64,000 nt of DNA from Candidatus Kaiserbacteria bacterium (GTDB lineage Bacteria; Patescibacteriota; Minisyncoccia; Phycocordibacterales; UBA2100). Numbering within the stretch: position 1 is the first letter of the stretch; each line of letters begins with the position of its first letter. The stretch is taken from the NCBI GenBank assembly GCA_028286585.1, contig JAQBRI010000009.1, positions 28,010 through 92,009 on the forward strand. The letters run 5' to 3'. The position numbers and the translations under genes were made by a program. The notes beneath the pieces are model-generated. The model was not told the DNA's origin. It searched no databases and saw only the letters and a program-made list of their open reading frames with translations. Positions 1 to 64,000 of this stretch are shown here, in pieces.

Positions 1-1
1 T

Positions 2-415
2 TCTGCACAAACAACAGCAGTTGTAACAGAGGCAACTACAACTTCGGGTACAATCGTTACACAACCACAAGGCACTTCTACTACTGGTAGTACTCCCCCT
101 ACTCCAACTCCGACCCCTAAGCCAGTTTCAATATATAAGGATGGTAGTTTTACGGGCGACAACGTTGACGCTGTGTACGGTCCAATGCAGGTAACTGCAG
201 TCATTTCGGGTGGCAAACTGACCGCAGTAACCATACTAAAAAAGCCAACTGGCCGAGGTGAGACAGATCAGATCAATGGAGCGGCATTGCCTACGCTTGT
301 TCAAGAATCAATTACTGCACAAAGTGCGAATGTTGACGGAGTTTCTGGCGCAACACAATCATCTGACGGTTTTAAAAGCTCTCTAACTTCTGCTCTTGTA
401 AAGGCAAAAGCATAA
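2..415 (+). CDS. FMN-binding domain protein (5' partial, continues upstream of window); Thr/Pro-rich linker then FMN_bind-type domain with covalent-flavinylation motif
   Basis: Open frame from nt 2 with no stop before 415. C-terminal region has VDGVSGATQSSDGF, matching the (S/T)GAT flavinylation-site motif of FMN_bind (NqrC/RnfG-type) domains. Low-complexity TTTSGT..TPPTPTPTP linker typical of secreted/tethered proteins. Confidence 0.55.
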   Translation, partial: SAQTTAVVTEATTTSGTIVTQPQGTSTTGSTPPTPTPTPKPVSIYKDGSFTGDNVDAVYGPMQVTAVISGGKLTAVTILKKPTGRGETDQINGAALPTLVQESITAQSANVDGVSGATQSSDGFKSSLTSALVKAKA

Positions 416-428
416 TAACTGCAAAAGT

Positions 429-1967
429 TTGAAACAATTTATCACCATGTCTTATATCGATTTCTTTTTAAATAAGATAACGATGTACAGTCTGGTTTTG
501 TACTATCTGCTTACGCTTCTTGGTGTTGCAATAATCGAGAGTTTCTTACATATACTTTCGTATGATCCGCTCTACATTTTACTTTCTGCAATCTTTTTGA
601 GTGCAGTATGCTGGGGAACAAATCGCCTCTGCGCATACATCTGGAAGATTCCGGCAAACGCTGAGTCGTCGATCATCACGGCACTTATTATTGCGCTTAT
701 CGTAACGCCGGTTGCACCAATGATATCGTTTTTTCCGCTTCTTTGGATGGGAATATTGTCACAGGTAAGTAAATACATCCTTACGGTCCGCGGAAAGCAT
801 ATATTTAATCCGGTAGCTGTTGGAGTGGCACTGGTGGGCATATTGCTTGGCTCATACGCCTCATGGTGGGTTGGCGGGACAATCTATCTTATGCCGTTTG
901 TCATTATTGGCGGTCTGCTGATCGTTAGAAAAATTCATCGGTTTGATATGGTGCTGGTCTATATTGTTGTATCAATAGTCGTGGGACTTATTCCAACAAT
1001 TGTCCAAGCAGGTGACATTCCAAACATAGCGCTGCGTCTTGTAGAACACACGCCAATATTCTTTTTTGCCTTTATCATGCTCACTGAGCCGCTCACGACT
1101 CCGCCGCGAAGAGCTGCACGCATGACGTATGCAACAATTATTGCAGCACTTGCAGCACCATGGGTGCACTTTGGAGAGTTTATTTATTTCACTCCGGAAA
1201 CGGCACTCCTTGCCGGTAATGTTTTTTCATATTTTATGAGTTCCCCATTCAAAAAACTGGCAACTCTTACGCAAATCAACCAAATCTCACGCGGTACGTA
1301 CGAGTATGTATTTGATGCGCAGGCAAAATTTCTTCCTGGGCAATATGCAGAATGGACAATTCACACCAAACACGATGACTCACGCGGTAATCGACGATAC
1401 TTTACTATCGCATCCTCACCTGCCGAAGGCGATCTTCGTATTGGCGTCAAAGTCTACGACAAACCCAGCACCTACAAACAGTCGCTGATGCAGCTCAAAG
1501 TTGGTGACACGATTCTTGCTGGCAGTATCGCAGGAGATTTTACAATGCCGCATGATACAACTCAAAAAATAGCTTTCATTGCGGGCGGCATTGGCATCAC
1601 ACCATTTCGAAGTATGGTGCAGCATATGATTGATACGCAGCAAAAACGCGATGCAGTTCTTTTGTATTCAAATCGCTCGGAGGACGAAATTGCCTATTAC
1701 GACTTCTTTCAAAATGCCTCCAATGTCTTGTCTCCTTCGTTTCGAGTGATACATACGCTCACCGACCCAGGAATATCAAACACATGGAATGGTGAAAAAG
1801 GTTTTATCGATGGCGCATTTATCGAGCGCACCGTGCCAGACTACAAAGAAAGAAAGTTTTATATTTCGGGCCCGCAAGGAATGGTCTCGGCGTGTCTTTC
1901 GGCACTTCTTAAGTTAGGAGTACCTCGTACAAATATTCACACCGACTACTTTCCCGGCTTTGCATAA
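429..1967 (+). CDS. Polytopic membrane protein fused to C-terminal ferredoxin-NADP reductase-type FAD/NAD(P)-binding oxidoreductase module
   Basis: N-terminal ~300 aa are hydrophobic with about 7-8 predicted TM segments and several conserved His. The C-terminal half has RYFTIASSP (RxYS FAD-binding motif of the FNR superfamily) and GGIGITPFRSM (GGxGxxP NAD(P)-binding motif). Confidence 0.6.
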   Translation: MKQFITMSYIDFFLNKITMYSLVLYYLLTLLGVAIIESFLHILSYDPLYILLSAIFLSAVCWGTNRLCAYIWKIPANAESSIITALIIALIVTPVAPMISFFPLLWMGILSQVSKYILTVRGKHIFNPVAVGVALVGILLGSYASWWVGGTIYLMPFVIIGGLLIVRKIHRFDMVLVYIVVSIVVGLIPTIVQAGDIPNIALRLVEHTPIFFFAFIMLTEPLTTPPRRAARMTYATIIAALAAPWVHFGEFIYFTPETALLAGNVFSYFMSSPFKKLATLTQINQISRGTYEYVFDAQAKFLPGQYAEWTIHTKHDDSRGNRRYFTIASSPAEGDLRIGVKVYDKPSTYKQSLMQLKVGDTILAGSIAGDFTMPHDTTQKIAFIAGGIGITPFRSMVQHMIDTQQKRDAVLLYSNRSEDEIAYYDFFQNASNVLSPSFRVIHTLTDPGISNTWNGEKGFIDGAFIERTVPDYKERKFYISGPQGMVSACLSALLKLGVPRTNIHTDYFPGFA

Positions 1968-1985
1968 TACATTTGCTTAACTGTA

Positions 1986-2648
1986 TTAGTGAACCATTCC
2001 CGGCAGCATCATGCGCGGTATTACTCCTTGCGGCTGTCCTCCGTTTACACATTCTTGATTGATGAAATCACGAGTGAGCGGGCCCATAAATCCAGTTGGG
2101 GTCGTAATACCAAATTTTGCTTGGAATCGCATCACAGCACTCTTGGTAACAGGACCAAAGTAACCGGTAATGGCGCTTTTTGGAAATACTGGATCATTTT
2201 CAAAAATGATCTGTTGTAATCTTTTTATATCTTCTCCCTGCATTCCGATTCCTATGGCGCGATCAAATTGTTTGCATTGAAAAGCTGCCGGGACAACCGG
2301 AGGCATTGCGTCTGCGACAGCCGGGGTCGAAGTACCTATTCCGCCAAGCGCCATCACTTGCTGAACAAGAGCGGAAAGCTGTTTTTTAAGAATATCAATT
2401 TGAGAAAGGAGAACATTAATCTGCGTCGTTGTTGCGGAAACTGGAGTTGTCGAAGCGGTCGATGTTGCAAGCGTGAGCGTTGTCGAGGCCGTAATAGTGT
2501 CTGTCGCTACTGTTGTCTGTGCCCACGTGTGACCAGGTAGTACTATCGCAGAAATAATCACTAGTAAAGAAAGTGTTGCATGAATTTTGCTTTGCATATA
2601 CGTAAGTATACCTCTTGCCGCGCCATTTGGTATACTGATACATATCAA
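1986..2648 (-). CDS. Secreted Thr-rich protein with coiled segment and C-terminal peptidoglycan-binding (PG_binding_1-like) domain
   Basis: Signal peptide-like N-terminus (MQSKIHATLSLLVIISAIVLPGHTWAQT), TAST-rich low complexity, and C-terminal motif ITGYFGPVTKSAVMRFQAKFGITTPTGFMGPLT typical of PG-binding domain. Confidence 0.5.
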   Translation of the reverse strand: MICISIPNGAARGILTYMQSKIHATLSLLVIISAIVLPGHTWAQTTVATDTITASTTLTLATSTASTTPVSATTTQINVLLSQIDILKKQLSALVQQVMALGGIGTSTPAVADAMPPVVPAAFQCKQFDRAIGIGMQGEDIKRLQQIIFENDPVFPKSAITGYFGPVTKSAVMRFQAKFGITTPTGFMGPLTRDFINQECVNGGQPQGVIPRMMLPGMVH

Positions 2649-2664
2649 TTAACCTTTTCTTTGT

Positions 2665-3432
2665 ATGATTTCAACACAAATTCTCCTGGGTATCGGTATT
2701 GTAGTCGTTTTGTATGCAATGAGCTGTATTCGAATTTTGCAGCAGTATCAGCGTGGCGTCATCTTTACGCTCGGTAAATTTACCGGAGTGCGAGATGCTG
2801 GGTTTCAATTACTTTTTACTCCATTCCAAACGATGACTCGTATATCGCTTCGCACCGTCACAATGCAAATTCCATCACAAAAAATAATTACAAAAGATAA
2901 CGTATCGATAGATATTGCAGCAGTCGCTTATTACAAAATTTCTGATCCAGAAAAGTCAGTTATAGCGATCGAAGACGTATACGGTGCAATCAATCAAATC
3001 AGTCAAACAACCGTTCGCAACGTAATTGGCCGATTCAGTCTTGATCAGCTGCTTGCAGAAACGGGCAAAATAAATGAACAGATCAAAACAGTTATCGATG
3101 TACATACCGAGGCGTGGGGCGTTTCGGTTACTGCGGTAGAAATAAAAGACATAACTCTTCCCGACAACATGCAGCGTGCCATGGCCAAAGAAGCCGAGGC
3201 AGAGCGTGAGCGCCGAGCAAAGATTGTTGCAGCCGAAGGAGAGTTTCAGGCTGCGAGTAAACTTGCCGATGCCGCAGACGTGATTAGTAAGCACCCTGTT
3301 GCACTGCAGCTGCGAACGCTCCAGACGATGGCAGAAATCGCAACAGAGAAAAATTCTACTATTATCTTCCCTGCTCAATTTATGAGTACGGTACAAGATG
3401 CATTTGCGACAATCGCAAAGGACCAAAAGTAG
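2665..3432 (+). CDS. SPFH/band-7 (stomatin/prohibitin/HflC-like) membrane protein
   Basis: N-terminal TM helix, then QRGVIFTLGKF..AVAYYKISDPEKSV..AMAKEAEAERERRAKIVAAEGE typical of SPFH domain plus coiled-coil. Confidence 0.8.
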   Translation: MISTQILLGIGIVVVLYAMSCIRILQQYQRGVIFTLGKFTGVRDAGFQLLFTPFQTMTRISLRTVTMQIPSQKIITKDNVSIDIAAVAYYKISDPEKSVIAIEDVYGAINQISQTTVRNVIGRFSLDQLLAETGKINEQIKTVIDVHTEAWGVSVTAVEIKDITLPDNMQRAMAKEAEAERERRAKIVAAEGEFQAASKLADAADVISKHPVALQLRTLQTMAEIATEKNSTIIFPAQFMSTVQDAFATIAKDQK

Positions 3433-3445
3433 TTGTCATTATCAA

Positions 3446-3474
3446 GCCCCGCACTTCGCGGGGCTTTTTGTTTT
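3446..3474 (+). terminator. Rho-independent terminator after SPFH gene
   Basis: GCCCCGC-acttc-GCGGGGC stem-loop followed by TTTTTGTTTT. Confidence 0.7.
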
Positions 3475-3535
3475 GTAGACGCGTCATACAGAATGCGCTA
3501 GTATCAAAAGAGGAACTGTAAAGTGGAGTATATTC

Positions 3536-3931
3536 ATGCGTATCCGTGTAAACAAAGACCAAAGAGATGCGAGCAATATTTTGGCTCTCCGGCTTACCGA
3601 AATGGGATATTTAATATTCCCCGTCGCGCCGTGGTATCGCAGGCACCATCTCGATCGCATCGCTATTTCAAAGTCGCAACAGCAATTTTTCTTTGTCTTT
3701 CGTCCGATGCGAAACGGAACAATTACGGTACGGCCATATAGCTATCACGGCAACGCCCCAATCCGTGACATGGTAAAGTCGCTCGGTATGGAGCAAACGA
3801 TCCGCTGCTGGAATCGCGCCCTTCCCAAGCTGAAAGATGGTGAGACGTGGTCAACATATCTTTCAAAAAGCGATGTTGTTACGTACTCGAGAATCATGGG
3901 CATGAGTCCGAGTGTGCGCAAAGCTGCATAA
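3536..3931 (+). CDS. Hypothetical protein (131 aa)
   Basis: ORF with upstream AAGAGGAA-like purine-rich tract, followed by terminator; no recognisable motifs. Confidence 0.35.
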   Translation: MRIRVNKDQRDASNILALRLTEMGYLIFPVAPWYRRHHLDRIAISKSQQQFFFVFRPMRNGTITVRPYSYHGNAPIRDMVKSLGMEQTIRCWNRALPKLKDGETWSTYLSKSDVVTYSRIMGMSPSVRKAA

Positions 3932-3938
3932 CTTACAA

Positions 3939-3959
3939 GCGGGAACCTTCCCGCTTTTT
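3939..3959 (+). terminator. Rho-independent terminator
   Basis: GCGGGAA-cc-TTCCCGC hairpin followed by TTTTT. Confidence 0.65.
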
Positions 3960-4065
3960 GACTGTATTTCGAAATTACAAATGTAATACTTTGAATATGT
4001 ATCCGAAACGTAAATATGATATAATTACTTATAACAAGTTTTATTAGTTTCTAAATAATGTTTTT

Positions 4066-4608
4066 ATGTCACAAACGAACCTATACACCGTTACTATTCC
4101 GCCAATGATAAAAGGACTTACTGCCCTTTCAACCATTCTTGATAAAGCCGAAAGCTTTGCTGAGGCTCACAAGCTTAGCTGGATGTCATTTGACGAGGCA
4201 CTTCTGAATGATCGTATTGTATTTACTCAGTTTCCATTTGTACGCCAAGTACAGCTCGCATGTGATCATGCAAAGGGCGGTGCAGGACGGCTTGCACAAG
4301 TCGAGGTACCAAAGCATGAGGATACAGAAAAGACTTTTGCAGAACTAAAAGCTCGCATCGCAAAGACTCTCGAGTTTGTACAAAGCATCAAGCCAGAACA
4401 AGTAATTGGCAAAGAAGACATCAGCGTTACATTGGCATTTTTCCCAGACAAATACCTCACCGGTTTTGACTATGCTATCGAATACCTCATGCCAAACTTT
4501 ATGTTCCACCTTACTACTGCATACTCAATCCTCCGCAAAAATGGAATGGAGATTGGTAAAGTCGACTTTGTCGGTACAATGCCATTTAAAGAACTAGCAA
4601 AAGCATAA
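4066..4608 (+). CDS. DUF1993-like conserved hypothetical protein
   Basis: N-terminus MSQTNLYTVTIPPMIKGLTALSTILDKAESFAEAHK resembles the conserved start of DUF1993 family proteins (about 170-180 aa); this is recalled from memory, not verified. Confidence 0.4.
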   Translation: MSQTNLYTVTIPPMIKGLTALSTILDKAESFAEAHKLSWMSFDEALLNDRIVFTQFPFVRQVQLACDHAKGGAGRLAQVEVPKHEDTEKTFAELKARIAKTLEFVQSIKPEQVIGKEDISVTLAFFPDKYLTGFDYAIEYLMPNFMFHLTTAYSILRKNGMEIGKVDFVGTMPFKELAKA

Positions 4609-4610
4609 TC

Positions 4611-5360
4611 ATGGACGCACTCAAAATTCAAAACGTAACCAAGACCTATAACAACGGAGTTGTTGCTCTTAAAAACACAACCCTCACGATTCCAGCGGGT
4701 GACTTTTTTGCACTCCTTGGCCCAAACGGTGCTGGCAAAACCACGCTCATTGGTATCGCCTCTGGTCTCGTCAACAAAACAAGCGGCAGCGTCGAAGTGT
4801 TTGGCTACGATACAGACAAGCAAACAGAAATGGCAAAAACCCAAATCGGACTTGTAGGACAAGAAATAAACTTTAATCCATTTGAGAAACCAATCGATAT
4901 CGTTGTAAACCAGGGCGGCTATTATGGAATACCACGCGATGTTGCTATTCCTCGTGCAGAAACATTACTCAAAGACCTCGGACTTGGTGAAAAAATGAAC
5001 GATAAGGCAATGGCGCTCTCTGGAGGAATGAAGCGCCGACTCATGATCGCACGCGCATTGATTCACAAACCAAAATTTTTGATACTTGATGAACCTACAG
5101 CCGGAGTCGACGTTGAATTGCGTCGCGGCATGTGGGACTACCTCAAGCGTCTTACGACCGACGGCGTCACCATCCTTCTCACAACGCATTATCTCGAAGA
5201 AGCAGAGCAGCTTGCAAAGCATGTGGCTATCATTCGCAAGGGTGAGATTGTAGCCAACGGCACCATGGACGAAATTCTAGCGCTCGGCAAAGACACGTAT
5301 ACTGCAGGAGACTTTAATGGAGGACGCCTTGAGCAAGTCTTTATCGAACTAACCAAATAA
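4611..5360 (+). CDS. ABC transporter ATP-binding protein
   Basis: Walker A GPNGAGKTT, ABC signature LSGGMKRR, Walker B FLILDEPTAGVD, H-loop TTHYLEEA. Confidence 0.9.
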   Translation: MDALKIQNVTKTYNNGVVALKNTTLTIPAGDFFALLGPNGAGKTTLIGIASGLVNKTSGSVEVFGYDTDKQTEMAKTQIGLVGQEINFNPFEKPIDIVVNQGGYYGIPRDVAIPRAETLLKDLGLGEKMNDKAMALSGGMKRRLMIARALIHKPKFLILDEPTAGVDVELRRGMWDYLKRLTTDGVTILLTTHYLEEAEQLAKHVAIIRKGEIVANGTMDEILALGKDTYTAGDFNGGRLEQVFIELTK

Positions 5361-5365
5361 GTATC

Positions 5366-6148
5366 ATGACACCATATCAACTCTGGACATCGTTCTATAC
5401 AATGCTTCGCAAAGATGTCGTCCGCATGTTTCGTATTTGGGTACAGACATTTTTGCCTTCTGTCATCACCTCGACACTCTACTTTGTCGTCTTTGGTACC
5501 GTTCTTGGATCACGCATTGGTACCATGGGCGGAGTAAAGTACATGGAATTTGTCGTGCCAGGACTTGTGATGCTCGCGATCGTTACGACGTCTTATGCAA
5601 ACACCTCATTCACATTTTTCTCCTCTAAATTCTTTGCTCGTTCAATCGACGAAATCCTCGTCTCACCTACCCCACCTTGGCTTATGATCGCTGGATTTGT
5701 AAGTGGCGGGATTGTCCGCGGCGTACTCGTTGGTTCGATCGTGCTCGCCGTATCGCTCTTTTTCACGGGGCTTGGAATTTCGATTCACAGTCTTTTGATT
5801 ATGCTTGGATTCGCCGTACTTACCTCGCTCGTGTTTGCACTTGCTGGACTGGTAAACGGAATTTACGCTAAATCAATTGATGGCATTAACATTGTTCCGA
5901 CATTTATTCTCACGCCGCTTGTATACCTTGGCGGAGTATTCTATTCGGTACATTCACTTCCAGCAGCATGGCAGCCGGTGGTCTATATAAACCCAATATT
6001 TTATCTCATCAATGGTTTTCGCTATGGCTTTATGGGTGTTGCAGATATTCCTATCGCTGTCTCACTTGCTGTTCTTGCGGCACTGGTTGTGTTACTGGTT
6101 GGAATCAACTGGTACCTTATTCGCACTGGCCTAGGACTAAAACAATAA
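5366..6148 (+). CDS. ABC-2 type transporter permease
   Basis: About 6 TM segments, immediately downstream of the ABC ATPase (5-bp spacer); ABC-2 permease-like hydrophobic profile. Confidence 0.75.
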   Translation: MTPYQLWTSFYTMLRKDVVRMFRIWVQTFLPSVITSTLYFVVFGTVLGSRIGTMGGVKYMEFVVPGLVMLAIVTTSYANTSFTFFSSKFFARSIDEILVSPTPPWLMIAGFVSGGIVRGVLVGSIVLAVSLFFTGLGISIHSLLIMLGFAVLTSLVFALAGLVNGIYAKSIDGINIVPTFILTPLVYLGGVFYSVHSLPAAWQPVVYINPIFYLINGFRYGFMGVADIPIAVSLAVLAALVVLLVGINWYLIRTGLGLKQ

Positions 6149-6158
6149 CTCTACAAAT

Positions 6159-6482
6159 ATGCCCGAAAAACCAAAGATAATTCAATTTCCTACTGAGCGC
6201 ACAAAAGAAGGACGCGAAAAAACAGCTGCTCGAAAAGAGGCCGTGCAAAATATACTTCTTTCTATTTCACCAAGCGCAATGCAACAACAAATGATACCGG
6301 GTAGTGCCGAAATATACACGAGAGAATTCGCCCAAATGAGTGAAGCCGAACTAGAGCAGTGGGTCGACGAATATTGTATTGATAAACCACTCGACTCTGC
6401 TGGACGAACATTCGATGATCAGGCACGAATAATGATCGGCGCAACCGAATACTTGCTACGACAGGCACAGAAAAATCAATAG
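6159..6482 (+). CDS. Hypothetical protein (107 aa)
   Basis: ORF tightly spaced after permease; no motifs recognised. Confidence 0.3.
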   Translation: MPEKPKIIQFPTERTKEGREKTAARKEAVQNILLSISPSAMQQQMIPGSAEIYTREFAQMSEAELEQWVDEYCIDKPLDSAGRTFDDQARIMIGATEYLLRQAQKNQ

Positions 6483-6484
6483 GG

Positions 6485-6997
6485 CTACCTCTCCAGATCA
6501 ATCCAATGATACTTAAGCCCGTTCCATTCACGGTCTTCTTTGTTCACCACATGCGTAAATTGTTCCTCATATCGAGGAAAGAAAGAATCTCCTTCTTTAT
6601 CATCATCAATCAGTGTGAGATATAGCTTGTCGACAAGCGGCAATGCTTGCGCGTAGACCTGCCCACCACCGATAACGAATATTTCGCTGTTCTCCATAGT
6701 TTTTGCGAGCTCAATTCCCTCTTTTACAGAATGGACCACATGCACATCAGGGTACGACCATGCTGAGTCGCGAGTGATTACAATGTTCGGCCTGTCTGGC
6801 AATGCCTTATGAAGATAGCTAACGATCGAATCGAATGTTTTTCGTCCCATAATCACAGGGTGTCCTTTTGTTAGTTGTTTAAACCGCTTCAGATCATCTG
6901 GGATGTGCCACAAGAGCTGATTATCCTTTCCAAGCACATGATTATGCACGCGACCATTTCCCACTGCTACAACGATACTGATTTTTGGTTTGTTCAT
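6485..6997 (-). CDS. folA: Dihydrofolate reductase
   Basis: ISIVVAVGNGRVHNHVLGKDNQLLWHIPDDLKRFKQLTKGHPVIMGRKTFDSI matches the DHFR N-terminal signature; about 170 aa. Confidence 0.85.
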   Translation of the reverse strand: MNKPKISIVVAVGNGRVHNHVLGKDNQLLWHIPDDLKRFKQLTKGHPVIMGRKTFDSIVSYLHKALPDRPNIVITRDSAWSYPDVHVVHSVKEGIELAKTMENSEIFVIGGGQVYAQALPLVDKLYLTLIDDDKEGDSFFPRYEEQFTHVVNKEDREWNGLKYHWIDLER

Positions 6998-6999
6998 AT

Positions 7000-7707
7000 T
7001 TATTTTGTTTTTAACACGTGTTCAAACAAAGGAGCATATACATCCTCTGCAATATCAATCGCCAGTTCGCTTTTATCAACTGTATCAACATATTCAATCG
7101 TAGCACTTGTAATTATCGCAAGTGGCTGTTGCTCCTTCCCCTCTCCCATTTCAAGAACGGCAGCGGTTGCAAGTGCATCAGCTACATCGGTACGCGATAA
7201 TTTAAGAAGGCGACCAAATATATCCGGGGTTTCGCGGTAGTCGCGTACACCCTTAAACCCGGCATAACCAAGCGCAACTCCTACCACTCCGGCACGTAGA
7301 GGAAATAGTCGACTGTCAGTAATCAATATTCCCAAATTTTGAATGTTGTAATGTTTTTTTAATTCACTACGCAGGCCTTCTGCTGCAATGTAACTATCCT
7401 TAGGAAGTAAAATTAATTTGCCGTCTGCATTCGACTCGTCTACTCCGGCCGAGCACATAACCATTCCATCTTTAATGGTGAGCCACGTGTACTTGGTGCG
7501 CAAAACGAATTCACTCTCTTCTGCAATAATTGCTTCGCGCTCCTCTGGTGAACTACATTCTCGAACCCGCCCTTCGGCAAGAGCGACGATTTTTGAAGTG
7601 ACCACCACAATCGATCCATCTTCTAACTTTGGGATATATTCAGTAATAAACGAGAATAAATCTTCGGATTCCTTAAAAATACGTGTTTTAACAGGTTCTA
7701 TATTCAT
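7000..7707 (-). CDS. CofE-family (F420-0:gamma-glutamyl ligase-like) protein; possible alternative folylpolyglutamate synthase (FolC2-type)
   Basis: GSIVVVTSKIVALAEGRV and CSAGVDESNADGKLILLP resemble CofE family motifs (VVTSKIVSKAEGR, AGIDESN). Immediately adjacent to folA in a folate/dTMP cluster. Confidence 0.55.
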   Translation of the reverse strand: MNIEPVKTRIFKESEDLFSFITEYIPKLEDGSIVVVTSKIVALAEGRVRECSSPEEREAIIAEESEFVLRTKYTWLTIKDGMVMCSAGVDESNADGKLILLPKDSYIAAEGLRSELKKHYNIQNLGILITDSRLFPLRAGVVGVALGYAGFKGVRDYRETPDIFGRLLKLSRTDVADALATAAVLEMGEGKEQQPLAIITSATIEYVDTVDKSELAIDIAEDVYAPLFEHVLKTK

Positions 7708-7737
7708 AGTTTGGGCAAGTTTGCATAGTATATCATT

Positions 7738-8433
7738 TTGAAAATCTTACGATATAATTGCCTAATGGGAATTAACGCCGGCATTTTTGGGGACAAAACA
7801 AGCCTAAAAGATAGATACATTCCGGATCACAAAAAGCTCGGTGAACTTGTAAAACATTGGAAAAAGTTGGGGCTCAAAATTGTGCTTACATCAGGTACCT
7901 ACGACCTCTTTCATGTGGGTCATGCCGAATATCTCGAGCGGGCAAAAGATCTTGGCGATCTCTTGATCGTGGGAGTTGATAGTGACGCAAAGGTACGAGA
8001 GCGTAAAGGTCCTCACAGGCCAGTTGTGCCCGAAGAAGAGCGCGTGCGAATACTTTCACACCTGCGCCATGTTGATGCGATCACGCTCAAACCCGCAAAG
8101 GCAAGACCAAATTCGCTTATACGACTCATCAAGCCCGACGTGCTCGTGCTCTCAAAAAGTACCAAACACGACCCAAAATACATTGCAGAAAAACAACAGT
8201 ATTGCGGATCGATTGTACTGCTGCCTCCGCAGGCAGAAACATCTACAAGTGCAAAGGTGCGTCTTTTGCACGTAAGCGGCGCAGACAAGTTTGCAAAAGA
8301 ACTCGTCCCAAAGCTCTCAACTCTTGTCGAACTCAAACTCATGGATGGATCTCAGTCGCTTGCTCGCGCTATCGCTGCTGACATGCCAAAAATAATGGAA
8401 GATATCTTGCATGAACTCAATAACAAAAAGTAA
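7738..8433 (+). CDS. Cytidylyl/adenylyltransferase-family nucleotidyltransferase (RfaE domain II-like, HxGH motif)
   Basis: KIVLTSGTYDLFHVGHAEYLERAKDLGDLLIVGVDSDAKVRERKG ... KPDVLVL closely parallels D-beta-D-heptose-1-P adenylyltransferase/glycerol-3-P cytidylyltransferase core (CFDxxHxGH). Confidence 0.65.
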   Translation: MKILRYNCLMGINAGIFGDKTSLKDRYIPDHKKLGELVKHWKKLGLKIVLTSGTYDLFHVGHAEYLERAKDLGDLLIVGVDSDAKVRERKGPHRPVVPEEERVRILSHLRHVDAITLKPAKARPNSLIRLIKPDVLVLSKSTKHDPKYIAEKQQYCGSIVLLPPQAETSTSAKVRLLHVSGADKFAKELVPKLSTLVELKLMDGSQSLARAIAADMPKIMEDILHELNNKK

Positions 8434-9265
8434 TGAAAGTGTAATCGTTGCGTACGTACCAGTACTCCACGAAGGGTACCTGCGCTTTTTTCAAAAAAAC
8501 CCGGGTGTAAAAAAAATCTACATTTTGGGTGAGGAAATCATTGCAGATTACAAACCGCTTACAAAAGATATCCGCCAAATTCCCCCAGCGACGATGCAGG
8601 GCCTTGTAACAGCGCTCGGTATCTTTGACTCTGTTGAAGTTTTAGACAAAGATATGGCGCGATCTTTTAATACAAGAGACTTCATCATAATACTTCCTGA
8701 CGAAGACGTAAGTCGCGATGTCGCAGCAGTCTATTTTCCAGACGCAAAAATTCAGTTTGATTCAATATTTTTAATGTGGGACAGGCACAACGCGCTTGCC
8801 GAAAGACCAGTCGTACCAGACGAGCAAATTACTCGAGATGCATTTCATAAACAAATCTTGGAGCAAGCCCAAACCGAGTCCGAAAAATCATCAGACATTT
8901 GGCGGCATGTTGGAGCGGCAATTGTAAAGAATGGAAAGCTTTTGCTCACCGGACACAACGAACACGTTCCTTCGGCACATTCTCAATATGCCCATGGTGA
9001 TCCTCGAAATAACTTTTCAAAAGGTGAATACATAGAATATTCAACAGCGCTTCATGCCGAAGCCGGACTCATTGCAACGGCAGCGAGCCAAGGTATCTCA
9101 CTTGAAGGATCTGACATGTACGTAACAGTATTTCCCTGCCCGCCGTGCGCAAAACTTATCGCGTATGCTGGTATAAAAACATTGTATTGCACGGGAGGAT
9201 ATGCGGTACTCGACGGACAAGATATTCTAAAAAGCCGTAATGTAAAAATAATTTTTGTAGAATAA
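8411..9265 (+). CDS. dCMP deaminase-family protein with about 150-aa N-terminal extension
   Basis: C-terminal HAEAGLIA...TVFPCPPCAKLI is the H(A/C)E...PCxxC zinc-binding signature of CMP/dCMP deaminases. Overlaps upstream gene by 23 bp. Confidence 0.75.
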   Translation: MNSITKSNESVIVAYVPVLHEGYLRFFQKNPGVKKIYILGEEIIADYKPLTKDIRQIPPATMQGLVTALGIFDSVEVLDKDMARSFNTRDFIIILPDEDVSRDVAAVYFPDAKIQFDSIFLMWDRHNALAERPVVPDEQITRDAFHKQILEQAQTESEKSSDIWRHVGAAIVKNGKLLLTGHNEHVPSAHSQYAHGDPRNNFSKGEYIEYSTALHAEAGLIATAASQGISLEGSDMYVTVFPCPPCAKLIAYAGIKTLYCTGGYAVLDGQDILKSRNVKIIFVE

Positions 9266-9266
9266 A

Positions 9267-9288
9267 AGCCGGCAATTGTGCCGGCTTT
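9267..9288 (+). terminator. Putative terminator hairpin after dCMP deaminase
   Basis: AGCCGGCA-attg-TGCCGGCT stem-loop followed by short TTT run. Confidence 0.45.
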
Positions 9289-9325
9289 CGTGTTGATGAT
9301 CAAAGATCAGAATTTGTGAGTATTG

Positions 9326-9934
9326 CTAGGCGCCGATTTCAGGGAAGAGAAAATCTTTTCCGCCGCGGCCGCGGAGTTCGTTGCGATGATCAAGAAGGCG
9401 TGCGTAATTCTTCTCGCGATCACTAGCGTCTTTCGCGAGTGGCACGCGGTACTCCGCGTCGCCATGTGGCTGAATGATATTGATGTGAATATGCGGAATC
9501 GTACCTGCGTGGTAAAGCGGATCACCGAAGCGCATGAGAATACCGCCGCCCCTCAAATCAAACTGTTTAACGGCACAAGAAAATAAAAATCCGATGCATA
9601 TCCAATCGCTGTCGGTGAGCTCCCCAACATCGGTGATGTGTTCGTCCGGGACGATCAGAAACATATGCCTTGTCTCCTTGGCGGGGAAATCATTCTTCCG
9701 AAGTTTCCAGTCCCCTGCGGCAAGTATGTCCGACCCTCCTTGTTTACAAAAAGGACAATGTCGTCTCGGATCGATGAGCGCCTTGATCGTCGAGCTGAAC
9801 TGGTCGAAGCTTCGACACCCCATAAGGTACTTCATGTTCGTGCTGAGACTCTGTATCCCAGCAAACTCGTTCGGCAAAGCAAAAAGTTCGGTAAATACTT
9901 CGCATGACATCTTACATCTCCATGACCATGTCAC
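9326..9934 (-). CDS. HIT-superfamily protein, GalT/Ap4A-phosphorylase branch (paralog 1)
   Basis: CPFCKQ zinc-knuckle plus IPHIHINIIQP (HxHxN/Q variant of the HIT motif); clear similarity to adjacent paralog (MRFGDP..H.H). Confidence 0.5.
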   Translation of the reverse strand: MTWSWRCKMSCEVFTELFALPNEFAGIQSLSTNMKYLMGCRSFDQFSSTIKALIDPRRHCPFCKQGGSDILAAGDWKLRKNDFPAKETRHMFLIVPDEHITDVGELTDSDWICIGFLFSCAVKQFDLRGGGILMRFGDPLYHAGTIPHIHINIIQPHGDAEYRVPLAKDASDREKNYARLLDHRNELRGRGGKDFLFPEIGA

Positions 9935-9981
9935 CCATCTGTGACTACGGCGATACTATCCCAAATCTGTCTTTTTCGCAA

Positions 9982-10440
9982 TTACTTCTTTGATTTTCCA
10001 ATCTTCACTCGTACTGGTTCATAATCAGGACTTTCTATATCCGGCTCGATAAGTTGTGCATGAAGATGTCTAACTGTTCCTCCCGATTTTTCTGGTTCTC
10101 CAAATCTCATCGCAATGCCTCCCCCTGTAATATTTCTCTCTTTTATCGCCCAGCGAAAATGCTCCATTAGTTCGGCATATGCTTCGGGAGATAGTTCATC
10201 GATCGCTTCGACATGATTTTTTGTGATAGCTAAAAGATGGTTTTTTGTATGCTCATATGGCCATTGATTATCTGTGAGTATCCAAAACTCTCCTTCTCTC
10301 AAAATAGGTTTTTTATGATAGCGAGCGAGATATTCCGGACAAAACGGACAAACTCCGTCTTCTACGATTATGTTCATAACCGCCCGCTGTTCATCCAGTC
10401 GTGCGTTATCCAAATTAACAAAAGCCTTTTCATTTGCCAT
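9982..10440 (-). CDS. HIT-superfamily protein, GalT/Ap4A-phosphorylase branch (paralog 2)
   Basis: VCPFCPEY zinc-knuckle, WILTDNQWPYE, and VRHLHAQLIEP (HxHxQ, the GalT/Apa2-type nucleotidyl-transfer motif). Confidence 0.55.
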   Translation of the reverse strand: MANEKAFVNLDNARLDEQRAVMNIIVEDGVCPFCPEYLARYHKKPILREGEFWILTDNQWPYEHTKNHLLAITKNHVEAIDELSPEAYAELMEHFRWAIKERNITGGGIAMRFGEPEKSGGTVRHLHAQLIEPDIESPDYEPVRVKIGKSKK

Positions 10441-10442
10441 AC

Positions 10443-11327
10443 TTATACAGCGACCGGAATGTCTTTCATTCCAGGATGTGGTTCATAGTCACTCAATTCA
10501 AAATCTTCTGAACGATATGCAAAGATGTCATCTTTTTTGTTGATCATCGTAACAGTTGGCAGTCGCAAAGGGGCGCGAGTAAGGAGCTCCTCCACGTTTG
10601 GAATCTGGTCGACATAAATATGCGCATCCGAAAAACTATGTACAAATTCGTGCGGAATTGTGTTTGTTACGTGTGCTAACATCATCAAAAGCGCGCTGTA
10701 TTGGATCATGTTTGAAGGCACTCCCACCGGAAAGTCAGCCGAGCGCTGAAACATGTGGAGCGTCAGTTTATTGTCGATAATTCTAAAGTGCATCCATCCA
10801 TGGCACGGCGCCACAACCACCTTTTGCTGTTTGCCAGTGCCGCGAATAATGTACTGTGGAATCCATGGCGAAATAAAGTGCGTTCGCAAATGCGGAAATT
10901 CGATCATCTGCTCGATAATATTTTTGATTTGGTTATAACTTTCGCCTTCGGCTGTTGGAAAATCATGAAATGCCGCACCATACGATCCGGGTCCTAAGTC
11001 TCCTACCGCAAGTCCGCGTTTTGCAGCTTTTTCAGGTGTACCCCACGGAGTCCAAAATTTACATCCATATGACTCAAGCCCTTCGAGCGTGCGTTCACCA
11101 TTTATAAACGCGCAAATTTCTCCAATAGAGCCTTTCCAAAAACCTTTTACGCTTCGCTCGGTAATCATCGGAAATCCGTTCTCAAGCTTAAAATGCATCG
11201 GAGGAGGAGCAATAACAGTAAGCGCATCCACTCCTTGCTGACTCGAAACCCGTTCGCCATGTTTGAGAATATATTCCAAATTGTCGCGATACTGCGTGTC
11301 TGGTGTTCGCTCTTCAAATGGCTTCAT
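10443..11327 (-). CDS. thyA: Thymidylate synthase (start placed at internal Met; ORF track extends to 11588)
   Basis: PCHGWMHFRI...LHMFQRSADFPVGVPSNMIQYSALLMMLAHVT matches ThyA active-site Cys and QRSxD..GxPFN motifs. The extra 87 N-terminal codons of the 381-aa ORF overlap the divergent dut gene and lack ThyA similarity. Confidence 0.85.
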   Translation of the reverse strand: MKPFEERTPDTQYRDNLEYILKHGERVSSQQGVDALTVIAPPPMHFKLENGFPMITERSVKGFWKGSIGEICAFINGERTLEGLESYGCKFWTPWGTPEKAAKRGLAVGDLGPGSYGAAFHDFPTAEGESYNQIKNIIEQMIEFPHLRTHFISPWIPQYIIRGTGKQQKVVVAPCHGWMHFRIIDNKLTLHMFQRSADFPVGVPSNMIQYSALLMMLAHVTNTIPHEFVHSFSDAHIYVDQIPNVEELLTRAPLRLPTVTMINKKDDIFAYRSEDFELSDYEPHPGMKDIPVAV

Positions 11328-11390
11328 ACGAGCAGTATAACAGAGTGAATCTGCCGTGCCAGGGACTCCAGAAAATGATAGGATTCGGGT

Positions 11391-11819
11391 ATGAAGTTGC
11401 AAATCCGGCGCCTCGACAAAACGCTCCCACTTCCAGAATATAAAACCGAAGGCGCGGCGGGGATCGATTTGTATGTTCGCGAGAAAACGCAAATTCCCGC
11501 TCGCAGCATTGCAGTTGTACCACTTAATGTATCCATAAAGCCGCCAACAGAGCATTTTGTTCTTCTTGCGCCACGTTCCTCGCTTCACAAGCGTGGGCTT
11601 ATGTTTGCAAACAGCGTTGGCATCATGGACGAGGATTATTGCGGTGATGATGACGAGTATAGAGCTATTTTATATAACTTTACAGACTCGGATGTACTTG
11701 TTGCCCGAGGCGACAGAATTGCGCAGGCGGTCATACTTCCTCGCGAAAAGGTTGCTATCGAAGAAGTCGAATCTATGGAAAGTGTGAGTCGTGGCGGCAT
11801 TGGCTCAACGGGTATATAA
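11391..11819 (+). CDS. dut: dUTP diphosphatase
   Basis: Motifs AAGIDLY, PRSSL, GIMDEDYCGD, SRGGIGSTG are the five dUTPase motifs. Confidence 0.9.
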   Translation: MKLQIRRLDKTLPLPEYKTEGAAGIDLYVREKTQIPARSIAVVPLNVSIKPPTEHFVLLAPRSSLHKRGLMFANSVGIMDEDYCGDDDEYRAILYNFTDSDVLVARGDRIAQAVILPREKVAIEEVESMESVSRGGIGSTGI

Positions 11820-11926
11820 TCTAGCGTATGATTTAATTTCGCACATAGTGATTTCTTTTACTACTTTACAACTAGCGTCGCATTTTAAAGGACAGTTACG
11901 CGACGTGATTTTGTCAAAATCAACCT

Positions 11927-13195
11927 ATGAACGACTACTCACACATTCAAAAACAAGACGAAGAGGTATTTGCATCACTTTTGGGCGAAGAAACACGCGA
12001 GCGAGAAGGTATCGAATTAATCCCTTCAGAAAATTACGTTTCAAAAGCAGTGCGCGAAGCCAACAGTTCGATTTTTACTAACAAATATTCCGAAGGCTAT
12101 CCGGGCAAACGCTATTACGGTGGGCAATTCTATACTGACATCGTCGAAAATCTTGCGATCGATCGTGCCAAGCAACTTTTTGGTGCACAATTTGTAAACG
12201 TACAACCGCACTCGGGAGCAAACGCAAACATTGCGATGTATTTTGCTTTGCTTGAACCAGGTGACACCATCTTGGGAATGGATCTTTCGCATGGCGGGCA
12301 CCTTACACATGGTCATCCTGTCACCTATCTCACCAAGATTTTTAAATTCATCCGCTACAAAATGAAGGACGTAGAAACGGGTGAAATTGATTATGACGAA
12401 ATGCGAGCAACTGCACTCGAACATAAACCAAAGATTATTCTTGCTGGATATTCTGCATATCCGCGCGAACTCGATTATGCAAAAATAGCAGCTATCGCAC
12501 ACGAAGTCGGAGCATACGCAGTGATGGATATGGCACACATTGCTGGGCTTATTGCCGGTGGTGTGATGAAAAATCCATTTGATTATGGGTTTGATGTCAT
12601 GACTACAACTACACACAAAACCTTGCGAGGACCTCGCGGCGGCATGATCCTTACTTACAACAATCCCGAGATTGCCAAAAAAATAGATAAATCAGTTTTT
12701 CCAGGTCTCCAGGGAGGTCCGCTTATGAATACAATCGCTGCAAAGGCAGTGTGTTTTGGCGAAGCGCTCAAGCCGTCGTTCAAAACATATGCTGCTCGCA
12801 TTCTCGAAAACGCAAAAGCAATGGAGACAGTTTTCAAAGCAAAAAATATTCGCATGCTGACTGGTGGAACAAGTAGTCATCTTATTCTCGCAGACGTTTT
12901 TGGATCACTTCAAGTCACCGGCAAAGAAGCAGAGAACTTGCTGGATTCTGTCGGTATTACGCTCAACAAAAATGCAATTGCTGATGATGTTCGCGGGCCA
13001 ATGGATCCTTCGGGAATCCGTTTTGGTACTCCGGCAATTACTACGCGCGGATTTGGCACAAAGGAATGCGCGCGAGTAGCAGAACTCATGATCGACACTC
13101 TCACAAACCGCGAAGACAAGACCAAACTCGAAGAAATACACAGCGAAATAAAATCTCTCTGCGAAGCATTCCCTATTCCCGATTCGTTCACATAA
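11927..13195 (+). CDS. glyA: Serine hydroxymethyltransferase
   Basis: SHMT hallmarks: GGHLTHGH, TTTTHKTLRGPRGGMIL (PLP-Lys region), 422 aa. Confidence 0.9.
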   Translation: MNDYSHIQKQDEEVFASLLGEETREREGIELIPSENYVSKAVREANSSIFTNKYSEGYPGKRYYGGQFYTDIVENLAIDRAKQLFGAQFVNVQPHSGANANIAMYFALLEPGDTILGMDLSHGGHLTHGHPVTYLTKIFKFIRYKMKDVETGEIDYDEMRATALEHKPKIILAGYSAYPRELDYAKIAAIAHEVGAYAVMDMAHIAGLIAGGVMKNPFDYGFDVMTTTTHKTLRGPRGGMILTYNNPEIAKKIDKSVFPGLQGGPLMNTIAAKAVCFGEALKPSFKTYAARILENAKAMETVFKAKNIRMLTGGTSSHLILADVFGSLQVTGKEAENLLDSVGITLNKNAIADDVRGPMDPSGIRFGTPAITTRGFGTKECARVAELMIDTLTNREDKTKLEEIHSEIKSLCEAFPIPDSFT

Positions 13196-13312
13196 CCTTG
13201 GTTTGATTTATTGCCTCAACTGCTACCTCTGTACGCATTCTAACGACCGTTACAATGCGTACAGATTGTCATTTCATATGCGTGGCGAAGTAATCAGTAT
13301 TCAGCTATACTA

Positions 13313-13954
13313 ATGAACATGTTTACTACCGTTCTGTCGCTACTTCAAATCCCACACACTTCCCTAGCACATATCGTAACACTCATCGGTTATCCAGGTA
13401 TATTTGCTGCTATTTTTGCCGAAACAGGAGTCTTTTTTGGTTTTTTCTTGCCAGGATCTAGTCTTTTGTTTACGGCAGGTCTTCTTGCTTCGAAAGGAGT
13501 ATTTAATATTTGGGTCCTTTTTACTGTTGCATCTGTTGCAGCAATTTTGGGAGACAACGCAGGATACTGGTTTGGTTCAACTGTCGGTCACCAGCTGTAT
13601 AACCGTGCAGACTCGCGTTTTTTCAAAAAGAAATATTTGCTTGAAGCACATGCTTTTTATCAAAAATATGGATTACAAACTATTGTGCTTGCCCGCTTCA
13701 TTCCTGTAATTCGTACGTTTGTTCCGATCGTGGCAGGTATCGCAGAAATGGATTACAAACGATTCTTCTTGTACAACGTATTTGGTGGTTTTTTGTGGGC
13801 TGGTGGAATGTGTGTAGCCGGATATTATTTGGGCAAACATGTCCCATGGGTATCCACCTACCTTACTCCGATCATTTTGGTGATCATATTTATATCGATA
13901 CTTCCAGTTCTTGTGCAGTTTTACAAACAGTCTCGGACAAAATCACATTCTTAA
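13313..13954 (+). CDS. DedA/SNARE-associated family membrane protein
   Basis: Multi-TM; VLARFIPVIRTFVPIVAGI matches the DedA signature region. Confidence 0.7.
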   Translation: MNMFTTVLSLLQIPHTSLAHIVTLIGYPGIFAAIFAETGVFFGFFLPGSSLLFTAGLLASKGVFNIWVLFTVASVAAILGDNAGYWFGSTVGHQLYNRADSRFFKKKYLLEAHAFYQKYGLQTIVLARFIPVIRTFVPIVAGIAEMDYKRFFLYNVFGGFLWAGGMCVAGYYLGKHVPWVSTYLTPIILVIIFISILPVLVQFYKQSRTKSHS

Positions 13955-14007
13955 AGATTTGGAATTTAAGTATCGAAGCTTTTTCGTAATGCACAAGAGA
14001 AAATTTG

Positions 14008-14817
14008 TTATTGCTCGAGAAGCGCCAGCCCTCCGTACAACCCCCCATCATCTTTGAGCTGTGAGTGTATGAGTCGCGGTATCGTTGGGAATTTATGCAT
14101 AAGTAGTTTTAAGTGTTCCGTTACACTCTCAACAGATATTCCAATTTCATTAAACATGGATCCACCCAAGACGATAGTGTCTGGAGACCACTCGAGTATC
14201 ATGTTGTGCACCCCAATCGCAGTAATGCGTGCAAGATCTTCCCATACTGGAGAATCTTTGCCCAGATCGCGCGGATGCATTCCATATTTTTTGTGAATAG
14301 CTGAGCCGGATACGAGTTCTTCAAATGTTTCAAGACTATCGCCATGCGAAAGATACTGACCGCCTATTTCAAATCCTTCAGTTGAGCGGTCGATATGTCC
14401 GTCAATAATTCGCACTCCATTTACTCCAGTCGAAATGGTAAGATACGCCATGATCGCACTTCCTACACCTGCTCCATATTTATTTTCACCAAGCCCAACC
14501 AGCGCCGTATCATTCTCAAGCGTGACCGTACACTCAAGCGCTTGCGCCAAATCATCTGCCAGCGGCTTACCGATCCATTCCATGAGATGCTCTGCTGTTG
14601 CAAGTGAGCGCTTATCATGAGAAAGCACACCAGGTACCCCCGCAACAAAGCGATCAATTGCTCCGCCTTCTGCAAGTTGTTTTGCCATTTGAACTATCAA
14701 TTCCAAACCCTGTTCATATTGCTGAGGTGTTTCAACATGCGTTGAACTGATCGATGTGTGCGCATTTGAAGCAACGCGCATTTTTGTTCCTCCAATATCA
14801 GCAAGGATTGCACGCAT
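14008..14817 (-). CDS. ROK/BadF-type sugar kinase (glucokinase-like)
   Basis: ILADIGGTKMRVA N-terminal ATPase phosphate-1 motif and GVPGV; actin-fold sugar kinase size (269 aa). Adjacent to PGI/PMI. Confidence 0.6.
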   Translation of the reverse strand: MRAILADIGGTKMRVASNAHTSISSTHVETPQQYEQGLELIVQMAKQLAEGGAIDRFVAGVPGVLSHDKRSLATAEHLMEWIGKPLADDLAQALECTVTLENDTALVGLGENKYGAGVGSAIMAYLTISTGVNGVRIIDGHIDRSTEGFEIGGQYLSHGDSLETFEELVSGSAIHKKYGMHPRDLGKDSPVWEDLARITAIGVHNMILEWSPDTIVLGGSMFNEIGISVESVTEHLKLLMHKFPTIPRLIHSQLKDDGGLYGGLALLEQ

Positions 14818-14818
14818 A

Positions 14819-15799
14819 TTATTCGGACATACGTTTTTTAAACTCAGCTATAAGCGGCGTTTGAGGGAATGGTACTCCATAGCCTGTCGCAAGCTCTCGC
14901 GCAACTGCATCCCCCAGTAATATCGTTTTAAACGCCTTACTAAAGCCGGTATCCGATAACTCTACCGTATACACCCCGATACCTTTTTCGATGAGCATCT
15001 GGCTTGCAACCTGCATACGCTTTTGTATGCGCGGATTGTCATTTGGGTCCGCAAAAATGACAACGCCCATGGAATCTGTGATTTTACTCGTACTTTCTGT
15101 AACATCAAATCCGGATAAATCATTGTGACAAAGCTCTGGGCAGACATCAATAAATGCCGGTACCTTTGTTGTTTCATTAAAATGTACTTTCCAAATATAA
15201 GAGAGCGGCGTGTTTACGTTCGAAGCCCAAATAAGTGGTATTTTGTTTTTGAGAAAAAGTGCAATCGTATTTACTGTGTCTTGATGAGGAAAAAGATCTT
15301 CACGTACACCGGCAAGCAAAATTTCTTGTTGCAATGCATCATCTTCTAGTATCAATGCCAACGCCCGCATTCCAAAACCAATCGCAAGACGAGGCTCAAG
15401 TCCGATTTCTGGAAGAATAACGAGCGGTATGTTATGAGTGCGAGCAAAATCAGCCAACTCGCCACCTGTCGTGATAGCGGCAAGCGAGCATCCGCGTACC
15501 AAGGCCTCAGCAGCTGCATCCAAAATTTCTTCGGTATTACCAGAATACGAACTCAAAATAACTAATGTATCCTTGGGATCATATATTCCTGAGTCATACA
15601 TATACACTGGGAGTCCATAATCACGATGAATGCTCAGTTCGGGTTGATTATCAAAATTTTTGACAAGCCATGCCGGCAAATGCGACCCTCCCATACCGCA
15701 AACAATTGTATGTGGTTTATGCTGCAAAAAATGGCTTCTTTCAACCTTTAACTCAGTTGTGAATTGAGATTGAAATTGTATGTGTAAATCTTCATGCAT
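14819..15799 (-). CDS. Bifunctional phosphoglucose/phosphomannose isomerase (SIS domain, archaeal/CPR type)
   Basis: SIS-domain profile (IVCGMGGSHLPA, SYSGNTEE) and about 326 aa typical of PGI/PMI family. Confidence 0.65.
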   Translation of the reverse strand: MHEDLHIQFQSQFTTELKVERSHFLQHKPHTIVCGMGGSHLPAWLVKNFDNQPELSIHRDYGLPVYMYDSGIYDPKDTLVILSSYSGNTEEILDAAAEALVRGCSLAAITTGGELADFARTHNIPLVILPEIGLEPRLAIGFGMRALALILEDDALQQEILLAGVREDLFPHQDTVNTIALFLKNKIPLIWASNVNTPLSYIWKVHFNETTKVPAFIDVCPELCHNDLSGFDVTESTSKITDSMGVVIFADPNDNPRIQKRMQVASQMLIEKGIGVYTVELSDTGFSKAFKTILLGDAVARELATGYGVPFPQTPLIAEFKKRMSE

Positions 15800-15843
15800 T
15801 TAATAATTGTACCATATTTTAGTATTTCAAAAACAGCGCCGTA

Positions 15844-17802
15844 TTATTTTTTTAAGTGCAGCATGCATTCCAAATATGCTTGTACTGTAAGTACATATGC
15901 CGCATGTGTCCACGCGAGCGGCGTTGCTCCTACCTGTTCGCCAGTGTAGGGATTTAACTGTTCAGACAGCACTCCCGAAGGCTGCGCGTGCAATACAACC
16001 CAATCAAAAATATCAGTAGCCTTTTTCATGTCTGCAATATTTTCTGCACTACGAATGATATATTCTGCATACCACAAAGTGGTGAGTACCCATGGATTTC
16101 CTGGAGCTGTGCTATCGATACGAAAATATTCATCATTCTCAAATCGTGCAACGCCTCCTGCAAGAATATTTTTTGTAAGTATTTTGATAGAAGTATTCCA
16201 CGCTCGAATCATGCGATCATCATGTACATCAAGTACTTCAAATTTCATAAGTCCATACACGCTCGAAATATCAACGGTACGATCGTATTCCATTTTTTCA
16301 CCAGTGTGAGTAATCATATTTATGAACACACCCTTTTCCTCATCCCACAAGTGTTCAAGAATCGCCGCTCGTATTTCATGTGCGACCGTCAGATACTGTA
16401 CTTCCAAATCCGATTTACCCAATATTTTTGCCATTTCGCTTGCGGCAACGAGAGCGCCATACACACTTGCGCTCGTGTATGTACTAGTTCCTCGTTTGCG
16501 CTCCCATAAATCATATGAAGGAAATGGCAGGTGTGTTCTCCCATCACGATAATGGATCATAAATTCAGCGGGCTTTTTTACCAGCACATCAAACATTGCT
16601 TCCAAAAACTCCAAATCACGACTCTGTTGAAAGTGATTGTAGAGCGCGACGACAACAATCGCCGTTTCGTCCTCTTGTATCGGAAGCTGCGGATGTCCGT
16701 CTTTGATCCATGGGTGCCACGAAGAGCCAAACGATCCGTCTGCCCAAAACTTATGCAAAAAATATCCATCTGCCGATATTACGCGTGCACAAAATTTAAA
16801 GAATCGTTTTGCTGCACTGGTGTCACCTACAATATCCAGCATGGTTGCCGCATATGCTGCGTCACGCGGCCATACATATGCATATGTATCGTATCCCCAC
16901 TGCAGCATGTCGGAATCAAGCGAGGCGATGATTCCGCCCTGACCATCGAGATGGGCGCGAACATACATTAATGATTTGGTATAGAGTTGAGATTGTACAG
17001 AAGACAATTTTGAAAGATCGGTCGTGTATGTCTTGATCCATGCGCGCCAATATTCGCGCGTACTTAACACAATGTGTGAAGCAGTTTTTTGTCGCACACT
17101 ATGATCAAGCGCACGTGCCTCATGAATTGAGTGTGCTGCAAGAAGCCAGTAATGACATACTCGTGATTGCCCTACAGCATATTGACCATAAAATCCTATT
17201 ACAGAGTCCGCGGGTCCATGTTCAATAGCGTTTTGTGACAGCATGCCATCATCACAATCTCGGTGTGTACCTTCTTGATTGTTATATCCTGCGCGCCCTG
17301 TCGCATAATCCTGAAATTGTTCGCCGTCCAAATTACCTGACATTAAAAAAGCTCGTTTGTCTTTGTAGTGCACGATTGAATGCGATTCAGGATCAAAAAA
17401 GGCAGTATCTCCGCCATGAGCTTTGTATATTTCAAACTGCTGCCCAAAATACAATTTGATTTCGCGGATACGGTCTGCACCGTTCGTGACTCGTACGCGC
17501 CGTACAAACACCGGTTGTTCATTATAAATAATATCGGTAAATAATAGTTCTATTTGTAGGTTATTATTTCGGGCAATGATACTTGAAGCAAGTGCATTAT
17601 TTTCGCAGGTGACGACGACGCTCCAATCAGGGTCTGATATCCAACTCATCACTCCTTCAACCCATACACCAACGCGATGCAAATAATGTCCGCGTACATG
17701 ATCCTCTTGTCCCACATGCGGATAATAAATATCCCGCACCTGGCCGACACTATCAAGTGCGACGGCAAGTTCGCCATTGGAAAGTATCATAGAGCGAGAC
17801 AT
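15844..17802 (-). CDS. Glycoside hydrolase family 15 (glucoamylase/glucodextranase-like) with N-terminal beta-domain
   Basis: GYDTYAYVWPRDAAYAATML and other (alpha/alpha)6-barrel GH15 motifs; 652 aa matches bacterial GH15 with N-domain. Confidence 0.75.
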   Translation of the reverse strand: MSRSMILSNGELAVALDSVGQVRDIYYPHVGQEDHVRGHYLHRVGVWVEGVMSWISDPDWSVVVTCENNALASSIIARNNNLQIELLFTDIIYNEQPVFVRRVRVTNGADRIREIKLYFGQQFEIYKAHGGDTAFFDPESHSIVHYKDKRAFLMSGNLDGEQFQDYATGRAGYNNQEGTHRDCDDGMLSQNAIEHGPADSVIGFYGQYAVGQSRVCHYWLLAAHSIHEARALDHSVRQKTASHIVLSTREYWRAWIKTYTTDLSKLSSVQSQLYTKSLMYVRAHLDGQGGIIASLDSDMLQWGYDTYAYVWPRDAAYAATMLDIVGDTSAAKRFFKFCARVISADGYFLHKFWADGSFGSSWHPWIKDGHPQLPIQEDETAIVVVALYNHFQQSRDLEFLEAMFDVLVKKPAEFMIHYRDGRTHLPFPSYDLWERKRGTSTYTSASVYGALVAASEMAKILGKSDLEVQYLTVAHEIRAAILEHLWDEEKGVFINMITHTGEKMEYDRTVDISSVYGLMKFEVLDVHDDRMIRAWNTSIKILTKNILAGGVARFENDEYFRIDSTAPGNPWVLTTLWYAEYIIRSAENIADMKKATDIFDWVVLHAQPSGVLSEQLNPYTGEQVGATPLAWTHAAYVLTVQAYLECMLHLKK

Positions 17803-17846
17803 AATATGATTATTGTAACATCATAAAATTACGATATAGTGTTCGT

Positions 17847-18335
17847 ATGAATACGCCTCCTTCGCATTACACAGATGATCATCGCATTACGAGCGAAGAC
17901 TTGTTTAACGCTAGCTCATACGAGGAATTAGCACAAATTGCACTGGGCGAACTCAAGTCTCTTGGAAATGCAGTCTCAATTGTCTGCGGACCAATAACGA
18001 CAGGCGGCCGCGGATCGATCAAGGACAACGTTGCGGTATTTGGAGCAACCATCAAAAAATTATCCGAAACGAATATATTGTTTAACCAGGTGCCCTACGA
18101 GGGCTCAATCGCACGCCTACGGCAAATATGGCACAACGAAGGCAACACCGGATACTGTATGCCAATACTTGATGTGTTTTATGCCCAACTCTTTGAGAGC
18201 GGCAATATTACCAAAGCATATTTTATTCCAGGCTGGGAATCATCATTTGGTGCACGTTGGGAACATAACGAAATGAAATTACATGGAGTAGAAATCGTGT
18301 ACCTTACCGACGAATGGATCGATAGTATTATATAA
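17847..18335 (+). CDS. Hypothetical protein (162 aa)
   Basis: ORF between divergent GH15 and GH57 genes; no recognised motifs. Confidence 0.35.
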   Translation: MNTPPSHYTDDHRITSEDLFNASSYEELAQIALGELKSLGNAVSIVCGPITTGGRGSIKDNVAVFGATIKKLSETNILFNQVPYEGSIARLRQIWHNEGNTGYCMPILDVFYAQLFESGNITKAYFIPGWESSFGARWEHNEMKLHGVEIVYLTDEWIDSII

Positions 18336-18342
18336 AAACTAT

Positions 18343-19536
18343 TTATTTTGCCCGCTCAACACGAAGCCTGAGATCCGAGAGTGCATTCATGTACGCAATG
18401 TATGCGTCATATGGTGATTCATAGGGAGAAAAATATGCGTGCACATCGCCGTCATTCGCATATTTGGTACACATATAGTAAAAGTGATCCGACGTCTGCA
18501 TTCGGCGCCAATCTTCGAGGATGCGACCGTCGTTTGCCAAGAGTACACCATCTTCAAGTGCATACACCGCATCAATTGCCGCACGCTGTAGCGGATTTCC
18601 TGTCCACGCAGACAAATCGCGGTCGGTGTCTGCCCACGTCACGATGTCTGGCATATCGATTTCATCTTTTGTATCAAAACTGCGCGAAACTTCGGATGGA
18701 GTCATAAATGTAATTCCTGGATTTTTGGCAACCTCTTGCGGCAGTGCCTCCAAAAAGTGAAAGATGCCAGTGTCCTCCCACTGGTGCTCACCAAACGTCT
18801 CATAGTCCATAAACAAATTTACAGTGTCTCCCGGCGCTTCACCAAGCCAAGCACCAAATTTTTCACTCGTGAGCGGCCATTCAGCCCAGTCTTGTGATGA
18901 AAAACGAAATGCGACATCATCAGAAAGTTTATAATTTTTAAGCAGTAGCTTTATCCGATTTGCTCCGACCGGTTTATATACATAATTTGGACTGCGCCAT
19001 CCCAAAACTGGATCCCATCCTTCTGCAAGAATAGTTTCATACCCGTTCTTGTCGGCCCAATGTGCCAAATCATTGCGATATGACAGTTCAGTGTTACGAA
19101 ATGTTCGTGGCCATACGCCAAAAAGTCGGCGTACAAGCTCGCGGTGCTTTGCTACCTGACGCTCAAACTCGGGCTGTGAATAAAAGAAGGAGAGCGAATG
19201 GTAATATGTCTCGCCAAGTACTTCGACTTGTCCTGTATCAATGACGCGCTTAAACAAATCAAGCGCTTCAGGGACATATTGCTCCAGCTGCTCGAGCGCA
19301 ATGCCAGAAAAAGAAAATGACACGTGCATTTCCGGATGCCGCTGCAAGAGCTTGAGCAATAACGACGTCGCAGGAATGTATGATTTGCGGGCAACTTTTT
19401 CGACAATACGTCGATTGTTCAAATCGGTCTCACTTCGATCATTAAAATACTCAGTATCGTGCCCAATATCAAATACTCGGTACTTTTTTACACGATAGGG
19501 TTGGTGAACTTGAAAATAAAAACAAAGTGCCTTCAT
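18343..19536 (-). CDS. Glycoside hydrolase family 57 protein (alpha-glucan processing)
   Basis: N-terminal ALCFYFQVHQPYR (FHQP motif hallmark of GH57), about 397 aa. Confidence 0.7.
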   Translation of the reverse strand: MKALCFYFQVHQPYRVKKYRVFDIGHDTEYFNDRSETDLNNRRIVEKVARKSYIPATSLLLKLLQRHPEMHVSFSFSGIALEQLEQYVPEALDLFKRVIDTGQVEVLGETYYHSLSFFYSQPEFERQVAKHRELVRRLFGVWPRTFRNTELSYRNDLAHWADKNGYETILAEGWDPVLGWRSPNYVYKPVGANRIKLLLKNYKLSDDVAFRFSSQDWAEWPLTSEKFGAWLGEAPGDTVNLFMDYETFGEHQWEDTGIFHFLEALPQEVAKNPGITFMTPSEVSRSFDTKDEIDMPDIVTWADTDRDLSAWTGNPLQRAAIDAVYALEDGVLLANDGRILEDWRRMQTSDHFYYMCTKYANDGDVHAYFSPYESPYDAYIAYMNALSDLRLRVERAK

Positions 19537-19542
19537 GTCCGC

Positions 19543-20802
19543 TTATTGTACACCACTCTCACTTACTTCACGTATGATTCTATCCACATTTTGTGCCGCA
19601 CGATCCCATGTAATGCTTAATGCTTCGTTTTGTGCATAATCACTCAGCGTAGCGTGGAGCATCGGGTGCTCAATTACTGCCAAAATCTTGTTTGCCATCT
19701 CATCCGTGTCCCAAAAGTCTACTTTAAGTGCATGAAAGACGACTTCCGAGACGCCAGACTGCTTGGAAATAAGAACAGGGGTCCCCAATCGCATTGCCTC
19801 AAGCGGAGTGATTCCAAATGGCTCGGAAACAGATGGCATAACAAATAAATCGGCGACAGCGTATGCCATAGTCCGATCATCCCCTTGCAAAAAACCTGTA
19901 AACAGAACATTTTGCCCAATACCGAGCGCCGCAGACATTTCCATAACAGACCGATCCATATCACCCGAGCCAGAAATAACAAAAATAACCTTTTTGTTTT
20001 GCTGCAGTACTCGGGCAGCAGCCTTAAGAAAGTAGTCTGGGCCTTTTTGAAGCGTAATGCGTCCCAAAAACAGCACGATCGAATAGCCCGACGCCTTGAG
20101 TGCGCGCAAGCTTGCAATACCAGGTAGTGCCTTTGGCATTGTTGTTTCGTCGATTCCGTTATGTACAACCACTATTTTGTTTGGATCGATTCCGTAGTAT
20201 TTGACGATAATATCTTTGGTCAGTTGTGATACCGCTATTACCCTATCTGCTGTTTGCATACCGAGTTTCTCAAGTTCAAATACAACCGGGTTAACACCAT
20301 CAATACCACCACACCTGTCTACTTCTGTTGCATGCACGTGCGCAATGAGTGGACGCCCGGTAATACGTTTTGCCTCGATTCCTGCACCAAACGAAAGCCA
20401 ATCATGTGCATATATGACATCACATTCCTCAGATTTTGCGATTTCTCCCGCCTGCAATGAATAGCGCAATACTTGTCCCAACAAATCCTCACCATAGATA
20501 TTTGCATCAACGACAGTGCCGTTACTCAATGTTACCTTCCCCGATCGCGAGGTGTACGGAGTAATGGTCGAAGATATACCGATAGTCCTGATACTTTTGC
20601 CGCTTATTTCTTCTACTGAGTATTCGACACTGTCGGCAAAAAGTATTTTTGCAAAAGCAGATTCAACAGGCAGTTTTTTTGGCATGACAAACGTAACATC
20701 CATTCCTCGCGATGTAAGAGCCCGAGTCAGTCCCAAGCATGCGACGCCTAATCCTCCGCTATTAAACGGAGGAAATTCCCAGCCAAACATTAGTATGCGC
20801 AT
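19543..20802 (-). CDS. Glycosyltransferase (GT-B, glycogen/alpha-glucan synthase-like)
   Basis: Start at MRILMFGWEFPPFNSGGLGVACLGLTRAL, the KIAxVxxEyxPxxKTGGLGDV-type N-terminal motif of glycogen synthase-like GT-B enzymes. The ORF track's extra 13 codons are likely non-coding. Confidence 0.65.
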   Translation of the reverse strand: MRILMFGWEFPPFNSGGLGVACLGLTRALTSRGMDVTFVMPKKLPVESAFAKILFADSVEYSVEEISGKSIRTIGISSTITPYTSRSGKVTLSNGTVVDANIYGEDLLGQVLRYSLQAGEIAKSEECDVIYAHDWLSFGAGIEAKRITGRPLIAHVHATEVDRCGGIDGVNPVVFELEKLGMQTADRVIAVSQLTKDIIVKYYGIDPNKIVVVHNGIDETTMPKALPGIASLRALKASGYSIVLFLGRITLQKGPDYFLKAAARVLQQNKKVIFVISGSGDMDRSVMEMSAALGIGQNVLFTGFLQGDDRTMAYAVADLFVMPSVSEPFGITPLEAMRLGTPVLISKQSGVSEVVFHALKVDFWDTDEMANKILAVIEHPMLHATLSDYAQNEALSITWDRAAQNVDRIIREVSESGVQ

Positions 20803-20888
20803 AGTAGTAGTGATAGGTAATCCCCAACCCGATTTTACCATGTATCTGCATCGCGCTGTCTATCCTATCCACTCTTTTCAGACTATTA

Positions 20889-21389
20889 TTATCGAGTGAC
20901 GCAAATCGGCGTCGGACTAGCCGAAACAGCAGTCTCACTCGCCGCTCCAGGCGCACAAACAGTAACTCGACCATTTGTGTCTACAGAAACCGTATAGCCC
21001 GTGCTTGGTGTAGTAGGCGCCGACGGATCGACTGGCAGCGTTGGAATGTATGTTGGTACCAAACAGTTGGTAGCAAGATCGGTATGTCCTGAAACTGTTG
21101 TTCCACCCGCATCTATGACAGATGCTGTGGCTCCAAGCGCTGGACATCCTCCAGTTGAAGCAAAAATACCTTTATTATCTGCTATTCGCTGCCCAATCGC
21201 GTTCAAAATTGCATTTACACTACTGGTTCTGTCTGTATTACGAGCCTGTGCAAATTGTCGCGCCGGATTAATCGCAATAATTACTATTGTTGCCAATATC
21301 GCAATGATGCCAATAACAACTAAAATTTCTATTAAAGTAAAACCACTCTGCGCTTGCGCGCTTTTAAACCGTTTTGTAACGGACCCCAT
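20889..21389 (-). CDS. Type IV pilin (prepilin with class-III signal; candidate major pilin)
   Basis: KRFKSAQAQSGFTLIEILVVIGIIAILATIVI is a prepilin leader with G/FTLIE cleavage-methylation site; Cys pair near C-terminus. Confidence 0.8.
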   Translation of the reverse strand: MGSVTKRFKSAQAQSGFTLIEILVVIGIIAILATIVIIAINPARQFAQARNTDRTSSVNAILNAIGQRIADNKGIFASTGGCPALGATASVIDAGGTTVSGHTDLATNCLVPTYIPTLPVDPSAPTTPSTGYTVSVDTNGRVTVCAPGAASETAVSASPTPICVTR

Positions 21390-21473
21390 ATTTTTATATC
21401 GTTACTAATAATATCTATAGTGTAGCAGTCGCTTCAAAATATTTGTGAGGTGACTTACACATGTGTTAATAAC

Positions 21474-21515
21474 TTATAAACAAAAGCCCACTAGAGCGAG
21501 CTTTCGCCATAGTGG
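21474..21515 (-). terminator. Rho-independent terminator downstream of the 21527-22015 gene (minus strand)
   Basis: CCCACTA...TAGTGGG stem with inner GCGA/TCGC pairing; on the minus strand followed by TTTTGTTTAT. Confidence 0.5.
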
Positions 21516-21526
21516 GTAAATCAAAT

Positions 21527-22015
21527 CTATAAAATGTGAGTCCATAATTCCTCGGATTCGTCGTTACTTACAACACGCTTGAGCAGCGTCGGTTTTTTAC
21601 CGTCGAGACATGCACGAAACACATCATCTCCCGATTTGAACCGTATCTCGGCCGGATCCAAATTAACCTTCTCGACATAGTGCAAACTGAGGCAAATTTT
21701 CCTTCCATCATCGACCGCAAGCACAACGCCCGTACCGTTGGCCTCGACTGAAACTTTAAATCGAGTGGCGACGTACGAAAGCAGCGCAAAACCCATCGAG
21801 TAATCATTCGTTTTTCGCAAACCCAGAATCGTCATTCCCATGTTTGCAATCGTGCGCGATGGAAAGTCGGTCAGCGGACAAAAAGGAGCGACTTCATCCT
21901 TTTCGATAACAGCCTGATCAACTATTCTGCATACGTACACGCCGCCACTATAGTACGTATAATTGGTGCAATCCTTGCATGCAGATACAAGTCCGACAAT
22001 CTTTGGCGTCGACAT
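21527..22015 (-). CDS. Cys-rich cytoplasmic hypothetical protein embedded in pilus locus
   Basis: 162 aa, N-terminal CKDC..C.....C-like cysteine cluster (SACKDCTNYTYYSGGVYVC), no TM; own terminator. Confidence 0.4.
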   Translation of the reverse strand: MSTPKIVGLVSACKDCTNYTYYSGGVYVCRIVDQAVIEKDEVAPFCPLTDFPSRTIANMGMTILGLRKTNDYSMGFALLSYVATRFKVSVEANGTGVVLAVDDGRKICLSLHYVEKVNLDPAEIRFKSGDDVFRACLDGKKPTLLKRVVSNDESEELWTHIL

Positions 22016-22126
22016 AATGGTATCTCTCTGTTGGCCCTACCAGACACGAATGTGGGCTAGTAACACATGTCCTACCGAGACAGTACACAACCAGTACCAA
22101 ATAGTCAACGATTATATGTCTTTGGT

Positions 22127-22525
22127 TTAAAATGCCGCAGTGTTCAGAATTTGCATATGCAGGGTAAGCGTCACGTAAGATTTTCTATGACTAATTGCAT
22201 TTCCCTCTTTTGCCATAGTGATAATAATAATCTTGTTACCCTCGTGAACAATTGAAACGATGGTACAGGCGTGATTACTGTTTAGAATTACATTTTGATT
22301 ATGTACTGTATATGTTGATGGGTCTGCTGCTGTTGCGATGATTCTTAGTGCAATATCTATGCATCCTTGTGATTCCATTTGTGCATCACGATACTGTTCA
22401 CTTGTCAGTACATCGGCCCTGGCAAACCAGCCTGAAAATCCCACGGTAACCATAAGCGTAAGCAATATCGCACTGATAATTAGAACTGATATGAGTGCAA
22501 TAAAACCTCTATTTTCTTTTTTCAT
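22127..22525 (-). CDS. Pilus minor pilin/PilX-like protein (N-terminal hydrophobic anchor)
   Basis: MKKENRGFIALISVLIISAILLTLMV: PilX/GspK-like N-terminus lacking the canonical Glu5; position within the pilin operon. Confidence 0.5.
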   Translation of the reverse strand: MKKENRGFIALISVLIISAILLTLMVTVGFSGWFARADVLTSEQYRDAQMESQGCIDIALRIIATAADPSTYTVHNQNVILNSNHACTIVSIVHEGNKIIIITMAKEGNAISHRKSYVTLTLHMQILNTAAF

Positions 22526-22526
22526 A

Positions 22527-23009
22527 TTATTGATTCAATATGGAATGAAGATAAAATAATCGAGATACCATATGTCCATCACTAGTGGTCGCACTGGCGA
22601 CAAACTCTCCATCGAGGACGTCGAACGATTCATCTGAATTTGAAATTTTTGCATGCGTAAATGTAAGATCTTGCACAGAGATAGTGTCTGCATTAAGAAT
22701 GTGTGGATCATTACCGCCATCGATGATCAGATTTCCACCGGTACTATATATATTTGTTTCCGTTCCGGCGTCATCAACAACATTCAATGAAGCGCCCTGT
22801 GTCTGGGGAGCCGAAATAATTGATGATGATTGTACGATATAGGTTATTTTTGAAACAATAAAATCGCCTTCTTCCACTAAAAGAGCGATACTCTGATTGC
22901 GTACTTGTGATTCAAATAGTGAATAGAGCGCAACAATTACACCTCCCATAAGTATCGAATAAAGTGCTAAATACATAACAACTTCTATCAAGGTAAATCC
23001 CCGCCTCAT
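22527..23009 (-). CDS. Prepilin-type N-terminal cleavage/methylation domain protein (minor pilin)
   Basis: MRRGFTLIEVVMYLALYSILMGGVIV: class-III signal peptide with G/FTLIE. Confidence 0.75.
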   Translation of the reverse strand: MRRGFTLIEVVMYLALYSILMGGVIVALYSLFESQVRNQSIALLVEEGDFIVSKITYIVQSSSIISAPQTQGASLNVVDDAGTETNIYSTGGNLIIDGGNDPHILNADTISVQDLTFTHAKISNSDESFDVLDGEFVASATTSDGHMVSRLFYLHSILNQ

Positions 23010-24526
23010 AATCCGGCATGTATATCGCTGATAAATCCCCCACTTGCACTCGATCCGACATAGAGCGTGTTTTGTTCACAATCAATAGCGCGACCGTTTC
23101 CAGGTAAAGCGATGGTAGCAACACGATGTGGAGCGATTTGTAGTAAATCACTATCCACTTGTAACGATTGTCCCGTAGTGGTAAGTAAAAAAGCGTATTG
23201 TGGACGAACGATCATACCGATAATACTGCTGCTTGCTGTGGCAGTTGATATAACCATTGGCGTGCTGCGATCAATGGTGTTAAGAGTGTACAAATCCGGT
23301 GCTCCTGCAGCAAAAGTGAGTCCAAGGTATGTGGTAGTTCCAATTACGTTCACGCTGCTGCCGTTTCCCCAACCCTTGTTGTCATACACATTGTACTGAC
23401 TCACAAGCGTAGGATTAGTTGGATCATTAACATCAAGAATCAACAATTCGTGCGTCGAACTGTCTGTTGCTATATAGGCATAGCCGCGGCGTACATCAAT
23501 GTCACTTACTCCGGCACCGACAACATATCCACCCACCCATCTTGGATGCAGCGGATCGTGCACGTCTATAATATTAAACTCGGGACCGCCTGCAGATTTT
23601 GTAAGACCGAGATACACATAGCCACCAATCAAAATAATAGTTTTTCCAACTGCCTGGCCGCCGCTACCGTTGAGAAATGGAGTGCTACTGGTAGGTATTG
23701 TGAAATTGGCTACCACTGTAGGATTTACGGGATTTGTAATTGCTAGTACCTGCAACTGGGCGCAGCTGGCTGACGTATGACATGTTTTAAAGTTTGCCGC
23801 GTGACCATTCGCTGCAAACACATACGAACCATTTGAGGCGATATTTTCGAGTCCATCAATACTGGAAGAATTTGTGTCAATTCCGCCTTTGTAAATCCAA
23901 TTATTTGGATCTTGCACGTCAACGACAAAGAATGAATCGTTAAGCTTGTTGCTAGTCGTTCCTACCGCGATAGACATGATGCCTCGATAGACATCCACAC
24001 TGGTTACTGGATTCGATGTTGAATACGTATGTCCCGCCGGTTGCGTTGGGGGCAGCAGGTCACCAATACTTATTTTATGATTATTAATGCTTGCATGTGC
24101 CCAGTTTCCGCCAAGCGCTCCACAAGTATCATATGACAGAGCATTCATGTAGTCGGTAAGGGCAGATACCATGGTAACTGTCTGCAAAGCCCCACCACGA
24201 TCACTCCACGACACCTTTGTGGTCGCCAAGCGCACTGCGTATGGATCATACGATGAATCTCCAATTGTAAGAGTAGAGGTAAATACTCCATCGGAGGATG
24301 TTGCGAGATTAGCAAGAGATCTTTCATCTGCATGCGCAGCAACTTGTGCATTTTCAAGCATTGTTTCAGCGTGCACAATAGCTTGGTTGTGCATAGTACC
24401 TGATAACAGTATCGATTGTCCTTCGTACGATATCAAAGCCATTGAACCTACCGTGCATGAAATTATTGCAAGCGCTATGACTATCTCGATTGTGGAAAAT
24501 GCCCTCGAATAGACTAGCGACTCCAT
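23006..24526 (-). CDS. Large pilin-like protein with LVIVD-type beta-propeller repeats (PilY1/tip-adhesin analog candidate)
   Basis: N-terminal FSTIEIVIALAIIS pseudopilin-like hydrophobic segment; repeated motifs YVYLG...FNIIDVHDPLHPRWVGGY, LLILDVNDPTNPTLVSQY, FFVVDVQDPNNW resemble LVIVD repeats. Confidence 0.5.
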   Translation of the reverse strand: MESLVYSRAFSTIEIVIALAIISCTVGSMALISYEGQSILLSGTMHNQAIVHAETMLENAQVAAHADERSLANLATSSDGVFTSTLTIGDSSYDPYAVRLATTKVSWSDRGGALQTVTMVSALTDYMNALSYDTCGALGGNWAHASINNHKISIGDLLPPTQPAGHTYSTSNPVTSVDVYRGIMSIAVGTTSNKLNDSFFVVDVQDPNNWIYKGGIDTNSSSIDGLENIASNGSYVFAANGHAANFKTCHTSASCAQLQVLAITNPVNPTVVANFTIPTSSTPFLNGSGGQAVGKTIILIGGYVYLGLTKSAGGPEFNIIDVHDPLHPRWVGGYVVGAGVSDIDVRRGYAYIATDSSTHELLILDVNDPTNPTLVSQYNVYDNKGWGNGSSVNVIGTTTYLGLTFAAGAPDLYTLNTIDRSTPMVISTATASSSIIGMIVRPQYAFLLTTTGQSLQVDSDLLQIAPHRVATIALPGNGRAIDCEQNTLYVGSSASGGFISDIHAGL

Positions 24527-24966
24527 AGTATTCGTCCAATGCTGCTAATTGTAATAGTAGCTGTCTTTCCAAATGAATCAGTAAGTAAAAAATTGCCCGA
24601 TGTTGCGACTGATCCGGAAAGAGAGGCGAATACCACTTCTGACAAACCTGTATATGTGGTGTGTTCACTCTTTTCAAAAGAAACCGAATATGATCCATCA
24701 CTATCTGCATATGAATTACCTTGAAAAACTACAATTTGATTTTGTGTGACGGCTACGCCATGAGCAGGAGAAATGTCGCAAGCACCGCTACAGACTCCCT
24801 GCATTGAAAGAGCACGCGCATGTTCGAAAAGAGTCACAAGCCTTTCCCTATCAGAGCGCAATTCTACACTTCGATATTCTCCAATGGAGGCTGCTATTGT
24901 TAGCCCGCCAATGATGAGTAACAAGGCTATTACAATAATAATTTCAATGATAGAAAAACCCCGCAT
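24514..24966 (-). CDS. Prepilin-type N-terminal cleavage/methylation domain protein (minor pilin)
   Basis: MRGFSIIEIIIVIALLLIIGGLTIA class-III signal. Confidence 0.75.
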   Translation of the reverse strand: MRGFSIIEIIIVIALLLIIGGLTIAASIGEYRSVELRSDRERLVTLFEHARALSMQGVCSGACDISPAHGVAVTQNQIVVFQGNSYADSDGSYSVSFEKSEHTTYTGLSEVVFASLSGSVATSGNFLLTDSFGKTATITISSIGRILWSR

Positions 24967-24967
24967 A

Positions 24968-26035
24968 TTAATGATTGCTAATGCTTTGTGTCAGCTGATA
25001 AATGGGAGTAATTATCGAAAGTGCAATAAACTCGACAATACTTCCCATCACAAGCATGAGGAGCGGCTCGATAAGCGTAGTAAGATTTTTGGTCATCTCT
25101 TTTACTTCTTGTTCATAATTTTCTGATATGTAACCAAAACTTTCTTGGAGTCGCCCTGTCATTTCACCAGAATGGATAATATGTACAAACATTGATGGGA
25201 ACAACCGAGGATGATGCGAAAGAGCATCTGCAACAGTGCTGCCCTCTTCTACACCAACTGCGATGAATGAAATAACATGCCTATACTGTGCAGATCCTGT
25301 CGTCGTACTAATAAGTTTTAAAACAGCTGCAGCTTGTATGCCGCTTAATAATAATGCACTGCCAGTGCGCGCAATTAGAGATAATTCGTAGCTTTGTAAT
25401 AGACCACCAATTATTGGTACGCGAAAAAGTATCCGTTCAAACAAATGTCTAAAAAATGGGACTCTTATGCACATTCCAAATACAACTAAACAGACAACTG
25501 CACCAAAAATTGCAATGTACCAATCGTGGATCAAAAAATCTGATACTCCTATTAAAATGCGGGTGGAAAGCGGCAATACGGTGTGAACACTTTTAAATAT
25601 CGGTGTAAGTTTTGGGAAAAGATAGACTGCCAAAAATAGGGATATGCACATCGTTGCGAGAATAATGATGATTGGATAGATAAGTGCGGCAATTACAGTA
25701 TTACGTAATTCTGCACGTTTTTTAAGCTCATCGGACACATATATAAGCGACTGATGCAGCGAACCTGACTCCTCTCCTATCTTCACCAGATTGATCGTCA
25801 GTGGAATAAATACTTTTGGAAACTTTTGCAAAGCCTGGGAAAATCGTATGCCATGCTGCACTTCGTGGAGGAGTGTTGTAATAATATATTTTGTATTTTT
25901 TGAGCTCTCCGAAAAACCTATCATCTTTAAAACTTCTCCTAATGGAATTCCAGCACGTAACATCATTGCAATACGTTTAAAAAGTACAACTTGCTGCTTG
26001 TTAGACAAACGCAGCATGTATGGCTTATCATTCAT
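24968..26035 (-). CDS. pilC: Type IV pilus assembly platform protein PilC / GspF family
   Basis: 355 aa, three TM segments with two cytoplasmic GspF-type domains (LLxxGxPLxEAL-like: LRAGIPLGEVLK; SGIQAAAVLK). Confidence 0.8.
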   Translation of the reverse strand: MNDKPYMLRLSNKQQVVLFKRIAMMLRAGIPLGEVLKMIGFSESSKNTKYIITTLLHEVQHGIRFSQALQKFPKVFIPLTINLVKIGEESGSLHQSLIYVSDELKKRAELRNTVIAALIYPIIIILATMCISLFLAVYLFPKLTPIFKSVHTVLPLSTRILIGVSDFLIHDWYIAIFGAVVCLVVFGMCIRVPFFRHLFERILFRVPIIGGLLQSYELSLIARTGSALLLSGIQAAAVLKLISTTTGSAQYRHVISFIAVGVEEGSTVADALSHHPRLFPSMFVHIIHSGEMTGRLQESFGYISENYEQEVKEMTKNLTTLIEPLLMLVMGSIVEFIALSIITPIYQLTQSISNH

Positions 26036-27359
26036 GCGTAAGTCGAAGCGTTTCTTCGAGCGTGGTAATTCCCTGTCGTGCTTTGAGGAGTGCGTCAGTA
26101 ATCATAATTTCCATTCCTTGCTTACATGCTTGGATACGTATTTCATCAGCGCTCGCGCGCATAACAATGCGCTCCCGAATTACTTCATCGATCTGCAATA
26201 ATTCATATACGCCAATGCGCCCTCTGTATCCAGTTCCAATACATTCTCCACAGCCACGTCCCCGATAAAACTGGGGATTGGTGTGCAATAACGAAAGTGG
26301 AGTAAGTTTTGAGACTTGTAATAATTCTGAATCCGTCAATGCTATTTTTTCACGGCAACCAATACAAATTTTTCGTACCAGTCGCTGTCCTATGACGAGG
26401 GTAACTGTAGACGCAATCAAATATGGCTCTACGTCCATATCAAGAAGACGCACGATGGTTGCCGCCGCATCGTTCGTATGAATACTCGACAAGACAAGGT
26501 GCCCAGTGAGCGCAGTATTTACAGCAAGCCGTGCGGTCTCTGTATCACGCACTTCTCCAACCATTACAATATCCGGATCTTGCCGCACGACTGCACGGAG
26601 TCCAGTTCCAAAAGTGAAGCCAATGGCGGGATTTACTTGGATTTGCCGAACTCCATGTATTGAATATTCTATCGGATCTTCAAGTGTAATAATTGATACA
26701 TCAGGCGTATTCAGTTGTGAAATCAAGGTGTACAACGTTGTCGTTTTGCCCGAACCTGTAGGACCTGTCGCAAGTATCATGCCATGTGTACGAGCGAGTG
26801 CGCGCTGTATTATTTGCTGCTGCAGATTACTAAAACCCAATTCGGGAAGACCATTAGCATTATTCATATTAGTGAGTAATCGCAATACAGCATTTTCGCC
26901 ACAATAGGTGGGTGTAATCGATACTCGCACGTCTACAATTATCGGTAGGGTTGTAGATTGTTTTATGTGAATAATTTCAGAGCGAAATCGCCCATCATGC
27001 GGCATGTAATGCTCATCGATGCGCAAACCTGCCATAACCTTTATGCGCGATATCACTTCGGAGTGTAATCCGATTGGTATGGTGTAGACATCTTGCAGTA
27101 TTCCATCGATACGCATGCGCACCATGACTATTCCATCACGCGGATCAATATGTACGTCGGACACCTTTGCAAAATATCCGTGAGATATCAATGCATCAAT
27201 AATTTTGATTGCTGAATTACCTATAATTTTTGTTATGTCCACGGGTCCGCTCTCTCGCGTAGGAATTTGCGTCGTATCAAAACAAAAAACACCCTCGGTA
27301 GGTGTTTCAGACGTGCTTTTTGCACGCGTAACAAACGCATGGAGACCCCGAATATCCAT
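26028..27359 (-). CDS. pilB: Type IV pilus assembly ATPase PilB / GspE family
   Basis: Walker A GPTGSGKTT, Asp box, His box, and tetracysteine motif CIGCRE...CGECIGTGYRGR characteristic of GspE/PilB; overlaps pilC by 8 bp. Confidence 0.9.
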   Translation of the reverse strand: MDIRGLHAFVTRAKSTSETPTEGVFCFDTTQIPTRESGPVDITKIIGNSAIKIIDALISHGYFAKVSDVHIDPRDGIVMVRMRIDGILQDVYTIPIGLHSEVISRIKVMAGLRIDEHYMPHDGRFRSEIIHIKQSTTLPIIVDVRVSITPTYCGENAVLRLLTNMNNANGLPELGFSNLQQQIIQRALARTHGMILATGPTGSGKTTTLYTLISQLNTPDVSIITLEDPIEYSIHGVRQIQVNPAIGFTFGTGLRAVVRQDPDIVMVGEVRDTETARLAVNTALTGHLVLSSIHTNDAAATIVRLLDMDVEPYLIASTVTLVIGQRLVRKICIGCREKIALTDSELLQVSKLTPLSLLHTNPQFYRGRGCGECIGTGYRGRIGVYELLQIDEVIRERIVMRASADEIRIQACKQGMEIMITDALLKARQGITTLEETLRLTHE

Positions 27360-27441
27360 GGGTTAATTTTAGCTCACACTGACGACCCGTAAAGTTTTTC
27401 AAGTGGATAACTATTGATAACTATTACTAGATATTCAATCC

Positions 27442-27541
27442 GTACCTAACCTTCGCGGTCGCGAAGGTTAGGTACATAGCATACACATTCACGATTGTGA
27501 ATGTGTATCGAATGAATTTATTAATCAACTATATTGATTAA
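27442..27541. promoter_or_regulatory. Divergent control region with three inverted repeats (34-bp perfect palindrome, 12-bp-arm palindrome, 8-bp-arm AT-rich palindrome)
   Basis: GTACCTAACCTTCGCG-gt-CGCGAAGGTTAGGTAC (27442-27475); ATACACATTCAC-gatt-GTGAATGTGTAT (27481-27508); TTAATCAA-ctata-TTGATTAA (27521-27541). Located between pilB (minus) and the FAD-oxidase gene (plus). Confidence 0.6.
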
Positions 27542-29224
27542 TTGATTTGCGTTAATTATTGTTATACTTGGAGTATGTTATTGAAAGAAGCTTTGCAAAA
27601 AATAATTCAGGGAGATGTTGTTGATGATCAAGAGTCAATAAAAAAGTACAGTCGTGACACCAGTATCTTCGAGAGAAGTCCAAAAGTTGTCGTGTTTCCA
27701 AAAAAAGCTGCTGATGTTCAGGCAGTTGTTGCGTATGTGCACGAAGCAAAACAGCGTGGAGAAGATATTTCTCTTGCCGGAAGGTCCGCTGGCACCGACA
27801 TGACAGGAGGCCCGCTCACAAAAGATATTGCACTGGTCTTTACAAAATACATGAATACTATTGGTACGATCGGGCTAAATACTGCAACAGCAGAGCCTGG
27901 TGTGTATTATCGCGATTACGAAAAGGCTACGCTTGCGGCAACAGGAATGATTACACCTTCTTACCCTGCCTCGCGCGAACTCTGTGCTATTGGTGGAATG
28001 GTTTCGAACAACTCAGGAGGTGAACTTACACTCAAATATGGCAAAACCAACAAATACGTTCGCTCATTAAATGTAGTACTTTCCGACGGAAGCAAAACTA
28101 CCATCAAGCCCCTCAGTCGCGTTGAGCTGTCCCAGCGGAAAGCACGGCAAGATCTGGAAGGTTCTATATATAGAGAGATCTCGGACCTATTGGATGCAAA
28201 CCGAACAGAAATTGAAGCGGCACGTCCTACAGTGAGCAAAAACTCTGCCGGGTACGCGTTGTGGAATGTTATAGACTCACAAAACGAAACGTTTGACCTC
28301 ACACAGCTTGTTGTAGGTTCACAAGGCACGCTCGCAATGGTAACCGAGGCAACACTTGGTCTTGTTAAAACAGCTGATCATCGGGCAATGTTGATTGTAT
28401 TTTTGTCAGACATTGCACTTTTGCCAGAAATCGTTGGGCGCGTTCTTAAGTACAATCCAGAATCATTTGAGTCCTATGACGACCAAACATTCAAACTTGC
28501 CGTGCGGTTTATTCCACAAATCGTTGGGCATTTTGGCTTACTACAAATGATTAAACTTGGATTCGCATTTATTCCCGAGGCCTGGATGGCGCTTACAGGA
28601 GGAGTGCCCAAGCTCGTTTTGATGGCAGAATTTGCAGAAAGCACTGCAGCGGAAGCTCTTGCAAAAGCAGTTGCTGCTCGCGCTGCACTCCACAACCTAT
28701 CTCTTAAAACCAAGATCGCACGATCGGAAACTGAAACCGCAAAGTATTGGACCATCCGACGAGAAAGCTTTGCACTTTTGCGAAAGAATTTGCACGGACT
28801 GTACGCGGCACCGTTTATTGACGATATTGTGGTACATCCTGCCGACTACCCTACTTTTTTGCCCGAACTTAATCTTATACTCGATCAACATAAACTTCTT
28901 TATACAATTGCGGGGCATATTGGAGATGGAAACTTTCATATCATTCCGCTTATGGATTTATCAAAAGAATCTCAGCGAAATGAAATAATCGAACTGCAGC
29001 CAAAGGTGTACGAACTTGTTGCCAAATACAAAGGCTCTACAACGGGCGAACATAATGACGGTATTATTCGGACTCCTTACCTTAAGTATATGTTTACACC
29101 AGCGATGCTCGATTTGTTTACACAAGTAAAAAAGATATTTGATCCACTTAATATATTTAATCCTGGGAAAAAAGTGGGCGGGACCATCGAGGACATTAAG
29201 TCGTCGATGATAACTCATACATAG
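27542..29224 (+). CDS. FAD-linked oxidase (GlcD/D-lactate dehydrogenase-like FAD-binding PCMH-type oxidoreductase)
   Basis: N-terminal FAD_binding_4-like region (GRSAGTDMTGG), C-terminal FAD-oxidase_C region (GHIGDGNFH, GEHNDG). True start possibly at Met 27575. Confidence 0.7.
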   Translation: MICVNYCYTWSMLLKEALQKIIQGDVVDDQESIKKYSRDTSIFERSPKVVVFPKKAADVQAVVAYVHEAKQRGEDISLAGRSAGTDMTGGPLTKDIALVFTKYMNTIGTIGLNTATAEPGVYYRDYEKATLAATGMITPSYPASRELCAIGGMVSNNSGGELTLKYGKTNKYVRSLNVVLSDGSKTTIKPLSRVELSQRKARQDLEGSIYREISDLLDANRTEIEAARPTVSKNSAGYALWNVIDSQNETFDLTQLVVGSQGTLAMVTEATLGLVKTADHRAMLIVFLSDIALLPEIVGRVLKYNPESFESYDDQTFKLAVRFIPQIVGHFGLLQMIKLGFAFIPEAWMALTGGVPKLVLMAEFAESTAAEALAKAVAARAALHNLSLKTKIARSETETAKYWTIRRESFALLRKNLHGLYAAPFIDDIVVHPADYPTFLPELNLILDQHKLLYTIAGHIGDGNFHIIPLMDLSKESQRNEIIELQPKVYELVAKYKGSTTGEHNDGIIRTPYLKYMFTPAMLDLFTQVKKIFDPLNIFNPGKKVGGTIEDIKSSMITHT

Positions 29225-29286
29225 TCGAAAAAGGAGTGTTCACAACTCTCCTTTCAAAAGTTGACAAATAAGCTATACTGGGTTGT

Positions 29287-29793
29287 ATGGAAATGATATC
29301 AACATCAACTACTCGGGAAGAACCAATCAATACAGACTTTTTACTGAAAGTTGTACAGCCGGCACTCACCGGCCTTATTGATGGCTCTGTTTCGACGCTT
29401 GCGCCTATTTTTGCCGCAGCATACGCAACACACAACCCGCATACGGCGTTCATTATTGGTGTATCTGCAGGCGTTGGAGCTGGTATTAGTATGGCTTTTG
29501 CAGAAGCACTTTCTGATACAGGCAAAGAAACGGGTCGCGGCCACCCAGTAATTCGCGGTGCAATCGTTGGTGTAATGACACTAATTGGTGGCATCCTGCA
29601 CACGCTTCCCTTTTTGATTCCACATATTACGACCGCGCTCTATGTTGCCTTTGCCGTTGTCGGAGTTGAACTTATCGCAATTGCATACCTCCGTTATCAC
29701 TTCTTTAAACTGAGTTTTTGGTCTTCGGTTGTACAAGTTGTACTAGGAGGAGGATTGGTACTTGCTGCCGGACTTCTTATCGGAAGCGCATAA
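29287..29793 (+). CDS. VIT1/CCC1-family-like membrane protein
   Basis: ALTGLIDGSVSTLAPIFAAAYA resembles the VIT-family AxLGxNDGxVSTxSLxxGVAxA motif; about 5 TM segments. Confidence 0.5.
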   Translation: MEMISTSTTREEPINTDFLLKVVQPALTGLIDGSVSTLAPIFAAAYATHNPHTAFIIGVSAGVGAGISMAFAEALSDTGKETGRGHPVIRGAIVGVMTLIGGILHTLPFLIPHITTALYVAFAVVGVELIAIAYLRYHFFKLSFWSSVVQVVLGGGLVLAAGLLIGSA

Positions 29794-29854
29794 CCATTGA
29801 CATATCTAGTGCGAAGACTATCCTGAATAAGGACTACTAAATCGAGGGGCAATA

Positions 29855-30319
29855 ATGAAACAGGCCACAATGGTTCTCGTTTTTAACGAAGATAGAAGCC
29901 ATGTTCTTTTGGGCTACAAGAAAACGGGGGAAATCGGGCAATGCACGATCAATGGCCCTGGCGGCAAAAACGAACCGGGCGAAACAGCAGAAGACTGTAT
30001 TGTGCGCGAGACCCGCGAGGAAATTGGAATTCACCTAGACAAGCAGACGCTTGTTCGCGTTGGTACTGTCATTTCGTTTGTGGCAGATATTCCAGATTTC
30101 GAAGTCACGATCTTTCATGCCGGCAAGTACGAAGGTACGCCCCAAGAAACAGATGAGATGATCCCCGAGTGGCACGACGTGTGTAAAGTTCCATTCGATC
30201 GCATGCTCGAAGGCGACCGTGACTGGTTTCCGAGAGCAATGCAAGGAGAACCATTTCGCGCGCATGTCTATTACAAAGAACGTGTGCGATTCCACCAAAG
30301 AACTGAATTTGCTACATAA
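29855..30319 (+). CDS. NUDIX hydrolase (MutT-like)
   Basis: Nudix box GGKNEPGETAEDCIVRETREEIGI (GX5EX7REUXEEXGU). Confidence 0.85.
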   Translation: MKQATMVLVFNEDRSHVLLGYKKTGEIGQCTINGPGGKNEPGETAEDCIVRETREEIGIHLDKQTLVRVGTVISFVADIPDFEVTIFHAGKYEGTPQETDEMIPEWHDVCKVPFDRMLEGDRDWFPRAMQGEPFRAHVYYKERVRFHQRTEFAT

Positions 30320-30320
30320 C

Positions 30321-30352
30321 AAAAAAGGCCCGCACACGTGCGGGCCCAATTC
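30321..30352. terminator. Bidirectional terminator hairpin between convergent NUDIX and SET genes
   Basis: AAAAAA-GGCCCGCA-cacg-TGCGGGCC palindrome; the A-run upstream gives a T-run for the minus-strand transcript. Confidence 0.65.
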
Positions 30353-30373
30353 ATAATTGGCTTTTTATACTTT

Positions 30374-30796
30374 TTACACCGGACCTCCCTGGTGTTTTTT
30401 TGCCTTGCATCTACACCCTGCATCTTTGAGAAACTGATCAAAATATTCCTCGCCATAATCATAACCAAGCTCATCCCCTGCTTTTATATTTTTGATGGCA
30501 TGAATAATGATCCGATCTTTTTCGTCGATCTCCGTTTCGCAATTTGGATCGCAGGAGTGATTGATATATCGGGCAAGGTTGCCGCGCTTTGAACCATCGA
30601 TTGTCCACTTTTCATCTATCTCAAATAAATACCGAGTTGAGAGTTTATTCGCCTGGGGTGTAGGAATCTTGTCTCCCGTATATTCAATAACAAAGTCCCC
30701 TTTCTTAAATGGAACCAATGTAAACAACCCTAGACCTGCGCCGGGTGCCGAGCGTTTTACCTCAAACTTATCTGATAGTTTATTTTTTGATGACAT
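30374..30796 (-). CDS. SET-domain protein (putative protein-lysine methyltransferase)
   Basis: RYINHSCDPNCE (NHSCxPN pseudoknot motif) and GDELGYDYG (ELxxDY) are canonical SET-domain signatures; C-terminal Cys cluster (post-SET-like CRCKAKKHQG). Confidence 0.75.
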   Translation of the reverse strand: MSSKNKLSDKFEVKRSAPGAGLGLFTLVPFKKGDFVIEYTGDKIPTPQANKLSTRYLFEIDEKWTIDGSKRGNLARYINHSCDPNCETEIDEKDRIIIHAIKNIKAGDELGYDYGEEYFDQFLKDAGCRCKAKKHQGGPV

Positions 30797-30841
30797 TGCG
30801 GAGTACTATATCATAAAGCTTTTATATGGCATACTGGCGAT

Positions 30842-32095
30842 ATGAAGAAAGTATCCACCGAAAGCTACAAGGGCGTACGTGACTTTTATCCAGAAGATCA
30901 GTTTATCCAGAGATACCTTTTTGAGCATATGGAGCGTGTGTGTGAGCTCTTTGGCTACGAGGAATACAATGCCTCGATCCTTGAACCCACCGAGATGTAT
31001 CGTGCAAAAACGAGTGAAGAAATTATTAACGAAGAGACATACTCGTTTATAGATCGTGGAGATCGTGAGGTAACCCTGCGACCCGAAATGACCCCAACGG
31101 TCGCACGTATGATTGCGGGTAAATCACGCGAGATTCCATTCCCTGCACGATGGTATTCGATACAGAACTTTTTTCGATATCAAAAGCCCCAGCACGGCCG
31201 TTTGCGCGAATTTTGGCAGCTTAATGCCGATCTTATTGGAGTATCAGGAGTAGAAGCTGATGCTGAAATAATTGCCGTGGCGCACGACTTGGTACGAAGC
31301 TTTGGTGCAGAAGAGCGAGACTTTGAAATCCGCGTATCCGACCGAAGACTTGTTGATTCAATTTTTGAAGCTGCAGGGGTTACACCAGAGTTGCGTGCAC
31401 CAATCACCCGTCTTTTGGACAGACGCGCTAAACTAGAAAACTTTGCCGATGAATTAACTACGCTCGTTGGCGACAAGGGGCTAGCACTTACTCTAATTGA
31501 CCAGATCGACAGAACCACCTCGAGCGCATACCTGGAAGAATTGCGACTATTACTTGCGCAAATGGGAGTTGGTAACATGATCGTAGACACCAAGATCACT
31601 CGCGGATTCGACTATTATACGGGCATGGTGTTTGAGGTATTCGATACCGATCCTGCTAACCGCCGTTCAATGATGGGTGGCGGACGCTATGATAATCTTT
31701 TGAGCATGTTTGGCGGAGAATCCATTCCTGCTGTGGGATTTGCCATGGGCGATGTTGTTGCAAAAGACTTTTTGGAAGCACACAATCTGCTACCAGCATA
31801 TGCTCCAGCAACTGAAGTTATGCTCGCTGTTGTCGAGAAGGACTCGCTTAGTCATGCACTTCGTCTTGCTCACGATCTTCGCCGCGAAGATGTCTGTGTA
31901 TCAGTCAACTTTTCAGGTAAGCGTGTAGGTGATCAAATCCGTCATGCCGATAAAATGAAAATCCCATTTGTAATCGCAGTTGGAACAGAAGAGCGAACAA
32001 CCGGCAGATATACACTCAAAACACTTTCTACTGGTGTAGAAATTACATTGCCAGCAGACAGAATAGCGGAGCACTTGTTTGGAGCTCTTGGATAA
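30842..32095 (+). CDS. hisS: Histidyl-tRNA synthetase
   Basis: Class II aaRS motifs (LRPEMT, GFDYYTGMVFEV, GGGRYDNL) plus C-terminal anticodon-binding domain (IPFVIAVGTEE). Confidence 0.85.
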   Translation: MKKVSTESYKGVRDFYPEDQFIQRYLFEHMERVCELFGYEEYNASILEPTEMYRAKTSEEIINEETYSFIDRGDREVTLRPEMTPTVARMIAGKSREIPFPARWYSIQNFFRYQKPQHGRLREFWQLNADLIGVSGVEADAEIIAVAHDLVRSFGAEERDFEIRVSDRRLVDSIFEAAGVTPELRAPITRLLDRRAKLENFADELTTLVGDKGLALTLIDQIDRTTSSAYLEELRLLLAQMGVGNMIVDTKITRGFDYYTGMVFEVFDTDPANRRSMMGGGRYDNLLSMFGGESIPAVGFAMGDVVAKDFLEAHNLLPAYAPATEVMLAVVEKDSLSHALRLAHDLRREDVCVSVNFSGKRVGDQIRHADKMKIPFVIAVGTEERTTGRYTLKTLSTGVEITLPADRIAEHLFGALG

Positions 32096-32130
32096 ATAAA
32101 ACCAATGTTGTTGGTTTTAAAAAAATAATT

Positions 32131-32709
32131 ATGCGAATCATAACTTTCGACATCGAAACGGCTAATTTCTTTTCCGACGTAAACTCAAACGATCCGGCTG
32201 ATCTTACGCTAGCTATCATTTGTATTCACGATTCAGAAACTGATTCATATTCAAGTTACCTAGAATCAGAATTGCCGCAGCTGTGGCCTATTCTTGAACG
32301 CGCTGACTTGCTGGTTGGATACAACTCGGATCATTTTGATATTCCCCTTTTAAATAAATATTACCCAGGGGACTTAACCCGAATGAAAAGTATCGATATT
32401 ATGAAAGAAATGCAAATGGTTACGGGCCGCAGATATAGACTTGATGCGGTCGCCGAAGGCACGTTGGGCAAAAAGAAAACTGCCGGAAAAGGCGGACAAT
32501 CGGTCATCTGGTGGCGCGAGGGCAAAATAAATGAAGTACGTGATTACTGCCTCAAAGACGTTGAACTGACAAAAAAACTATTTGACTATGCACTAGAAAA
32601 AGGCTCGCTTAAATATAAGGAGCTTGGCAAGTCGCACGAGGTAAAACTTGATATCAGTAAATGGCTTGCTCCGAAATCGAGCGCGATGACCTTCACACTT
32701 GGGTTTTAA
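32131..32709 (+). CDS. 3'-5' exonuclease, DEDDy type (RNase D/WRN-exo-like)
   Basis: Exo I FDIETA, Exo II YNSDHFDIPLL, Exo III YCLKDVELTKKLF (YxxxD). Confidence 0.7.
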   Translation: MRIITFDIETANFFSDVNSNDPADLTLAIICIHDSETDSYSSYLESELPQLWPILERADLLVGYNSDHFDIPLLNKYYPGDLTRMKSIDIMKEMQMVTGRRYRLDAVAEGTLGKKKTAGKGGQSVIWWREGKINEVRDYCLKDVELTKKLFDYALEKGSLKYKELGKSHEVKLDISKWLAPKSSAMTFTLGF

Positions 32710-32828
32710 AATTCTCGAGACATAGTGTTTACAAAGACTCTCGGAGCACGACGGTGCGAGAGGGAGCTGATTTTTCAGCAGAAAAATACAGCGTTCTTTG
32801 GAAACAGTATGTTGAGAGAATTAACGTC

Positions 32829-32904
32829 TGGTGCTTGGGGCCGGGGTCGAACCGGCGACCCTTCCCTCTTCAGGGGAATGCTCTACCAACTGAGCTACCC
32901 AAGC
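32829..32904 (-). tRNA. tRNA-Phe (anticodon GAA), CCA encoded
   Basis: Reverse complement folds as GCTTGGG/CCCAAGC acceptor, GCTC/GAGC D-stem, TTCCC-CTGAAGA-GGGAA anticodon arm (U33-GAA-G37), GCCGG-TTCGACC-CCGGC T-arm, ACCA 3' end; 76 nt. Confidence 0.9.
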
Positions 32905-32939
32905 ATGTGAGGCATTCTATCACAGCGAGATTATTATTT

Positions 32940-33344
32940 CTATCTAACCGAGCTGGTTCCATTTTCGGAACTGGTTGCAAGCTTCTGTGCTGCCGTATGC
33001 AGTACCGATTGCATTTGTTTGACCATATCCTCAAAGCCTGTGAATTTACTTTGGGTTTGCGTGTTTAGGGTCTTGGCTTGCTGGTACATCGTAATCATAC
33101 CGTCGACGGTACCGCTAAAATACGTTAAATAAATCCAAATCGGAGCGCCGAGAAAAATAATATACATGATTACTTTGAGTACACCGCCTATAAACGATGC
33201 ACGGCGCATCGAATGAAGTAGTTGATTGTTCTCCTTGGTTAGGCGATCAATATCGCGCAGCATGTCATATTGGCCGGGCTCTGTGAGGATTACCATACAC
33301 TCAAGTATACTCGCTTTATGCACGCGCACACCAGCCTTATCCAC
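32940..33344 (-). CDS. Hypothetical small membrane protein
   Basis: ORF between two tRNA genes; one strongly hydrophobic segment (FIGGVLKVIMYIIFLGAPIWIYL). Confidence 0.35.
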   Translation of the reverse strand: MDKAGVRVHKASILECMVILTEPGQYDMLRDIDRLTKENNQLLHSMRRASFIGGVLKVIMYIIFLGAPIWIYLTYFSGTVDGMITMYQQAKTLNTQTQSKFTGFEDMVKQMQSVLHTAAQKLATSSENGTSSVR

Positions 33345-33366
33345 GGCTCGTGCCGACCATATTAAT

Positions 33367-33441
33367 TGGTGCCCTTGGCGGGAATCGAACCTACATCTAC
33401 CCCTTAGGACGGGGCTGTTCTATCCATTGAACTACAAGGGC
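33367..33441 (-). tRNA. tRNA-Arg (anticodon CCU), CCA encoded
   Basis: Reverse complement: GCCCTTG/CAAGGGC acceptor, GTTC/GAAC D-stem, GCCCC-GTCCTAA-GGGGT anticodon arm (U33-CCU-A37), GTAGG-TTCGATT-CCCGC T-arm (one mismatch), ACCA; 75 nt. Confidence 0.75.
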
Positions 33442-33452
33442 GAGAGCAGCAC

Positions 33453-33692
33453 CTAGAGGTGCAAAAGCTCTTTAATTTTTTCCTGATCGTAGCCAACGAT
33501 GATTTCATCATCGATACAAATGACAGGAACACCCATTTGGCTGCTCTTATCGATCATTTCTTTCCTTTTTTCGAGATTGGTGGACACATTGTAGTCCTCG
33601 TACGCAATGTTATTTTCGGTAAAATATTCCTTTGCCATATGACAAAAATGGCATGTTGGCGTTGAATAAATGGTGACGGTAGGTTGTGACAT
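33453..33692 (-). CDS. Glutaredoxin-like protein (NrdH/Grx family, CxxC)
   Basis: VTIYSTPTCHFCHMAKEYF: thioredoxin-fold CxxC active site at the canonical position; 79 aa. Confidence 0.75.
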   Translation of the reverse strand: MSQPTVTIYSTPTCHFCHMAKEYFTENNIAYEDYNVSTNLEKRKEMIDKSSQMGVPVICIDDEIIVGYDQEKIKELLHL

Positions 33693-33809
33693 ACGATCAA
33701 TAGATAATTAATAAGTCTGTATAGTGTAGCACAAAGGCACCGAGGTTTTCAATGCAAAACAAGTCTCCATATTCGGAGACTTGTTTTGCAACCCACTATT
33801 ATCCAACAA

Positions 33810-34454
33810 TTATTGTGTTTTGAAGGATGTTGGCCATGTCACTTGGACATTGCCGTTTGCGTCTCTTGTGTAGATCACATAATAGTATGTGGTATTTGAG
33901 GCCAAGTTCGAAATGGTAACGTCTTGTACGTTTTTGAGTGATGTGTCGGTGCTTGCTGCGCTGCCGTTGACGGTAACATCATTTGAGTTCTCGGTCATAA
34001 CGAGAGGTGAAGTACTGTAATAAACGGTTCCCTGCGCTGGCTTGTTGGTCTGCCAATGAATAATCGCATATCCCTGTCCTGTAGTGCTTACAGTAGCATT
34101 AGAGATAATAGGAGCACTTGTGATATTGGTAGTGCCTCCCATCTGCGTGTTAATTAGGCCGAGGGTAAGCGGGCCAACCCGACCTACTGCAGGAAGTCCA
34201 TTTCGCGTTTGAAAACGAGAAACTGCCGAAGCCGTTAAAGATCCAAAATAACCGGTAACCAACCCTTGTGGGTAAAGTGACGAATCTGCTGCGAGAAATG
34301 TCTGGAGTGAAGAAACATCACTACCACTCATTCCAACATCCAGCTGGCGAGTGAGCGTATCAGCATATGCATACGACGATAGAGCAACTATCATTGCTAC
34401 TCCGAACAAGGTCGAGAGTATTGTGGTTCGTTGAGAAATACTGTTTGTTTTCAT
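33810..34454 (-). CDS. Secreted protein with peptidoglycan-binding domain and C-terminal FN3-like beta domain
   Basis: Signal peptide, LVTGYFGSLTASAVSRFQTRNGLPAVG (PG_binding_1-like), C-terminal region with FN3-like strand pattern (TVYYSTS...NTTYYYVIYTRD). Confidence 0.5.
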   Translation of the reverse strand: MKTNSISQRTTILSTLFGVAMIVALSSYAYADTLTRQLDVGMSGSDVSSLQTFLAADSSLYPQGLVTGYFGSLTASAVSRFQTRNGLPAVGRVGPLTLGLINTQMGGTTNITSAPIISNATVSTTGQGYAIIHWQTNKPAQGTVYYSTSPLVMTENSNDVTVNGSAASTDTSLKNVQDVTISNLASNTTYYYVIYTRDANGNVQVTWPTSFKTQ

Positions 34455-34476
34455 ATTATTATATTAATTGAATAAA

Positions 34477-34689
34477 TTACAAGACGTATGGAACATGTTG
34501 TGTTTCATCGGTCTCATATTGTGAAGACGGCCGAGATACGTTCTCATGACAACCATTTACATTTACTGTATCAATTGCACTACAACTGCAATAAGGACAA
34601 GGATCAAAAGTAAATGGATGAGGTTGCCACCCACATGGAACCCAAAGCCCAAGAGCCAAAGAACTAAAAGTACAACCGCTATAGTCCAA
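34477..34689 (-). CDS. Possible small Cys-rich peptide (70 aa) - speculative
   Basis: ORF with 7 Cys (CTF, PCGW, CPYCSCSA, GCHE); lies in a 280-bp gap between genes. Confidence 0.15.
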   Translation of the reverse strand: MDYSGCTFSSLALGLWVPCGWQPHPFTFDPCPYCSCSAIDTVNVNGCHENVSRPSSQYETDETQHVPYVL

Positions 34690-34741
34690 AGCATAAAAGT
34701 ATATGATTAATTAATAATATGAACGGATTGAAGTATTAAAT

Positions 34742-35293
34742 CTATTTTCCCAGAATCAGATCGAGCGCCTTGCTTGGCACGGTGTTGTATCCCATATAAA
34801 AGATTACGAGGTTATCTTTGGTATAAATATGGACCATCGATCCCCATGCATTTTGCTGGGAGTTCTTGCTATACATCGCGCGAAGCTTAAGAGCATCTGC
34901 CGAGGCAAGAGAATTATTTGGATACTCAAAGATTTGGATATTATCACCATGAACAGTAAAGAGTGTTCCTGGTACAGAAAGATTGGTTTTGTGAACCGTC
35001 ATAACTGGATTGAGATTCAAACCGTTTTGCTGCAACTGTGTCAGTAATGCTTGTGTTCCTGGTCCAACAACAACTTGCTGTTTTTGAGTACTTTCTACAG
35101 ACTGCACTCCTAGCGGGTTTGCGACGATGTTTAATACAAGCACTATGGCGGAGACCGCGATTACAAGACTCACCAATGCTGCATACAGAATAATGTTTCG
35201 TCGTACAAGTATCGATTCTCTGAATTGACCAAAAAAGGTATCCCGCCGACCTATCGCAAGAGTGGATAGTTTGATTGGTAGTGCTTTTGCCAT
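34742..35293 (-). CDS. Hypothetical membrane-anchored protein
   Basis: Start placed at MAKALPIKL; single TM (IILYAALVSLVIAVSAIVLVLNIV) then about 130-aa extracytoplasmic domain. Confidence 0.4.
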   Translation of the reverse strand: MAKALPIKLSTLAIGRRDTFFGQFRESILVRRNIILYAALVSLVIAVSAIVLVLNIVANPLGVQSVESTQKQQVVVGPGTQALLTQLQQNGLNLNPVMTVHKTNLSVPGTLFTVHGDNIQIFEYPNNSLASADALKLRAMYSKNSQQNAWGSMVHIYTKDNLVIFYMGYNTVPSKALDLILGK

Positions 35294-35446
35294 AAGAATT
35301 AAATATAGAGTTGGAAGATTTTGCCAATAACGACAGTCGACCTCTATCTGTAACCTATGTCGGATCAAACACAAATACATTACAAGATGATTCTTGGTTA
35401 ACTTGCATATCTTATTTATTTCGGTACTCTCACACTCAGTCTTGGT

Positions 35447-36067
35447 ATGAATTTAGGTCTTTGGCACATAGGGAGCCTACACATGGGGAAAGACAAGAAA
35501 GCTGAGCAGCGGAGGCTCGCGATCATTGGAGCTCGAAAACAGCTCGCTGAAGGTACATGGCCAAAGGTAATGACCGTATTTGAGTATTTGAACCCAAAAG
35601 CACCGCGAACGCCTGCCGAGGAATTCGCGCGACTCAAGTCATTCTACGAACATGCAGCTTTGCCAAATATGACTGTCTTCGTCGACCTGCTAAGCTTTGC
35701 GGAAAAAGAGCATAACGTGACGATATCGTACAACCTGAGTATGTGCTGGCGTCACCTTCCCGAGAATGCGCCGCCAGAATCTATTACTACAGAAGAGGCA
35801 ATGGCGTTTTTGTCCTGTCCAGATGTTTTGGTAGGAACTCGCAATGGAAGTGAAGGCGCGGCAGTTTGGCTCAGGCATTTCTCTGAAGCAATCCCTAAGA
35901 TAGCGCCGGAGCCTATCCAGGTATGGGATAAAATTTTCGGCGAGGCCGTTGAACTTCTCAAAAAGCAGCCACGTAAAGTAAGCATTGAAGATATTGTCAA
36001 TGCGGTGTTTTTAGGTGAGGACGAGGATTTAAATTTCCTTAAGTCCTCCAAGCCCACGATACAATAA
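35447..36067 (+). CDS. Hypothetical protein (206 aa)
   Basis: ORF followed by strong terminator; no recognised motifs. Confidence 0.4.
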   Translation: MNLGLWHIGSLHMGKDKKAEQRRLAIIGARKQLAEGTWPKVMTVFEYLNPKAPRTPAEEFARLKSFYEHAALPNMTVFVDLLSFAEKEHNVTISYNLSMCWRHLPENAPPESITTEEAMAFLSCPDVLVGTRNGSEGAAVWLRHFSEAIPKIAPEPIQVWDKIFGEAVELLKKQPRKVSIEDIVNAVFLGEDEDLNFLKSSKPTIQ

Positions 36068-36071
36068 AACA

Positions 36072-36108
36072 CGCCGCCAACTCCGAGGAGCTGGCGGCGC
36101 ATTTTTAT
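36072..36108 (+). terminator. Rho-independent terminator
   Basis: CGCCGCCA-ACTCC-gag-GGAGC-TGGCGGCG long hairpin followed by ATTTTTAT. Confidence 0.7.
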
Positions 36109-36145
36109 GTAACATTGATTACTTAAAACAAATTCTTTTTGGAAC

Positions 36146-36562
36146 TTAGAACATGCTCATTACCGCTGCAAGAATCATCAAACATCCGAGTGATCCTACA
36201 GCCATAATTCCAAATTTTGTAACGATCCACTTTGGCTCAGTGCCTCCAAAAAGAATTGCACTTACCTGTGTTGGTACAACAAAACCTAACCAGAAAAATC
36301 CTGCGAGTCCATAGATATTCCAGTCGGTTGGAAATCCGGTAAGCAAAATTGCGAATACCGTTGATGTCACTATAGTTACAAGAAACTGGCCCACAAGCAG
36401 CTTCCACATTCCCTTCATCATTTCCTTTTGCTCTTCTGGCGTATGCTTTTCAAACCCATGCATGGTTCCCCACATCTTGCCAAATATCGGACCATACCAA
36501 ATTGCTCCAAAAATAAACTGCAGCACTGTTGCGATAAGAATCGCCATATATGGTAAAGCCAT
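36146..36562 (-). CDS. DUF1761-like small membrane protein
   Basis: MALPYMAILIATVLQFIFGAIWYGPIFGKMW matches the DUF1761 N-terminal consensus (..FxLGxxWYxPxxFGKxW) as recalled from memory; 4 TM. Confidence 0.45.
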   Translation of the reverse strand: MALPYMAILIATVLQFIFGAIWYGPIFGKMWGTMHGFEKHTPEEQKEMMKGMWKLLVGQFLVTIVTSTVFAILLTGFPTDWNIYGLAGFFWLGFVVPTQVSAILFGGTEPKWIVTKFGIMAVGSLGCLMILAAVMSMF

Positions 36563-36618
36563 AATTTACAATTATATTATTTCCCTTATTAGTATGCCCT
36601 CAGTATATACCACAAATA

Positions 36619-38154
36619 TTAGCCCTCAGAATCAACATCTTTGATTGTTTGGTCGATATAGGTCTGTGCATGTATCAGACGTTCCTGCACCTTTTTTATA
36701 TATGCAGCATCCTCTGGAGCAAGCGTAGTCGCAGCATTACTCTTTTCGAGATCATTCTTTTGCTGTTCCAGTCCCTGTTTAATATTCAAGAGCTTTTCGT
36801 GCGTATCATTTTTAACTTTTTTTACTTCTTCGCTCATGTCTTTGCTGCGTAGTTTTTCGGAGCGACGTAAACGATTCCAGAGGACGAAGTTCATCAACAA
36901 GGAGAGAAGCGAGAGGAGTAATGCTGCCGGTAGTTCGAGTGATCCGTAATTAAATGTCCGAACTTGATCGAAGAAATTCGACTGTGCCGTATGCGCTATC
37001 GGCACCACAAAAGATAATTGATCGGAATCTGCGTAATTACCCGCATTATCAAACACTCGAAGGACTGCGGTATGCGTGCCGACCGACGATGTAACTGGAA
37101 TTCGGACAAAACCGCTTGCAAACTGTGCCTGAGATAATGTGTCAGTTGTCGTACCATCAATCAGCACCTGGTAGGTATTGATACCAGCATATGCATCCTC
37201 TGCGCTTGCCTGAATAAAGAGCGCACTACTTGTTGCATCATACGTAATGAGGGAATTAAGTACTGGAGCAGATGTGTCGATTTGGAGACGATATGACTTG
37301 ACACTACTCCAGCCGGCAGGCGTATGTGCACGAATATTAAAATACCAAACACCATCATTCACTGGATCAAATGTTTTTATTGAAATAGGCGAGTGATACA
37401 CCGCGGTTGGAATTTTACCGCTAGTTTGACTTAATTCTGCCTGCACTGAATCGATGTCACTTGAGACGGTCCATGATATTGCTGGAGACGCATTTGCATA
37501 CCAAACGCTTTCAGATGGATGCGTTGGTGATGAAATATCAATTGTTGTCGTCTCAGCTGCTGGCTTTACTGTACTTTTGACCGGTAGAACCGTTGGCTTA
37601 ACAACAGGAGAAGCAGGCGCCTTGGTTGCTGCTTCAGAAATACTAATGGTCGAGCTTTGTGATGAGCGAAGCACGTCGGTACCAAGACCATCGTTTGCGC
37701 GGACAGCACCGCCCACAACTGACACCGCAGCGCTACCGGCAGATTTTGCACGCAGCGTGACATTGAAAAGCCGTCCGTTTGTACCCTGATAACCCGGTGA
37801 TGGCACGCCGCCGTTAAACGTCACGCCGCCGTTACCGTCGGATGCTGGAGCGTCAATCCAAAGCGTGAACAAAGAAACATCTTTATTTATTGAAACAAGA
37901 TCGAACTTATCTCGTGGATATATAAGTGTGCCTTCTCCGCTATTTATTGCAACTCCTTCGCTATTAACGACAATACCCAAAGTCACAGTTGAACCAATAG
38001 TGATCGAACTTGCGCTAGGGACTATTGAGAGAATCGCAGCATACGACTGTGATGTACCGAGTACAGATAGTAGCAATACAAAAAATAAAATGCGTCCTGA
38101 AATATTAAAGCGTTGCATATTTTTTGCGGCGATATTGTAGCCAGATAAAAACAA
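36619..38154 (-). CDS. Membrane-anchored surface protein with N-terminal cohesin-like domain, Ig-like/FN3-like middle region, C-terminal TM and coiled-coil cytoplasmic tail
   Basis: Signal peptide. LSIVPSASSITIGSTVTLGIVVNSEGVAINSGEGTLIYPRDKFDLVSIN...GRLFNVTLRAKSAGSAAVSV follows the strand/Gly pattern of cohesin domains; this is visual recognition only. C-terminal LELPAALLLSLLSLLMNFVLW TM plus charged coiled coil. Confidence 0.45.
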   Translation of the reverse strand: MFLSGYNIAAKNMQRFNISGRILFFVLLLSVLGTSQSYAAILSIVPSASSITIGSTVTLGIVVNSEGVAINSGEGTLIYPRDKFDLVSINKDVSLFTLWIDAPASDGNGGVTFNGGVPSPGYQGTNGRLFNVTLRAKSAGSAAVSVVGGAVRANDGLGTDVLRSSQSSTISISEAATKAPASPVVKPTVLPVKSTVKPAAETTTIDISSPTHPSESVWYANASPAISWTVSSDIDSVQAELSQTSGKIPTAVYHSPISIKTFDPVNDGVWYFNIRAHTPAGWSSVKSYRLQIDTSAPVLNSLITYDATSSALFIQASAEDAYAGINTYQVLIDGTTTDTLSQAQFASGFVRIPVTSSVGTHTAVLRVFDNAGNYADSDQLSFVVPIAHTAQSNFFDQVRTFNYGSLELPAALLLSLLSLLMNFVLWNRLRRSEKLRSKDMSEEVKKVKNDTHEKLLNIKQGLEQQKNDLEKSNAATTLAPEDAAYIKKVQERLIHAQTYIDQTIKDVDSEG

Positions 38155-38974
38155 TCACCAACAAAATGAGTATAACACCTCCAATCAATACAAATTGCGT
38201 AGAAGATTGGGGAGAATATATTATTTTTACAACACTGTTTCCCGCGACATCAGTGGCGCGTACTCGTAACTCCGACATTCGTGTCTGATCAAGGAGCACG
38301 TAGTAACGGTCTGCGCGCACATACTCGTTTGAACCTTCTTGCACTTCATAGTACGCAATACCGCTACCACTATCTTGTGCAAAAAACGTCAGGAAATACT
38401 GATTGTTAAATAATGAAGGATCACGTCCTACTTCCACCGTAACAAACTCAGGTGGTGTCGTATCACTGAGTACGGACGATGTTGCGGTCGTGCTACTTTC
38501 AATACTAATACTTTGTGTAAATGGTTGTACTGCTACAGGTGTTCCTGAGCCATTGTCACTATATGCAACAACTTTGTTTGCAGAAAGTGTAATGTTTCCA
38601 GACGCCGCAACATGAGCAGTAAACGAAAAAAGAATTTTATCTTGATGAGCGGCAATACCTGTCTGCACACCTCCCAAAAAGTCGATAGTATGCGTATTAA
38701 CAACAAAATGCGGTGTGTCCGGCCACAGTGTCATAACAGACCCTCCGGTAGTTACAGAGTCAACTGATACATTCTGCGGAATCGAAAGAGAGCCTTCTAT
38801 TGCATTGATTGCATCATTATCGGTCGCAATATGAACCTCCGCTGTAAATTTCTGTCCGATGGCAGGAACTGATGGATTGAGCATTACCGTGAGATGCGCA
38901 GCATACGCGCTTGTTGGCAGCCGAAAGCTTAAGAATAAAAGAGCGAGAAATAGAGAGGTTAGATATTTTTTCAT
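38105..38974 (-). CDS. Membrane-anchored surface protein with cohesin-like domain (C-terminal TM anchor)
   Basis: Signal peptide. LTVMLNPSVPAIGQKFTAEVHIATDNDAINAIEGSLSIPQNVSVDSV...ILFSFTAHVAASGNITLSANKVVA is cohesin-like. C-terminal FVLIGGVILILLVIVFIWLQYRRKKY stop-transfer anchor. Confidence 0.45.
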   Translation of the reverse strand: MKKYLTSLFLALLFLSFRLPTSAYAAHLTVMLNPSVPAIGQKFTAEVHIATDNDAINAIEGSLSIPQNVSVDSVTTGGSVMTLWPDTPHFVVNTHTIDFLGGVQTGIAAHQDKILFSFTAHVAASGNITLSANKVVAYSDNGSGTPVAVQPFTQSISIESSTTATSSVLSDTTPPEFVTVEVGRDPSLFNNQYFLTFFAQDSGSGIAYYEVQEGSNEYVRADRYYVLLDQTRMSELRVRATDVAGNSVVKIIYSPQSSTQFVLIGGVILILLVIVFIWLQYRRKKYATL

Positions 38975-38992
38975 AGTGATAGTAAGTCGGAA

Positions 38993-41900
38993 TTATTTCT
39001 TCCAATGATACAGCAATATTGAGAAGTCGACTGAATCTACCTTTCCGTCGTGATTGAGGTCGACTTTATTATTTTTAAAAGGTGGCTTCGTCTTCCAATA
39101 TGCGAGAAGTATTGAGAAATCGATTCCATTCACTTTTCCATCTCCGTTGATATCGCCAATCACTTCAGTTGTAGCTGCTGGGGTAGCCACAGGTGGAGAA
39201 TTATCTCCTCCGCCTCCCCCACCTCCTCCACCTCCGCCACCGCCACCTCCATTACCTGGGTTTTGTACGGGAGCAGCAATTGCAGTAAATGACTGACTTG
39301 CACTTGATGATGCTGATCCATATTGTACTGCTACATGGAACCAATACGTTCCAATAACGGGAACAGTTGAAGAAAGTGTTGTATCAAAGTTCGCACCAGG
39401 CTGAATCAGTTTTGCTGCAGTTGAACTAAAAATATCATCACCACCTCCACAAGAATTGGTTGCAGAGTCGGTAACACACCACGTGTATTGATATTCGTAT
39501 GCTATAGAACCTTCGTTTGTTATACGCACTGCTGTGGCAATGCTTGGTACCGTCAATCCACTAAAACTCTGGATCAGAACTTGTGCTGGCGCTCCCGGTG
39601 TTGCACTCACAGGAATTGTTGTCGTGCCTCGTCCAACAAGATTTTTTGCTGATATACGGAAATCATATGAATTATTGTTGGATAGACTAGTTACCATGGT
39701 TGTTGGTGTCGTACTAATACCGTCAGAAAATATAGACCATGTTCCGCCCGAAGAAAGTTTGTATTCAACTACGTAATCAGTCACAGGTGAACCACCGTTT
39801 GATATTGGCGCCGACCATGAAAGGTTGATACTGCTGTCTTGTACAATTGCGGCGAGGTTTATTGGGGCACCGGGCACACTTGCTGGCGTCGCAGCATTAC
39901 TTGTACCGGAGCTGGTACTCGTGCCAACTGCGTTTGTTGCAGTGACAGTAAATGTGTATGTTGTTCCGTTTGTGAGGCCTTGTATAGTAGCTGAAGTTCC
40001 ATTTGTTGTAGTACTAAATACTCCACCATTTGAAGTGACGGTATAGCTTGTTATAGGAGATCCTCCATTAAAACCGGGCGCAGACCACGTAAGATTTACA
40101 CTACTGTCTGCAATTGCTGCAGCAAGATTTGTTGGCGCGTCAGGAACTGTAGCTGGGGTGACCGAATTCGTTGCGGCTGATGAAATACTTGTTCCAATTG
40201 CGTTGGTTGCCGTCACTGTAAACGTGTAGGCTGTTCCGTTTGTTAAACCAGTTACCGTTATTGGTGAACTTCCGCCAGTTGCGGTGAAGTTGCCGATATT
40301 TGAAGTAACGGTATAAGACGTAATTGCAGAGCCACCGGTAAATGATGGTGGGCTAAATGTAATAGTCGCAGTACCGTCACCGCCAACTGCCGCTACGCTC
40401 GTTGGTGCACTTGGCCCACCTGCAGGTACAACCGAATTACTTGTTCCAGAACTAGTACTTGTTCCAACATTGTTTGTTGCAGTTACTGTAAAGGTGTACG
40501 TTGTTCCATTCACGAGTCCAGTAATAGTGATCGGTGAACTTCCACCTGTTGCAGTAAATCCTCCTGTATTTGATGACACGGTGTAGTTAGTTATTGCAGC
40601 ACCGCCGTTACTAACGGGCGGTGTAAAGGAAACAGTTGCTTGGCCGTTTCCAGCAACTGCAGAAATCGAAGTGGGTGCATCAGGTACTGTGGCAGGAGTA
40701 ACGGAGTTACTTGTACCCGATGAAGTACTCGTTCCAATACTATTTGTTGCAGTGACAGTAAATGTGTATGTCGTGCCATTTGTGAGACCAGTAATTGTAA
40801 TTGGTGAAGAGCCACCTGTTGCCGTAAATCCTCCTGTATTTGATGACACGGTATAGTTTGTTATTGCAGCGCCGCCGTTACTTACAGGCGGAGTAAATGT
40901 AATTGTTGCTTGGCCGTTACCACCAACGGCAGAAATACCAGTCGGAGAATTAGGAACAGTTCCTGGTATTACTGAATTACTTGCGGATGATGCGGTACTT
41001 GTTCCTGCAGCATTCGTAGCAGTGACTGTAAATGTGTACGTAGTTCCGTTGGTAAGACCGGTCACAGTGATCGGAGAAGAACCACCTGTTGCGGTAAGGC
41101 CGCCACTACTTGATGTGACAGTGTAACTCGTAACGGCAGCTCCTCCATTATTTACTGGTGGAGTAAATGTAATTGTTGCCTGACCATTACCGCTAACTGC
41201 GGTCACGCTTGTCGGCGCGTTTGGCGTCGTCGCGGGAACAACGGTGTTACTTGTGCCCGATGGCGTACTGGTTCCAACTGCATTTGTGGCAGTCACAGTA
41301 AATGTGTAGGTTGTTCCATTTGTAAGACCGGTAATTGTAATTGGTGAAGATCCGCCGCTCGCGGTGAAGCCGCCGGTGTTTGATGACACGGTGTAGTTAG
41401 TTATTGCAGAACCGTTGTTACTTCCCGGTGTAAAGGAAACCGTAGCTTGACCATTACCGCTTACTGCCGTGACAGCAGTAGGTGCATTAGGAACAGTAAC
41501 AGGAGTAACTGAGTTACTTGCGGACGACGCAGTACTGGTTCCAACATTGTTTGATGCTGTTACGGTAAATGTGTAGGTTGTACCGTTAGTAAGGCCAGTA
41601 ATTGTAATTGGGGAGCCGCCGCCTGTTGCAGTAAAGCCGCCGGTGTTTGATGACACGGTGTAGTTAGTTATTGCAGATCCCCCGTTACTGACTGGCGGAG
41701 TAAATGTGATTGTTGCTTGGCCGTTTCCAGCAACTGCAGAAACGCTTGTTGGGGCACCCGGTGCAGTCGCAGGTGTCACAGAATTGCTTAGTGTCGAGGA
41801 GGTACTTGTGCCAACGCCATTAGTTGCAGTAACGGTAAATGTGTATGCGGTGCCATTGGTAAGACCGGTCACAGTGATTGGTGAGCCACTTCCGCTTGCT

Positions 41901-44900
41901 GTAAACCCGCCTGAGTTTGATGTCACCGTGTACGTTGTGATTGCAGCACCACCGTTACTAACAGGCGGAGTAAATGTAATTGTTGCTTGGCCGTTACCTG
42001 CTGTAGCGACTGCTCCCGTAGGTGCATTTGGAACAGTTGCTGGTGTCACAGAATTGCTTAGTGTCGAGGAGGTACTTGTGCCAACGCCATTAGTTGCAGT
42101 AACGGTAAATGTGTATGCGGTGCCATTGGTAAGACCGGTCACAGTAAGTGGAGAACTGATACCAGTGACATTAAAGCCGCCAATGTTTGATGTGACCGTG
42201 TAGTTTGTAATCGCAGAACCGTTGTTACTTCCTGGTGTAAAGGTAATTGTTGCCTGACCATTTCCACCAACTGCAGTAACGCTTGTTGGAGCACTCGGGA
42301 CACCTGCCGGCGTGATTGAATTGCTTATTCCCGAAGATGTACTTGTTCCTGCAGAATTATTTGCAGTTACAGTAAACGCATAGACTACTCCGTTTGAGAG
42401 ACCGGTCACTGTGATTGGTGAAGAACCACCTGTTGCAGTAAAGCCTCCAACATTTGAAGTAACAGTGTACGTTGTGATTGCAGCACCGCCATTACTTACG
42501 GGTGGAGTAAACGAAATTGTTGCCTGCGTATCCCCTCGCACTGCTGTCACACTTGTCGGAGCATCTGGAATTGTTGCTGGAGTGACCGATGCGCTCGCAC
42601 TCGAACTAGCACTCGTTCCAACTGAGTTAGTAGCAGTTACTGTAAATGTATATGCCGTTCCGTTTGTTAAACCAGTTACCGTGATTGGTGAAGATCCGCC
42701 GGTTGCAGTAAAGCCACCTGTGTTTGAAGACACTGTATATGTTGTGATTGCAGCGCCACCGTTACTTACAGGCGGAGTAAAGGTTACGGTCACTTCTCCA
42801 TTGCCTCTCGTGACGGTTCCTATTGTCGGCGCGTTCGGAGTAGTAGCAGGAACAACCGTGTTACTCGTTGCCGATGCGGTACTTGTTCCTGCTGAGTTAG
42901 TTCCCGTTACGGTAAAGGTGTACGTTGTTCCATTTGTGAGACCAGTAATTGTAATTGGCGAAGATCCGCCGGTTGCAGTAAAGCCACCTGTGTTTGATGA
43001 GACCGTGTACGTTGTGATTGCAGATCCCCCATTACTTACAGGTGGTGTAAAGGAAACAGTTGCTTGACCATTTCCAGCGACTGCAGAAACGCTAGTTGGG
43101 GCACCCGGTGCAGTCGCCGGAGTTATTGTATTACTGGTGCCAGAATTTGTACTCGTACCGATTGCGTTTGTTTCGGTGACAGTAAATGTGTATGCCGTTC
43201 CGTTTGTTAAACCTGTTACAGTTATTGGTGAAGAGCCACCAGTTGCAGTGAAGCCGCCGGTGTTTGATGAGACTGTATAGATCGAAATACTTGAACCATT
43301 GTTATTGCCAGGTGTAAACGAAATTGTTGCTTGGCCATTTCCGGCAACTGCGGTTACGCTTGTTGGAGCACTCGGGACTCCCGCAGGTGTGATAGCATTA
43401 CTCGTACCAGAGGCGGTACTTGTTCCCGCCGAGTTAGTAGCAGTTACTGTAAAAGTATAAATCGTACCGTTGGTAAGACCGGTTATTGTAATCGGTGAAG
43501 ATCCACCAGTTGCTGTGAGGCCTCCCACATTTGATGAGACTGTGTATGTTGTTACAGCAGAGCCGCCGTTATTCACTGGCGGAGTAAACGATATGGTAGC
43601 CTGCGTGTCGCCGCGAACTGCGCTAACACTTGTCGGCGCGTCCGGTACTGTAGCTGGTGTCACCGAACTACTAGCACTCGAACTTGCGCTCGTTCCAACC
43701 GCATTTGTTGCGGTTACTGTAAACGTGTACGCTGTGCCATTCGTTAGACCTATTAGTGTTATTGGTGAAGAGCCGCCAGATGTTGTAAAGCCGCCTGTGT
43801 TTGATGAGACGGTGTAAAGAGTAATTGGTGAACCGCCTGTATTTCCTGGTGTAAAAGAAATGGTTACCTGCCCATTACCCGCCGTCCCTATTACACTAGT
43901 AGGTGCATCAGGAATTGTCGCCGGTGTCGCAGAATTTGTTGCGTTCGAGGCCGTACTCGTACCAACTGAGTTAGTAGCAGTTACTGTAAATGTGTATGCC
44001 GTTCCGTTTGTTAAACCTGTTACAGTTATTGGTGAACTACCACCTGTTGCAGTGAATCCTCCTGTGTTTGATGTAACGGTGTAGCCAGTTATTGCAGAAC
44101 CTCCGTTACTTACGGGTGGTGTAAATGTAATTGTTGCCTGAGTGTTACCACGTGTCGCGGTTCCTATAGTTGGTGCGTCTGGCACAGTTGCAGGAACCAC
44201 ACTATTACTTGTACTTGATGGAGTACTCGTTCCCAACGCACTACTTGCCGTCACTGTAAACGTGTACGTTGTTCCGTTCACAAGTCCAGTTATTGTAATT
44301 GGTGAAGAGCCACCTGTTGCAGTGAATCCCCCAGTGTTTGATGAGACCGTGTACGTTGTGATTGCAGATCCCCCATTACTTACTGGTGGTGTAAACGTAA
44401 TTGTTGCTTGGCCATTACCGCCGGTTGCAGTGACACTAGTTGGGGCACCCGGTGCAGTCGCCGGTATCACACTGTTACTAGCAATTGACGCAGTGCTTGT
44501 ACCAACGGCGTTCGTTGCCGTAACTGTAAACGAATAGGAAATTCCATTGGTAAGGCCGGTCACAACAATTGGTGAGCCACTTCCCGTTCCAGTAAAGCCG
44601 CCAACGTTTGAAGTAACCGTGTACGTTGTGATAGCAGAGCCGCCGTTATTCACTGGCGGAGTAAACGATACAGTAGCTTGAGTATCACCGCGAACTGCAC
44701 TCACGCCGGTTGGCGCACCTGGCACTGTTGCAGGAACAACACTATTACTCGTTCCCGAAGGAGAGCTTGTACCAGCGGAATTAGTAGCAGTTACCGTGAA
44801 TGTGTACGTTGTGCCATTAACAAGTCCGGTAATCGTAATCGGAGAACTTCCGCCGGTTGCGGTAAAACCGCCGGTGTTTGAAGACACTGTATATGTTGTG

Positions 44901-47900
44901 ATTGCAGTGCCACCATTACTGACTGGAGGAGTAAATGTGATTGTTGCTTGGCCGTTACCACGTGTTGCCGTTCCTATAGTTGGTGCACCAGGCGCTGTAG
45001 CTGGTGTTACTGCATTACTAGTACCCGAAGAAATACTGGTACCTGACGCGTTCGTTGCCGTTACTGTAAATGTGTACGTTGTTCCATTTGTGAGACCAGT
45101 AATTGTGATTGGTGAGCTGCCGCCGGTTGCGGTAAAACCGCCGGTGTTTGATGAGACAGTATAATTTGTAATTGGTGAGCCTCCCGAATTTACTGGAGGT
45201 GCAAAAGTAATAGTTGCTTGTCCATTTCCGGGAACTGCCGTAACACTCGTCGGCGCATTTGGTACCGTTTGATAATTTAAATATGCATAAGTAGTTCCCG
45301 GCGTAATCGCCCAAACTGGCGAAACAAAATCCCAGTTTGTATATGTCGCCTGGGTCTTCAATGCAGTAGTAGTTGTACCTGTCATTCCTGCCGGATCGGC
45401 ACCATTACCAACACCATTACTTTTGCCAGATGTAACGTTGTCCCAATAATCAGATACGTAAGATCCACCGATTGGATTTCCAACAATGCCTCCCACATAT
45501 TGAAGTGCCGCAGCACCAGTTGCTCCTGAGGCGCCCGCGGCGCCTCCTGTTCCTCCTGTTCCTGCAGCGCCTCCTGTTCCACCTGTTGCACCACTCGTTT
45601 TGGTGCCTGTCGGCACACCTGTTGCGTATGTATTTGTAATCACCGCATTATTACTTCCAAACAATCCTCCAGCATACGCGTTTCCGCCAGCACCTCCGGC
45701 GCCGCCTGTTGCACCCGTACCATTTACACCAGCCACTCCGCCTCCTGCTGCTCCGGCGTTTCCGCCAGCACCTCCTATCGCACCGGTTCCCGGAGTTCCG
45801 GCCGTAATAGTGACGTTTCCACGTGCGTAAGTATTTGTTATAACTCCCGTGTTCTGACCAACAAGTCCTCCGCCTGTCACATCACCTCCAACACCTCCTG
45901 TGCCGCCAGTTCCTCCAGTGGCTCCTGCACCACCGTTTCCAGATCCACCCGATCCACCAACGCCTCCGTTTCCGCCCTTTCCGCCGACCGCACCATTGCC
46001 TCCGTTGCCTCCTGTTATGCTTACGTTTCCGGATGAATAACTCGTATTAAAAGTTCCGGTCGCAAGATCTGCTCCCATAAGCCCGCCCGCAAATGATGCG
46101 CCGCCGGCACCACCATTTCCTCCTGCTACAGAAGCACCACCTGCGCCACCGGCAAGTGTTCCGCCTGCGCCACCTGTACTAACGGTACCCGAGAGTCCTG
46201 CGGAGGCACCAGCGCCACCAACAAGTGAGACATTTCCTGATGACCACGAAGAGAGCACAGTACTTCCCGAAGCGTTTTGTCCGACAAGTCCGCCAGCATA
46301 TGCTGCGCCTCCGGCGCCTCCCGCCGCAGTTGCACCCATTGCTCCGCCTATACCACCTGCGCCGGTTGGACCACCCGCGCCGCCGTTTCCTCCGACACCA
46401 CCTGCACCACCTACGCCGCCAGCAGAGCCGTTTACGTTCACGGCTCCAGTTCCATATGAAGTAGAAATCGTTCCGCCATTATTTTGTCCAACAAAACCAC
46501 CGCCATACGCGATACCTCCAACACCTCCTGCAGTACGTGCGCCAGCAATGCCGCCAGTTCCGCCAGTTCCCGCAACAATTCCTGCGCCGCCCGCCGCACC
46601 ATTTCCTCCCAATCCGCCAACGCCTCCTGCGCCGCCGGTTACCGTAACAGAACTGTTTGCATATGAATCTTTAATCGTTCGCCCAGTATTGTTATATCCA
46701 TTAAATCCACCCGCGTATGCAATACCTCCAACACCAGCCGCGCCCGCTGAACCGCCCGCGCCGCCTGTCGCACCATTTGCAGCCGTTGCGATTCCGCCGG
46801 CAACTCCAGCGCCGCCAGTTCCTCCAACACCTCCTGCACCAGCCGAACCCAAAACTGTTGTTGACGCGTAGGACCCCGAAAGCACGGTTCCATCATTAAA
46901 GCCAATGAGTCCGCCCGTATAAAGAACTCCTCCAGAAACTGCTGCGCCGCCTGCACCACCTGCACCACCAACTCCGGCTGCTCCAGGTAATCCTCCTATG
47001 CCTCCTGTACCACCGGACCCGCCGACTCCACTCGTGCCAGTAACAGATGCGCCAATTGCATAACTTGTTGCAATAGTATTAAGCGCATTCACGTTGTTAC
47101 CAATGAGTCCGCCCGAGTAGGACGCGCCACCAATTCCTCCAGCACCTCCTGTTCCGCCAGTGCCTCCAACATGTGCACTTGTTCCGAGACTTCCATCGCC
47201 GCCCGCGCCGCCTGTCGCACCAGTTGCACCGTTTTTAGCAATCGAAACAACACTACCTAATGCAAACGAATTTAAAACAACTCCGATTGCGGTATTGTGT
47301 GCAATGAGTCCTCCAACATATGCTGCACCTCCTGCTCCTCCTGCTCCTCCTGCTCCACCCGAGGCGGCAGTACTACCCGATACACTTCCAGAAGCACCTC
47401 CCGCAGCTCCCGCTCCCGGTGTTCCTGCAGTGCCACTCGTTGAAGTAGCATTTCCTGTCGCGTATGAATTTCCTTGAATCGTACCAAAGTTAAAAGCGAC
47501 AAGTCCGCCGGCATATGCTGCACCGCCCACGCCGGTAGCGCCACCCAAGCCGCCGGTTCCTCCGATTGATCCAGATCCACCGGCGCCACCAATCACTCCC
47601 GCCGCGCCATTACCGCTGGTGCCGCCATTTGCAATAACATTGTCAGTTGAATAACTTGAAGTAATGATGAGGTTGTTACTCGCGGTAGCACTGGTGCGCC
47701 CTACCAACCCACCGGCATATGCAGCACCGCCAGCTCCCGACGTACCTCCACCGCCCGTTGCAGCACCAACTGCCGCGGATCCGCTGGTGCCAGAGGCTCC
47801 TGCGCTTCCTCCATTTCCTCCTGTGCCACTTGTCGAGGTTACAATATTGCCTGTTGCATATGAAGTAAGAACGTTATTGGCCCCGGTTGTCGCACCAGTA

Positions 47901-50900
47901 AATCCAGCTAATCCTCCTGCGTTACCGTCGCCTCCTGCTCCGCCAATTCCGCCGGCACCTCCCGCGCCGCCAACAGAACTTGCTGCACCATTTGCACCAA
48001 CTCCTCCTGTGTTTCCAGTGCTTCCAATACCACCCGTTGCGGAAACTGCTCCCGTTGCATAACTATTCACTATATCGCTTTGTCCCCCTGTTGTAACAAA
48101 ATTCAATCCAATCAAGCCGCCGGCAAAACCCGAACCGCCGGCTGCAGCAAGCACAGCGCCACCGCCAGCACCTCCTGCAACTGTTGTTCTAGATGCGCCA
48201 CCATTTCCGGACGTTCCTGCTGTTCCCGCATTTCCGCCGGTTGAAGAAGCATTCCCAGTAGCATAATCAAAACTATAATTTACGATTCCAGAAGTAACAT
48301 TAGTGTACCCAACCAAACCACCTGCGTTACCATCGCCTCCGATACCTGCCGAACCGCCAAGTGCTCCTGCCGAACCTGCATGAGTTACGGTTCCGGTTGA
48401 ACCATCACCTCCCACACCACCTGCTCCACCAGTGCCTCCAGTTCCGCCGGTGACCGTAGCATTTCCCGTTGCATATGAATTAAGTATTTGTAATGTTTGT
48501 GTAGTTGCATTTATACGTCCAACGAGTCCTCCGCCATACGTCACACCACCTGCACCACCGGCACCTCCTGCACCACCTGCAGCTGCAATACCACTTGCAA
48601 TTGTGCTACCACTCGTGCCTCCTGCTCCTCCCACTCCTCCCGTTCCTCCAGTACCTCCCGTGACTGAAAAAGAAATCGAGGAGTACGAATTATTCTGAAT
48701 TGTTCCAAGGTTATCACCAACAAGTCCACCATAACTACGAGCGCTTCCGGCGCCTCCTGCACCTCCTGCAGTTCCTGTACCTCCGGCAAAGGCGCCTACT
48801 CCAGTTCCGCCCGCACCGCCAATTCCGCCGGTTCCTGCCGTTTGCTCAGTTCCCGAAATCGCGATCGTATCAGAATACGATGTTGTAATAATTCCGGCAG
48901 CACTATTAAATCCCGCAAGACCTCCAACAAATGTACCGCCGCCCGCGCCTCCTACGCCTCCAACTCCGCCGGCACCTCCTGCACTTCCAGCTGCAAGTCC
49001 CGAGCCTCCAGCACCGCCATTTGCACCATTTCCCATTGCACCGCCCGCGACACTAATATTTCCTTTTCCAGATCCGGCATCAACACTTGCATACGACGCA
49101 ATAATTTCGGATGCGTTATTTCCTACAAGTCCACCGACATGAATCAAACTGGACGCGCCACCGGCTCCGCCTGCTGATCCCGCTGCACCACCACCCGCCG
49201 CTCCGCTTCTTCCAGCGGTTCCGTTTTGTCCTGCACCCCCAGTCACATTGAGTGCAGTCTTTGAATACGAAGTCTGAATAACTCCGATCGAATATCCCAC
49301 AAGACCACCGACATATACGCCGCCGCCAGCACCTCCTGCACCACCTGCGCCTGCAATACCATAAAGCGCTGTTCCTGTTCCAACTCCGCCCGCGCCGCCC
49401 TGCGCGCTTGCTCCGCCGGCACTCCCTGTCACGGTAACGGTTCCCGTTTGTGAGTATGAATTAGTAATTGTTCCAACAAAGTTTTGTCCAACGAGTCCGC
49501 CGGCCTGCAGTGCACCAGCAACGAGTCCGCCGCCAGCACCTCCGGCACCGCCCACTCCGCCAGTACCACCTAAGTGGTTGGTCGCGAGTGTTCCATCGCC
49601 GCCCGCACCACCGACACCTCCTGCACCACCTGACCCACCAGTTGCATTCACATCGGATGTTGCATATGAATTATTTATAATTCCAGCAACGGTATTGTTT
49701 CTTCCTACCAAACCGCCTACGTTAACTGCTCCGGCCACACCGCCAGAAGCACCTGCGCCGCCCGCTGCTGCTGTGCCAGCTGAAATATTTCCCGAAGCTC
49801 CTGCAGTACCTCCAGCGCCCGCGGCACCACCGGCACCAGAAAAAGCACTTACTGCTCCTGTTGTATGAAAACTGCTTTGAATTGTGGTTGGACTGTCTCC
49901 CACCAAACCTCCCGTATAGTTAACTCCTCCACCTCCACCGACTGCTCCATTACCACCAGCACCCCCAAGAGACGCGGACCCTCCTGCACCACCGGCACCA
50001 CCAGAGCCCGATGCTCCACCTGCTCCCGATGTTCCTCGGATAATTCCTGTTGAACTTGATGTCGCAATATTTCCTCCAGAAGCTGCTGCTGCTGCGACAA
50101 GGCCACCTGCGTAGGATGCGCCGCCCAATCCAGCAGCTCCACCAGTTGCACCCGCTCCTCCCGCCGAGGCTGTACCGCCAGCACCTCCGGCGCCGCCATT
50201 TCCTGCAGCACCGCCCACTCCGGCAAGGACAGTCACGTTACCTGATGTAAATGAATTTCCAATAAAAACGTTTGTGTTTGTAAATCCAAGGAGTCCACCT
50301 CCGTTTGCAAATCCTCCTGCGCCTCCAATTCCTCCTACTGCTCCCGCGCCGCCCGTTATAGAATTTGTTACCCCGCTTCCGCCCGCGCCACCTACTGCAC
50401 CTGCACCGCCCGCTCCGCCCGTTACTGTTATGTTTCCTGAAGCGCGAGAATTATTTATCGACTGTCCAGTTCCCGAGTTAAATCCTTCGAGTCCGCCTGC
50501 GTATGCACCAAAGTTAAGTGCTCCGCCGCCTCCGCCCGCGCCACCAGTTCCACCGACTGCTCCATTTGTACCGGCAACTGCCGCACCGCCCGCACCACCG
50601 CTGCCTTCTGTAATAGTGACATCGTCGGATGATGACAATGATTCAATAATCACATCTGCAAGCGAATTGAGTCCGATAGCTCCGCCACTATAGATTGGTC
50701 CGGCAACACCACCCGCGCCTCCGGTTCCACCAGTTCCATTTCTTCCACTTCCCGATCCGCCCGCGCCGCCAGTTCCGCCAGTTCCCCCAACACCACCCGA
50801 ACCGCCAAGAGTTACAGTAATTGTTCCTCCACTACTTGAAGAGGAGGCAATATTTCCATTACCTTGTCCTGCGAGACCGCCAATATATACCACGCCACCT

Positions 50901-53900
50901 CCGCCGCCGGTACCTCCAGTTCCTGCTACTCCGCCTGCATGCCCTCCTGTTCCCAATGTTCCGTCTCCGCCATTTCCACCTGCGCCTCCCGTTCCGCCAC
51001 TTCTTCCGCTTGCGGTAAGACTACCAATAACGATGTCATTAATAAGGACTCCTGAGTTATCGCCAACAAGTCCACCGATGTATTCGGCACCGCCAACTCC
51101 ACCGATACCTCCGGTCCCTCCCGTTGCACCGGTGCCTCCGGCAATATTTCCCGAAGCACCAGCGGCACCTCCCGCTCCCGCGCCACCCGCGGCTCCTCCC
51201 ACAACACTAATAGAAGTAATTGTGTATGTTACGTCTCGAATGATTCCAGTATTGAAACCCATGATGCCTCCGCCCGCAGCAAGTCCGCCGGTACCACCGG
51301 CACCTCCTGCGCCGCCCGCTCCACCAATTGCTCCGGCTGTACTGCCGCCGGCACCACCCACTCCACCTGTGACGCCAGTACCTCCGGCACCTCCCGTTGA
51401 AGAAATAGTTCCAGTAGTATTTGGAAGACTGATTGTTGTTCCTAGGACACTATCGTTACCAATCACTCCTCCTGCGTATGACGCACCACCGACTCCTCCT
51501 GCACCTGATGTAATTCCCGCAGCTCCTGCAACACCAGCGCCCGATGTTCCAGGAGTTCCGGCAAGTCCACCATTTCCCGCAGCTCCGCCAAGAGCAACAG
51601 CATTGCCCGCAGCATATGAATCAGGACTTACGACCGCTGCATTAAATCCAACAAGGCCGCCCGCAGCGGCAAGTCCTCCGGCTTCGCCACTCAATCCGGC
51701 GACACCTCCCGTTGTACCAGCCGATCCGCCGGCAAACGCACCCGAAGAATTTCCTCCGTTTCCGGTTGTCGCTCCCGCCGCTCCTACTCCACCGGTTGCA
51801 AGTGCGTTACCTGATGCGTGCGAACCATTTTGAATTATTCCGTTTGTCGTATTAAAACCGACGAGTCCGCCCGCGTACGCAAGACCTGCGGCGTTTGATG
51901 CTGCAGCACTAGCCGAAGTATTTCCTCCAGCGCCGCCTGTTGTACCAGCTCCACCATTTCCTCCGCTGCCGCCGGCACCTCCCGCCCCGCCCGTCGCTGA
52001 GGCATTGCCTGTTGCGTACGAACCATTAATTACTCCACTACTATTTCCCGCGAGTCCTCCTGCGTACGCTGCCTTACCCAAAGCAACAGCAGCGCCTGCG
52101 CCGCCCGCAGCACCAGTGCCTCCGACACCTCCGTTACCACCGCTTCCAGTTACACCCGCGGTTGAAGTTGCGTTAATAGTCGCGTGTGATCCCAAAATGA
52201 CACCGCTTGTTGAATTGTTTGCGACGAGTCCGCCGGCGTATGCAAACCCGCCAAGCGAAACACTTGTTCCGCCAACTCCACCAACTCCGCCCAAAGCACC
52301 ACTTCCACCTGTGCCCCCTGCTCCACCATTTGCGCCTATTCCACTTGCTCCACCTTGTGAGATTACAGAACCGGATTCTATATATGCATTTATTATTGTC
52401 GAAGTATTCAAGCCGACGAGACCACCAGCAAACGAGTCCCCACCCGCGCCAGCAGTTCCCCCTGTTGCACCCACCGCACCAACATGTGATGACCCTCCTG
52501 CTGATCCGTTTCCAGCAACACCCGCTGCTCCACCATTTTTTCCAGTTGATCCGGTTGCAACAATACTTCCGGACGCGTATGAATTTATTATTTCGTTTAA
52601 GTTGTTACCCACGAGTCCGCCCGCGTATGCAATAGCACCAGCGCCACCGTTTCCGCCAAGTCCACCTGCTGCTGCAGTACCCGAGTTAAACGTTGCAGTT
52701 GTAGCGCCTCCCGCACCACCTGCACCAGCATTTCCTGGCGTGCCTCCTACAGATGTGACATTGCCCGTTGAGTATGAAGTGGTTCGAATGATACCGCCGT
52801 TTTGTCCGACAAGACCTCCAGCCGTACTGATACCACCCGCGCCACCGTTGCCTCCGGTCGCTCCAACTCCACCAATCGCATTTGTTCCGCCGGTGCCTCC
52901 TGCACCACCCACTCCGCCAATGCCACCAGTTCCTCCGGTTACTGTCGTGCTACCGACCGCATAACTTGTAGTGACTGTTCCCAATGAAATGATACCAACG
53001 AGTCCTCCACCAAATGCGGCACCTCCTGCACCTCCCGTTCCACCCAATGCTCCAGCTCCACCTGTTGTACTTGCTGCTCCAGTTCCACCGGCACCTCCTG
53101 CACCTCCAATTCCGCCCGTGCCTCCAAGAGAATTAACGGTGCCCGTTGCGTAGGAAGTTAAAATTTCTCCAGTCGTCAAAAATCCAACCAAGCCTCCAAC
53201 ATACGCAATACCTCCGACAGCTCCTGTTCCTCCGGTAATGCCGGCCAAACTTGTACCACCCGCGCCACCTGCTGCTGCAGCACCGCCCGCGCCTGCTGTG
53301 CCGCTCACGTTCCCTGTTGAAAAATCATTGGTCAATGTTGATCCAGTGTTGTTTCCTACAAATCCGCCCGCATACACAATACCCCCCGCTGTTGCGGTAC
53401 CCGCAGCTCCGGCAAGTGCACCGGTGCCGCCCGCACCCCCTGCTCCTGCTGCACCTCCTGCGCCCGCAACACCTGTAACTGATCCAATAGTGTAATTACT
53501 ATCAGTAATTGTGAGTGCATTATTTCCAGCAAGTCCTCCAACATACAGAATTGCACCTGCTCCTCCAATACCACCCGCAAGACCGGCGAGTCCGGTGAGT
53601 CCTGTAACTCCGTTTGCTCCGGCACCTCCTGCGCCGCCGGTTCCATTTACAATATTTTGTGCACTCGATGTTTGAATGATTCCTGTATTACTTCCCACGA
53701 GTCCGCCGGCATATGTTGAAAGCACGTTTGCAGATCCGCCGGTGCCCGATGCACCGCCCGCACCTGACGTTCCACTTGAACCTTTGGTACCGCCCGCGCC
53801 TCCCGTGCCGCCAACTCCACCCGTGCCGCCAACAACAGTCACTAATCCAGTATTTGAAAAAGATGAAATAATTATTCCCGAGTTAAGACCAACAAGTCCT

Positions 53901-56818
53901 CCCGAATATGCTGCGCCTCCTGCGCCGCCTGCTGCTCCTCCTCCGCCTGTTCCTCCTATGTGTGCAGTTCCAAGAGATGCGTCACCTCCAGTTCCACCAA
54001 CTTGTCCAACTTTTCCCGTTGACCCAGTTGCAGTAACGGCGCCTGTCGCAAAGACCGCTGTTGTCGTACCAGTAATAATACCGCCAAGGTTATTTTGTCC
54101 AACGAGTCCGCCCGCATATGCTATAGCACCTGCTCCACCTACTCCGCCTGCACCACCAGTTGCTGCAGTGAGCGTAGTTGCAACAGCAGAAGCGCCGGCA
54201 GTTGCGCCAGCCGAACCATTGCCCGGTGTTCCTCCGGTTGATTGCACGACGCCTGTTGCGTTACTGCCCGTTTGAATTATTCCCAAGTTGTTTCCGACAA
54301 GTCCTCCGACATACGAAACACCGCCGGCTCCACCTGTGCCGCCGGCGCCTCCTGCTCCACCAATTGCAGCACCGCCTCCAGCACCACCTACGCCCGCAGT
54401 GCCGGCTGCTCCGCCCAATCCGCCGGTTCCGGTTACTGTTCCTGTTGCGGTAACAGAAGTCAGGATTCCTGCATTCACCCATCCGGCAAGGCCACCAACA
54501 TAATCAATACCTCCCGCTGCTGCAAGACCAACAGCTCCGCCTGCGCCTCCAATACCTGTTCCAGCATTAGCACCTCCGGCACCACTATTTCCAGAAGCAC
54601 CTCCTGCGCCTCCCGTTCCTATAACATTTACACCACTCGTTGCAGCTGTAATATTTCCTTGTTGAGAATAACCAACGACTCCACCAACGTAGACTGTTCC
54701 TCCCAATGCTGCCGCATTCGAAACACTTGCTCCGCCCGCGCCTGCCGTAGTCGCGCCGCTCGTTGTGTTTCCGCCTGCTGCCGCATTACCTGCTGCGCCT
54801 CCTGCACCTCCTACACCTGTTACATTTCCAGAAACACTTACGTTTGAAATCGTACCAATGTTGTATCCGACCAGTCCTCCCACATACATAGTTGCTGCAG
54901 CAGTTCCTGCCGTACCGGTTCCTCCAGCAGTTGGTGTCGTACCTGCAGTTCCAGCAGTTCCAGCGGTACCGGCAACACCCGCCGTACTTGTTGCACTAAT
55001 CAACTCGCCCGAGAGAATAACGTTTTTGATAGTGTTGTTAGAAAAACCAAAAAGACCAACATAGTTGAGCGTTGTCGTACTTATAAAAAGATTACTGATG
55101 GTAAAGTTTGCACCATCAAAGATTCCACTAAAGTTGGTTGTGTTATCGCCTATCGGCACAAAGCCTGCACCCAAGTTCCATCCCGATGTTACCGTCGCAT
55201 TAATATTATTATTAAGTTTGTATGAGTTGGTAAGTCCGGTTCGAATACCCTGCAAACCATATACGTCGTACGTAATAAAAGGATCGGTACTCACGCCAAT
55301 GCCGGTATATCGTCTAAAGGTTCCCGCTGTTACCGAAAAGTTTCCCGTCGCAGCAAATGTATTGGTGCCGGGATTGTTTGCAACAAAAGTTGCGGCTGAT
55401 GATTGCACATAATTTCCCGACAAACCTCCAGCGTTCGAAATCGTAAGACTCGCATTTTGTGTAATGGTACCAGTGTAGCCGGCGATCGTGAGCGATCCAA
55501 TAGTAAAAGCAGTATCAATGTTTGATGCGTTTGATCCTGTATCAAATATCACATCGGTGTTTACATCAGGAGTAGAAGCACCGGACGCGCCGTTAGATGT
55601 TGCCGACCAGCTTCCGGTCGAGCTCCACAAAGCGCCCGAAGCACCAACCCAGTATCGTGTCGTCGGGTCGACGACATAATCAATATCAACATTTCCAATA
55701 ATCTTAAGATCAAACTCGTCGGTCGGAGTTTGAAGATTGGTCAAAAGAATACGGTACTTTCCATCATGATCAATTGCATCAAACGTGCCGACAAGTACAC
55801 CATCAAGTGTGTACACTTCTACGCGCACCGATGCACCATCGTGTGACCGAGCATACAACGTAATGTCTTTTGTATTGTCGAGCAGCTGTGCAAACGTAAC
55901 GCGCACAAACTGTCCGTCAGAAATATTTGCATACTGCTGGTCTTGCGATTGCAAGAGTGGATACACATCGCCAATTGTATTTTTGTTTGCATCAAGTTGC
56001 AGTGCCTTCGAAATATAAATAATGGTAAATGTCTGAGTCGACAAGTGCGGCACGATCCACGCAACATGATCTATGTATCCGTTACCATCGTCATCAAACG
56101 ATTGAAACTCCATAACTTGATTTGCATTGTTCTGCCAATTTATTTTTATCTGATCTTCTTGACCAACCTTAAATATTTCTGGAATAGCAGTTCGCACCGG
56201 TACGTTCAAGATTGGTGTTATTTCATTTTCAAGATCCGCGACAGATACGACAACTGTCTTGCCATTGTCGTTTGTGTGTTCGGTGATCGTAGGCACCTGC
56301 ACCAGAATCGGTAACGCAAGATCCGAAGTCGATGCAGTATTTTGTGAATTTAAAAAAGTATCAGTCGACGTTGCTGTCAAAATTGCAGCACCACCTGAAC
56401 TAGTAAAAATATTTTGCACAGAACTCGATGCGCTGGTGTTATCAGAAATTATTTCTGTCGAAGATGCTTGAGTAAATGAAGTATCAGTTGAAGTTGCAAT
56501 ACTACTGCTCGCATTAATTACTTCACTTTGTAAACTATCGGTAGAAGTCGTTGCGGGGGGCTGTATTTTAGCATCACCCGAATCCTGTGAAACTTGGCTT
56601 CCCTGCCCAACCTGGTCGTCGGAGCTGGTAGCGACTGGCGCAGGAGTAGTCGCATCCTCTGTTGAAGTTACGATTACAGTATTTGTATCAGTGACAATTG
56701 GCGTTGCATCATCAGCATGCGTCGATACAACGTTTCCAAATAATATTCCAAGTACAAAAAAAACCCCTACAACAATTTGTAGCGGTAATCGGAATATTCT
56801 AAAAAATGGCTCAATCAC
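38993..56818 (-). CDS. Giant (5941 aa) cell-surface protein: signal-anchor, Ser/Thr-rich stalk, beta-rich N-domain, about 3200 aa of Gly-rich GLUG-like repeats, 21 fibronectin type III domains, unknown C-domain, poly-Gly linker, C-terminal type-I dockerin
   Basis: Single uninterrupted ORF with GTG start. Repeated YVGGLVG.N.G.I..SYATGNV..GG.GG.GGAGG units. FN3 units PNAPTSVTAV.GNGQATITFTPPVSNGG.AIT.YTVSSNTGGFTATGGSSPITITGLTNGTTYTFTVTATN repeated 19 times almost verbatim plus 2 divergent. C-terminus DINGDGKVNGIDFSILLAYWK...DLNHDGKVDSVDFSILLYHWKK is two calcium-binding dockerin repeats (DxNxDGxVNxxD). Preceded by 16 consecutive Gly. Confidence 0.85.
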   Translation of the reverse strand: MIEPFFRIFRLPLQIVVGVFFVLGILFGNVVSTHADDATPIVTDTNTVIVTSTEDATTPAPVATSSDDQVGQGSQVSQDSGDAKIQPPATTSTDSLQSEVINASSSIATSTDTSFTQASSTEIISDNTSASSSVQNIFTSSGGAAILTATSTDTFLNSQNTASTSDLALPILVQVPTITEHTNDNGKTVVVSVADLENEITPILNVPVRTAIPEIFKVGQEDQIKINWQNNANQVMEFQSFDDDGNGYIDHVAWIVPHLSTQTFTIIYISKALQLDANKNTIGDVYPLLQSQDQQYANISDGQFVRVTFAQLLDNTKDITLYARSHDGASVRVEVYTLDGVLVGTFDAIDHDGKYRILLTNLQTPTDEFDLKIIGNVDIDYVVDPTTRYWVGASGALWSSTGSWSATSNGASGASTPDVNTDVIFDTGSNASNIDTAFTIGSLTIAGYTGTITQNASLTISNAGGLSGNYVQSSAATFVANNPGTNTFAATGNFSVTAGTFRRYTGIGVSTDPFITYDVYGLQGIRTGLTNSYKLNNNINATVTSGWNLGAGFVPIGDNTTNFSGIFDGANFTISNLFISTTTLNYVGLFGFSNNTIKNVILSGELISATSTAGVAGTAGTAGTAGTTPTAGGTGTAGTAAATMYVGGLVGYNIGTISNVSVSGNVTGVGGAGGAAGNAAAGGNTTSGATTAGAGGASVSNAAALGGTVYVGGVVGYSQQGNITAATSGVNVIGTGGAGGASGNSGAGGANAGTGIGGAGGAVGLAAAGGIDYVGGLAGWVNAGILTSVTATGTVTGTGGLGGAAGTAGVGGAGGGAAIGGAGGAGGTGGAGGVSYVGGLVGNNLGIIQTGSNATGVVQSTGGTPGNGSAGATAGASAVATTLTAATGGAGGVGGAGAIAYAGGLVGQNNLGGIITGTTTAVFATGAVTATGSTGKVGQVGGTGGDASLGTAHIGGTGGGGAAGGAGGAAYSGGLVGLNSGIIISSFSNTGLVTVVGGTGGVGGTGGAGGTKGSSGTSGAGGASGTGGSANVLSTYAGGLVGSNTGIIQTSSAQNIVNGTGGAGGAGANGVTGLTGLAGLAGGIGGAGAILYVGGLAGNNALTITDSNYTIGSVTGVAGAGGAAGAGGAGGTGALAGAAGTATAGGIVYAGGFVGNNTGSTLTNDFSTGNVSGTAGAGGAAAAGGAGGTSLAGITGGTGAVGGIAYVGGLVGFLTTGEILTSYATGTVNSLGGTGGIGGAGGAGGTGAASTTGGAGALGGTGGAGGAAFGGGLVGIISLGTVTTSYAVGSTTVTGGTGGIGGVGGAGGTGGTNAIGGVGATGGNGGAGGISTAGGLVGQNGGIIRTTSYSTGNVTSVGGTPGNAGAGGAGGATTATFNSGTAAAGGLGGNGGAGAIAYAGGLVGNNLNEIINSYASGSIVATGSTGKNGGAAGVAGNGSAGGSSHVGAVGATGGTAGAGGDSFAGGLVGLNTSTIINAYIESGSVISQGGASGIGANGGAGGTGGSGALGGVGGVGGTSVSLGGFAYAGGLVANNSTSGVILGSHATINATSTAGVTGSGGNGGVGGTGAAGGAGAAVALGKAAYAGGLAGNSSGVINGSYATGNASATGGAGGAGGSGGNGGAGTTGGAGGNTSASAAASNAAGLAYAGGLVGFNTTNGIIQNGSHASGNALATGGVGAAGATTGNGGNSSGAFAGGSAGTTGGVAGLSGEAGGLAAAGGLVGFNAAVVSPDSYAAGNAVALGGAAGNGGLAGTPGTSGAGVAGAAGITSGAGGVGGASYAGGVIGNDSVLGTTISLPNTTGTISSTGGAGGTGVTGGVGGAGGSTAGAIGGAGGAGGAGGTGGLAAGGGIMGFNTGIIRDVTYTITSISVVGGAAGGAGAGGAAGASGNIAGGTGATGGTGGIGGVGGAEYIGGLVGDNSGVLINDIVIGSLTASGRSGGTGGAGGNGGDGTLGTGGHAGGVAGTGGTGGGGGVVYIGGLAGQGNGNIASSSSSGGTITVTLGGSGGVGGTGGTGGAGGSGSGRNGTGGTGGAGGVAGPIYSGGAIGLNSLADVIIESLSSSDDVTITEGSGGAGGAAVAGTNGAVGGTGGAGGGGGALNFGAYAGGLEGFNSGTGQSINNSRASGNITVTGGAGGAGAVGGAGGSGVTNSITGGAGAVGGIGGAGGFANGGGLLGFTNTNVFIGNSFTSGNVTVLAGVGGAAGNGGAGGAGGTASAGGAGATGGAAGLGGASYAGGLVAAAAASGGNIATSSSTGIIRGTSGAGGASGSGGAGGAGGSASLGGAGGNGAVGGGGGVNYTGGLVGDSPTTIQSSFHTTGAVSAFSGAGGAAGAGGTAGASGNISAGTAAAGGAGASGGVAGAVNVGGLVGRNNTVAGIINNSYATSDVNATGGSGGAGGVGGAGGDGTLATNHLGGTGGVGGAGGAGGGLVAGALQAGGLVGQNFVGTITNSYSQTGTVTVTGSAGGASAQGGAGGVGTGTALYGIAGAGGAGGAGGGVYVGGLVGYSIGVIQTSYSKTALNVTGGAGQNGTAGRSGAAGGGAAGSAGGAGGASSLIHVGGLVGNNASEIIASYASVDAGSGKGNISVAGGAMGNGANGGAGGSGLAAGSAGGAGGVGGVGGAGGGTFVGGLAGFNSAAGIITTSYSDTIAISGTEQTAGTGGIGGAGGTGVGAFAGGTGTAGGAGGAGSARSYGGLVGDNLGTIQNNSYSSISFSVTGGTGGTGGVGGAGGTSGSTIASGIAAAGGAGGAGGAGGVTYGGGLVGRINATTQTLQILNSYATGNATVTGGTGGTGGAGGVGGDGSTGTVTHAGSAGALGGSAGIGGDGNAGGLVGYTNVTSGIVNYSFDYATGNASSTGGNAGTAGTSGNGGASRTTVAGGAGGGAVLAAAGGSGFAGGLIGLNFVTTGGQSDIVNSYATGAVSATGGIGSTGNTGGVGANGAASSVGGAGGAGGIGGAGGDGNAGGLAGFTGATTGANNVLTSYATGNIVTSTSGTGGNGGSAGASGTSGSAAVGAATGGGGTSGAGGAAYAGGLVGRTSATASNNLIITSSYSTDNVIANGGTSGNGAAGVIGGAGGSGSIGGTGGLGGATGVGGAAYAGGLVAFNFGTIQGNSYATGNATSTSGTAGTPGAGAAGGASGSVSGSTAASGGAGGAGGAGGAAYVGGLIAHNTAIGVVLNSFALGSVVSIAKNGATGATGGAGGDGSLGTSAHVGGTGGTGGAGGIGGASYSGGLIGNNVNALNTIATSYAIGASVTGTSGVGGSGGTGGIGGLPGAAGVGGAGGAGGAAVSGGVLYTGGLIGFNDGTVLSGSYASTTVLGSAGAGGVGGTGGAGVAGGIATAANGATGGAGGSAGAAGVGGIAYAGGFNGYNNTGRTIKDSYANSSVTVTGGAGGVGGLGGNGAAGGAGIVAGTGGTGGIAGARTAGGVGGIAYGGGFVGQNNGGTISTSYGTGAVNVNGSAGGVGGAGGVGGNGGAGGPTGAGGIGGAMGATAAGGAGGAAYAGGLVGQNASGSTVLSSWSSGNVSLVGGAGASAGLSGTVSTGGAGGTLAGGAGGASVAGGNGGAGGASFAGGLMGADLATGTFNTSYSSGNVSITGGNGGNGAVGGKGGNGGVGGSGGSGNGGAGATGGTGGTGGVGGDVTGGGLVGQNTGVITNTYARGNVTITAGTPGTGAIGGAGGNAGAAGGGVAGVNGTGATGGAGGAGGNAYAGGLFGSNNAVITNTYATGVPTGTKTSGATGGTGGAAGTGGTGGAAGASGATGAAALQYVGGIVGNPIGGSYVSDYWDNVTSGKSNGVGNGADPAGMTGTTTTALKTQATYTNWDFVSPVWAITPGTTYAYLNYQTVPNAPTSVTAVPGNGQATITFAPPVNSGGSPITNYTVSSNTGGFTATGGSSPITITGLTNGTTYTFTVTATNASGTSISSGTSNAVTPATAPGAPTIGTATRGNGQATITFTPPVSNGGTAITTYTVSSNTGGFTATGGSSPITITGLVNGTTYTFTVTATNSAGTSSPSGTSNSVVPATVPGAPTGVSAVRGDTQATVSFTPPVNNGGSAITTYTVTSNVGGFTGTGSGSPIVVTGLTNGISYSFTVTATNAVGTSTASIASNSVIPATAPGAPTSVTATGGNGQATITFTPPVSNGGSAITTYTVSSNTGGFTATGGSSPITITGLVNGTTYTFTVTASSALGTSTPSSTSNSVVPATVPDAPTIGTATRGNTQATITFTPPVSNGGSAITGYTVTSNTGGFTATGGSSPITVTGLTNGTAYTFTVTATNSVGTSTASNATNSATPATIPDAPTSVIGTAGNGQVTISFTPGNTGGSPITLYTVSSNTGGFTTSGGSSPITLIGLTNGTAYTFTVTATNAVGTSASSSASSSVTPATVPDAPTSVSAVRGDTQATISFTPPVNNGGSAVTTYTVSSNVGGLTATGGSSPITITGLTNGTIYTFTVTATNSAGTSTASGTSNAITPAGVPSAPTSVTAVAGNGQATISFTPGNNNGSSISIYTVSSNTGGFTATGGSSPITVTGLTNGTAYTFTVTETNAIGTSTNSGTSNTITPATAPGAPTSVSAVAGNGQATVSFTPPVSNGGSAITTYTVSSNTGGFTATGGSSPITITGLTNGTTYTFTVTGTNSAGTSTASATSNTVVPATTPNAPTIGTVTRGNGEVTVTFTPPVSNGGAAITTYTVSSNTGGFTATGGSSPITVTGLTNGTAYTFTVTATNSVGTSASSSASASVTPATIPDAPTSVTAVRGDTQATISFTPPVSNGGAAITTYTVTSNVGGFTATGGSSPITVTGLSNGVVYAFTVTANNSAGTSTSSGISNSITPAGVPSAPTSVTAVGGNGQATITFTPGSNNGSAITNYTVTSNIGGFNVTGISSPLTVTGLTNGTAYTFTVTATNGVGTSTSSTLSNSVTPATVPNAPTGAVATAGNGQATITFTPPVSNGGAAITTYTVTSNSGGFTASGSGSPITVTGLTNGTAYTFTVTATNGVGTSTSSTLSNSVTPATAPGAPTSVSAVAGNGQATITFTPPVSNGGSAITNYTVSSNTGGFTATGGGSPITITGLTNGTTYTFTVTASNNVGTSTASSASNSVTPVTVPNAPTAVTAVSGNGQATVSFTPGSNNGSAITNYTVSSNTGGFTASGGSSPITITGLTNGTTYTFTVTATNAVGTSTPSGTSNTVVPATTPNAPTSVTAVSGNGQATITFTPPVNNGGAAVTSYTVTSSSGGLTATGGSSPITVTGLTNGTTYTFTVTATNAAGTSTASSASNSVIPGTVPNSPTGISAVGGNGQATITFTPPVSNGGAAITNYTVSSNTGGFTATGGSSPITITGLTNGTTYTFTVTATNSIGTSTSSGTSNSVTPATVPDAPTSISAVAGNGQATVSFTPPVSNGGAAITNYTVSSNTGGFTATGGSSPITITGLVNGTTYTFTVTATNNVGTSTSSGTSNSVVPAGGPSAPTSVAAVGGDGTATITFSPPSFTGGSAITSYTVTSNIGNFTATGGSSPITVTGLTNGTAYTFTVTATNAIGTSISSAATNSVTPATVPDAPTNLAAAIADSSVNLTWSAPGFNGGSPITSYTVTSNGGVFSTTTNGTSATIQGLTNGTTYTFTVTATNAVGTSTSSGTSNAATPASVPGAPINLAAIVQDSSINLSWSAPISNGGSPVTDYVVEYKLSSGGTWSIFSDGISTTPTTMVTSLSNNNSYDFRISAKNLVGRGTTTIPVSATPGAPAQVLIQSFSGLTVPSIATAVRITNEGSIAYEYQYTWCVTDSATNSCGGGDDIFSSTAAKLIQPGANFDTTLSSTVPVIGTYWFHVAVQYGSASSSASQSFTAIAAPVQNPGNGGGGGGGGGGGGGGGDNSPPVATPAATTEVIGDINGDGKVNGIDFSILLAYWKTKPPFKNNKVDLNHDGKVDSVDFSILLYHWKK
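39205..39252 (-). repeat. (GGN)16 simple repeat encoding a poly-Gly linker before the dockerin
   Basis: Plus strand cctccgcctcccccacctcctccacctccgccaccgccacctcc; protein GNGGGGGGGGGGGGGGGGDN. Confidence 0.8.
39700..45265 (-). repeat. Tandem array of about 20 near-identical repeats of about 270-285 bp, each encoding one FN3 domain
   Basis: DNA visibly repeats: the triplet sequence ...gtaactgtaaatgtgtacgttgttccatttgtgagaccagtaattgtaattggtgaagagccacc... recurs at about 275-bp spacing through the region. Confidence 0.85.
45400..55000 (-). repeat. Degenerate tandem repeats (about 180-210 bp units) encoding Gly-rich GLUG-like modules; extreme strand compositional skew (coding strand GGN-rich)
   Basis: Plus strand is dominated by CCNCC/GCNCC runs (antisense of GGN codons), generating many spurious Pro/Ala-rich plus-strand ORFs. 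Confidence 0.8.
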
Positions 56819-56953
56819 TGGGTAATTATACTATGTACCCTGCCCTAGATAGGGGGTCAAATGTTGATAAGTGTATAAGTCCTAATGCACCTTCTCTACG
56901 CCTTTTTGTATTCGTTCCAAACAGTAGTTGTTGGGCTTGTCTAACTAGTCGGA

Positions 56954-57439
56954 TCAATCAACCTCCTCATTGTCGAGCGACAAATCTTTGCTGTTTTCAG
57001 AAATTTGAGCCGATGTTCGTAGGTACCCGATAAGGTCTCGAGTCGCTACATTTGCGATTAGCGGCTTCATTGCGAGCTTCATTAACTTTTCGATTCTAAA
57101 GATGCCATCTTCTCCTTTTTCGGTAAGAGCAAGTACCCGCTCACGCCGGTCTTCACCCTGAGAAACTTTTATCCATTTGTTTTTCTCCATCGAAATAATC
57201 GCTCTACTTACTAGTGATGGCTGTACTCCAAGCGCTGCTGCAACTTCGCTCGCGCGCATACTTGTGTGTGAGTGCGAAAGAATACCAAGGATGGCCCATT
57301 CCAAATTCGTAAGACCTTGCGGCTTGAGGACCTCGGCACTCACCTGCTTGAACACTCGATACCCTTTCGCCTGGATAAGACCAATGTCGTACGTTGTGTG
57401 ATCTTTAAACAAAAGTGCGATATCAGAAAATATACCCAT
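56954..57439 (-). CDS. MarR-family transcriptional regulator
   Basis: Winged-HTH region LTNLEWAILGILSH...MRASEVAAALGVQPSLVSRAIISMEKNKWI typical of MarR; immediately upstream of the giant gene, same strand. Confidence 0.75.
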   Translation of the reverse strand: MGIFSDIALLFKDHTTYDIGLIQAKGYRVFKQVSAEVLKPQGLTNLEWAILGILSHSHTSMRASEVAAALGVQPSLVSRAIISMEKNKWIKVSQGEDRRERVLALTEKGEDGIFRIEKLMKLAMKPLIANVATRDLIGYLRTSAQISENSKDLSLDNEEVD

Positions 57440-57549
57440 AGAAATTTATTATACAGCATGTGCGTGAGTAATCTTTTTAATACAAAAACCCACAAGACCA
57501 GCCAAAGGCGATCTTGTGGATTTTTCTGCAAAAGAGAATATCAAAAACG

Positions 57550-57738
57550 TTAATGTCCAACCGAGAAGGCGAATGCAATCGCAAAAATTACGACGAACAC
57601 TGCAATTTCAACAAGTATAGCTACTATAATCAATCGCCAATACATTGCCCACATCATACCGATGAGAGTTTTGTTTGGATACTTTTCGACAAACTCTTTA
57701 AACGAAGGATTCAAACCGCCCAGATTCCACCAAGTCAT
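57550..57738 (-). CDS. Small membrane protein (62 aa)
   Basis: One strongly hydrophobic TM (LIIVAILVEIAVFVVIFAIAFAF); upstream of marR-like gene on the same strand. Confidence 0.35.
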   Translation of the reverse strand: MTWWNLGGLNPSFKEFVEKYPNKTLIGMMWAMYWRLIIVAILVEIAVFVVIFAIAFAFSVGH

Positions 57739-57877
57739 ACTGTATATATATTATGTTTCTAAATAAGAGCTAAACCAAAGTGCGTGAGCCATGCGACTCA
57801 CGTACGTATTGTGACATGTGTTTAGCGGATTGATTATATTTGTCCCCTATCTTATATGACAAATATATTTTTACACA

Positions 57878-58477
57878 CTATTTGACTGCCTGCTTTTTTA
57901 TTACGTACCTGCCAAAAAAAGCCAATGTACCTGTAAGTCCATTTACTAAAAGTAGATAGATAGGAAAAATAAGATTTGCCGGATCAAAAATTGTAGTCGA
58001 TATAACAGCAAGTCCAGATGCAAAAGCAATCAGCAGCCATTGAGTAGGTGCTTCCGACCAAGGATCCTTAAAAGCTTTTATAACAGTCGGGACCGCGGCC
58101 ATTGCATCTGCCAAGACTGCGAACAAAATTGCCAAAATCGGCTGCTGCGTTAGTAGCCAAGAAAACATCGCCAGTACTGCCAGAGCGGTGCATATCCATT
58201 CAAGCCGACCATATTTACCATATCCATAACCAAACAGACAAAGAATAACTACCGAACATGTACCGATAAAATCCCCTATCAAAAGTGCCAATGACCATGA
58301 TGCTCCAGAACTAAATTGAGCCAGGATGGAAATAAAAAGCAAAAGTGCCCACAGTGAAAATGAGAAAAAATTGGGACGAGTAGTGCCGTGCAAAATATCC
58401 TTAATGTATGGAATCACGGCCAACATTGCGATGAGACCTGCGACACTTCCAACTATTACATGCCAGTCGAAAATCAT
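57878..58477 (-). CDS. Hypothetical integral membrane protein (about 6 TM)
   Basis: 199 aa, multiple hydrophobic helices; 4-bp overlap with the upstream small gene. Confidence 0.45.
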   Translation of the reverse strand: MIFDWHVIVGSVAGLIAMLAVIPYIKDILHGTTRPNFFSFSLWALLLFISILAQFSSGASWSLALLIGDFIGTCSVVILCLFGYGYGKYGRLEWICTALAVLAMFSWLLTQQPILAILFAVLADAMAAVPTVIKAFKDPWSEAPTQWLLIAFASGLAVISTTIFDPANLIFPIYLLLVNGLTGTLAFFGRYVIKKQAVK

Positions 58478-58479
58478 AT

Positions 58480-58800
58480 TTATTCAACAACCTCTATCGG
58501 GTACACATCGGTTGCGGGCTCTTCGTATGGATGAACTTCTTTAATTGCCTTTAAGATGCCCTTTAGCTTTTCCTCCGAGCACACTGTCTCGATGCGCTCC
58601 TCTGCCGTTTTTTCAAGCTTTCCTACTTCGCCAACGGTTGGATTACTTCCTTCCCCTGGCATAAATTGGCCCGTACCTTTGATGGTGAACATGCAGTGCG
58701 TATAGTTGCCTATAACGCCGGCCCCCGCATTCCCCATCGCCTCTCGCAACTTGTCTGCATGCGATTCTGGAACATATACGACGATCTTAAACTTTTTCAT
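58480..58800 (-). CDS. Small conserved cytoplasmic protein (PII-like/Nif3-insert-like fold family, COG3323-type) - tentative
   Basis: KIVVYVPESHADKLREAM..AGAGVIGNYTHCMFTIKGTGQFMPGEGSNPTVGEVGKLEKTAEERIETVC..EVHPYEEPATDVYPI resembles a widespread about 105-aa family (..GAG.IGNY.HCSF...GTG.FRP..GANPFIGE.G.LE..EE.K.E..C...AHPYEEPA.DV.P.); recalled from memory. Confidence 0.35.
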   Translation of the reverse strand: MKKFKIVVYVPESHADKLREAMGNAGAGVIGNYTHCMFTIKGTGQFMPGEGSNPTVGEVGKLEKTAEERIETVCSEEKLKGILKAIKEVHPYEEPATDVYPIEVVE

Positions 58801-58920
58801 ATATCTCCATAGTAGCGCTTTTATCTGGATGTGGAAATGCCATTTTTAAAAAGTAGACAAGGGTGTCATCTAGGAGTACTGTTTTCTTAGGAATAAGTTC
58901 CTAACAGAAAGGCAATAGCA

Positions 58921-59655
58921 ATGAGTGACCTGGATCTCTCTGCCGAGCTGAACGCCTTCATTGAGAAGGTAGGTGTCAAAAACGGTTTCGAGCTCAGTAA
59001 CCTGCCCGAGAACGCGCTGTTCGAAATTCATACGCGGAACAGCGTGTACACCATCGTCGTCCTCGATCCTCAAAACGGCGCCATCGCGCTTATGGGCTCA
59101 CGGCCTGATTACAAGGAACCCGACATCTTTGCCTTTTTCGGTTCATCCTTTGGGATGAGCACGTCGGTAACCAGAGTCGGCTGGGTTGGCATCGGTCTTC
59201 ATTTCCGTATGCGATCACTGGATGGTGGACTTTTCACGACCACCGAGGTCAAGCATTTCGTAATGCTCAATGATCCAAGCAAGGCGCTCAGTATCAGAAA
59301 GAGGGCGGAAGCGAAACGTCCTGACGCCCTGATACCTGAGACCGAAGATGAACTAGCTCTGTGGCAAAAGAATTTCGATAAAGAGATCGAGTCCAACTTC
59401 GCAGGAGAATATCTTCCAATCGTGCAGAAGTGGCTTGCCAAGTTCTGCATAAATGGCAAATGCAGGGCGGCGACATTCTTCTTTGCAGCCAAAAGCGCCG
59501 GCAGGCTCAAAGAGGCACTTCTTCTTATGCCTCGTCACTACAAAGAGCATTGGATGTACAAGCATCCAGATATTTGCGGTGACTTGATAACACCATCGGA
59601 CACCTACCAGTGGGAAAAGGCTTACAAGGAAGCGGGCATTCCAGCTCCCTCGTAA
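58921..59655 (+). CDS. Hypothetical protein (244 aa), compositionally GC-richer than neighbours
   Basis: ORF with codon usage visibly richer in G/C-ending codons (ctg, gag, ttc, aac); followed by two strong terminators. Confidence 0.45.
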   Translation: MSDLDLSAELNAFIEKVGVKNGFELSNLPENALFEIHTRNSVYTIVVLDPQNGAIALMGSRPDYKEPDIFAFFGSSFGMSTSVTRVGWVGIGLHFRMRSLDGGLFTTTEVKHFVMLNDPSKALSIRKRAEAKRPDALIPETEDELALWQKNFDKEIESNFAGEYLPIVQKWLAKFCINGKCRAATFFFAAKSAGRLKEALLLMPRHYKEHWMYKHPDICGDLITPSDTYQWEKAYKEAGIPAPS

Positions 59656-59681
59656 CTTCAAACCCTGAATTGTGAACCTAG

Positions 59682-59713
59682 AATCCGCGCAAGAAATTGC
59701 GCGGATTATTTTT
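59682..59713 (+). terminator. Rho-independent terminator
   Basis: AATCCGCGC-aagaaatt-GCGCGGATT followed by ATTTTTG. Confidence 0.75.
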
Positions 59714-59913
59714 GTAATTATATGTAACTTGACAAGTGTTATACATATGTCATTATGAAATATATGAATCACTTAATGCGCAGAATTATTACATGTAATT
59801 CCACCTACTCCAGTGGGTTGTCTTTTGCTATGCAGAATGACAAAAACACCATGTTTATATTCAGCCGTGATTTCTCTACTCAATCGTAAAGCAAGACGAT
59901 ACCAAAATTAGAA

Positions 59914-59949
59914 AGACCTCGGCTGAATAAAAGCCGAGGTCTTTTATTT
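59914..59949 (+). terminator. Rho-independent terminator (second, 200 bp downstream)
   Basis: AGACCTCGGCT-gaataaa-AGCCGAGGTCT followed by TTTTATTT. Confidence 0.7.
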
Positions 59950-59989
59950 AGCAGAACAAAAATGCTCTTTCATATAAGGATATTCAAAG

Positions 59990-60571
59990 ATGAGCGACAT
60001 CGTATTTAGACAAGGTAAGCGTGTATTGCTTCGCCCATTGGAGCGAGCAGACATCCCTACCCTTCGGCGGTGGATGAATGATCCCGAGATAACCCAGTTC
60101 CTGATGCGAGCCTTTCCACTCATGGAAAAAGAGGAGGAGGAATGGATCGAGAACAAGCACATGAACCAGAATGATGTTGCTTTGGGAATCGTTACGGTTG
60201 AGAATAAGAAACTCATCGGCTCGATAGGACTCCACGGTATCAACTGGCAACATCGCACAGCAACAACTGGCACTGTACTTGGCGAAAAGGAATGTTGGGG
60301 AAAGGGTTACGGAACTGAAGCAAAAATGCTTCTGCTTGATTTTGCCTTCAATACCCTCGACCTGTACGGTGTTGTCTCTCGTGTTCTCTCCCACAACGGG
60401 CGCAGTCTCGCATATGGAAAAAAGTGCGGATACGAAGAAGTCGGCCGATTACCGCAATGGATACGCAGACAAAACGGTGAGCGGTGCGACGAAGTACTAC
60501 TCATCGTTACGCAAGAAAAGTGGGGGCCATTGTGGCAGGAATATCTAAAAAATAGAAAAGCTGCCGAATAA
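59990..60571 (+). CDS. GNAT-family N-acetyltransferase (RimL/RimJ-like)
   Basis: VLLRPLERADIPTLRRWMNDPEI N-terminal pattern and GKGYGTEA acetyl-CoA-binding loop (Q/RxxGxG/A). Confidence 0.75.
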   Translation: MSDIVFRQGKRVLLRPLERADIPTLRRWMNDPEITQFLMRAFPLMEKEEEEWIENKHMNQNDVALGIVTVENKKLIGSIGLHGINWQHRTATTGTVLGEKECWGKGYGTEAKMLLLDFAFNTLDLYGVVSRVLSHNGRSLAYGKKCGYEEVGRLPQWIRRQNGERCDEVLLIVTQEKWGPLWQEYLKNRKAAE

Positions 60572-60598
60572 GTACTTAGGGACGGTCACCACCGTCCC
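60569..60598 (+). terminator. Rho-independent terminator after GNAT gene
   Basis: GGGACGGT-cacc-ACCGTCCC followed by TTTTTTTATTT. Confidence 0.75.
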
Positions 60599-60628
60599 TT
60601 TTTTATTTCTTAATATTATATTTGGCAA

Positions 60629-62635
60629 TTACTCTAAAACTTCTTGAACGATTCCTTGTACAGAATCACCTTCTTCAGGAATTATAGGTTGATGACTTTT
60701 GTTGGTACTTTTTGGTAACAAAATTCTGCGTCCATCTTTTTTGTCATACATTTTAATAGTCACGTTATCACCAAGCAATGCAACTACCCTATCACCAGTT
60801 TCTCCTTTTTCCGCAAATCTACACAGAACCAGATCTCCATCATTTATGCCTGCCAAGTCCATAGAATCCCCGTTCGCACGCAGTATAAAGTAAGTGGCAC
60901 CTGCCCTAAGTTTCGACTTTGGAACCATTATTTCATCTTCAATATTTTCTTCTCCGAGCAAGGGACTTCCGCACGGTGCCGAACCCACGATCGGCACTTG
61001 AACCATTGCAACCGTAATTGGAGATTTTATAGGTTGATACTCGTTATCTGATAAAACCGCCTGCTTATCGGAAAACATTGACGAAAAATATTTTCTTAAT
61101 TCCTCATCCACAACATAAACAAATGTGCCTTTTATTCCTCGTGTTAACAATGTCTTATAGATATTTGTAATATATCCCTTGAGTTCTTCAGGGTCCGATA
61201 TTGATCTCTTCCCGTTAATATCTTTGTATTTCTTTTCATCAATAATAATGCGTTTTGCTATTGGATCATATGAAAATTCAGGTCCTATGATTACGCCGGT
61301 GTAATTTAGATCATATCCCTGTACAGTGTGAATACATCCAACTTCATTTAGAGAGTTTTTTGAATTAACCCAATCTATATTCGTGCTATTCCAGGTAAGT
61401 TGTAAGCCATCAATCTCGATATCATGACCCGGTTTGTTTCCTTTTGTTTTCCACGACCAGGCATATCCTGCAACGAGACGCGCTAATTTATGCTCTGCGT
61501 CCTTGGTTTTGATATCTTCAACCATATCGCGAATTGAGTCGTACATTTTAAATTCATAGTTTGAAAATCGAGGCTGTTCTACATGACGGCCTTCAAGTAA
61601 ATTGTCTACGAATCGCAAATAATCTTCACCTGCATTGATACGCATCTGGCTTACCAATTCAAACTCTTTTGCATCAAGTTTAGAAAAATCTGTAGCTTGT
61701 ACGTCTCCCGGGACGACATTTTGTTTTTTGTCGTAGAAGAATATTTGTTTTTTAGAGCACTTCATTACCCAATCAAGCTGTGTACCTTCCTTTGCCAGGC
61801 CTAACGCACGATTCGTTTGATCATAGGAGCCAAAGTTTGCTAGATTTACTCTTCGTCGAAGCCTATGTGCTTCATCAACAATAAGTAAATCATATTCTTT
61901 TTTCACAACATCACTCGGTCCAATCACCATTTCGACCCCAAGACCTGGAACTCTTTTTACTACTCTTTGTAGTGTTGCTCGTAAACCTGTCATTGGAACA
62001 ACAAGGGCAATCTTAAGATGACTTGTTTCCGAGGTTTCCTTAAGATGTTTGAGCAAATACATTGCGAGTATCGATTTACCAGTACCCGGATTACCATGGA
62101 CGATATGGGTCGAAACTTTATTTGCTTTTATACTTTCCTCGAGTGCTGTTGCAACTTCAAGCTGATCTTCTGTAAGTGCTTTATATGGAGAGTACTTAAA
62201 AAACTCACTGTTTTTTATCGAATGTAAATCTTCTTTAACGAGCCCGAGTTCTTGTAGTTTTGGCCATATAACATCCAATTTGGCTTGATATTTTTCCTTT
62301 TCGAAATAGTTATGATTTATTAAACCACCATTCCCATTTTGCAGTTTAAATACACCATCAGCAGAAACATATTGGATAAGTAAGGATTCGAAATCAAAGG
62401 CAGAGGAAAGATTAAATTCTTCATCTGTAAGTACGTGGATTCTTTTTAAGCGACGTCTATTCTCATTAAGGTCGTAATGTTGTTTACTTCTTGAGTAAAG
62501 AGTGGTCGTCTGTCCAATATACATCTCACTACCATTTTCTTGGATGTATACGACTGGCCAATTTAGGCCATAGTGAAAATCTCTGAGTTTATCAAAGTCT
62601 TTGCGATCAAAGGGGAAAGTTTTGATCTCTACCAT
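60629..62635 (-). CDS. Three-domain fusion: N-terminal GIY-YIG-like nuclease motif, central DUF2075/SF1-helicase-like P-loop ATPase, C-terminal UmuD/LexA-type S24 self-cleaving peptidase domain
   Basis: PVVYIQENGSEMYIGQTTTLYSRSKQH (GIY..YIG..R..H). HIVHGNPGTGKSILAMYLL (Walker A), LLIVDEAHRL (Walker B/DEAH-like), CIHTVQGYDLNYTGVIIGPEF (SF1 motif VI-like, typical of DUF2075). C-terminal SAPCGSPLLGEENIEDEIMVPKSKLRAGATYFILRANGDSMDLAGINDGDLVLCRF...VTIKMYDKKDGRRILLP aligns with UmuD (QCG/[50 protein letters not shown]...FTVKKLQ), including the Cys-Gly cleavage site, Ser (GDSM) and Lys (TIKMY) dyad. Confidence 0.65.
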   Translation of the reverse strand: MVEIKTFPFDRKDFDKLRDFHYGLNWPVVYIQENGSEMYIGQTTTLYSRSKQHYDLNENRRRLKRIHVLTDEEFNLSSAFDFESLLIQYVSADGVFKLQNGNGGLINHNYFEKEKYQAKLDVIWPKLQELGLVKEDLHSIKNSEFFKYSPYKALTEDQLEVATALEESIKANKVSTHIVHGNPGTGKSILAMYLLKHLKETSETSHLKIALVVPMTGLRATLQRVVKRVPGLGVEMVIGPSDVVKKEYDLLIVDEAHRLRRRVNLANFGSYDQTNRALGLAKEGTQLDWVMKCSKKQIFFYDKKQNVVPGDVQATDFSKLDAKEFELVSQMRINAGEDYLRFVDNLLEGRHVEQPRFSNYEFKMYDSIRDMVEDIKTKDAEHKLARLVAGYAWSWKTKGNKPGHDIEIDGLQLTWNSTNIDWVNSKNSLNEVGCIHTVQGYDLNYTGVIIGPEFSYDPIAKRIIIDEKKYKDINGKRSISDPEELKGYITNIYKTLLTRGIKGTFVYVVDEELRKYFSSMFSDKQAVLSDNEYQPIKSPITVAMVQVPIVGSAPCGSPLLGEENIEDEIMVPKSKLRAGATYFILRANGDSMDLAGINDGDLVLCRFAEKGETGDRVVALLGDNVTIKMYDKKDGRRILLPKSTNKSHQPIIPEEGDSVQGIVQEVLE

Positions 62636-62637
62636 AT

Positions 62638-63003
62638 CTACAACTGTGTATACTTTGTGTGCCGCCCTTTGGCCTTTGCTACCGGGTATTTCTCACCATT
62701 TTTCTTCATCTTTTTTTCAAGTGCATCAGAAATATCAATTTTAAGATCATTACACATTAGCAGTACCCAATAGAATACATCGGCTAACTCTTCGGCAACA
62801 TCTTCTTTATTTGTCTTTATGTGTGCCTCCATTTCTTCTTTATTTTTCCATTGAAAATGTTCCATGACTTCGGCAGCCTCTAAAACCAAGGAAATGGCTG
62901 TGTCTTTTGGGTTATGAAATTGTTTCCAATCACGAGCGTCACGAAATGAGACCACGAGCTTTTTGAGCTCCGCAAGGCTCTTTTGGGTCTTTTTTGTCGT
63001 CAT
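62638..63003 (-). CDS. MazG-like nucleoside triphosphate pyrophosphohydrolase
   Basis: LEAAEVMEHFQW and EELADVFYWVLLMCNDLKIDISDALEKKMKKNGEKYP are the EExxE...ExxD all-alpha NTP-PPase (MazG) motifs; 121 aa. Confidence 0.7.
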   Translation of the reverse strand: MTTKKTQKSLAELKKLVVSFRDARDWKQFHNPKDTAISLVLEAAEVMEHFQWKNKEEMEAHIKTNKEDVAEELADVFYWVLLMCNDLKIDISDALEKKMKKNGEKYPVAKAKGRHTKYTQL

Positions 63004-63076
63004 AGATAGTCAAATAATACTCTTTTTATGAGATAAAGCTAAAGTGTATTCATAATGATGACTGACCCTATTTCTC

Positions 63077-64000
63077 CTAGTATTTCGTACCGATATATAT
63101 ACCGTAGGTACCATAGCATTGATATCCGCCCTTGCCTTTGTGGGGGCGCATGGACGAGTCATGATTATTTCGAGTGAAGCGTTTACCACAAACACCGCAC
63201 TTAAAGATATACTTTAACCCTCCAGAAAAACGTTGCCCTTGTGGACGAAGTGTACGGACAGTCTGCATACGGGGCGCTCTCGGGGCTTTCTCCGGTTTGT
63301 TTGGATCAAACAAGTATCGATCTTCCGGTATTTCACCCGACTTCGACAGTTCAATCGGATACTGCGGTATAAATTTCACATCTGTATTTTCCAGCGTTTC
63401 CACCTTGTCGGAAATGAAGCTACGCATCCCAGGTGGATTGGTGCCTCCACTTTTGTTGTACGCAAAAAAATACTCACGTTCGCTCCCGTCCCTCTTCTGC
63501 ATGTACTTGAGCGAGTACGGCTCCACAGTGCGGTCCGCACCGTTATAGCGGAAGCGCAGAAGCGTTTGGGTACGTGCTGCGTGCATAATAGTAGCGCGAT
63601 GATCAGCATTGAAATAGGCGAATTGGGCGAAGCCGCTGTCAGAATATCCTGCGAACAGCAGTTCTAGATCTGTGGTAAATGCGATGATTGCATCCTCGAC
63701 ACCAATTAAGAATTCCTTGGCACACACCACAGACTTTGCCCATTCCTGCCGATAGTAGTCAAAACCGGTTTTCAACAGGATGCTTTTGAGTACAAAAGGA
63801 TTTCGAGAGAAGATTGTTTTTTGTATTAGCGTGCGCATCACTTCTCCCCTGTCGAGGCTGCCACCCAACTTCTGAATGGAGTAAGCATAGTCAAAAAGAT
63901 CTGGCGCGTGCTGGCGCTGCATCATACATTTCAGCTTTGTGGCGATAATCTCTTCGAGCTTCATACAGCGAATAGTGCATGCCACCTCTTCCGCATCCGA
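63077..64000 (-). CDS. AbiEii/DUF1814-like nucleotidyltransferase-family protein (3' portion; ORF continues upstream beyond window end) with C-terminal Cys/His zinc-ribbon-like tail
   Basis: No stop between the listed Met (63985) and window end (SDAEE precedes it in frame). KLEEIIATKLKCMMQRQHAPDLFDYAYS resembles the conserved ExxxAEKLxAxxxR..xRDLYDL motif of AbiEii-type NTases. C-terminal CGVCGKRFTRNNHDSSMRPH. Confidence 0.35.
   Translation of the reverse strand, partial: SDAEEVACTIRCMKLEEIIATKLKCMMQRQHAPDLFDYAYSIQKLGGSLDRGEVMRTLIQKTIFSRNPFVLKSILLKTGFDYYRQEWAKSVVCAKEFLIGVEDAIIAFTTDLELLFAGYSDSGFAQFAYFNADHRATIMHAARTQTLLRFRYNGADRTVEPYSLKYMQKRDGSEREYFFAYNKSGGTNPPGMRSFISDKVETLENTDVKFIPQYPIELSKSGEIPEDRYLFDPNKPEKAPRAPRMQTVRTLRPQGQRFSGGLKYIFKCGVCGKRFTRNNHDSSMRPHKGKGGYQCYGTYGIYIGTKY

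Follow-up and report, generated by a model that had tools for sequence, protein, structure and literature searches.

The two genes at the start of the 64,000-nucleotide stretch of Candidatus Kaiserbacteria DNA analysed here (the window) probably form a minimal "NQR/RNF-like" transmembrane electron-transfer complex. The earlier note had seen in them a resemblance to the logic of NQR and RNF, which is borne out by a profile match of the membrane domain to RnfD (E 2.6e-5), by an RnfD/NqrB fold and by an NqrC/RnfG-like partner protein. The pair is a member of the NQR/RNF-like system; the finding is therefore correct but not new, because such pairs have already been described from genome surveys, and the same architecture and mechanism were proposed under that name by Meheust et al. 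2021 in eLife (PMC8238504). In that survey, Actinobacteria and the candidate phyla radiation were the main groups with the system, which tempers the earlier view of an unusual capability for a minimal cell. The contribution of the present analysis is an ApbE-less variant, one more member of a computationally described system, along with several new details, namely the loss of the cassette ApbE in this lineage, ApbEs without leader sequences and an RnfD-like domain that escapes Pfam.

The proposed mechanism draws on homology and structure models. What the sequences show directly are the domain identities, the fold, the motifs, the topology signals and a conserved gene pairing, whereas the cofactor content, the direction of electron flow, flavinylation in this organism and the acceptor belong to the proposal. 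Cytoplasmic NAD(P)H would reduce FAD in the C-terminal FNR module of the fusion protein, and electrons would then cross the membrane via the RnfD/NqrB-like domain, probably with a non-covalent flavin as in NqrB and RnfD, to reach FMN covalently bound to Thr140 of the small anchored FMN-binding subunit on the outer face, from which they would be handed to an extracytosolic acceptor. In effect, this would be the RnfC-RnfD-RnfG (or NqrF-NqrB-NqrC) half of the RNF/NQR pump, with the FNR domain standing in for the Fe-S/NADH subunit and the covalent FMN of the partner standing in for that of RnfD. For the NQR/RNF-like system the flow has been proposed to be one-way, from NAD(P)H to the outside (PMC8238504, PMC10979944). 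The features of the two genes are as follows, in window coordinates.

1..415, + strand: gene 1, FMN-binding subunit (NqrC/RnfG-like), 3' part; PF04205, E 4.9e-9.
92..124, + strand: Thr/Pro-rich linker TPPTPTPTPKP between anchor and FMN domain; homologues have low-complexity linkers at the same position.
335..355, + strand: putative ApbE flavinylation motif D-G-V-S-G-A-T; the motif D[ILV][IV]SGAT is conserved across the family.
447..1967, + strand: gene 2, 506-aa fusion of an RnfD/NqrB-like membrane domain and an FNR-type reductase; from the open reading frame, the homologue alignment and an AF2 model.
447..1250, + strand: RnfD/NqrB-fold membrane domain, aa 1-268, 10 helical segments, predicted N-in/C-in; from profile, Foldseek and charge pattern.
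795..812, + strand: K-H-x-F-N-P motif, aa 117-122, in an inward-facing loop; from invariance in alignments.
1080..1106, + strand: L-T-E-P-L-T-T-P-P motif, aa 212-220; from invariant columns and alignment to the 'TDPVTSP' segment of 8ahx_D.
1251..1964, + strand: FNR-type module, aa 269-506, an FAD-binding beta-barrel and then an NAD(P)H-binding Rossmann domain; from PF00175, PF00970, NCBIfam and Foldseek.
1392..1406, + strand: FAD-binding motif R-R-Y-F-T (RxYS/T type), followed by IASS; R316, R317, F319 and T320 invariant.
1584..1604, + strand: NAD(P)H-binding motif G-G-I-G-I-T-P (GGxGxxP); G380, G381, G383, T385 and P386 invariant.
1947..1964, + strand: C-terminal Y-F-P-G-F-A; the penultimate Phe505 nearly invariant.

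Gene 1 is cut by the start of the window, which holds its last 137 residues (nt 2-412) and its stop codon (413-415), while its first 65 nt lie upstream and encode the anchor. The missing 22 codons, MKKIIAAVVVIGGLVVYIIISR, were taken from Logan contig L001, which is identical to the window across a 5,204-nt overlap and carries the complete gene at L001:9454-9933; they encode an N-terminal anchor or signal, assigned from hydropathy and charge. The full-length product of 159 aa comprises this anchor, the Thr/Pro linker and the FMN_bind domain, and it combines the two characteristics of ApbE substrates, the FMN_bind fold (PF04205) and the motif Dxx(S/T)GA(T/S). The TP-rich linker and the FMN_bind SGAT motif reported in the earlier note were thus both recovered, the latter at nt 344-355 within DGVSGAT, and the predicted FMN-bearing residue is Thr140 of the full-length product (codon 353-355). 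The motif is of the same type as that of NqrC. When the FMN_bind family profile was searched against the PDB, the closest solved relative was the FMN-binding domain 8p2a (E 1.5e-22), with the SGAT aligned. Armadillo-repeat proteins that appeared in the same search were rejected as repeat-summing artefacts, no single stretch being significant.

Gene 2 begins 31 nt downstream of the gene 1 stop, and both genes lie on the + strand where they had been placed earlier. Its start is most likely ATG 447, the alternatives being TTG 429 and ATG 483, from which the NCBI record derives a product of 494 aa; ATG 447 is preferred because D5, L8, N9 and T12, which are conserved among homologues, precede the NCBI start. 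The AF2 model of the product has a mean pLDDT of 94.2 and a pTM of 0.89, and homologue matches are far beyond chance, with E 5.8e-225 for the best non-self homologue. The description of this gene as a membrane domain fused to an FNR-type FAD/NAD module was confirmed on both sides of the fusion.

In the FNR-type module, PF00175 matches residues 377-483 (E 3.1e-19) and PF00970 matches weakly, NCBIfam returns the reductase parts of flavohaemoprotein, PaaE and NqrF, and Foldseek returns the NqrF FAD domain, cytochrome b5 reductase and flavohaemoglobin at E about 1e-17. As regards the two motifs previously read as RxYS and GGxGxxP, GGIGITP stands, whereas a literal RxYS is absent, its place being taken by R-Y-F-T within RRYFTIASS, which aligns with the plant FNR motif RLYSIASS. 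By analogy with the near-C-terminal aromatic residue of FNRs, Phe505 probably stacks on FAD. The same role is presumably played in NqrF by Phe406, a residue for which the PDB lists only an F406A variant, and NqrF F406A entries occur among the fold matches of the module.

The homology of the membrane domain with RnfD could be recognised only with a family profile and a structure model, because Pfam and NCBIfam gave no meaningful match for this domain alone. PF03116 did not match the gene 2 product even at E <= 10, and most homologues carry weak or faint matches to it. The profile of the membrane-domain family retrieved RnfD 8ahx_D from the PDB at the E value given above, and when the domain was modelled apart from the FNR module, the top 15 Foldseek matches in the PDB were all RnfD/NqrB chains (TMq 0.58-0.71); with the full-length model, only FNR-type proteins appeared among the 50 matches listed. 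Profile and model together identify the domain as an RnfD/NqrB homologue, and not as an unrelated transporter, a ferric reductase or a PepSY haem domain, families that had also been considered for it. It has 10 helical segments in place of the roughly eight counted earlier.

Within this domain, K117, H118, F120, N121 and P122 are invariant in a 30-sequence alignment; in a set of 113 sequences this still holds for H118, N121 and P122, with K117 and F120 nearly invariant. The K-H-x-F-N-P motif resembles the RnfD motif 'NPFNPA'. The stretch from FNP to the GG helix is only about 30 residues long, where the loop of RnfD has about 100, and the domain appears to lack the external loop of roughly 70 residues that bears the flavinylated Thr in RnfD. 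The flavinylation motif [ST]G[AS][ST] is absent from the membrane domain and from 112 of the 113 homologues, confirming the report of Huang et al. 2024 (PMC10979944) that the flavinylation Thr of the RnfD-like subunit itself is not conserved. The earlier note had mentioned several conserved His; among the five in the domain only H118 is invariant and H241 nearly so, and nothing points to haem. The di-haem membrane families PF01794, PF03929 and PF16357 have no Pfam match in the gene 2 product. A haem conduit was rejected on the basis of the single invariant His, the lack of a ferric-reductase, MsrQ or PepSY match and the RnfD fold.

The topology, one of the checks suggested in the earlier note, was assessed from charge distribution and from the partner proteins; none of those checks refuted the reading in the note. 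In 113 homologues, about 11.7 Lys+Arg fall in the inward-facing stretches (N-terminus, even-numbered loops and the linker to the FNR module) and about 0.5 in the five alternate loops, which argues for an N-in/C-in arrangement with the FNR module in the cytoplasm. All of the 58 partner FMN_bind proteins examined have an N-terminal anchor or signal, with a mean K+R of 2.2 ahead of the helix and 1.1 behind it; a clearly cleavable Sec-type signal is present in some (at loci L065, L073 and L038). Because of the positive-inside pattern and these anchors and signals, an arrangement with the FNR module cytoplasmic and the FMN domain exported, so that the two flavin modules lie on opposite sides of the membrane, is supported. 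In the AlphaFold-multimer model of Huang et al. 2024 (PMC10979944), the FMN domain docks on the outer face and the flavinylation site of the partner adjoins the flavin pocket of the RnfD-like subunit.

The pairing of the two genes is conserved. Of 77 evaluable loci from many phyla, 58 have the FMN_bind gene immediately before the fusion gene, and in 53 of these 58 ApbE lies between, so that the usual cassette is FMN_bind-ApbE-RnfD::FNR. Four unrelated loci (L002, L039, L047 and L087) have FMN_bind without a cassette ApbE, and at a further 11 the fusion gene has neither as a neighbour. No ApbE separates the two genes here or in L002, a 68%-identical relative, and two other Kaiserbacteria have it inside the same cassette; this lineage has lost the gene from the cassette. 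Neither tblastn nor an HMM of 120 ApbEs (--max; positive control L004, E 6.6e-145) found an ApbE in the window plus 9.5 kb upstream, a total of 73.5 kb that represents only a fraction of the genome, and both gave only chance-level matches in L001 and L002. Since no ApbE was found in these 73.5 kb, covalent flavinylation in this organism is still only a prediction, with the target Thr motif retained.

The membrane-domain profile retrieves 607 clusters (50% identity, E <= 1e-30), compared with the 127 first reported by Meheust et al. 2021 (PMC8238504), and the family is very common in the candidate phyla radiation and occurs also in Mesorhizobium, Dictyobacter, Ktedonospora and Agreia. Clustering of the neighbours across 84 loci revealed no conserved fourth gene hinting at the acceptor; the associations are only patchy, with ABC ATPases at 22 loci, two-component systems at 15-19, an uncharacterised family of about 441 aa at 12, a probable CopA-like heavy-metal ATPase at 5 and VIT1 at 4. 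No other RNF/NQR subunit was found in window ORFs of at least 150 aa, among the upstream called genes or conserved near homologues, which is why the pair was not taken for what is left of a complete RNF/NQR operon.

Several other readings of the pair need to be weighed. It is improbable that the unit is an NAD(P)H:quinone (or other membrane-acceptor) reductase, in which electrons would pass from FAD through the RnfD-like flavin to a quinone at the cytoplasmic face, much as in the final steps of NqrB, with FMN_bind as a side branch or structural partner. The NqrB fold of the membrane domain would suit such a reaction, since the riboflavin and ubiquinone sites of Na+-NQR lie in NqrB, as would homologues in quinone-containing bacteria such as Mesorhizobium and Ktedonobacteria; however, candidate phyla radiation bacteria, where the family is so common, generally lack quinone synthesis, and such a reductase would not explain why an exported, flavinylatable partner and ApbE are so tightly conserved. 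A solute channel or transporter with a urea/ammonium-transporter-like fold, regulated by the attached redox-sensing FNR domain, is scarcely credible: urea transporters are the next-best structural matches (E about 0.08-0.5), but only after the RnfD/NqrB chains, which take all of the top 15 places with much better scores, and both the specific alignment of sequence motifs with RnfD and the linkage to FMN_bind and ApbE point to redox chemistry.

Two further readings start from ApbE. If the FMN_bind domain were cytoplasmic, the whole unit would be a membrane-tethered cytoplasmic NAD(P)H-flavin oxidoreductase; this is quite improbable, although it would fit the absence of a signal peptide or lipobox from all cassette ApbEs, and cytoplasmic ApbE-dependent flavoproteins are known, such as the fumarate reductase of Klebsiella (PMC12052999). 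The more positive N-flank of the partner helix, the plainly cleavable signals at three loci, Thr/Pro or Gly/Ser linkers typical of surface proteins, the periplasmic location of NqrC and RnfG and the published complex model argue against it. A decaying remnant, in which the pair became non-functional or non-flavinylated after the loss of the cassette ApbE, is very improbable. Such decay would match the missing ApbE in the window and in L002, set against the majority of loci that keep it, yet both genes are intact, with the invariant residues of the family and DGVSGAT retained, and the two ApbE-less relatives keep every motif despite being only 68% identical, which points to purifying selection. 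Moreover, the loci with FMN_bind but no cassette ApbE, together with those with neither, suggest that the parts can be dispersed in the genome. The transmembrane electron-transfer complex is the reading retained.

Cassette ApbEs lack a signal peptide or lipobox in every phylum although their substrate is exported, an awkward fit that raises the question of where and when the exported subunit is flavinylated.

If the mechanism of the retained reading holds, bacteria of the candidate phyla radiation, usually described as fermenters without electron-transport chains, would possess a two-protein device that moves NAD(P)H electrons across the membrane without quinones, haem or Fe-S clusters, bearing on their redox balance, metal acquisition and host interaction. 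A bolder proposal, conceivable but unlikely, is that the pair is the main outlet for reducing power in the cell, a two-protein, quinone-free NAD(P)H:extracellular-acceptor oxidoreductase that regenerates NAD(P)+ in a fermentative cell without a respiratory chain; the acceptor would be iron, copper, oxygen, humic compounds or a host surface, and the FMN either would be attached prior to export, in the cytoplasm, by a leaderless ApbE whose gene lies elsewhere, or would be non-covalent. If true, no simpler device for extracellular electron transfer would be known, and flavoproteins would have a new route of maturation. A literature search found no experimental or biochemical study of any member of the NQR/RNF-like family, which is open to experiment owing to its members in the cultivable Mesorhizobium, Dictyobacter, Ktedonospora and Agreia.

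Among known systems, the NQR/RNF-like system itself shares with this pair a membrane-anchored NqrC/RnfG-like FMN_bind protein and an NqrB/RnfD-like domain fused to a C-terminal PF00175, as well as a flavinylation-associated cluster with FMN_bind or ApbE within five genes and a signal or lipidation site on one of the products. The differences are that the cassette ApbE, usual in the family though not required by the authors' definition, is missing here, and that PF03116, which belongs to their operational definition, misses this membrane domain.

The RNF complex (PDB 8ahx, 9eri, 7zc6) has in common with the pair the RnfD fold and motifs, an external FMN_bind protein as the counterpart of RnfG and a cytoplasmic NAD(H) module on the inner face. 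In contrast to RNF, the pair lacks RnfA, RnfE, RnfB and the Fe-S subunit RnfC, with an FNR-type FAD domain fused in place, and the covalent-FMN motif of RnfD is absent, its loop apparently deleted; given that there is no second membrane path, a semicircular flow is not expected, and nothing indicates ion pumping. In comparison with Na+-NQR (PDB 8a1t, 7xk3), the FNR module is similar to the FAD/NADH domain of NqrF and the membrane domain to NqrB, whereas the 2Fe-2S ferredoxin domain and membrane helix of NqrF are lacking, as are NqrA, NqrD and NqrE, and no quinone is expected in this organism. The FNR module does not appear to be specifically NqrF-derived, because flavohaemoprotein and PaaE reductases score at least as well.

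The flavin-based extracellular electron transfer of Listeria (Ndh2, EetA/B, PplA, FmnB) likewise leads from cytoplasmic NADH to a surface FMN_bind protein flavinylated by ApbE, with no outer membrane. Listeria, however, relies on a type II NADH dehydrogenase together with a dedicated quinone pool where a single RnfD-like/FNR fusion without quinone would serve here, and its ApbE (FmnB) is an exported lipoprotein, whereas the cassette ApbEs of relatives are leaderless. The MsrQ-like and PepSY-like domains fused to PF00175 (Meheust et al. 2021) and the NOX/ferric-reductase family also place a cytoplasmic FNR-type NAD(P)H module on a membrane conduit, often next to FMN_bind and ApbE. They are di-haem cytochromes with conserved His ligands, whereas gene 2 has an RnfD fold with one invariant His, and for this reason its membrane conduit is presumably flavin-based.

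The window belongs to a metagenome-assembled genome of Candidatus Kaiserbacteria, in the candidate phyla radiation. Its nucleotides 1-1967, where the earlier note had proposed a transmembrane flavin electron-transfer unit, contain two co-directional genes. The first is cut by the window start, so the note described a truncated gene; the 22 missing codons come from the Logan contig L001, which overlaps the window by 5,204 nt without a mismatch, and the complete product comprises 159 aa. Its assignment as an FMN_bind protein is confirmed, and the TP-rich linker and flavinylation motif (SGAT) claimed for it are both present:

N-terminus of the product (from L001): MKK followed by 18 hydrophobic residues
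nt 92-124 (+): Thr-rich and Thr/Pro-rich linker, TPPTPTPTPKP
FMN_bind domain of about 90 aa (PF04205, E 4.9e-9)
nt 335-355 (+): D-G-V-S-G-A-T, the canonical ApbE target motif, within the FMN_bind domain

A search with the FMN_bind family profile hits a solved FMN-binding domain, 8p2a, at E 1.5e-22, and SGAT is aligned in this match.

An NCBI protein matches the product of the second gene (447-1967, +) at 100% identity. The most likely start of this gene is ATG 447, predicting 506 aa: NCBI begins the protein at 483, which leaves out the conserved residues D5, L8, N9 and T12, and the 494-aa record is probably 12 codons short (window 447-482). The C-terminal 240 residues constitute the expected FNR-type FAD/NAD(P) module (PF00175, E 3e-19; PF00970 weak), with NCBIfam matches to the reductase parts of flavohaemoprotein, PaaE and NqrF, and structural matches to the NqrF FAD domain, cytochrome b5 reductase and flavohaemoglobin (E ~1e-17). 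Three motifs, RRYFT(IASS), GGIGITP and YFPGFA with its near-C-terminal Phe, show complete or almost complete conservation among 113 homologues; GGIGITP fits the GGxGxxP originally claimed, and the FAD motif, given as RxYS, actually reads RYFT.

Searched alone, the N-terminal 268 residues match no Pfam or NCBIfam family, and PF03116 (NQR2_RnfD_RnfE) matches weakly in most homologues. Comparison with NqrB/RnfD, as the earlier note had suggested, is informative: a 19-sequence membrane-domain profile matches RnfD of Azotobacter vinelandii (8ahx_D) with E 2.6e-5, aligning GG..L.VRK and FFFAF.MLTEPLTTPP of the family with GG.WL..R and FFI.TDPVTSP of RnfD, respectively. AlphaFold2 predicts both the full-length product (pLDDT 94) and the membrane domain alone (pLDDT 84) with confidence, and the best 15 PDB matches of the membrane-domain model consist entirely of RnfD and NqrB chains (TMq 0.58-0.71). 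Ten helical segments are found rather than about eight, and one invariant His rather than several. The motif [ST]G[AS][ST], sought in the membrane domain, is absent from the gene 2 product and from 112 of the 113 homologues. In RnfD, FNP is followed by an external loop of about 100 residues bearing the flavinylated Thr, whereas only about 30 residues separate FNP from the next conserved helix in the gene 2 membrane domain. Loss of the flavinylation site in an RnfD-like subunit has likewise been reported (Huang et al. 2024, PMC10979944, section 8).

The distribution of Lys and Arg in this domain is a textbook positive-inside pattern, from which an N-in/C-in product with a cytoplasmic FNR module is predicted. 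Mean Lys+Arg per segment across the 113 homologues:

N-terminus: 1.3
Loop 2: 0.4
Loop 4: 2.0
Loop 6: 3.4
Loop 8: 2.4
Post-membrane linker: 2.2
Loops 1, 3, 5, 7 and 9: 0.10, 0.22, 0.05, 0.11 and 0.03

All 58 FMN_bind partners examined (the proteins encoded beside the fusion gene) carry a basic N-terminus followed by a hydrophobic helix, with a mean K+R of 2.2 ahead of the helix versus 1.1 in the 15 residues behind it, and several partners from other phyla (MAGs labelled Spirochaetota, Methylocapsa) have plainly cleavable Sec-type signals; these features place the FMN domain, by prediction, outside. In a few partners the N-terminus contains RR and resembles a Tat signal (IRRFFLSG in L034, FRRTAAAM in L065).

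No ApbE flavin transferase is encoded in the 64-kb window or the 9.5 kb upstream (positive control L004, E 6.6e-145), and no RNF/NQR subunit, Tat component or ApbE occurs among the other window ORFs of at least 150 aa. Because the cassette still includes ApbE in two other Kaiserbacteria and the target motif is intact in the gene 1 product and in the 68%-identical relative L002, an ApbE would be expected elsewhere in this genome. Cassette ApbEs are all of about 245-255 aa and begin at the first core strand (MKxTRxLMGMPITVE), where the mature E. coli lipoprotein begins, and lack about 50 internal residues of E. coli ApbE; in no phylum does the stop-to-stop ORF leave room for a signal peptide or lipobox. 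Examples:

L004:9254-9997, also L008, L024, L027 and L065: compact, leaderless ApbE of about 247 aa

This suggests cytoplasmic flavinylation before export, or else unconventional export of ApbE; the literature search found no discussion of a leaderless transferase with an exported substrate.

Among clusters at 50% identity, the membrane-domain profile matched 607 with E <= 1e-30; with the threshold relaxed to E <= 1e-10 the number rose to 1,660. Species-representative genomes yielded at least 451 loci across many candidate phyla radiation lineages, Chloroflexota (Dictyobacter, Ktedonospora), Alphaproteobacteria (Mesorhizobium, Kaistia), Spirochaetota and Actinobacteria. Arrangements upstream of the fusion gene were scored with purpose-built HMMs in the 77 loci with enough upstream sequence:

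FMN_bind - ApbE - RnfD::FNR: 53 of 77
FMN_bind directly upstream, without ApbE: 5 of 77
ApbE present, FMN_bind missed by the HMM: 8 of 77 (FMN_bind probably too divergent for detection)
Neither FMN_bind nor ApbE: 11 of 77

The five ApbE-less loci are the Kaiserbacteria of the window, L002, L039, L047 and L087. No additional gene was conserved throughout the neighbourhoods; two-component systems and ABC ATPases occur patchily, as do VIT1, a CopA-like, likely heavy-metal ATPase and an uncharacterised family whose members have about 441 aa. A gene for a multicopper oxidase lies directly upstream of the cassette in one relative among the Kaiserbacteria (L088:3525-4634, GCA_021413775.1), and in two others (L089, L090) the cassette is preceded by an ECF sigma factor and a protein of about 240 aa (possible anti-sigma), hinting at metal or envelope-stress links. 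Elsewhere the window contains:

1986-2648 (-), convergent with the fusion gene, and 33810-34454 (-): secreted-looking PG_binding_1 proteins with Thr-rich linkers; similar genes lie near L002 and L004
6485-13195: folate/thymidylate block with DHFR, cytidylyltransferase-like protein, deaminase, SHMT, CofE-like F420-0:gamma-glutamyl ligase family protein (PF01996) and a thymidylate synthase with an N-terminal extension of about 100 aa
20889-27359 (-): type IV pilus block with two pilin-like proteins bearing the N-terminal methylation motif, LVIVD-repeat protein, T2SSF platform protein and T2SSE ATPase
27542-29224 (+): FAD-linked oxidase, adjoining the next gene
29287-29793 (+): VIT1-family ferrous-iron transporter homologue (PF01988, E 7e-12), 27 kb from the gene pair
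38993-56818 (-): giant ORF of 5,941 aa with a hydrophobic N-terminus, then Gly/Ala-rich 'YAGGLVG...N' repeats (33-38% Gly) spanning about 3,000 aa, and a Thr/Ser-rich C-terminal half; the last 1,000 aa contain a C-terminal dockerin as well as at least nine fibronectin type III domains. The ORF accounts for an increase in GC to 0.55-0.58 and a GC skew of -0.3, both at 44-56 kb
60629-63985 (-): possible defence island, with a Schlafen-group-3-like helicase fused to an S24 peptidase (668 aa; a similar protein lies near the cassette in L089) and an adjoining AbiEii-type nucleotidyltransferase toxin fragment

What the analysis shows for the gene pair is its domains, fold and motifs, the signals of topology and the conserved linkage of the genes. 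That the membrane domain is a transporter is very improbable; urea transporters come next in its PDB ranking, far behind RnfD/NqrB. A cytoplasmic FMN domain is also improbable, the charge pattern and the partners' N-terminal signals or anchors agreeing on flavin domains at opposite sides of the membrane, as the earlier note had supposed. There is at most a slight chance that the pair is a decaying remnant, and an inward-facing quinone reductase is unlikely too. Most likely, NAD(P)H would reduce the FAD of the FNR module inside, electrons would pass to a non-covalent flavin within the RnfD-like domain and then, outside, to FMN bound covalently to Thr140 in the anchored subunit, and finally to an acceptor; here we infer the cofactors, flow direction, flavinylation in this Kaiserbacteria and the acceptor.

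The same architecture, a PF03116-PF00175 fusion in a flavinylation-associated cluster, defines the "NQR/RNF-like systems" of Meheust et al. 2021 (PMC8238504, section 13), for whom VIT1 was the one partner linked to some of these clusters; the literature search found no experimental characterisation of such a system. Huang et al. 2024 (PMC10979944) modelled the Ktedonobacter complex with direct docking between the RnfD-like subunit and its NqrC/RnfG-like partner, the partner's flavinylation site adjoining the flavin pocket of the RnfD-like subunit. The earlier note, whose flavin electron-transfer reading is supported, had in effect found this system anew from the sequence alone, and the gene pair is a further member of an already known, computationally defined NQR/RNF-like system, represented here by an ApbE-less variant of the cassette.

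Follow-up and report, generated by a model that had tools for sequence, protein, structure and literature searches.

The type IV pilus locus described here, encoded by the minus strand of a 64-kb stretch (hereafter the window) from the MAG of an ultrasmall Candidatus Kaiserbacteria bacterium, is, judged from sequence and gene order, one copy of a minimal type IV filament cassette that is Patescibacteria-wide and not peculiar to one genome. We consider it likely that this cassette encodes a Com-like machine whose filament uses modules at its tip to adhere to a host cell or to a surface. The system is of a known kind, in that type IV pili of CPR bacteria, minor pilins with propellers (PilX2 of the saccharibacterium TM7x) and LVIVD modular pilins have already been published; here, a whole seven-bladed LVIVD propeller is delineated and is seen to occupy a constant position in a conserved cassette. 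We know of no LVIVD modular pilin that has been studied so far.

Gene content and organization of the locus

Based on ORFs and profile searches, the cluster (positions 20889-27359) encodes an assembly ATPase of the PilB/GspE type, a platform protein of the PilC/GspF type and five proteins that resemble pilins, together with a 162-aa orphan (Table 1). The initial annotation had described a type IV pilus block, and indeed each of its genes was found where it had been placed, all on the minus strand, with Pfam matches to T2SSE, T2SSF and N_methyl that bear out the identity of the block. Its inventory was correct except that the orphan, an unrelated non-pilin ORF, had been overlooked. All seven pilus genes are intact, and the first six, as far as that of the 132-aa pilin, are packed end to end or overlap, the intergenic gaps being -8 (the overlap of the ATPase and platform genes), +1, -13, -4 and +1 nt. 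The genes had also been taken as one co-directional block; the shared direction holds, but the block is probably divided into two transcription units, because a strong terminator-like hairpin precedes the major pilin gene (minimum free energy -19 kcal/mol, z-score -4.0, with none of 200 shuffled sequences folding equally well). Promoter-like sites are not enriched in the region compared to shuffled sequences (16 found, 22 expected), and thus the site upstream of the major pilin gene is only a candidate promoter.

Table 1. Features of the pilus locus, in the direction of transcription (arrow, predicted leader cleavage site)
Feature	Position	Strand	Length	Remarks
Short PilB/GspE-type assembly ATPase	26028..27359	-	443 aa	Pfam T2SSE, E 4e-112, residues 50-439
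Short PilC/GspF-type platform protein	24968..26035	-	355 aa	Pfam T2SSF, E 3e-46, two stretches
Minor pilin 1	24514..24966	-	150 aa	MRG↓FSIIE; weak GspH N-terminal match, E 3e-6
Modular minor pilin (second minor pilin)	23006..24526	-	506 aa	...SRA↓FSTIE; LVIVD repeat
Pilin module of the modular pilin	24152..24526	-		residues 1-125
Propeller of the modular pilin	23012..24106	-		residues 141-505; seven-bladed LVIVD beta-propeller
Minor pilin 3	22527..23009	-	160 aa	MRRG↓FTLIE; N_methyl 23.4 bits, cutoff 21.2
Glu5-less minor pilin	22127..22525	-	132 aa	MKKENRG↓FIALIS
Orphan	21527..22015	-	162 aa	no pilin signal; between 132-aa pilin and major pilin genes; N-terminal CxxC...C...C
Terminator-like hairpin	21478..21516	-		CCCACUA...UAGUGGG then CUUUUGUUU; 3' of orphan gene, ahead of major pilin gene
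Candidate promoter-like site	21408..21437	-		TTGAAG-18 nt-TATTAT; upstream of major pilin gene; consensus scan, weak
Major pilin	20889..21389	-	166 aa	leader of 16 residues, ...AQSG↓FTLIE; mature 150 aa; N_methyl 30.9 bits, cutoff 21.2

The ATPase has, in addition to its T2SSE domain, the Walker A, Asp box, Walker B and His box motifs (at residues 199, 224, 261 and 285) that mark the secretion ATPases of the type IV filament superfamily, as well as a tetracysteine motif made up of one CxxC at 332 and another at 370. Likewise, the platform protein has the duplicated T2SSF domain of the platform proteins of this superfamily. Both are shortened at the N terminus and score below the curated cutoffs of the PilB/GspE/ComGA and GspF/PilC/ComGB families. 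The NCBIfam score of the ATPase is 455.6 bits for GspE (cutoff 630.25; the match begins at profile position 109 of 486), 437.6 for PilB (TIGR02538; cutoff 675.65; from position 182 of 564) and 228.3 for ComGA (cutoff 300), and Pfam and NCBIfam searches gave no match to the N-terminal MshEN/N1 (GSPII_E_N) domain. Its best relatives of solved structure are Thermus PilF and Geobacter PilB (339-320 bits), then GspE (∼309) and PilT (∼105). We rejected its assignment as a type IVa PilB equivalog, as it is below the TIGR02538 cutoff and lacks MshEN, which is found in the canonical PilB of the related locus L035. The platform protein scores 272.1 bits for GspF (cutoff 424; aligned from profile position 58) and 131.8 for ComGB (cutoff 240), covering positions 1-331 of the 332 in the ComGB profile. 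With no MshEN/N1 domain on the ATPase and a platform protein of reduced length, the system resembles a minimal pilus of the Com type.

That PilD and PilT are absent from the window had been noted before, and our search of the 64 kb agrees and adds PilM/N/O to the missing genes. The description of the locus as complete was thus overstated, since the essential prepilin peptidase and PilM/N/O are missing from the window and neither the ATPase nor the platform protein is of full length. A prepilin peptidase was not found in the ∼7 kb past the left end of the window either, nor did a motif scan detect Peptidase_A24 within ±10 kb of ∼45 related loci. Type IV pilus systems with PilD occur widely among CPR bacteria (PMC6744442), and we assume from such surveys that the genome encodes the peptidase. 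Pfam annotation of three related loci (L001, L003 and L005) and homology scans showed no PilM/N/O or PilT beside the cassette. Accordingly, a type IVa pilus set at the cassette, which is without these components, was rejected as an assignment; a separate set is its neighbor only in L035.

The orphan protein has no Pfam or NCBIfam match, and its AlphaFold model is unusable (pLDDT 36). Only three homologues were found, including the protein itself (the others, in L001 and P0076, are 56% and 47% identical), and in all other related loci the orphan is absent from the cassette. We regard it as a lineage-specific insertion into the cassette, unrelated to the pilus genes.

The pilins and the propeller module

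The class III signal of the type IV filament superfamily, (G/A)↓F-x-x-x-E, occurs in four of the five pilins, two of which score above the N_methyl cutoff, while the fifth (132 aa) lacks Glu5. The 150-aa pilin scores below the N_methyl cutoff, and Pfam reported no N_methyl match to the 506-aa or 132-aa protein. Nevertheless, orthologue alignments show the signal conserved within each of the five pilin families. The initial annotation had named loss of Phe1 and Glu5 on careful alignment as one observation that would speak against its reading; four of the five keep both residues.

We infer that the 166-aa pilin is the major subunit. It scores 30.9 bits for IV_pilin_GFxxxE (cutoff 16.3) and has cysteines at residues 82, 109, 145 and 163. 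It is the most conserved protein of the cassette (95% identical to its L001 counterpart and 46-69% elsewhere), is always encoded by the last cassette gene, and has an N terminus, FTLIEILVVIGIIAILA.IVIIAINPARQFA, that is almost invariant in ∼30 species. No further pilin genes were found elsewhere in the 64-kb window.

The minor pilins are recognizable as families by their signals and by their positions in the cassette. Orthologues of minor pilin 1, from ∼30 loci, keep G↓F(T/S)LIE, and the gene always directly follows that of the platform protein. The minor pilin 3 family has the conserved signature G↓FTLIE..xYxAL, and its members match GspH, ComGF, ComGE and GspJ, each weakly and with no single class. 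On another assembly, the automatic gene call for minor pilin 3 starts from an internal Met, yielding a protein of 140 aa from which the leader is lost. The Glu5-less pilin gene is always the last of the minor pilin genes; all of its ∼30 orthologues lack Glu at +5 (consensus RG↓F(I/V)AL(I/M)S), and the family has two invariant Cys. It matches GspK at the N terminus only (E 0.0019; 17.8 bits, cutoff 130; profile positions 4-73 of 307), and GspK is weakly matched by only 2 of 20 members of the family. By analogy to the cap pilins of GspK/PilX type, which also lack Glu5, we presume that this pilin caps the tip complex. The ‘PilX-like’ and other minor pilin labels given earlier extend as far as N-terminal helices and gene order, the profile matches being weak and inconsistent.

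The 506-aa protein had been guessed to contain a beta-propeller, and its AlphaFold model (pLDDT 88) supports this. In the model a pilin module, with a helix at residues 8-66 and a sheet at 74-124, is fused to a canonical seven-bladed LVIVD beta-propeller, an arrangement that corresponds to the definition of a modular type IV pilin (PMC8179133). The LVIVD repeat (Pfam PF08309/IPR013211) is matched with 37 bits, above the gathering cutoff of 20.2, and together with the propeller identifies the protein as an LVIVD repeat protein. The family signal, G↓FSTLE, is conserved, with Ala as the -1 residue here and Gly in most orthologues; prepilin cleavage after this Ala is plausible. Structural searches with the propeller returned generic propellers only, with YncE no better than dozens of WD40 proteins, and so no ligand can be inferred from them. 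We rejected a PilY1/PilC adhesin identity for the protein: it has no Neisseria_PilC/IPR008707 match, PilY1 is not among its top structural matches, and it is itself a pilin. Type IVa PilY1/PilC is similar in placing a beta-propeller at the pilus tip with four core minor pilins, and is implicated in adhesion. The propeller is probably the sticky end of the filament, on what is likely a tip subunit.

Conservation of the cassette across Patescibacteria

The cassette has the order ATPase, platform protein, pilin of ∼150 aa, LVIVD pilin of ∼500 aa, pilin of ∼160 aa, Glu5-less pilin and major pilin, and the same order is found in ∼35 species-level genomes of Kaiser-, Adler-, Nomura-, Lloyd-, Doudna- and Taylorbacteria and other Paceibacterota. 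The shortened architecture and the order are kept across these ∼35 species at 26-57% identity (the closest relative, L001, is at 88%), which implies long-term purifying selection. In five related loci the Glu5-less pilin is enlarged to 677-1022 aa, with VWA and SpaA_2 domains in four and SpaA_2 only in L014. The addition of VWA/SpaA-like adhesin domains to this pilin in relatives points to adhesion.

Downstream of the cassette in L035, at a distance of 1-7 kb, are genes for canonical PilM and PilO, an MshEN-containing PilB of 577 aa, a response regulator and PilT. The ATPase of the window is closer to the short cassette copy of this locus (E 1e-124) than to the long PilB (E 3e-89), so that the short and long ATPases are old paralogues. 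The cassette probably constitutes an additional system, present together with a canonical type IV pilus that includes PilT.

Proposed function and alternative readings

If the cassette works as we propose, the leaders would be cut after the Gly or Ala at -1 by a prepilin peptidase whose gene lies in another part of the genome. The four minor pilins would form a priming complex that becomes the filament tip, topped by the Glu5-less pilin and displaying the propeller, and the ATPase and platform protein would polymerize the major pilin beneath it. With no PilM/N/O, and no ATPase domain that would dock onto them, the machinery may work like that of the minimal Com pilus of Gram-positive bacteria, and a machine this small would suit a cell without an outer membrane.

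The adhesive role would be analogous to that of the thin T4P-2/PilX2 pilus of TM7x (Nanosynbacter lyticus), whose propeller-bearing minor pilin PilX2 is needed to bind the host but is dispensable for extruding the filament (PMC11623550). T4P-2 is likewise a Patescibacteria pilus without its own retraction ATPase, with a small major and several minor pilins, and PilX2 likewise ends in a C-terminal seven-bladed beta-propeller (PMC11623550). In TM7x, T4P-2 accompanies another pilus that has PilT, an arrangement that L035 suggests for the cassette as well. The two differ in that the PilX2 propeller is of the RCC1 type, on a protein with no predicted PilD signal, while that of the cassette is of the LVIVD type, on a protein with a conserved signal; moreover, T4P-2 has PilM2/N2/O2 and pilins in a separate locus, while the cassette lacks PilM/N/O and has its genes together. 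The likeness drawn here is one of architecture. A similar comparison can be made with modular pilins such as PilB (vWA) and PilC (lectin) of Streptococcus sanguinis, in which a pilin bears a bulky module and is predicted to be a tip adhesin, as modular pilins in general are thought to be (PMC8179133); in relatives of the cassette, vWA is grafted on another tip pilin. The IPR012902-IPR013211 (LVIVD) x n architecture is already in the dataset of that survey, where the motif is called ‘of unknown function’ (PMC8179133).

The filament could instead be a competence pseudopilus, a Com-like machine by which a nucleotide auxotroph takes up DNA bound by a minor pilin, possibly by the propeller itself, although we think this unlikely. 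The parts do equal the Gram-positive Com set (ComGA-ComGG and ComC), in domain lengths as well as in composition, namely an ATPase without N1, a short platform protein and a single major pilin with four minor ones, with the peptidase elsewhere and no PilM/N/O, PilT or secretin; the ComGB profile is matched end to end, and CPR type IV pili have been tied to ComEC-dependent DNA uptake (PMC6744442; PMC5220378). However, the proteins fall under the ComGA, ComGB and ComGC equivalog cutoffs (for ComGC, 23.2 bits against 75) and are nearer to PilB/GspE (437/455 bits versus 228 for ComGA) and GspF (272 versus 132 for ComGB). The major pilin is last in the cassette but third in Com, and the cassette has a minor pilin with a propeller. 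No comEA, comEC or dprA was found in the window or beside the three annotated related cassettes, the YncE match of the propeller does not stand out from WD40 proteins, and the modules on the cap pilins of relatives (VWA, SpaA-like) are of protein or cell adhesion rather than DNA binding.

A type II secretion-like pseudopilus, which would push proteins through the cell wall with no external pilus, is considerably less probable still. The cassette does recall GspE-F-G-H-I-J-K, in which an ATPase and a platform protein are likewise accompanied by four minor pseudopilins, the last of them (GspK) lacking Glu5, and its top NCBIfam matches are GspE, GspF, GspH and GspK. Every one of these is under the curated cutoff, however, and solved PilF and PilB are slightly better matches than GspE. 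The GspL-binding N1 domain is missing from the ATPase; the Glu5-less pilin, at 132 aa, lacks the GspK alpha-domain; and neither a secretin (GspD) nor GspC, GspL or GspM was found in the window or related loci. PilQ is missing from CPR bacteria, which by inference have no outer membrane (PMC6744442), and a bulky propeller or VWA on tip pilins suits a displayed adhesin more than a piston.

Adhesion by a working filament also fits far better than decay: a non-functional remnant that has lost PilD, PilT and PilM/N/O would explain their absence from the window, the shortened ATPase and platform protein and the foreign orphan gene inserted in the block, but is highly improbable given seven intact genes, intact ATPase catalytic motifs, an architecture and order under apparent purifying selection in ∼35 species, and a major pilin 95% identical to that of its closest relative.

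Architecture and transcription of the pilin gene block

All of the pilus ORFs listed in the initial annotation were found on the minus strand between 20889 and 27359, and its interpretation was largely right apart from one word: the gene list for a "complete" type IV pilus locus stood, but completeness is not shown, as there is no PilD in the window. ORF inspection and Pfam scans of the 64-kb window also found no PilT or PilM/N/O. Similarly, a crude scan for the prepilin peptidase motif GxGDxK found it neither in the window nor in 52 loci, and no PilD lies in the ∼7 kb past the left window end, which hold ribosomal and other genes. When every ORF of the window was scanned with a regex, no extra pilin genes turned up.

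Coordinates of the features discussed (L numbers denote related loci; L053 is from another assembly of the same organism)
Sequence	Feature	Coordinates	Strand	Details
Window	ATPase, 443 aa	26028-27359	-	Pfam T2SSE, E 4e-112
Window	Platform protein, 355 aa	24968-26035	-	T2SSF, E 3e-46, two stretches
Window	Minor pilin, 150 aa	24514-24966	-	Signal MRG↓FSIIE
Window	Propeller pilin, 506 aa	23006-24526	-	Signal ...SRA↓FSTIE; LVIVD repeat 37 bits, cutoff 20.2
Window	Minor pilin, 160 aa	22527-23009	-	Signal MRRG↓FTLIE
Window	Glu5-less pilin-like protein, 132 aa	22127-22525	-	MKKENRG↓FIALIS
Window	Orphan ORF, 162 aa	21527-22015	-	No pilin signal, no family match
Window	Hairpin then U-tract, 3' of orphan ORF	21478-21516	-	-19 kcal/mol, z-score -4.0; 0/200 shuffles fold equally well
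Window	Major pilin (inferred), 166 aa	20889-21389	-	Signal ...AQSG↓FTLIE
Window	Alpha-glucan cluster	15844-20841, 14008-15799	-	GT5/GT4 glucan synthase, GH57, GH15 glucoamylase-like, PGI/SIS, ROK kinase
Window	Glycosyltransferase	19543-20841
Window	Giant ORF, 5,941 aa	38993-56818	-
Window	Genes 3' of giant ORF	38105-38974, 36619-38154	-	Membrane-anchored; DUF7743 and Big_13 Ig-like domains
L014	Enlarged cap pilin	5054-7597
L015	Enlarged cap pilin	10861-13365
L016	Enlarged cap pilin	12216-15251
L026	Enlarged cap pilin	7037-10105
L041	Enlarged cap pilin	2865-4898
L035	Canonical type IV pilus set	12570-18741		PilM, 221-aa unannotated protein, PilO, 577-aa PilB with MshEN, response regulator, 354-aa PilT-like ATPase
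L053	Gene call, 140 aa	2578-3000		Same DNA as window 22527-23009

The first six genes, from the ATPase to the 132-aa pilin, overlap or abut (spacings of -8, +1, -13, -4 and +1 nt), and the orphan ORF that follows them is bordered by gaps of 111 nt and 137 nt. The strong, terminator-like hairpin after the orphan ORF suggests that the major pilin gene is probably a transcription unit of its own. No terminator was found 3' of the major pilin gene, and a promoter-site scan of the region was uninformative, returning 16 sites compared to 22 expected. The orphan itself is a lineage-specific insertion in the cassette; only three members of its family are known counting itself, the others being in the closest relative (56% identity) and on one further contig (47%). 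A CxxC...C...C pattern (Cys 13, 16, 29 and 46) is conserved at its N-terminus, and structure prediction from a two-sequence alignment gave an unusable model (pLDDT 36).

The upstream neighbour of the cassette is an unrelated FAD-linked oxidase. The alpha-glucan cluster lies directly downstream and is similarly placed in L001 and L003, both Kaiserbacteria-like contigs, but not in L005, a further cassette locus; its position reads as shared ancestry and not as a functional link. We rejected pilin glycosylation by the glycosyltransferase of this cluster, which belongs with the GH57, GH15, PGI and ROK genes and is absent beside the L005 cassette.

Pilin signals, the propeller pilin and the motor proteins

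Loss of Phe1 or Glu5 on alignment had been named beforehand as an observation that would count against the pilin assignments; the alignments do not refute them in this way, because each cassette position has its own conserved N-terminal signature when compared across species. The 150-aa family shows G↓FTLIE. In the propeller pilin the signature is G↓FSTLEILIA, Glu5 being invariant (position -1 is Ala in the window protein and in 4 of the other 29 aligned homologues), and the 160-aa family shows G↓FTLIE..xYxAL. The 132-aa family, which never has Glu5, shows RG↓F(I/V)AL(I/M)S, and the major pilin shows G↓FTLIEILVVIGIIAILA.IVIIAINPARQFA. A last minor pilin without Glu5 is the expectation for GspK-type cap pilins. 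Against the NCBIfam models of GspH/I/J/K and ComGD-GG, the minor pilins gave only short N-terminal matches, all under the curated cutoffs. We infer that the 166-aa pilin is the major subunit from its size, position, conservation and probable separate transcription unit; it is the best-conserved protein of the cassette, sharing 95% identity with the closest relative, where the ATPase shares 88%, and 46-69% elsewhere. This conservation, above that of the ATPase, sets the presumed major pilin apart from those of many pathogens, which are hypervariable.

The Glu5-less pilin, the presumed cap pilin, is about 130 aa in the window and is enlarged to 677-1022 aa in five related loci. Four of the five enlarged cap pilins carry VWA and SpaA-like prealbumin-fold domains, and that of L014 carries SpaA-like domains only. 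VWA and SpaA-like domains are classic adhesin modules, and the enlarged cap pilins are a second site of adhesin-module grafting. The 160-aa pilin is also of note with respect to annotation: the automatic gene call on L053 starts at an internal Met and so loses the leader MRRG↓FTLIE; the prepilin nature of this protein may therefore be overlooked in public annotation.

The 506-aa protein, identical to hypothetical protein JWO50_713 on a 94,973-nt contig of a Candidatus Kaiserbacteria MAG, is predicted to be a modular pilin that joins a pilin module to a seven-bladed propeller. Its AlphaFold2 model (pLDDT 87.8, pTM 0.83, from a 30-sequence alignment) has a 59-residue helix at 8-66, a four-stranded sheet at 74-124 and seven four-stranded blades at 141-505, with the propeller closed by a first strand that completes the last blade. 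A relationship of the propeller to PilY1 was rejected. A word-indexed search found about 70 homologues, each of roughly 500 aa. When 1.84 billion cluster representatives were searched with a profile, 3,124 matched at E ≤ 1e-30; the best 150 of these, as listed, all had E ≤ 1e-100, and most of these 150 have a length of 470-550 aa and align over the full profile, pilin N-terminus included.

Every catalytic box is present in the ATPase, as are the two CxxC motifs that assembly ATPases typically have. Among solved structures, its match to PilF/PilB (339-320 bits) is slightly stronger than that to GspE (about 309 bits) and very much stronger than that to PilT (about 105 bits). Its alignment begins at position 109 of the GspE profile and position 182 of the PilB profile, MshEN gave no match in it, and it missed every NCBIfam equivalog cutoff. 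The platform protein aligns to the GspF profile only from about position 58 onwards, and it covers the ComGB profile in full. The N1 domain is where GspE docks on GspL and PilB docks on PilM; an N1-less ATPase fits a cassette without PilM/N/O, and the two features are internally consistent. Together they mirror the Com pilus machinery.

Distribution of the cassette

The cassette is widespread in CPR, and the locus is an ordinary copy of it. With a 13-sequence subset of the 30-sequence alignment (the full set being too divergent), a scan that covered a single genome for each species returned 45 loci, about 35 of them with an identical order: short ATPase, platform protein, ∼150-aa pilin, ∼500-aa LVIVD pilin, ∼160-aa pilin, Glu5-less pilin and major pilin. 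This order was confirmed by precomputed gene calls in three loci. The genomes that share the order carry the labels Kaiser-, Adler-, Nomura-, Lloyd-, Doudna- and Taylorbacteria, Paceibacterota and 'Patescibacteria group'. The non-CPR matches (Heimdallarchaeota, WOR-3, Anaerolineae and Spirochaetia) have the propeller only, without the cassette. One MAG labelled Bacillota bacterium has the full cassette on L030 (JBLNCF010000002.1), a contig of 18 kb, and its LVIVD pilin is 728 aa long; either the binning or the label is wrong, or the cassette also occurs outside Patescibacteria.

In L035, a Parcubacteria locus, a canonical type IV pilus set lies just downstream of the cassette. The window ATPase matches the short cassette copy of this locus (E 1e-124) more closely than its long PilB (E 3e-89). 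Both observations argue that the cassette is an old, separate system able to coexist with a canonical pilus.

Functional readings and significance

An adhesive tip is the best-supported function of the cassette; we favour it because adhesin modules occur on the Glu5-less pilin of five related loci, because the propeller on the second minor pilin is always present in the cassette, because modular pilins are regarded as adhesins displayed at the tip (PMC8179133), and because PilX2 of TM7x, which bears a propeller, is needed for host binding (PMC11623550). The main rival is a role in DNA uptake, for which the Com-like composition of the cassette and the dependence of CPR on scavenged nucleotides both speak. 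It is unlikely that the genes encode a secretion pseudopilus that serves export, or that they are a decaying remnant.

A more far-reaching reading is one we offer tentatively and consider rather doubtful. The cassette would be a distinct, as yet undelineated, Patescibacteria-specific minimal class of type IV filament, with an N1-less PilB paralogue and a short platform protein and without PilM/N/O, dedicated to host binding and provided with two 'module slots' at its tip. If so, slot 1 would be the second minor pilin, always with an LVIVD propeller, slot 2 would be the Glu5-less cap, bare in the window and bearing vWA and/or SpaA-like modules in some lineages, and variation in these swappable tip modules would determine the range of hosts.

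In CPR, type IV pili are reported to be both widespread and enriched, PilD included (PMC6744442), and a prepilin signal followed by LVIVD repeats (IPR012902-IPR013211 x n, where IPR013211 is LVIVD; PMC10210494) is already listed as a modular pilin architecture, its motif being of unknown function (PMC8179133). The general picture is unchanged, because this group was already documented to have type IV pili, modular pilins and a host-binding pilin with a propeller. What is added here is the full conserved cassette, the model of a seven-bladed propeller and, on the presumed cap pilin, the second 'module slot'; in the literature searched we found no paper describing the cassette and no functional study of an LVIVD pilin. 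To our knowledge, how CPR/Patescibacteria recognize and hold their hosts is largely obscure beyond a few cultivated Saccharibacteria, and most of the radiation, including Kaiserbacteria, is without a cultured member. A compact seven-gene cassette with a propeller on a tip pilin, common to many Paceibacteria-type lineages, provides candidate adhesins, namely the LVIVD propeller and, in some relatives, the vWA-bearing cap pilin, as well as a simple marker in genomes by which the host ranges of different lineages can be compared.

Elsewhere in the window, the giant ORF encodes a hydrophobic segment at its N-terminus and, beyond it, Gly/Ala/Thr-rich repeats that run for thousands of residues and are interspersed with 'Y(V/A)GGLVGxNxGxI'; this ORF accounts for a stretch with a GC content of 0.55-0.58 and a GC skew of about -0.3. 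With its two 3' neighbours, it probably forms a giant surface or adhesion protein cluster.

What the first reader, a model, noticed from the sequence alone, without database searches (positions are those of the whole stretch)
23006..24526. 506-aa pilin-like protein with LVIVD-type beta-propeller repeats (candidate pilus tip adhesin)
The N-terminus carries a pseudopilin-like hydrophobic segment (FSTIEIVIAL). The remainder contains at least 4-5 repeats of the form hh(I/L)DV.DP..P..V..Y, reminiscent of LVIVD repeats, which form beta-propellers in some archaeal and bacterial surface proteins. A propeller displayed on a pilin anchor would be a functional analog of the PilY1/PilC tip adhesins and is a candidate host-recognition element.
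Basis: inference. Interest (0 to 1): 0.55.

Follow-up and report, generated by a model that had tools for sequence, protein, structure and literature searches.

The report
Pilus subunit carrying a beta-propeller
This gene from an ultrasmall Kaiserbacteria (Patescibacteria) genome encodes a type IV pilus minor subunit fused to a seven-bladed LVIVD beta-propeller, most likely shown at the pilus tip as a binding module; the design is already catalogued and has an experimentally studied relative, so it is a solid but not surprising find.

Summary
ORF 23006..24526 (-) encodes 506 aa with a prepilin-type N-terminus (MESLVYSRA|FSTIE, Glu at +5). Pfam LVIVD matches at E 2e-9, above the gathering score.

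The gene sits in a translationally coupled operon: PilB, PilC, minor pilin, this gene, two more minor pilins (the last lacks Glu5, like GspK/PilX), then the major pilin. This order recurs in all 21 related Patescibacteria loci fetched. The family is large: the best 150 representative clusters all score E<1e-131.

Most likely it is a modular GspI/PilV-class minor pilin displaying its propeller at the pilus tip as a ligand-binding module. That function is inferred. The propeller is acidic in all 61 members, which argues against a DNA receptor. It evolves more slowly than the neighbouring minor pilins, so there is no sign of diversifying host recognition.

It is not new in kind. Pilin+LVIVD architectures are listed in Raynaud et al. 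2021, and TM7x PilX2, a pilin with an RCC1-repeat propeller, is needed for efficient host binding.

The parts
23006..24526 (-). Whole gene: 506-aa bimodular minor type IV pilin (pilin module plus LVIVD beta-propeller). Identical to NCBI 'hypothetical protein JWO50_713 [Candidatus Kaiserbacteria bacterium]'.
24500..24526 (-). Predicted class III (prepilin) leader peptide, aa 1-9 MESLVYSRA. Cleavage is inferred after Ala9.
   Evidence: Sequence and family alignment. Cleavage not tested.
24329..24499 (-). Alpha-1 helix of the pilin module, aa 10-66 (FSTIEIVIAL...), with Glu at mature position 5.
24137..24328 (-). Four-stranded antiparallel sheet of the pilin module (strands aa 74-78, 83-90, 98-108, 114-124) and the start of the linker. 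GspI/PilV-class fold.
23009..24136 (-). Seven-bladed LVIVD beta-propeller, aa 131-506. The N-terminal strand 141-151 closes blade 7 (478-505). Conserved Cys pairs C135/C483 and C249/C255. Blade 3 (aa 290-336) is the most conserved.
23390..23509 (-). Best-scoring Pfam LVIVD repeat, aa 340-379 (blade 4).
26028..27359 (-). Assembly ATPase (PilB/GspE type, Pfam T2SSE). First gene of the operon.
24968..26035 (-). Platform protein (PilC/GspF type, Pfam T2SSF). Its start overlaps the end of the PilB gene by 8 nt.
24514..24966 (-). 150-aa minor pilin (MRG|FSIIE) with a weak GspH-like match. Its end overlaps the start of the target gene by 13 nt.
22527..23009 (-). 160-aa minor pilin (MRRG|FTLIE), N_methyl above the Pfam threshold. 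Its start overlaps the target's stop by 4 nt. GspJ/PilW position by gene order only.
22127..22525 (-). 132-aa minor pilin lacking Glu5 (NRG|FIALI), with a weak GspK N-terminal match. GspK/PilX-like.
20889..21389 (-). 166-aa major pilin candidate (SG|FTLIE). N_methyl and TIGR02532 are above their cut-offs. 94.6% identical to the closest relative's copy.

Best explanation
The gene encodes a modular minor type IV pilin. A prepilin-type N-terminus and a small GspI/PilV-class pilin module (aa 1 to about 130) serve as the carrier. A seven-bladed LVIVD beta-propeller (aa about 131-506) is the cargo.

Inferred mechanism:
1. The protein inserts in the membrane by its N-terminal helix.
2. A prepilin peptidase removes the 9-residue leader after Ala9.
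3. Together with the three neighbouring minor pilins (H-like, J-like and the Glu5-less K-like one) it forms the complex that primes assembly by PilB/PilC.
4. That complex then rides at the distal tip of a filament made of the 166-aa major pilin.

A 40-kDa rigidly attached propeller cannot be packed along the filament body, so it is exposed at the tip. There it acts as a ligand-binding module for the surface of a partner or host cell, as expected for an episymbiotic Patescibacterium.

Shown here: the architecture, the fold, the operon and its conservation. Inferred: leader processing, tip location and the ligand.
For: - Prepilin motif with Glu5, conserved across the family.
- High-confidence model with pilin helix, sheet and 7-blade propeller. 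pTM 0.87 implies a fixed orientation between the modules.
- Family N-domains match XpsI (19/30), PilV (15/30), GspI (10/30) and ComGE (29/30).
- LVIVD above the Pfam threshold in the target and in 58/61 members.
- The operon PilB-PilC-minor-TARGET-minor-minor(no Glu5)-...-major pilin has overlapping or abutting reading frames. The same order occurs in all 21 related loci, from MAGs labelled Kaiserbacteria, Paceibacterota, Doudnabacteria, Lloydbacteria and Saccharibacteria.
- Two co-conserved Cys pairs fit an extracellular protein.
- Longer members carry arrays of Ig-like repeats after the propeller, as adhesins do. That could not fit inside a filament.
- Precedents: TM7x PilX2, a minor pilin with a C-terminal 7-bladed propeller, is needed for efficient host binding (PMC12206443). 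Modular pilins are proposed to be tip-exposed (PMC8179133).
Against: - No ligand is known, and no experiment exists for this family.
- Ala rather than Gly sits at -1 in this member. The Pfam N_methyl and TIGR02532 models do not reach threshold on it.
- No prepilin peptidase, PilM/N/O or PilT gene lies in the 64-kb window.
- The propeller is more conserved than the pilin module. The whole protein (77.5% identity to the closest relative) changes less than the other minor pilins (62-70%).
- It is a fixed operon member across distant lineages. That fits a conserved structural or priming role, or a conserved ligand, better than a host-specific receptor-binding protein.
- The assignments of the neighbours to H, J and K classes rest on weak matches and gene order.
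Confidence: 0.6

Rival explanations
1. Assembly cap rather than adhesin. The propeller does what the C-terminal propeller of PilY1 does in diderm T4aP: it completes the minor-pilin priming complex, stabilises the tip and counteracts retraction. It would have no ligand of its own. This overlaps with the best explanation, since both put it at the tip.
For: - The gene is a fixed member of the operon in all 21 loci.
- No PilY1-type gene is present in these operons.
- The propeller, blade 3 above all, is the best-conserved part.
- The protein evolves more slowly than the other minor pilins.
Against: - There is no sequence relation to the PilY1 domain; Pfam finds only LVIVD and Beta_propel.
- Members with long Ig-like C-terminal arrays look like adhesins.
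- In TM7x the propeller pilin PilX2 is not needed for filament extrusion (PMC11623550).
Confidence: 0.2
2. DNA receptor of a competence-type pilus. The operon (ATPase, platform, pilins, no PilT/M/N/O nearby) resembles comG operons. The propeller would capture extracellular DNA, as ComZ or ComP do.
For: - 29 of 30 family N-domains hit the ComGE model, best E 1.6e-7.
- The operon is compact and lacks a retraction ATPase.
- From general knowledge, not tested here: Patescibacteria depend on imported nucleotides.
Against: - The propeller is acidic in every one of 61 members (net charge -3 to -24, median -11, median pI 4.7).
- The ATPase and platform score higher to GspE/PilB and GspF/PilC than to ComGA/ComGB.
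- The YncE resemblance is the generic 7-blade fold, shared with hundreds of WD40 proteins at the same Z.
Confidence: 0.07
3. Tip-displayed or membrane-anchored enzyme. The propeller is catalytic, like the LVIVD-type phosphotriesterase Sb-PTE, and acts on the partner's envelope.
For: - The best Foldseek match is 5hrm, phosphotriesterase from Sphingobium sp. TCM1 (E 4.8e-11).
- 5hrm is also the best, though weak, PDB sequence-profile hit (E 0.0045).
- Raynaud et al. list pilins carrying peptidase modules.
Against: - TM-scores to 5hrm are only 0.46-0.47, with 12% identity.
- No His is among the invariant or nearly invariant columns. The conserved polar residues are D, E, K and Q, several of them being the Asp of the LVIVD motif itself. 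I did not compare them with the metal ligands of Sb-PTE.
Confidence: 0.05
4. Not part of a filament. The N-terminal helix is an uncleaved membrane anchor, and the propeller sits at the cell surface or in the wall zone. Alternatively the operon builds a short T2SS-like pseudopilus rather than an extended pilus.
For: - Ala at -1, and the N_methyl models below threshold on this member.
- The best NCBIfam match of the ATPase and the platform is GspE and GspF.
- The minor pilins resemble GspH/I/K.
Against: - Glu5 and the leader pattern are conserved in 57/61 members, 49 of them with Gly at -1.
- A highly conserved major pilin is encoded in the same operon.
- GspE versus PilB scores are close, and all are below the cut-offs.
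- From general knowledge, not tested here: Patescibacteria lack an outer membrane, so a classical T2SS has no role.
Confidence: 0.08

Closest known systems
Modular type IV pilins (Streptococcus sanguinis PilB with a vWA module, PilC with a lectin module), including the catalogued InterPro architecture IPR012902 - IPR013211 (LVIVD)
   Same: A small pilin module with a class III signal carries a bulky module not specific to pilus biology, joined by a short linker. Such pilins are proposed to be tip-exposed and to bind ligands (PMC8179133). Dataset S1 of that paper lists about 30 proteins with a prepilin motif plus 1 to 13 IPR013211 repeats, including a Candidatus Falkowbacteria protein. IPR013211 is the LVIVD repeat (PMC10210494).
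   Different: There the LVIVD module was called a 'motif of unknown function' and was not studied. Here it is shown to be a closed 7-blade propeller on a GspI/PilV-class carrier, in a fixed operon position. Most members escape an IPR012902-based census: only 4 of 61 match N_methyl.
PilX2 of Nanosynbacter lyticus TM7x (Saccharibacteria)
   Same: A Patescibacteria minor pilin with a C-terminal seven-bladed beta-propeller. It is encoded among pilins and is required for efficient host binding and competitive fitness. The authors propose it as the tip adhesin (PMC12206443 and PMC11623550).
   Different: The PilX2 propeller has RCC1 repeats, and no PilD signal peptide was predicted. The present protein has LVIVD repeats and a canonical prepilin motif. 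PilX2 lies in a pilin-only locus apart from its machinery.
PilY1 / PilC tip-associated adhesins of diderm type IVa pili
   Same: A seven-bladed propeller associated with the tip complex of four core minor pilins. Roles in adhesion and in priming and stabilising the pilus (as summarised in PMC8179133).
   Different: PilY1 is not a pilin: it docks on the minor pilins through its propeller and carries variable N-terminal modules. Here the propeller is fused directly to a pilin. No PilY1 Pfam domain is detected, and PilY1 is not among the top structural matches.
GspI / PilV-class core minor pilins (EpsI, XcpV, GspI; GspK pilin core)
   Different: All sequence matches are below the curated cut-offs (PilV 17.3 bits against 52.2). 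Known GspI/PilV proteins have no C-terminal module.
Other large tip pilins: ComZ (beta-solenoid), CofB/TcpB (beta-repeat plus lectin-like domain), GspK (alpha-domain)
   Same: A minor pilin enlarged by an extra structural domain and placed at the filament tip (discussed in PMC8179133).
   Different: The extra domains have different folds. ComZ and GspK carry theirs as insertions in the pilin sheet, whereas here the module is appended after the last pilin strand.

Membership tests
Type IV pilins (class III signal peptide proteins) | Short hydrophilic leader ending in Gly (rarely Ala), then a hydrophobic stretch of about 20 residues with Glu at mature position 5 | tested here: met
   MESLVYSRA|FSTIEIVIALAIIS. 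57/61 family members have [G/A]|hydrophobic-xxxE, 49 of them with Gly at -1. E14 is conserved in at least 90%.
Type IV pilins (class III signal peptide proteins) | Match to the curated N-methylation motif models (Pfam PF07963, TIGR02532) above threshold | tested here: not met
   No PF07963 or TIGR02532 hit on the target at E<=1. Only 4/61 family members reach E<=0.01 for PF07963. The motif is visible by eye, but these short models are weak on this family.
Type IV pilins (class III signal peptide proteins) | Pilin fold: a long N-terminal alpha-helix packed on an antiparallel beta-sheet | tested here: met
Type IV pilins (class III signal peptide proteins) | Encoded with type IV filament machinery (ATPase, platform, other pilins) | tested here: met
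   The PilB-PilC-pilins operon is found in the window and in all 21 related loci.
Type IV pilins (class III signal peptide proteins) | Processing by a prepilin peptidase and incorporation in the filament | not testable with these tools
   No A24 peptidase gene is found in the 64-kb window. The rest of the genome was not available.
LVIVD repeat proteins (Pfam PF08309 / IPR013211) | Score above the Pfam gathering threshold | tested here: met
   37 bits against a cut-off of 20.2, E 2.1e-9. 58/61 homologues match.
LVIVD repeat proteins (Pfam PF08309 / IPR013211) | Repeats of four strands that assemble into a beta-propeller | tested here: met
Modular type IV pilins (sense of Raynaud et al. 2021) | An N-terminal pilin module plus a further module that is a domain not specific to pilus biology | tested here: met
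   Pilin module aa 1 to about 130 plus LVIVD propeller aa about 131-506. The architecture IPR012902-IPR013211 is listed in their Dataset S1.
GspI / PilV core minor pilins | Match to the curated models (TIGR01707 gspI, TIGR02523 PilV, NF047828 XpsI) above cut-off | tested here: not met
   PilV 17.3 bits (cut-off 52.2), XpsI 14.1 (150), GspI 13.0 (44.35) on the N-domain. The hits are consistent in class but sub-threshold.
GspI / PilV core minor pilins | Small GspI-type fold, and second position among four minor pilins whose last member lacks Glu5 | tested here: met
PilY1 / PilC adhesins | C-terminal PilY1-type propeller domain (IPR008707), and not a pilin | tested here: not met
   No such Pfam hit on the target or on the 61 members. 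The protein has a prepilin N-terminus. It is an analogue at most.
TM7x PilX2-type propeller pilins | RCC1-repeat seven-bladed propeller on a pilin without a predicted PilD signal | tested here: not met
   Pfam finds LVIVD, not RCC1, and a canonical prepilin motif is present. Seven blades and the Patescibacteria origin are shared. No direct sequence comparison was made.
Choice-of-anchor B proteins (TIGR04312) | Score above the curated cut-off | tested here: not met
   23.5 bits against a cut-off of 100, covering aa 318-412 only.

The most novel reading that the evidence does not exclude
The LVIVD-propeller pilin could be the universal tip organiser and partner-recognition device of a type IV pilus conserved across much of the non-Saccharibacteria Patescibacteria. 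In effect it would be a single-chain fusion of the PilV-type core minor pilin with the role that PilY1 plays in diderms. The invariant blade-3 loop (K310...GPEF...D321) would then bind a ligand common to many host envelopes, such as a wall glycopolymer. That would give one conserved handle on how these uncultivated episymbionts first attach.
Probability: 0.25. Interest if true: 0.6.

Novelty: new member of a known kind. Interest (0 to 1): 0.38.

Why it matters
Patescibacteria are thought to live attached to other microbes, and type IV pili are among their few conserved surface machines. For most lineages the molecule that touches the host is unknown.

This protein belongs to a large, strictly syntenic family that gives a concrete candidate outside Saccharibacteria. 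The soluble module (aa about 131-506) is well defined and confidently modelled. It could be expressed and tested on glycan arrays, cell walls or DNA.

The work also shows that censuses of modular pilins based on the N-methylation signature miss most of this family: only 4 of 61 members match it.

It does not change the current picture. Propeller-bearing and other modular minor pilins are already described, one of them experimentally in a Saccharibacterium.

Tried and rejected
Codon alignments against the two closest syntenic relatives (L020 at 77% identity, L021 at 62%) gave dS of 1-2 or undefined. dS is saturated, so the ratios are not usable; only relative dN and identity are reported.
- **Fold search in the AlphaFold database.** The afdb50 library was not available, so structural relatives in UniProt could not be listed.
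- **The search for related loci with the 61-sequence alignment.** It failed for lack of a conserved stretch. A 19-sequence alignment worked.
- **Search with the pilin module alone.** This was meant to find stand-alone relatives. It returned 19 short proteins, many of them on short contigs.
- **Two 'split' loci.** One (L023) has its T2SSE and T2SSF genes also broken into pieces. In the other (L022) the pilin part and the LVIVD part are only 13 nt apart. I read both as probable assembly frameshifts, not as evidence of a two-gene form.
- **Neighbouring minor pilins against PDB sequences.** Nothing useful came back, so their H/J/K labels stay tentative.
- **Literature searches.** 'LVIVD' with 'pilin', and 'LVIVD repeat' with 'beta-propeller', found only one unrelated preprint.
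- **GC-rich stretch at 44-56 kb.** I first suspected an rRNA operon. Rfam found none; the stretch lies within a giant ORF.
- **PilY1 membership.** Considered and rejected, since no PilY1 domain is found.
- **Mapping conserved residues onto the model's faces.** Not possible, because the model coordinates are not exposed to the script tool.
Full report
**Observation.** ORF 23006..24526 (minus strand) is open for 506 codons from an ATG. It is identical to an NCBI entry named only 'hypothetical protein JWO50_713 [Candidatus Kaiserbacteria bacterium]'. Its N-terminus, MESLVYSRA|FSTIEIVIALAIIS, has the form of a class III (prepilin) signal: a short polar leader, a small residue at -1 (here Ala), Phe at +1, Glu at +5, then a hydrophobic stretch.

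In an alignment with 60 homologues (24-77% identity) the consensus is G|FSTLEILIA. 57 of 61 sequences carry the motif, and the other four are truncated gene calls. The Glu is conserved in at least 90%. Pfam LVIVD (PF08309) matches at E 2.1e-9, 37 bits against a gathering score of 20.2. It also matches 58 of the 61 family members.

**Structure.** AlphaFold2 on the 61-sequence alignment gave mean pLDDT 91.5 and pTM 0.87. The model has three parts:
- a helix spanning aa 3-66;
- four antiparallel strands (74-124);
- 28 further strands forming seven 4-stranded blades. The first strand after the linker (141-151) completes the last blade (478-505), the usual closure of a propeller.

**Context.** On the same strand, with overlapping or abutting frames, lie:
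- a PilB/GspE-type ATPase (26028..27359);
- a PilC/GspF-type platform (24968..26035);
- a 150-aa minor pilin with a weak GspH match (24514..24966);
- the target;
- a 160-aa minor pilin (22527..23009);
- a 132-aa pilin that lacks Glu5 and weakly matches the GspK N-terminus (22127..22525);
- an unrelated 162-aa ORF;
- a 166-aa major pilin (20889..21389).

The order ATPase, platform, minor, target, minor, minor, then major pilin recurs in all 21 related loci fetched. These come from MAGs labelled Kaiserbacteria, Paceibacterota, Doudnabacteria, Lloydbacteria and Saccharibacteria. No prepilin peptidase, PilM/N/O or PilT gene is in the window.

**Family size.** A profile search of 1.84 billion cluster representatives found 9598 proteins at E<=1e-30. 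This figure includes giant LVIVD proteins without a pilin end. The best 150 all score E<1e-131. Most are about 500-aa proteins matched from profile position about 5 to 501, that is, pilin end plus propeller. At least 79 of the 135 new ones (81 if two giant proteins are counted) carry a strict prepilin motif. Some members of 650-1073 aa add Ig-like repeat arrays after the propeller.

**Evolutionary rate.** Against the closest syntenic relative (L020):
- the target is 77.5% identical (dN 0.155);
- the major pilin is 94.6% identical (dN 0.031);
- PilB is 88% and PilC 80% identical;
- the three other minor pilins are 62-70% identical (dN 0.20-0.26).

dS is saturated, so dN/dS is not informative. 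Within the protein, the propeller is better conserved than the pilin module, and blade 3 (GLTK..GPEFNIIDVHDP) is the most conserved part of the family. Most nearly invariant polar residues (D217, G225, Q257, Q259, K310, E316) lie in D-to-A and B-to-C loops of blades 1-3. By the usual propeller topology these loops share one face. This is an inference from secondary structure, because coordinates could not be inspected.

Two Cys pairs (135/483 and 249/255) are co-conserved; C249 and C255 are absent together in about a dozen members. This fits disulfides in an extracellular protein. The propeller is acidic in all 61 members (median net charge -11, pI 4.7).

**Mechanism.** The best-supported reading is a modular minor pilin. 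After leader removal it joins the three other minor pilins in the priming complex and ends up at the pilus tip, exposing the propeller as a binding module. The architecture, fold, operon and conservation are shown. Processing, tip location and ligand are inferred.

Steric reasoning favours the tip: a rigidly attached 40-kDa module, in some members followed by hundreds of residues of Ig-like domains, cannot sit in the filament body. The conservation pattern fits a conserved ligand or a structural cap role better than strain-specific host recognition.

Rivals:
- a PilY1-like cap without a ligand (0.2), not exclusive of the main reading;
- a DNA receptor (0.07), weakened by the uniformly acidic surface;
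- an enzyme (0.05), with no conserved His and only a loose fit to 5hrm;
- a non-filament membrane anchor or pseudopilus (0.08).

**Comparison with what is known.** Modular pilins were defined by Raynaud et al. 2021 (PMC8179133). Their Dataset S1 already lists about 30 proteins combining the prepilin signature with IPR013211 repeats, including a Falkowbacteria protein. IPR013211 is the LVIVD repeat (PMC10210494). They called it a motif of unknown function and did not study it.

In Nanosynbacter lyticus TM7x, the minor pilin PilX2 has a C-terminal seven-bladed propeller with RCC1 repeats. It lacks a predicted PilD signal, is needed for efficient host binding and competition, and is proposed as the tip adhesin (PMC12206443, PMC11623550).

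PilY1 is an analogue only. It is not a pilin, and no PilY1 domain is found here.

The present protein is therefore a new member of a known kind. What this analysis adds:
- the LVIVD module is a closed 7-blade propeller;
- its carrier is GspI/PilV-like;
- the gene holds a fixed place in a widely conserved Patescibacteria pilus operon;
- signature-based surveys miss most of the family (N_methyl matches in 4 of 61).

**Verdict.** Observation confirmed and interpretation supported. The function is plausible but untested. Interest is moderate to low for a specialist (0.38).

Noticed in passing
window 38993..56818 (-): A giant ORF of 5941 aa (GTG start) coincides with the GC-rich (0.55-0.58), strongly C-skewed stretch at about 44-56 kb. 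Its C-terminal half has 21 matched fibronectin type III stretches and a C-terminal dockerin type I domain. Its N-terminal 2971 aa have no Pfam match. Two adjacent ORFs (36619..38154 and 38105..38974) carry Ig-like (Big_13)/DUF7743 matches.
   Followed up: partly
window 21527..22015 (-): A 162-aa Cys-rich non-pilin ORF with no Pfam or NCBIfam match sits inside the pilus operon, between the Glu5-less minor pilin and the major pilin. A 56%-identical copy is in the closest relative (L020), but it is absent from the other 20 loci.
   Followed up: partly
window 60629..63985 (-): A 668-aa fusion of a Schlafen-group-3-like helicase domain with an S24 (LexA-like) peptidase domain lies next to an AbiEii-type nucleotidyltransferase toxin ORF. 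This looks like a small defence or toxin-antitoxin island.
   Followed up: no
window 14008..20841 (-), with L001, L020, L021: A glycogen/starch-type cluster (GT4/GT5 glycosyltransferase, GH57, GH15, bacterial-type PGI, ROK kinase) lies directly downstream of the pilus operon. It keeps that position in relatives down to 44% identity of the target.
   Followed up: partly
L022 458..2078; L023 263..4892: In two metagenomic contigs the pilin module and the LVIVD part are called as separate genes. In L023 the neighbouring T2SSE and T2SSF genes are also broken into pieces. In L022 the two parts are 13 nt apart. These are probably assembly frameshifts rather than a natural two-gene form.
   Followed up: partly
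P0143, P0146, P0149, P0157, P0175, P0180, P0203 (650-700 aa); P0121, P0144, P0154 (960-1070 aa): Subsets of the family differ in size. One group has about 170 extra residues between the pilin module and the propeller. Another has long C-terminal arrays of Ig-like repeats after the propeller.
   Followed up: partly
window 20889..21389 (-): The major pilin is unusually conserved for a surface filament subunit: 94.6% and 84.3% identical to relatives whose PilB is 88% and 73% identical.
   Followed up: no
window 32832..32904 and 33370..33441 (-): Two tRNA genes are the only Rfam matches in the window. No rRNA is present.
   Followed up: no
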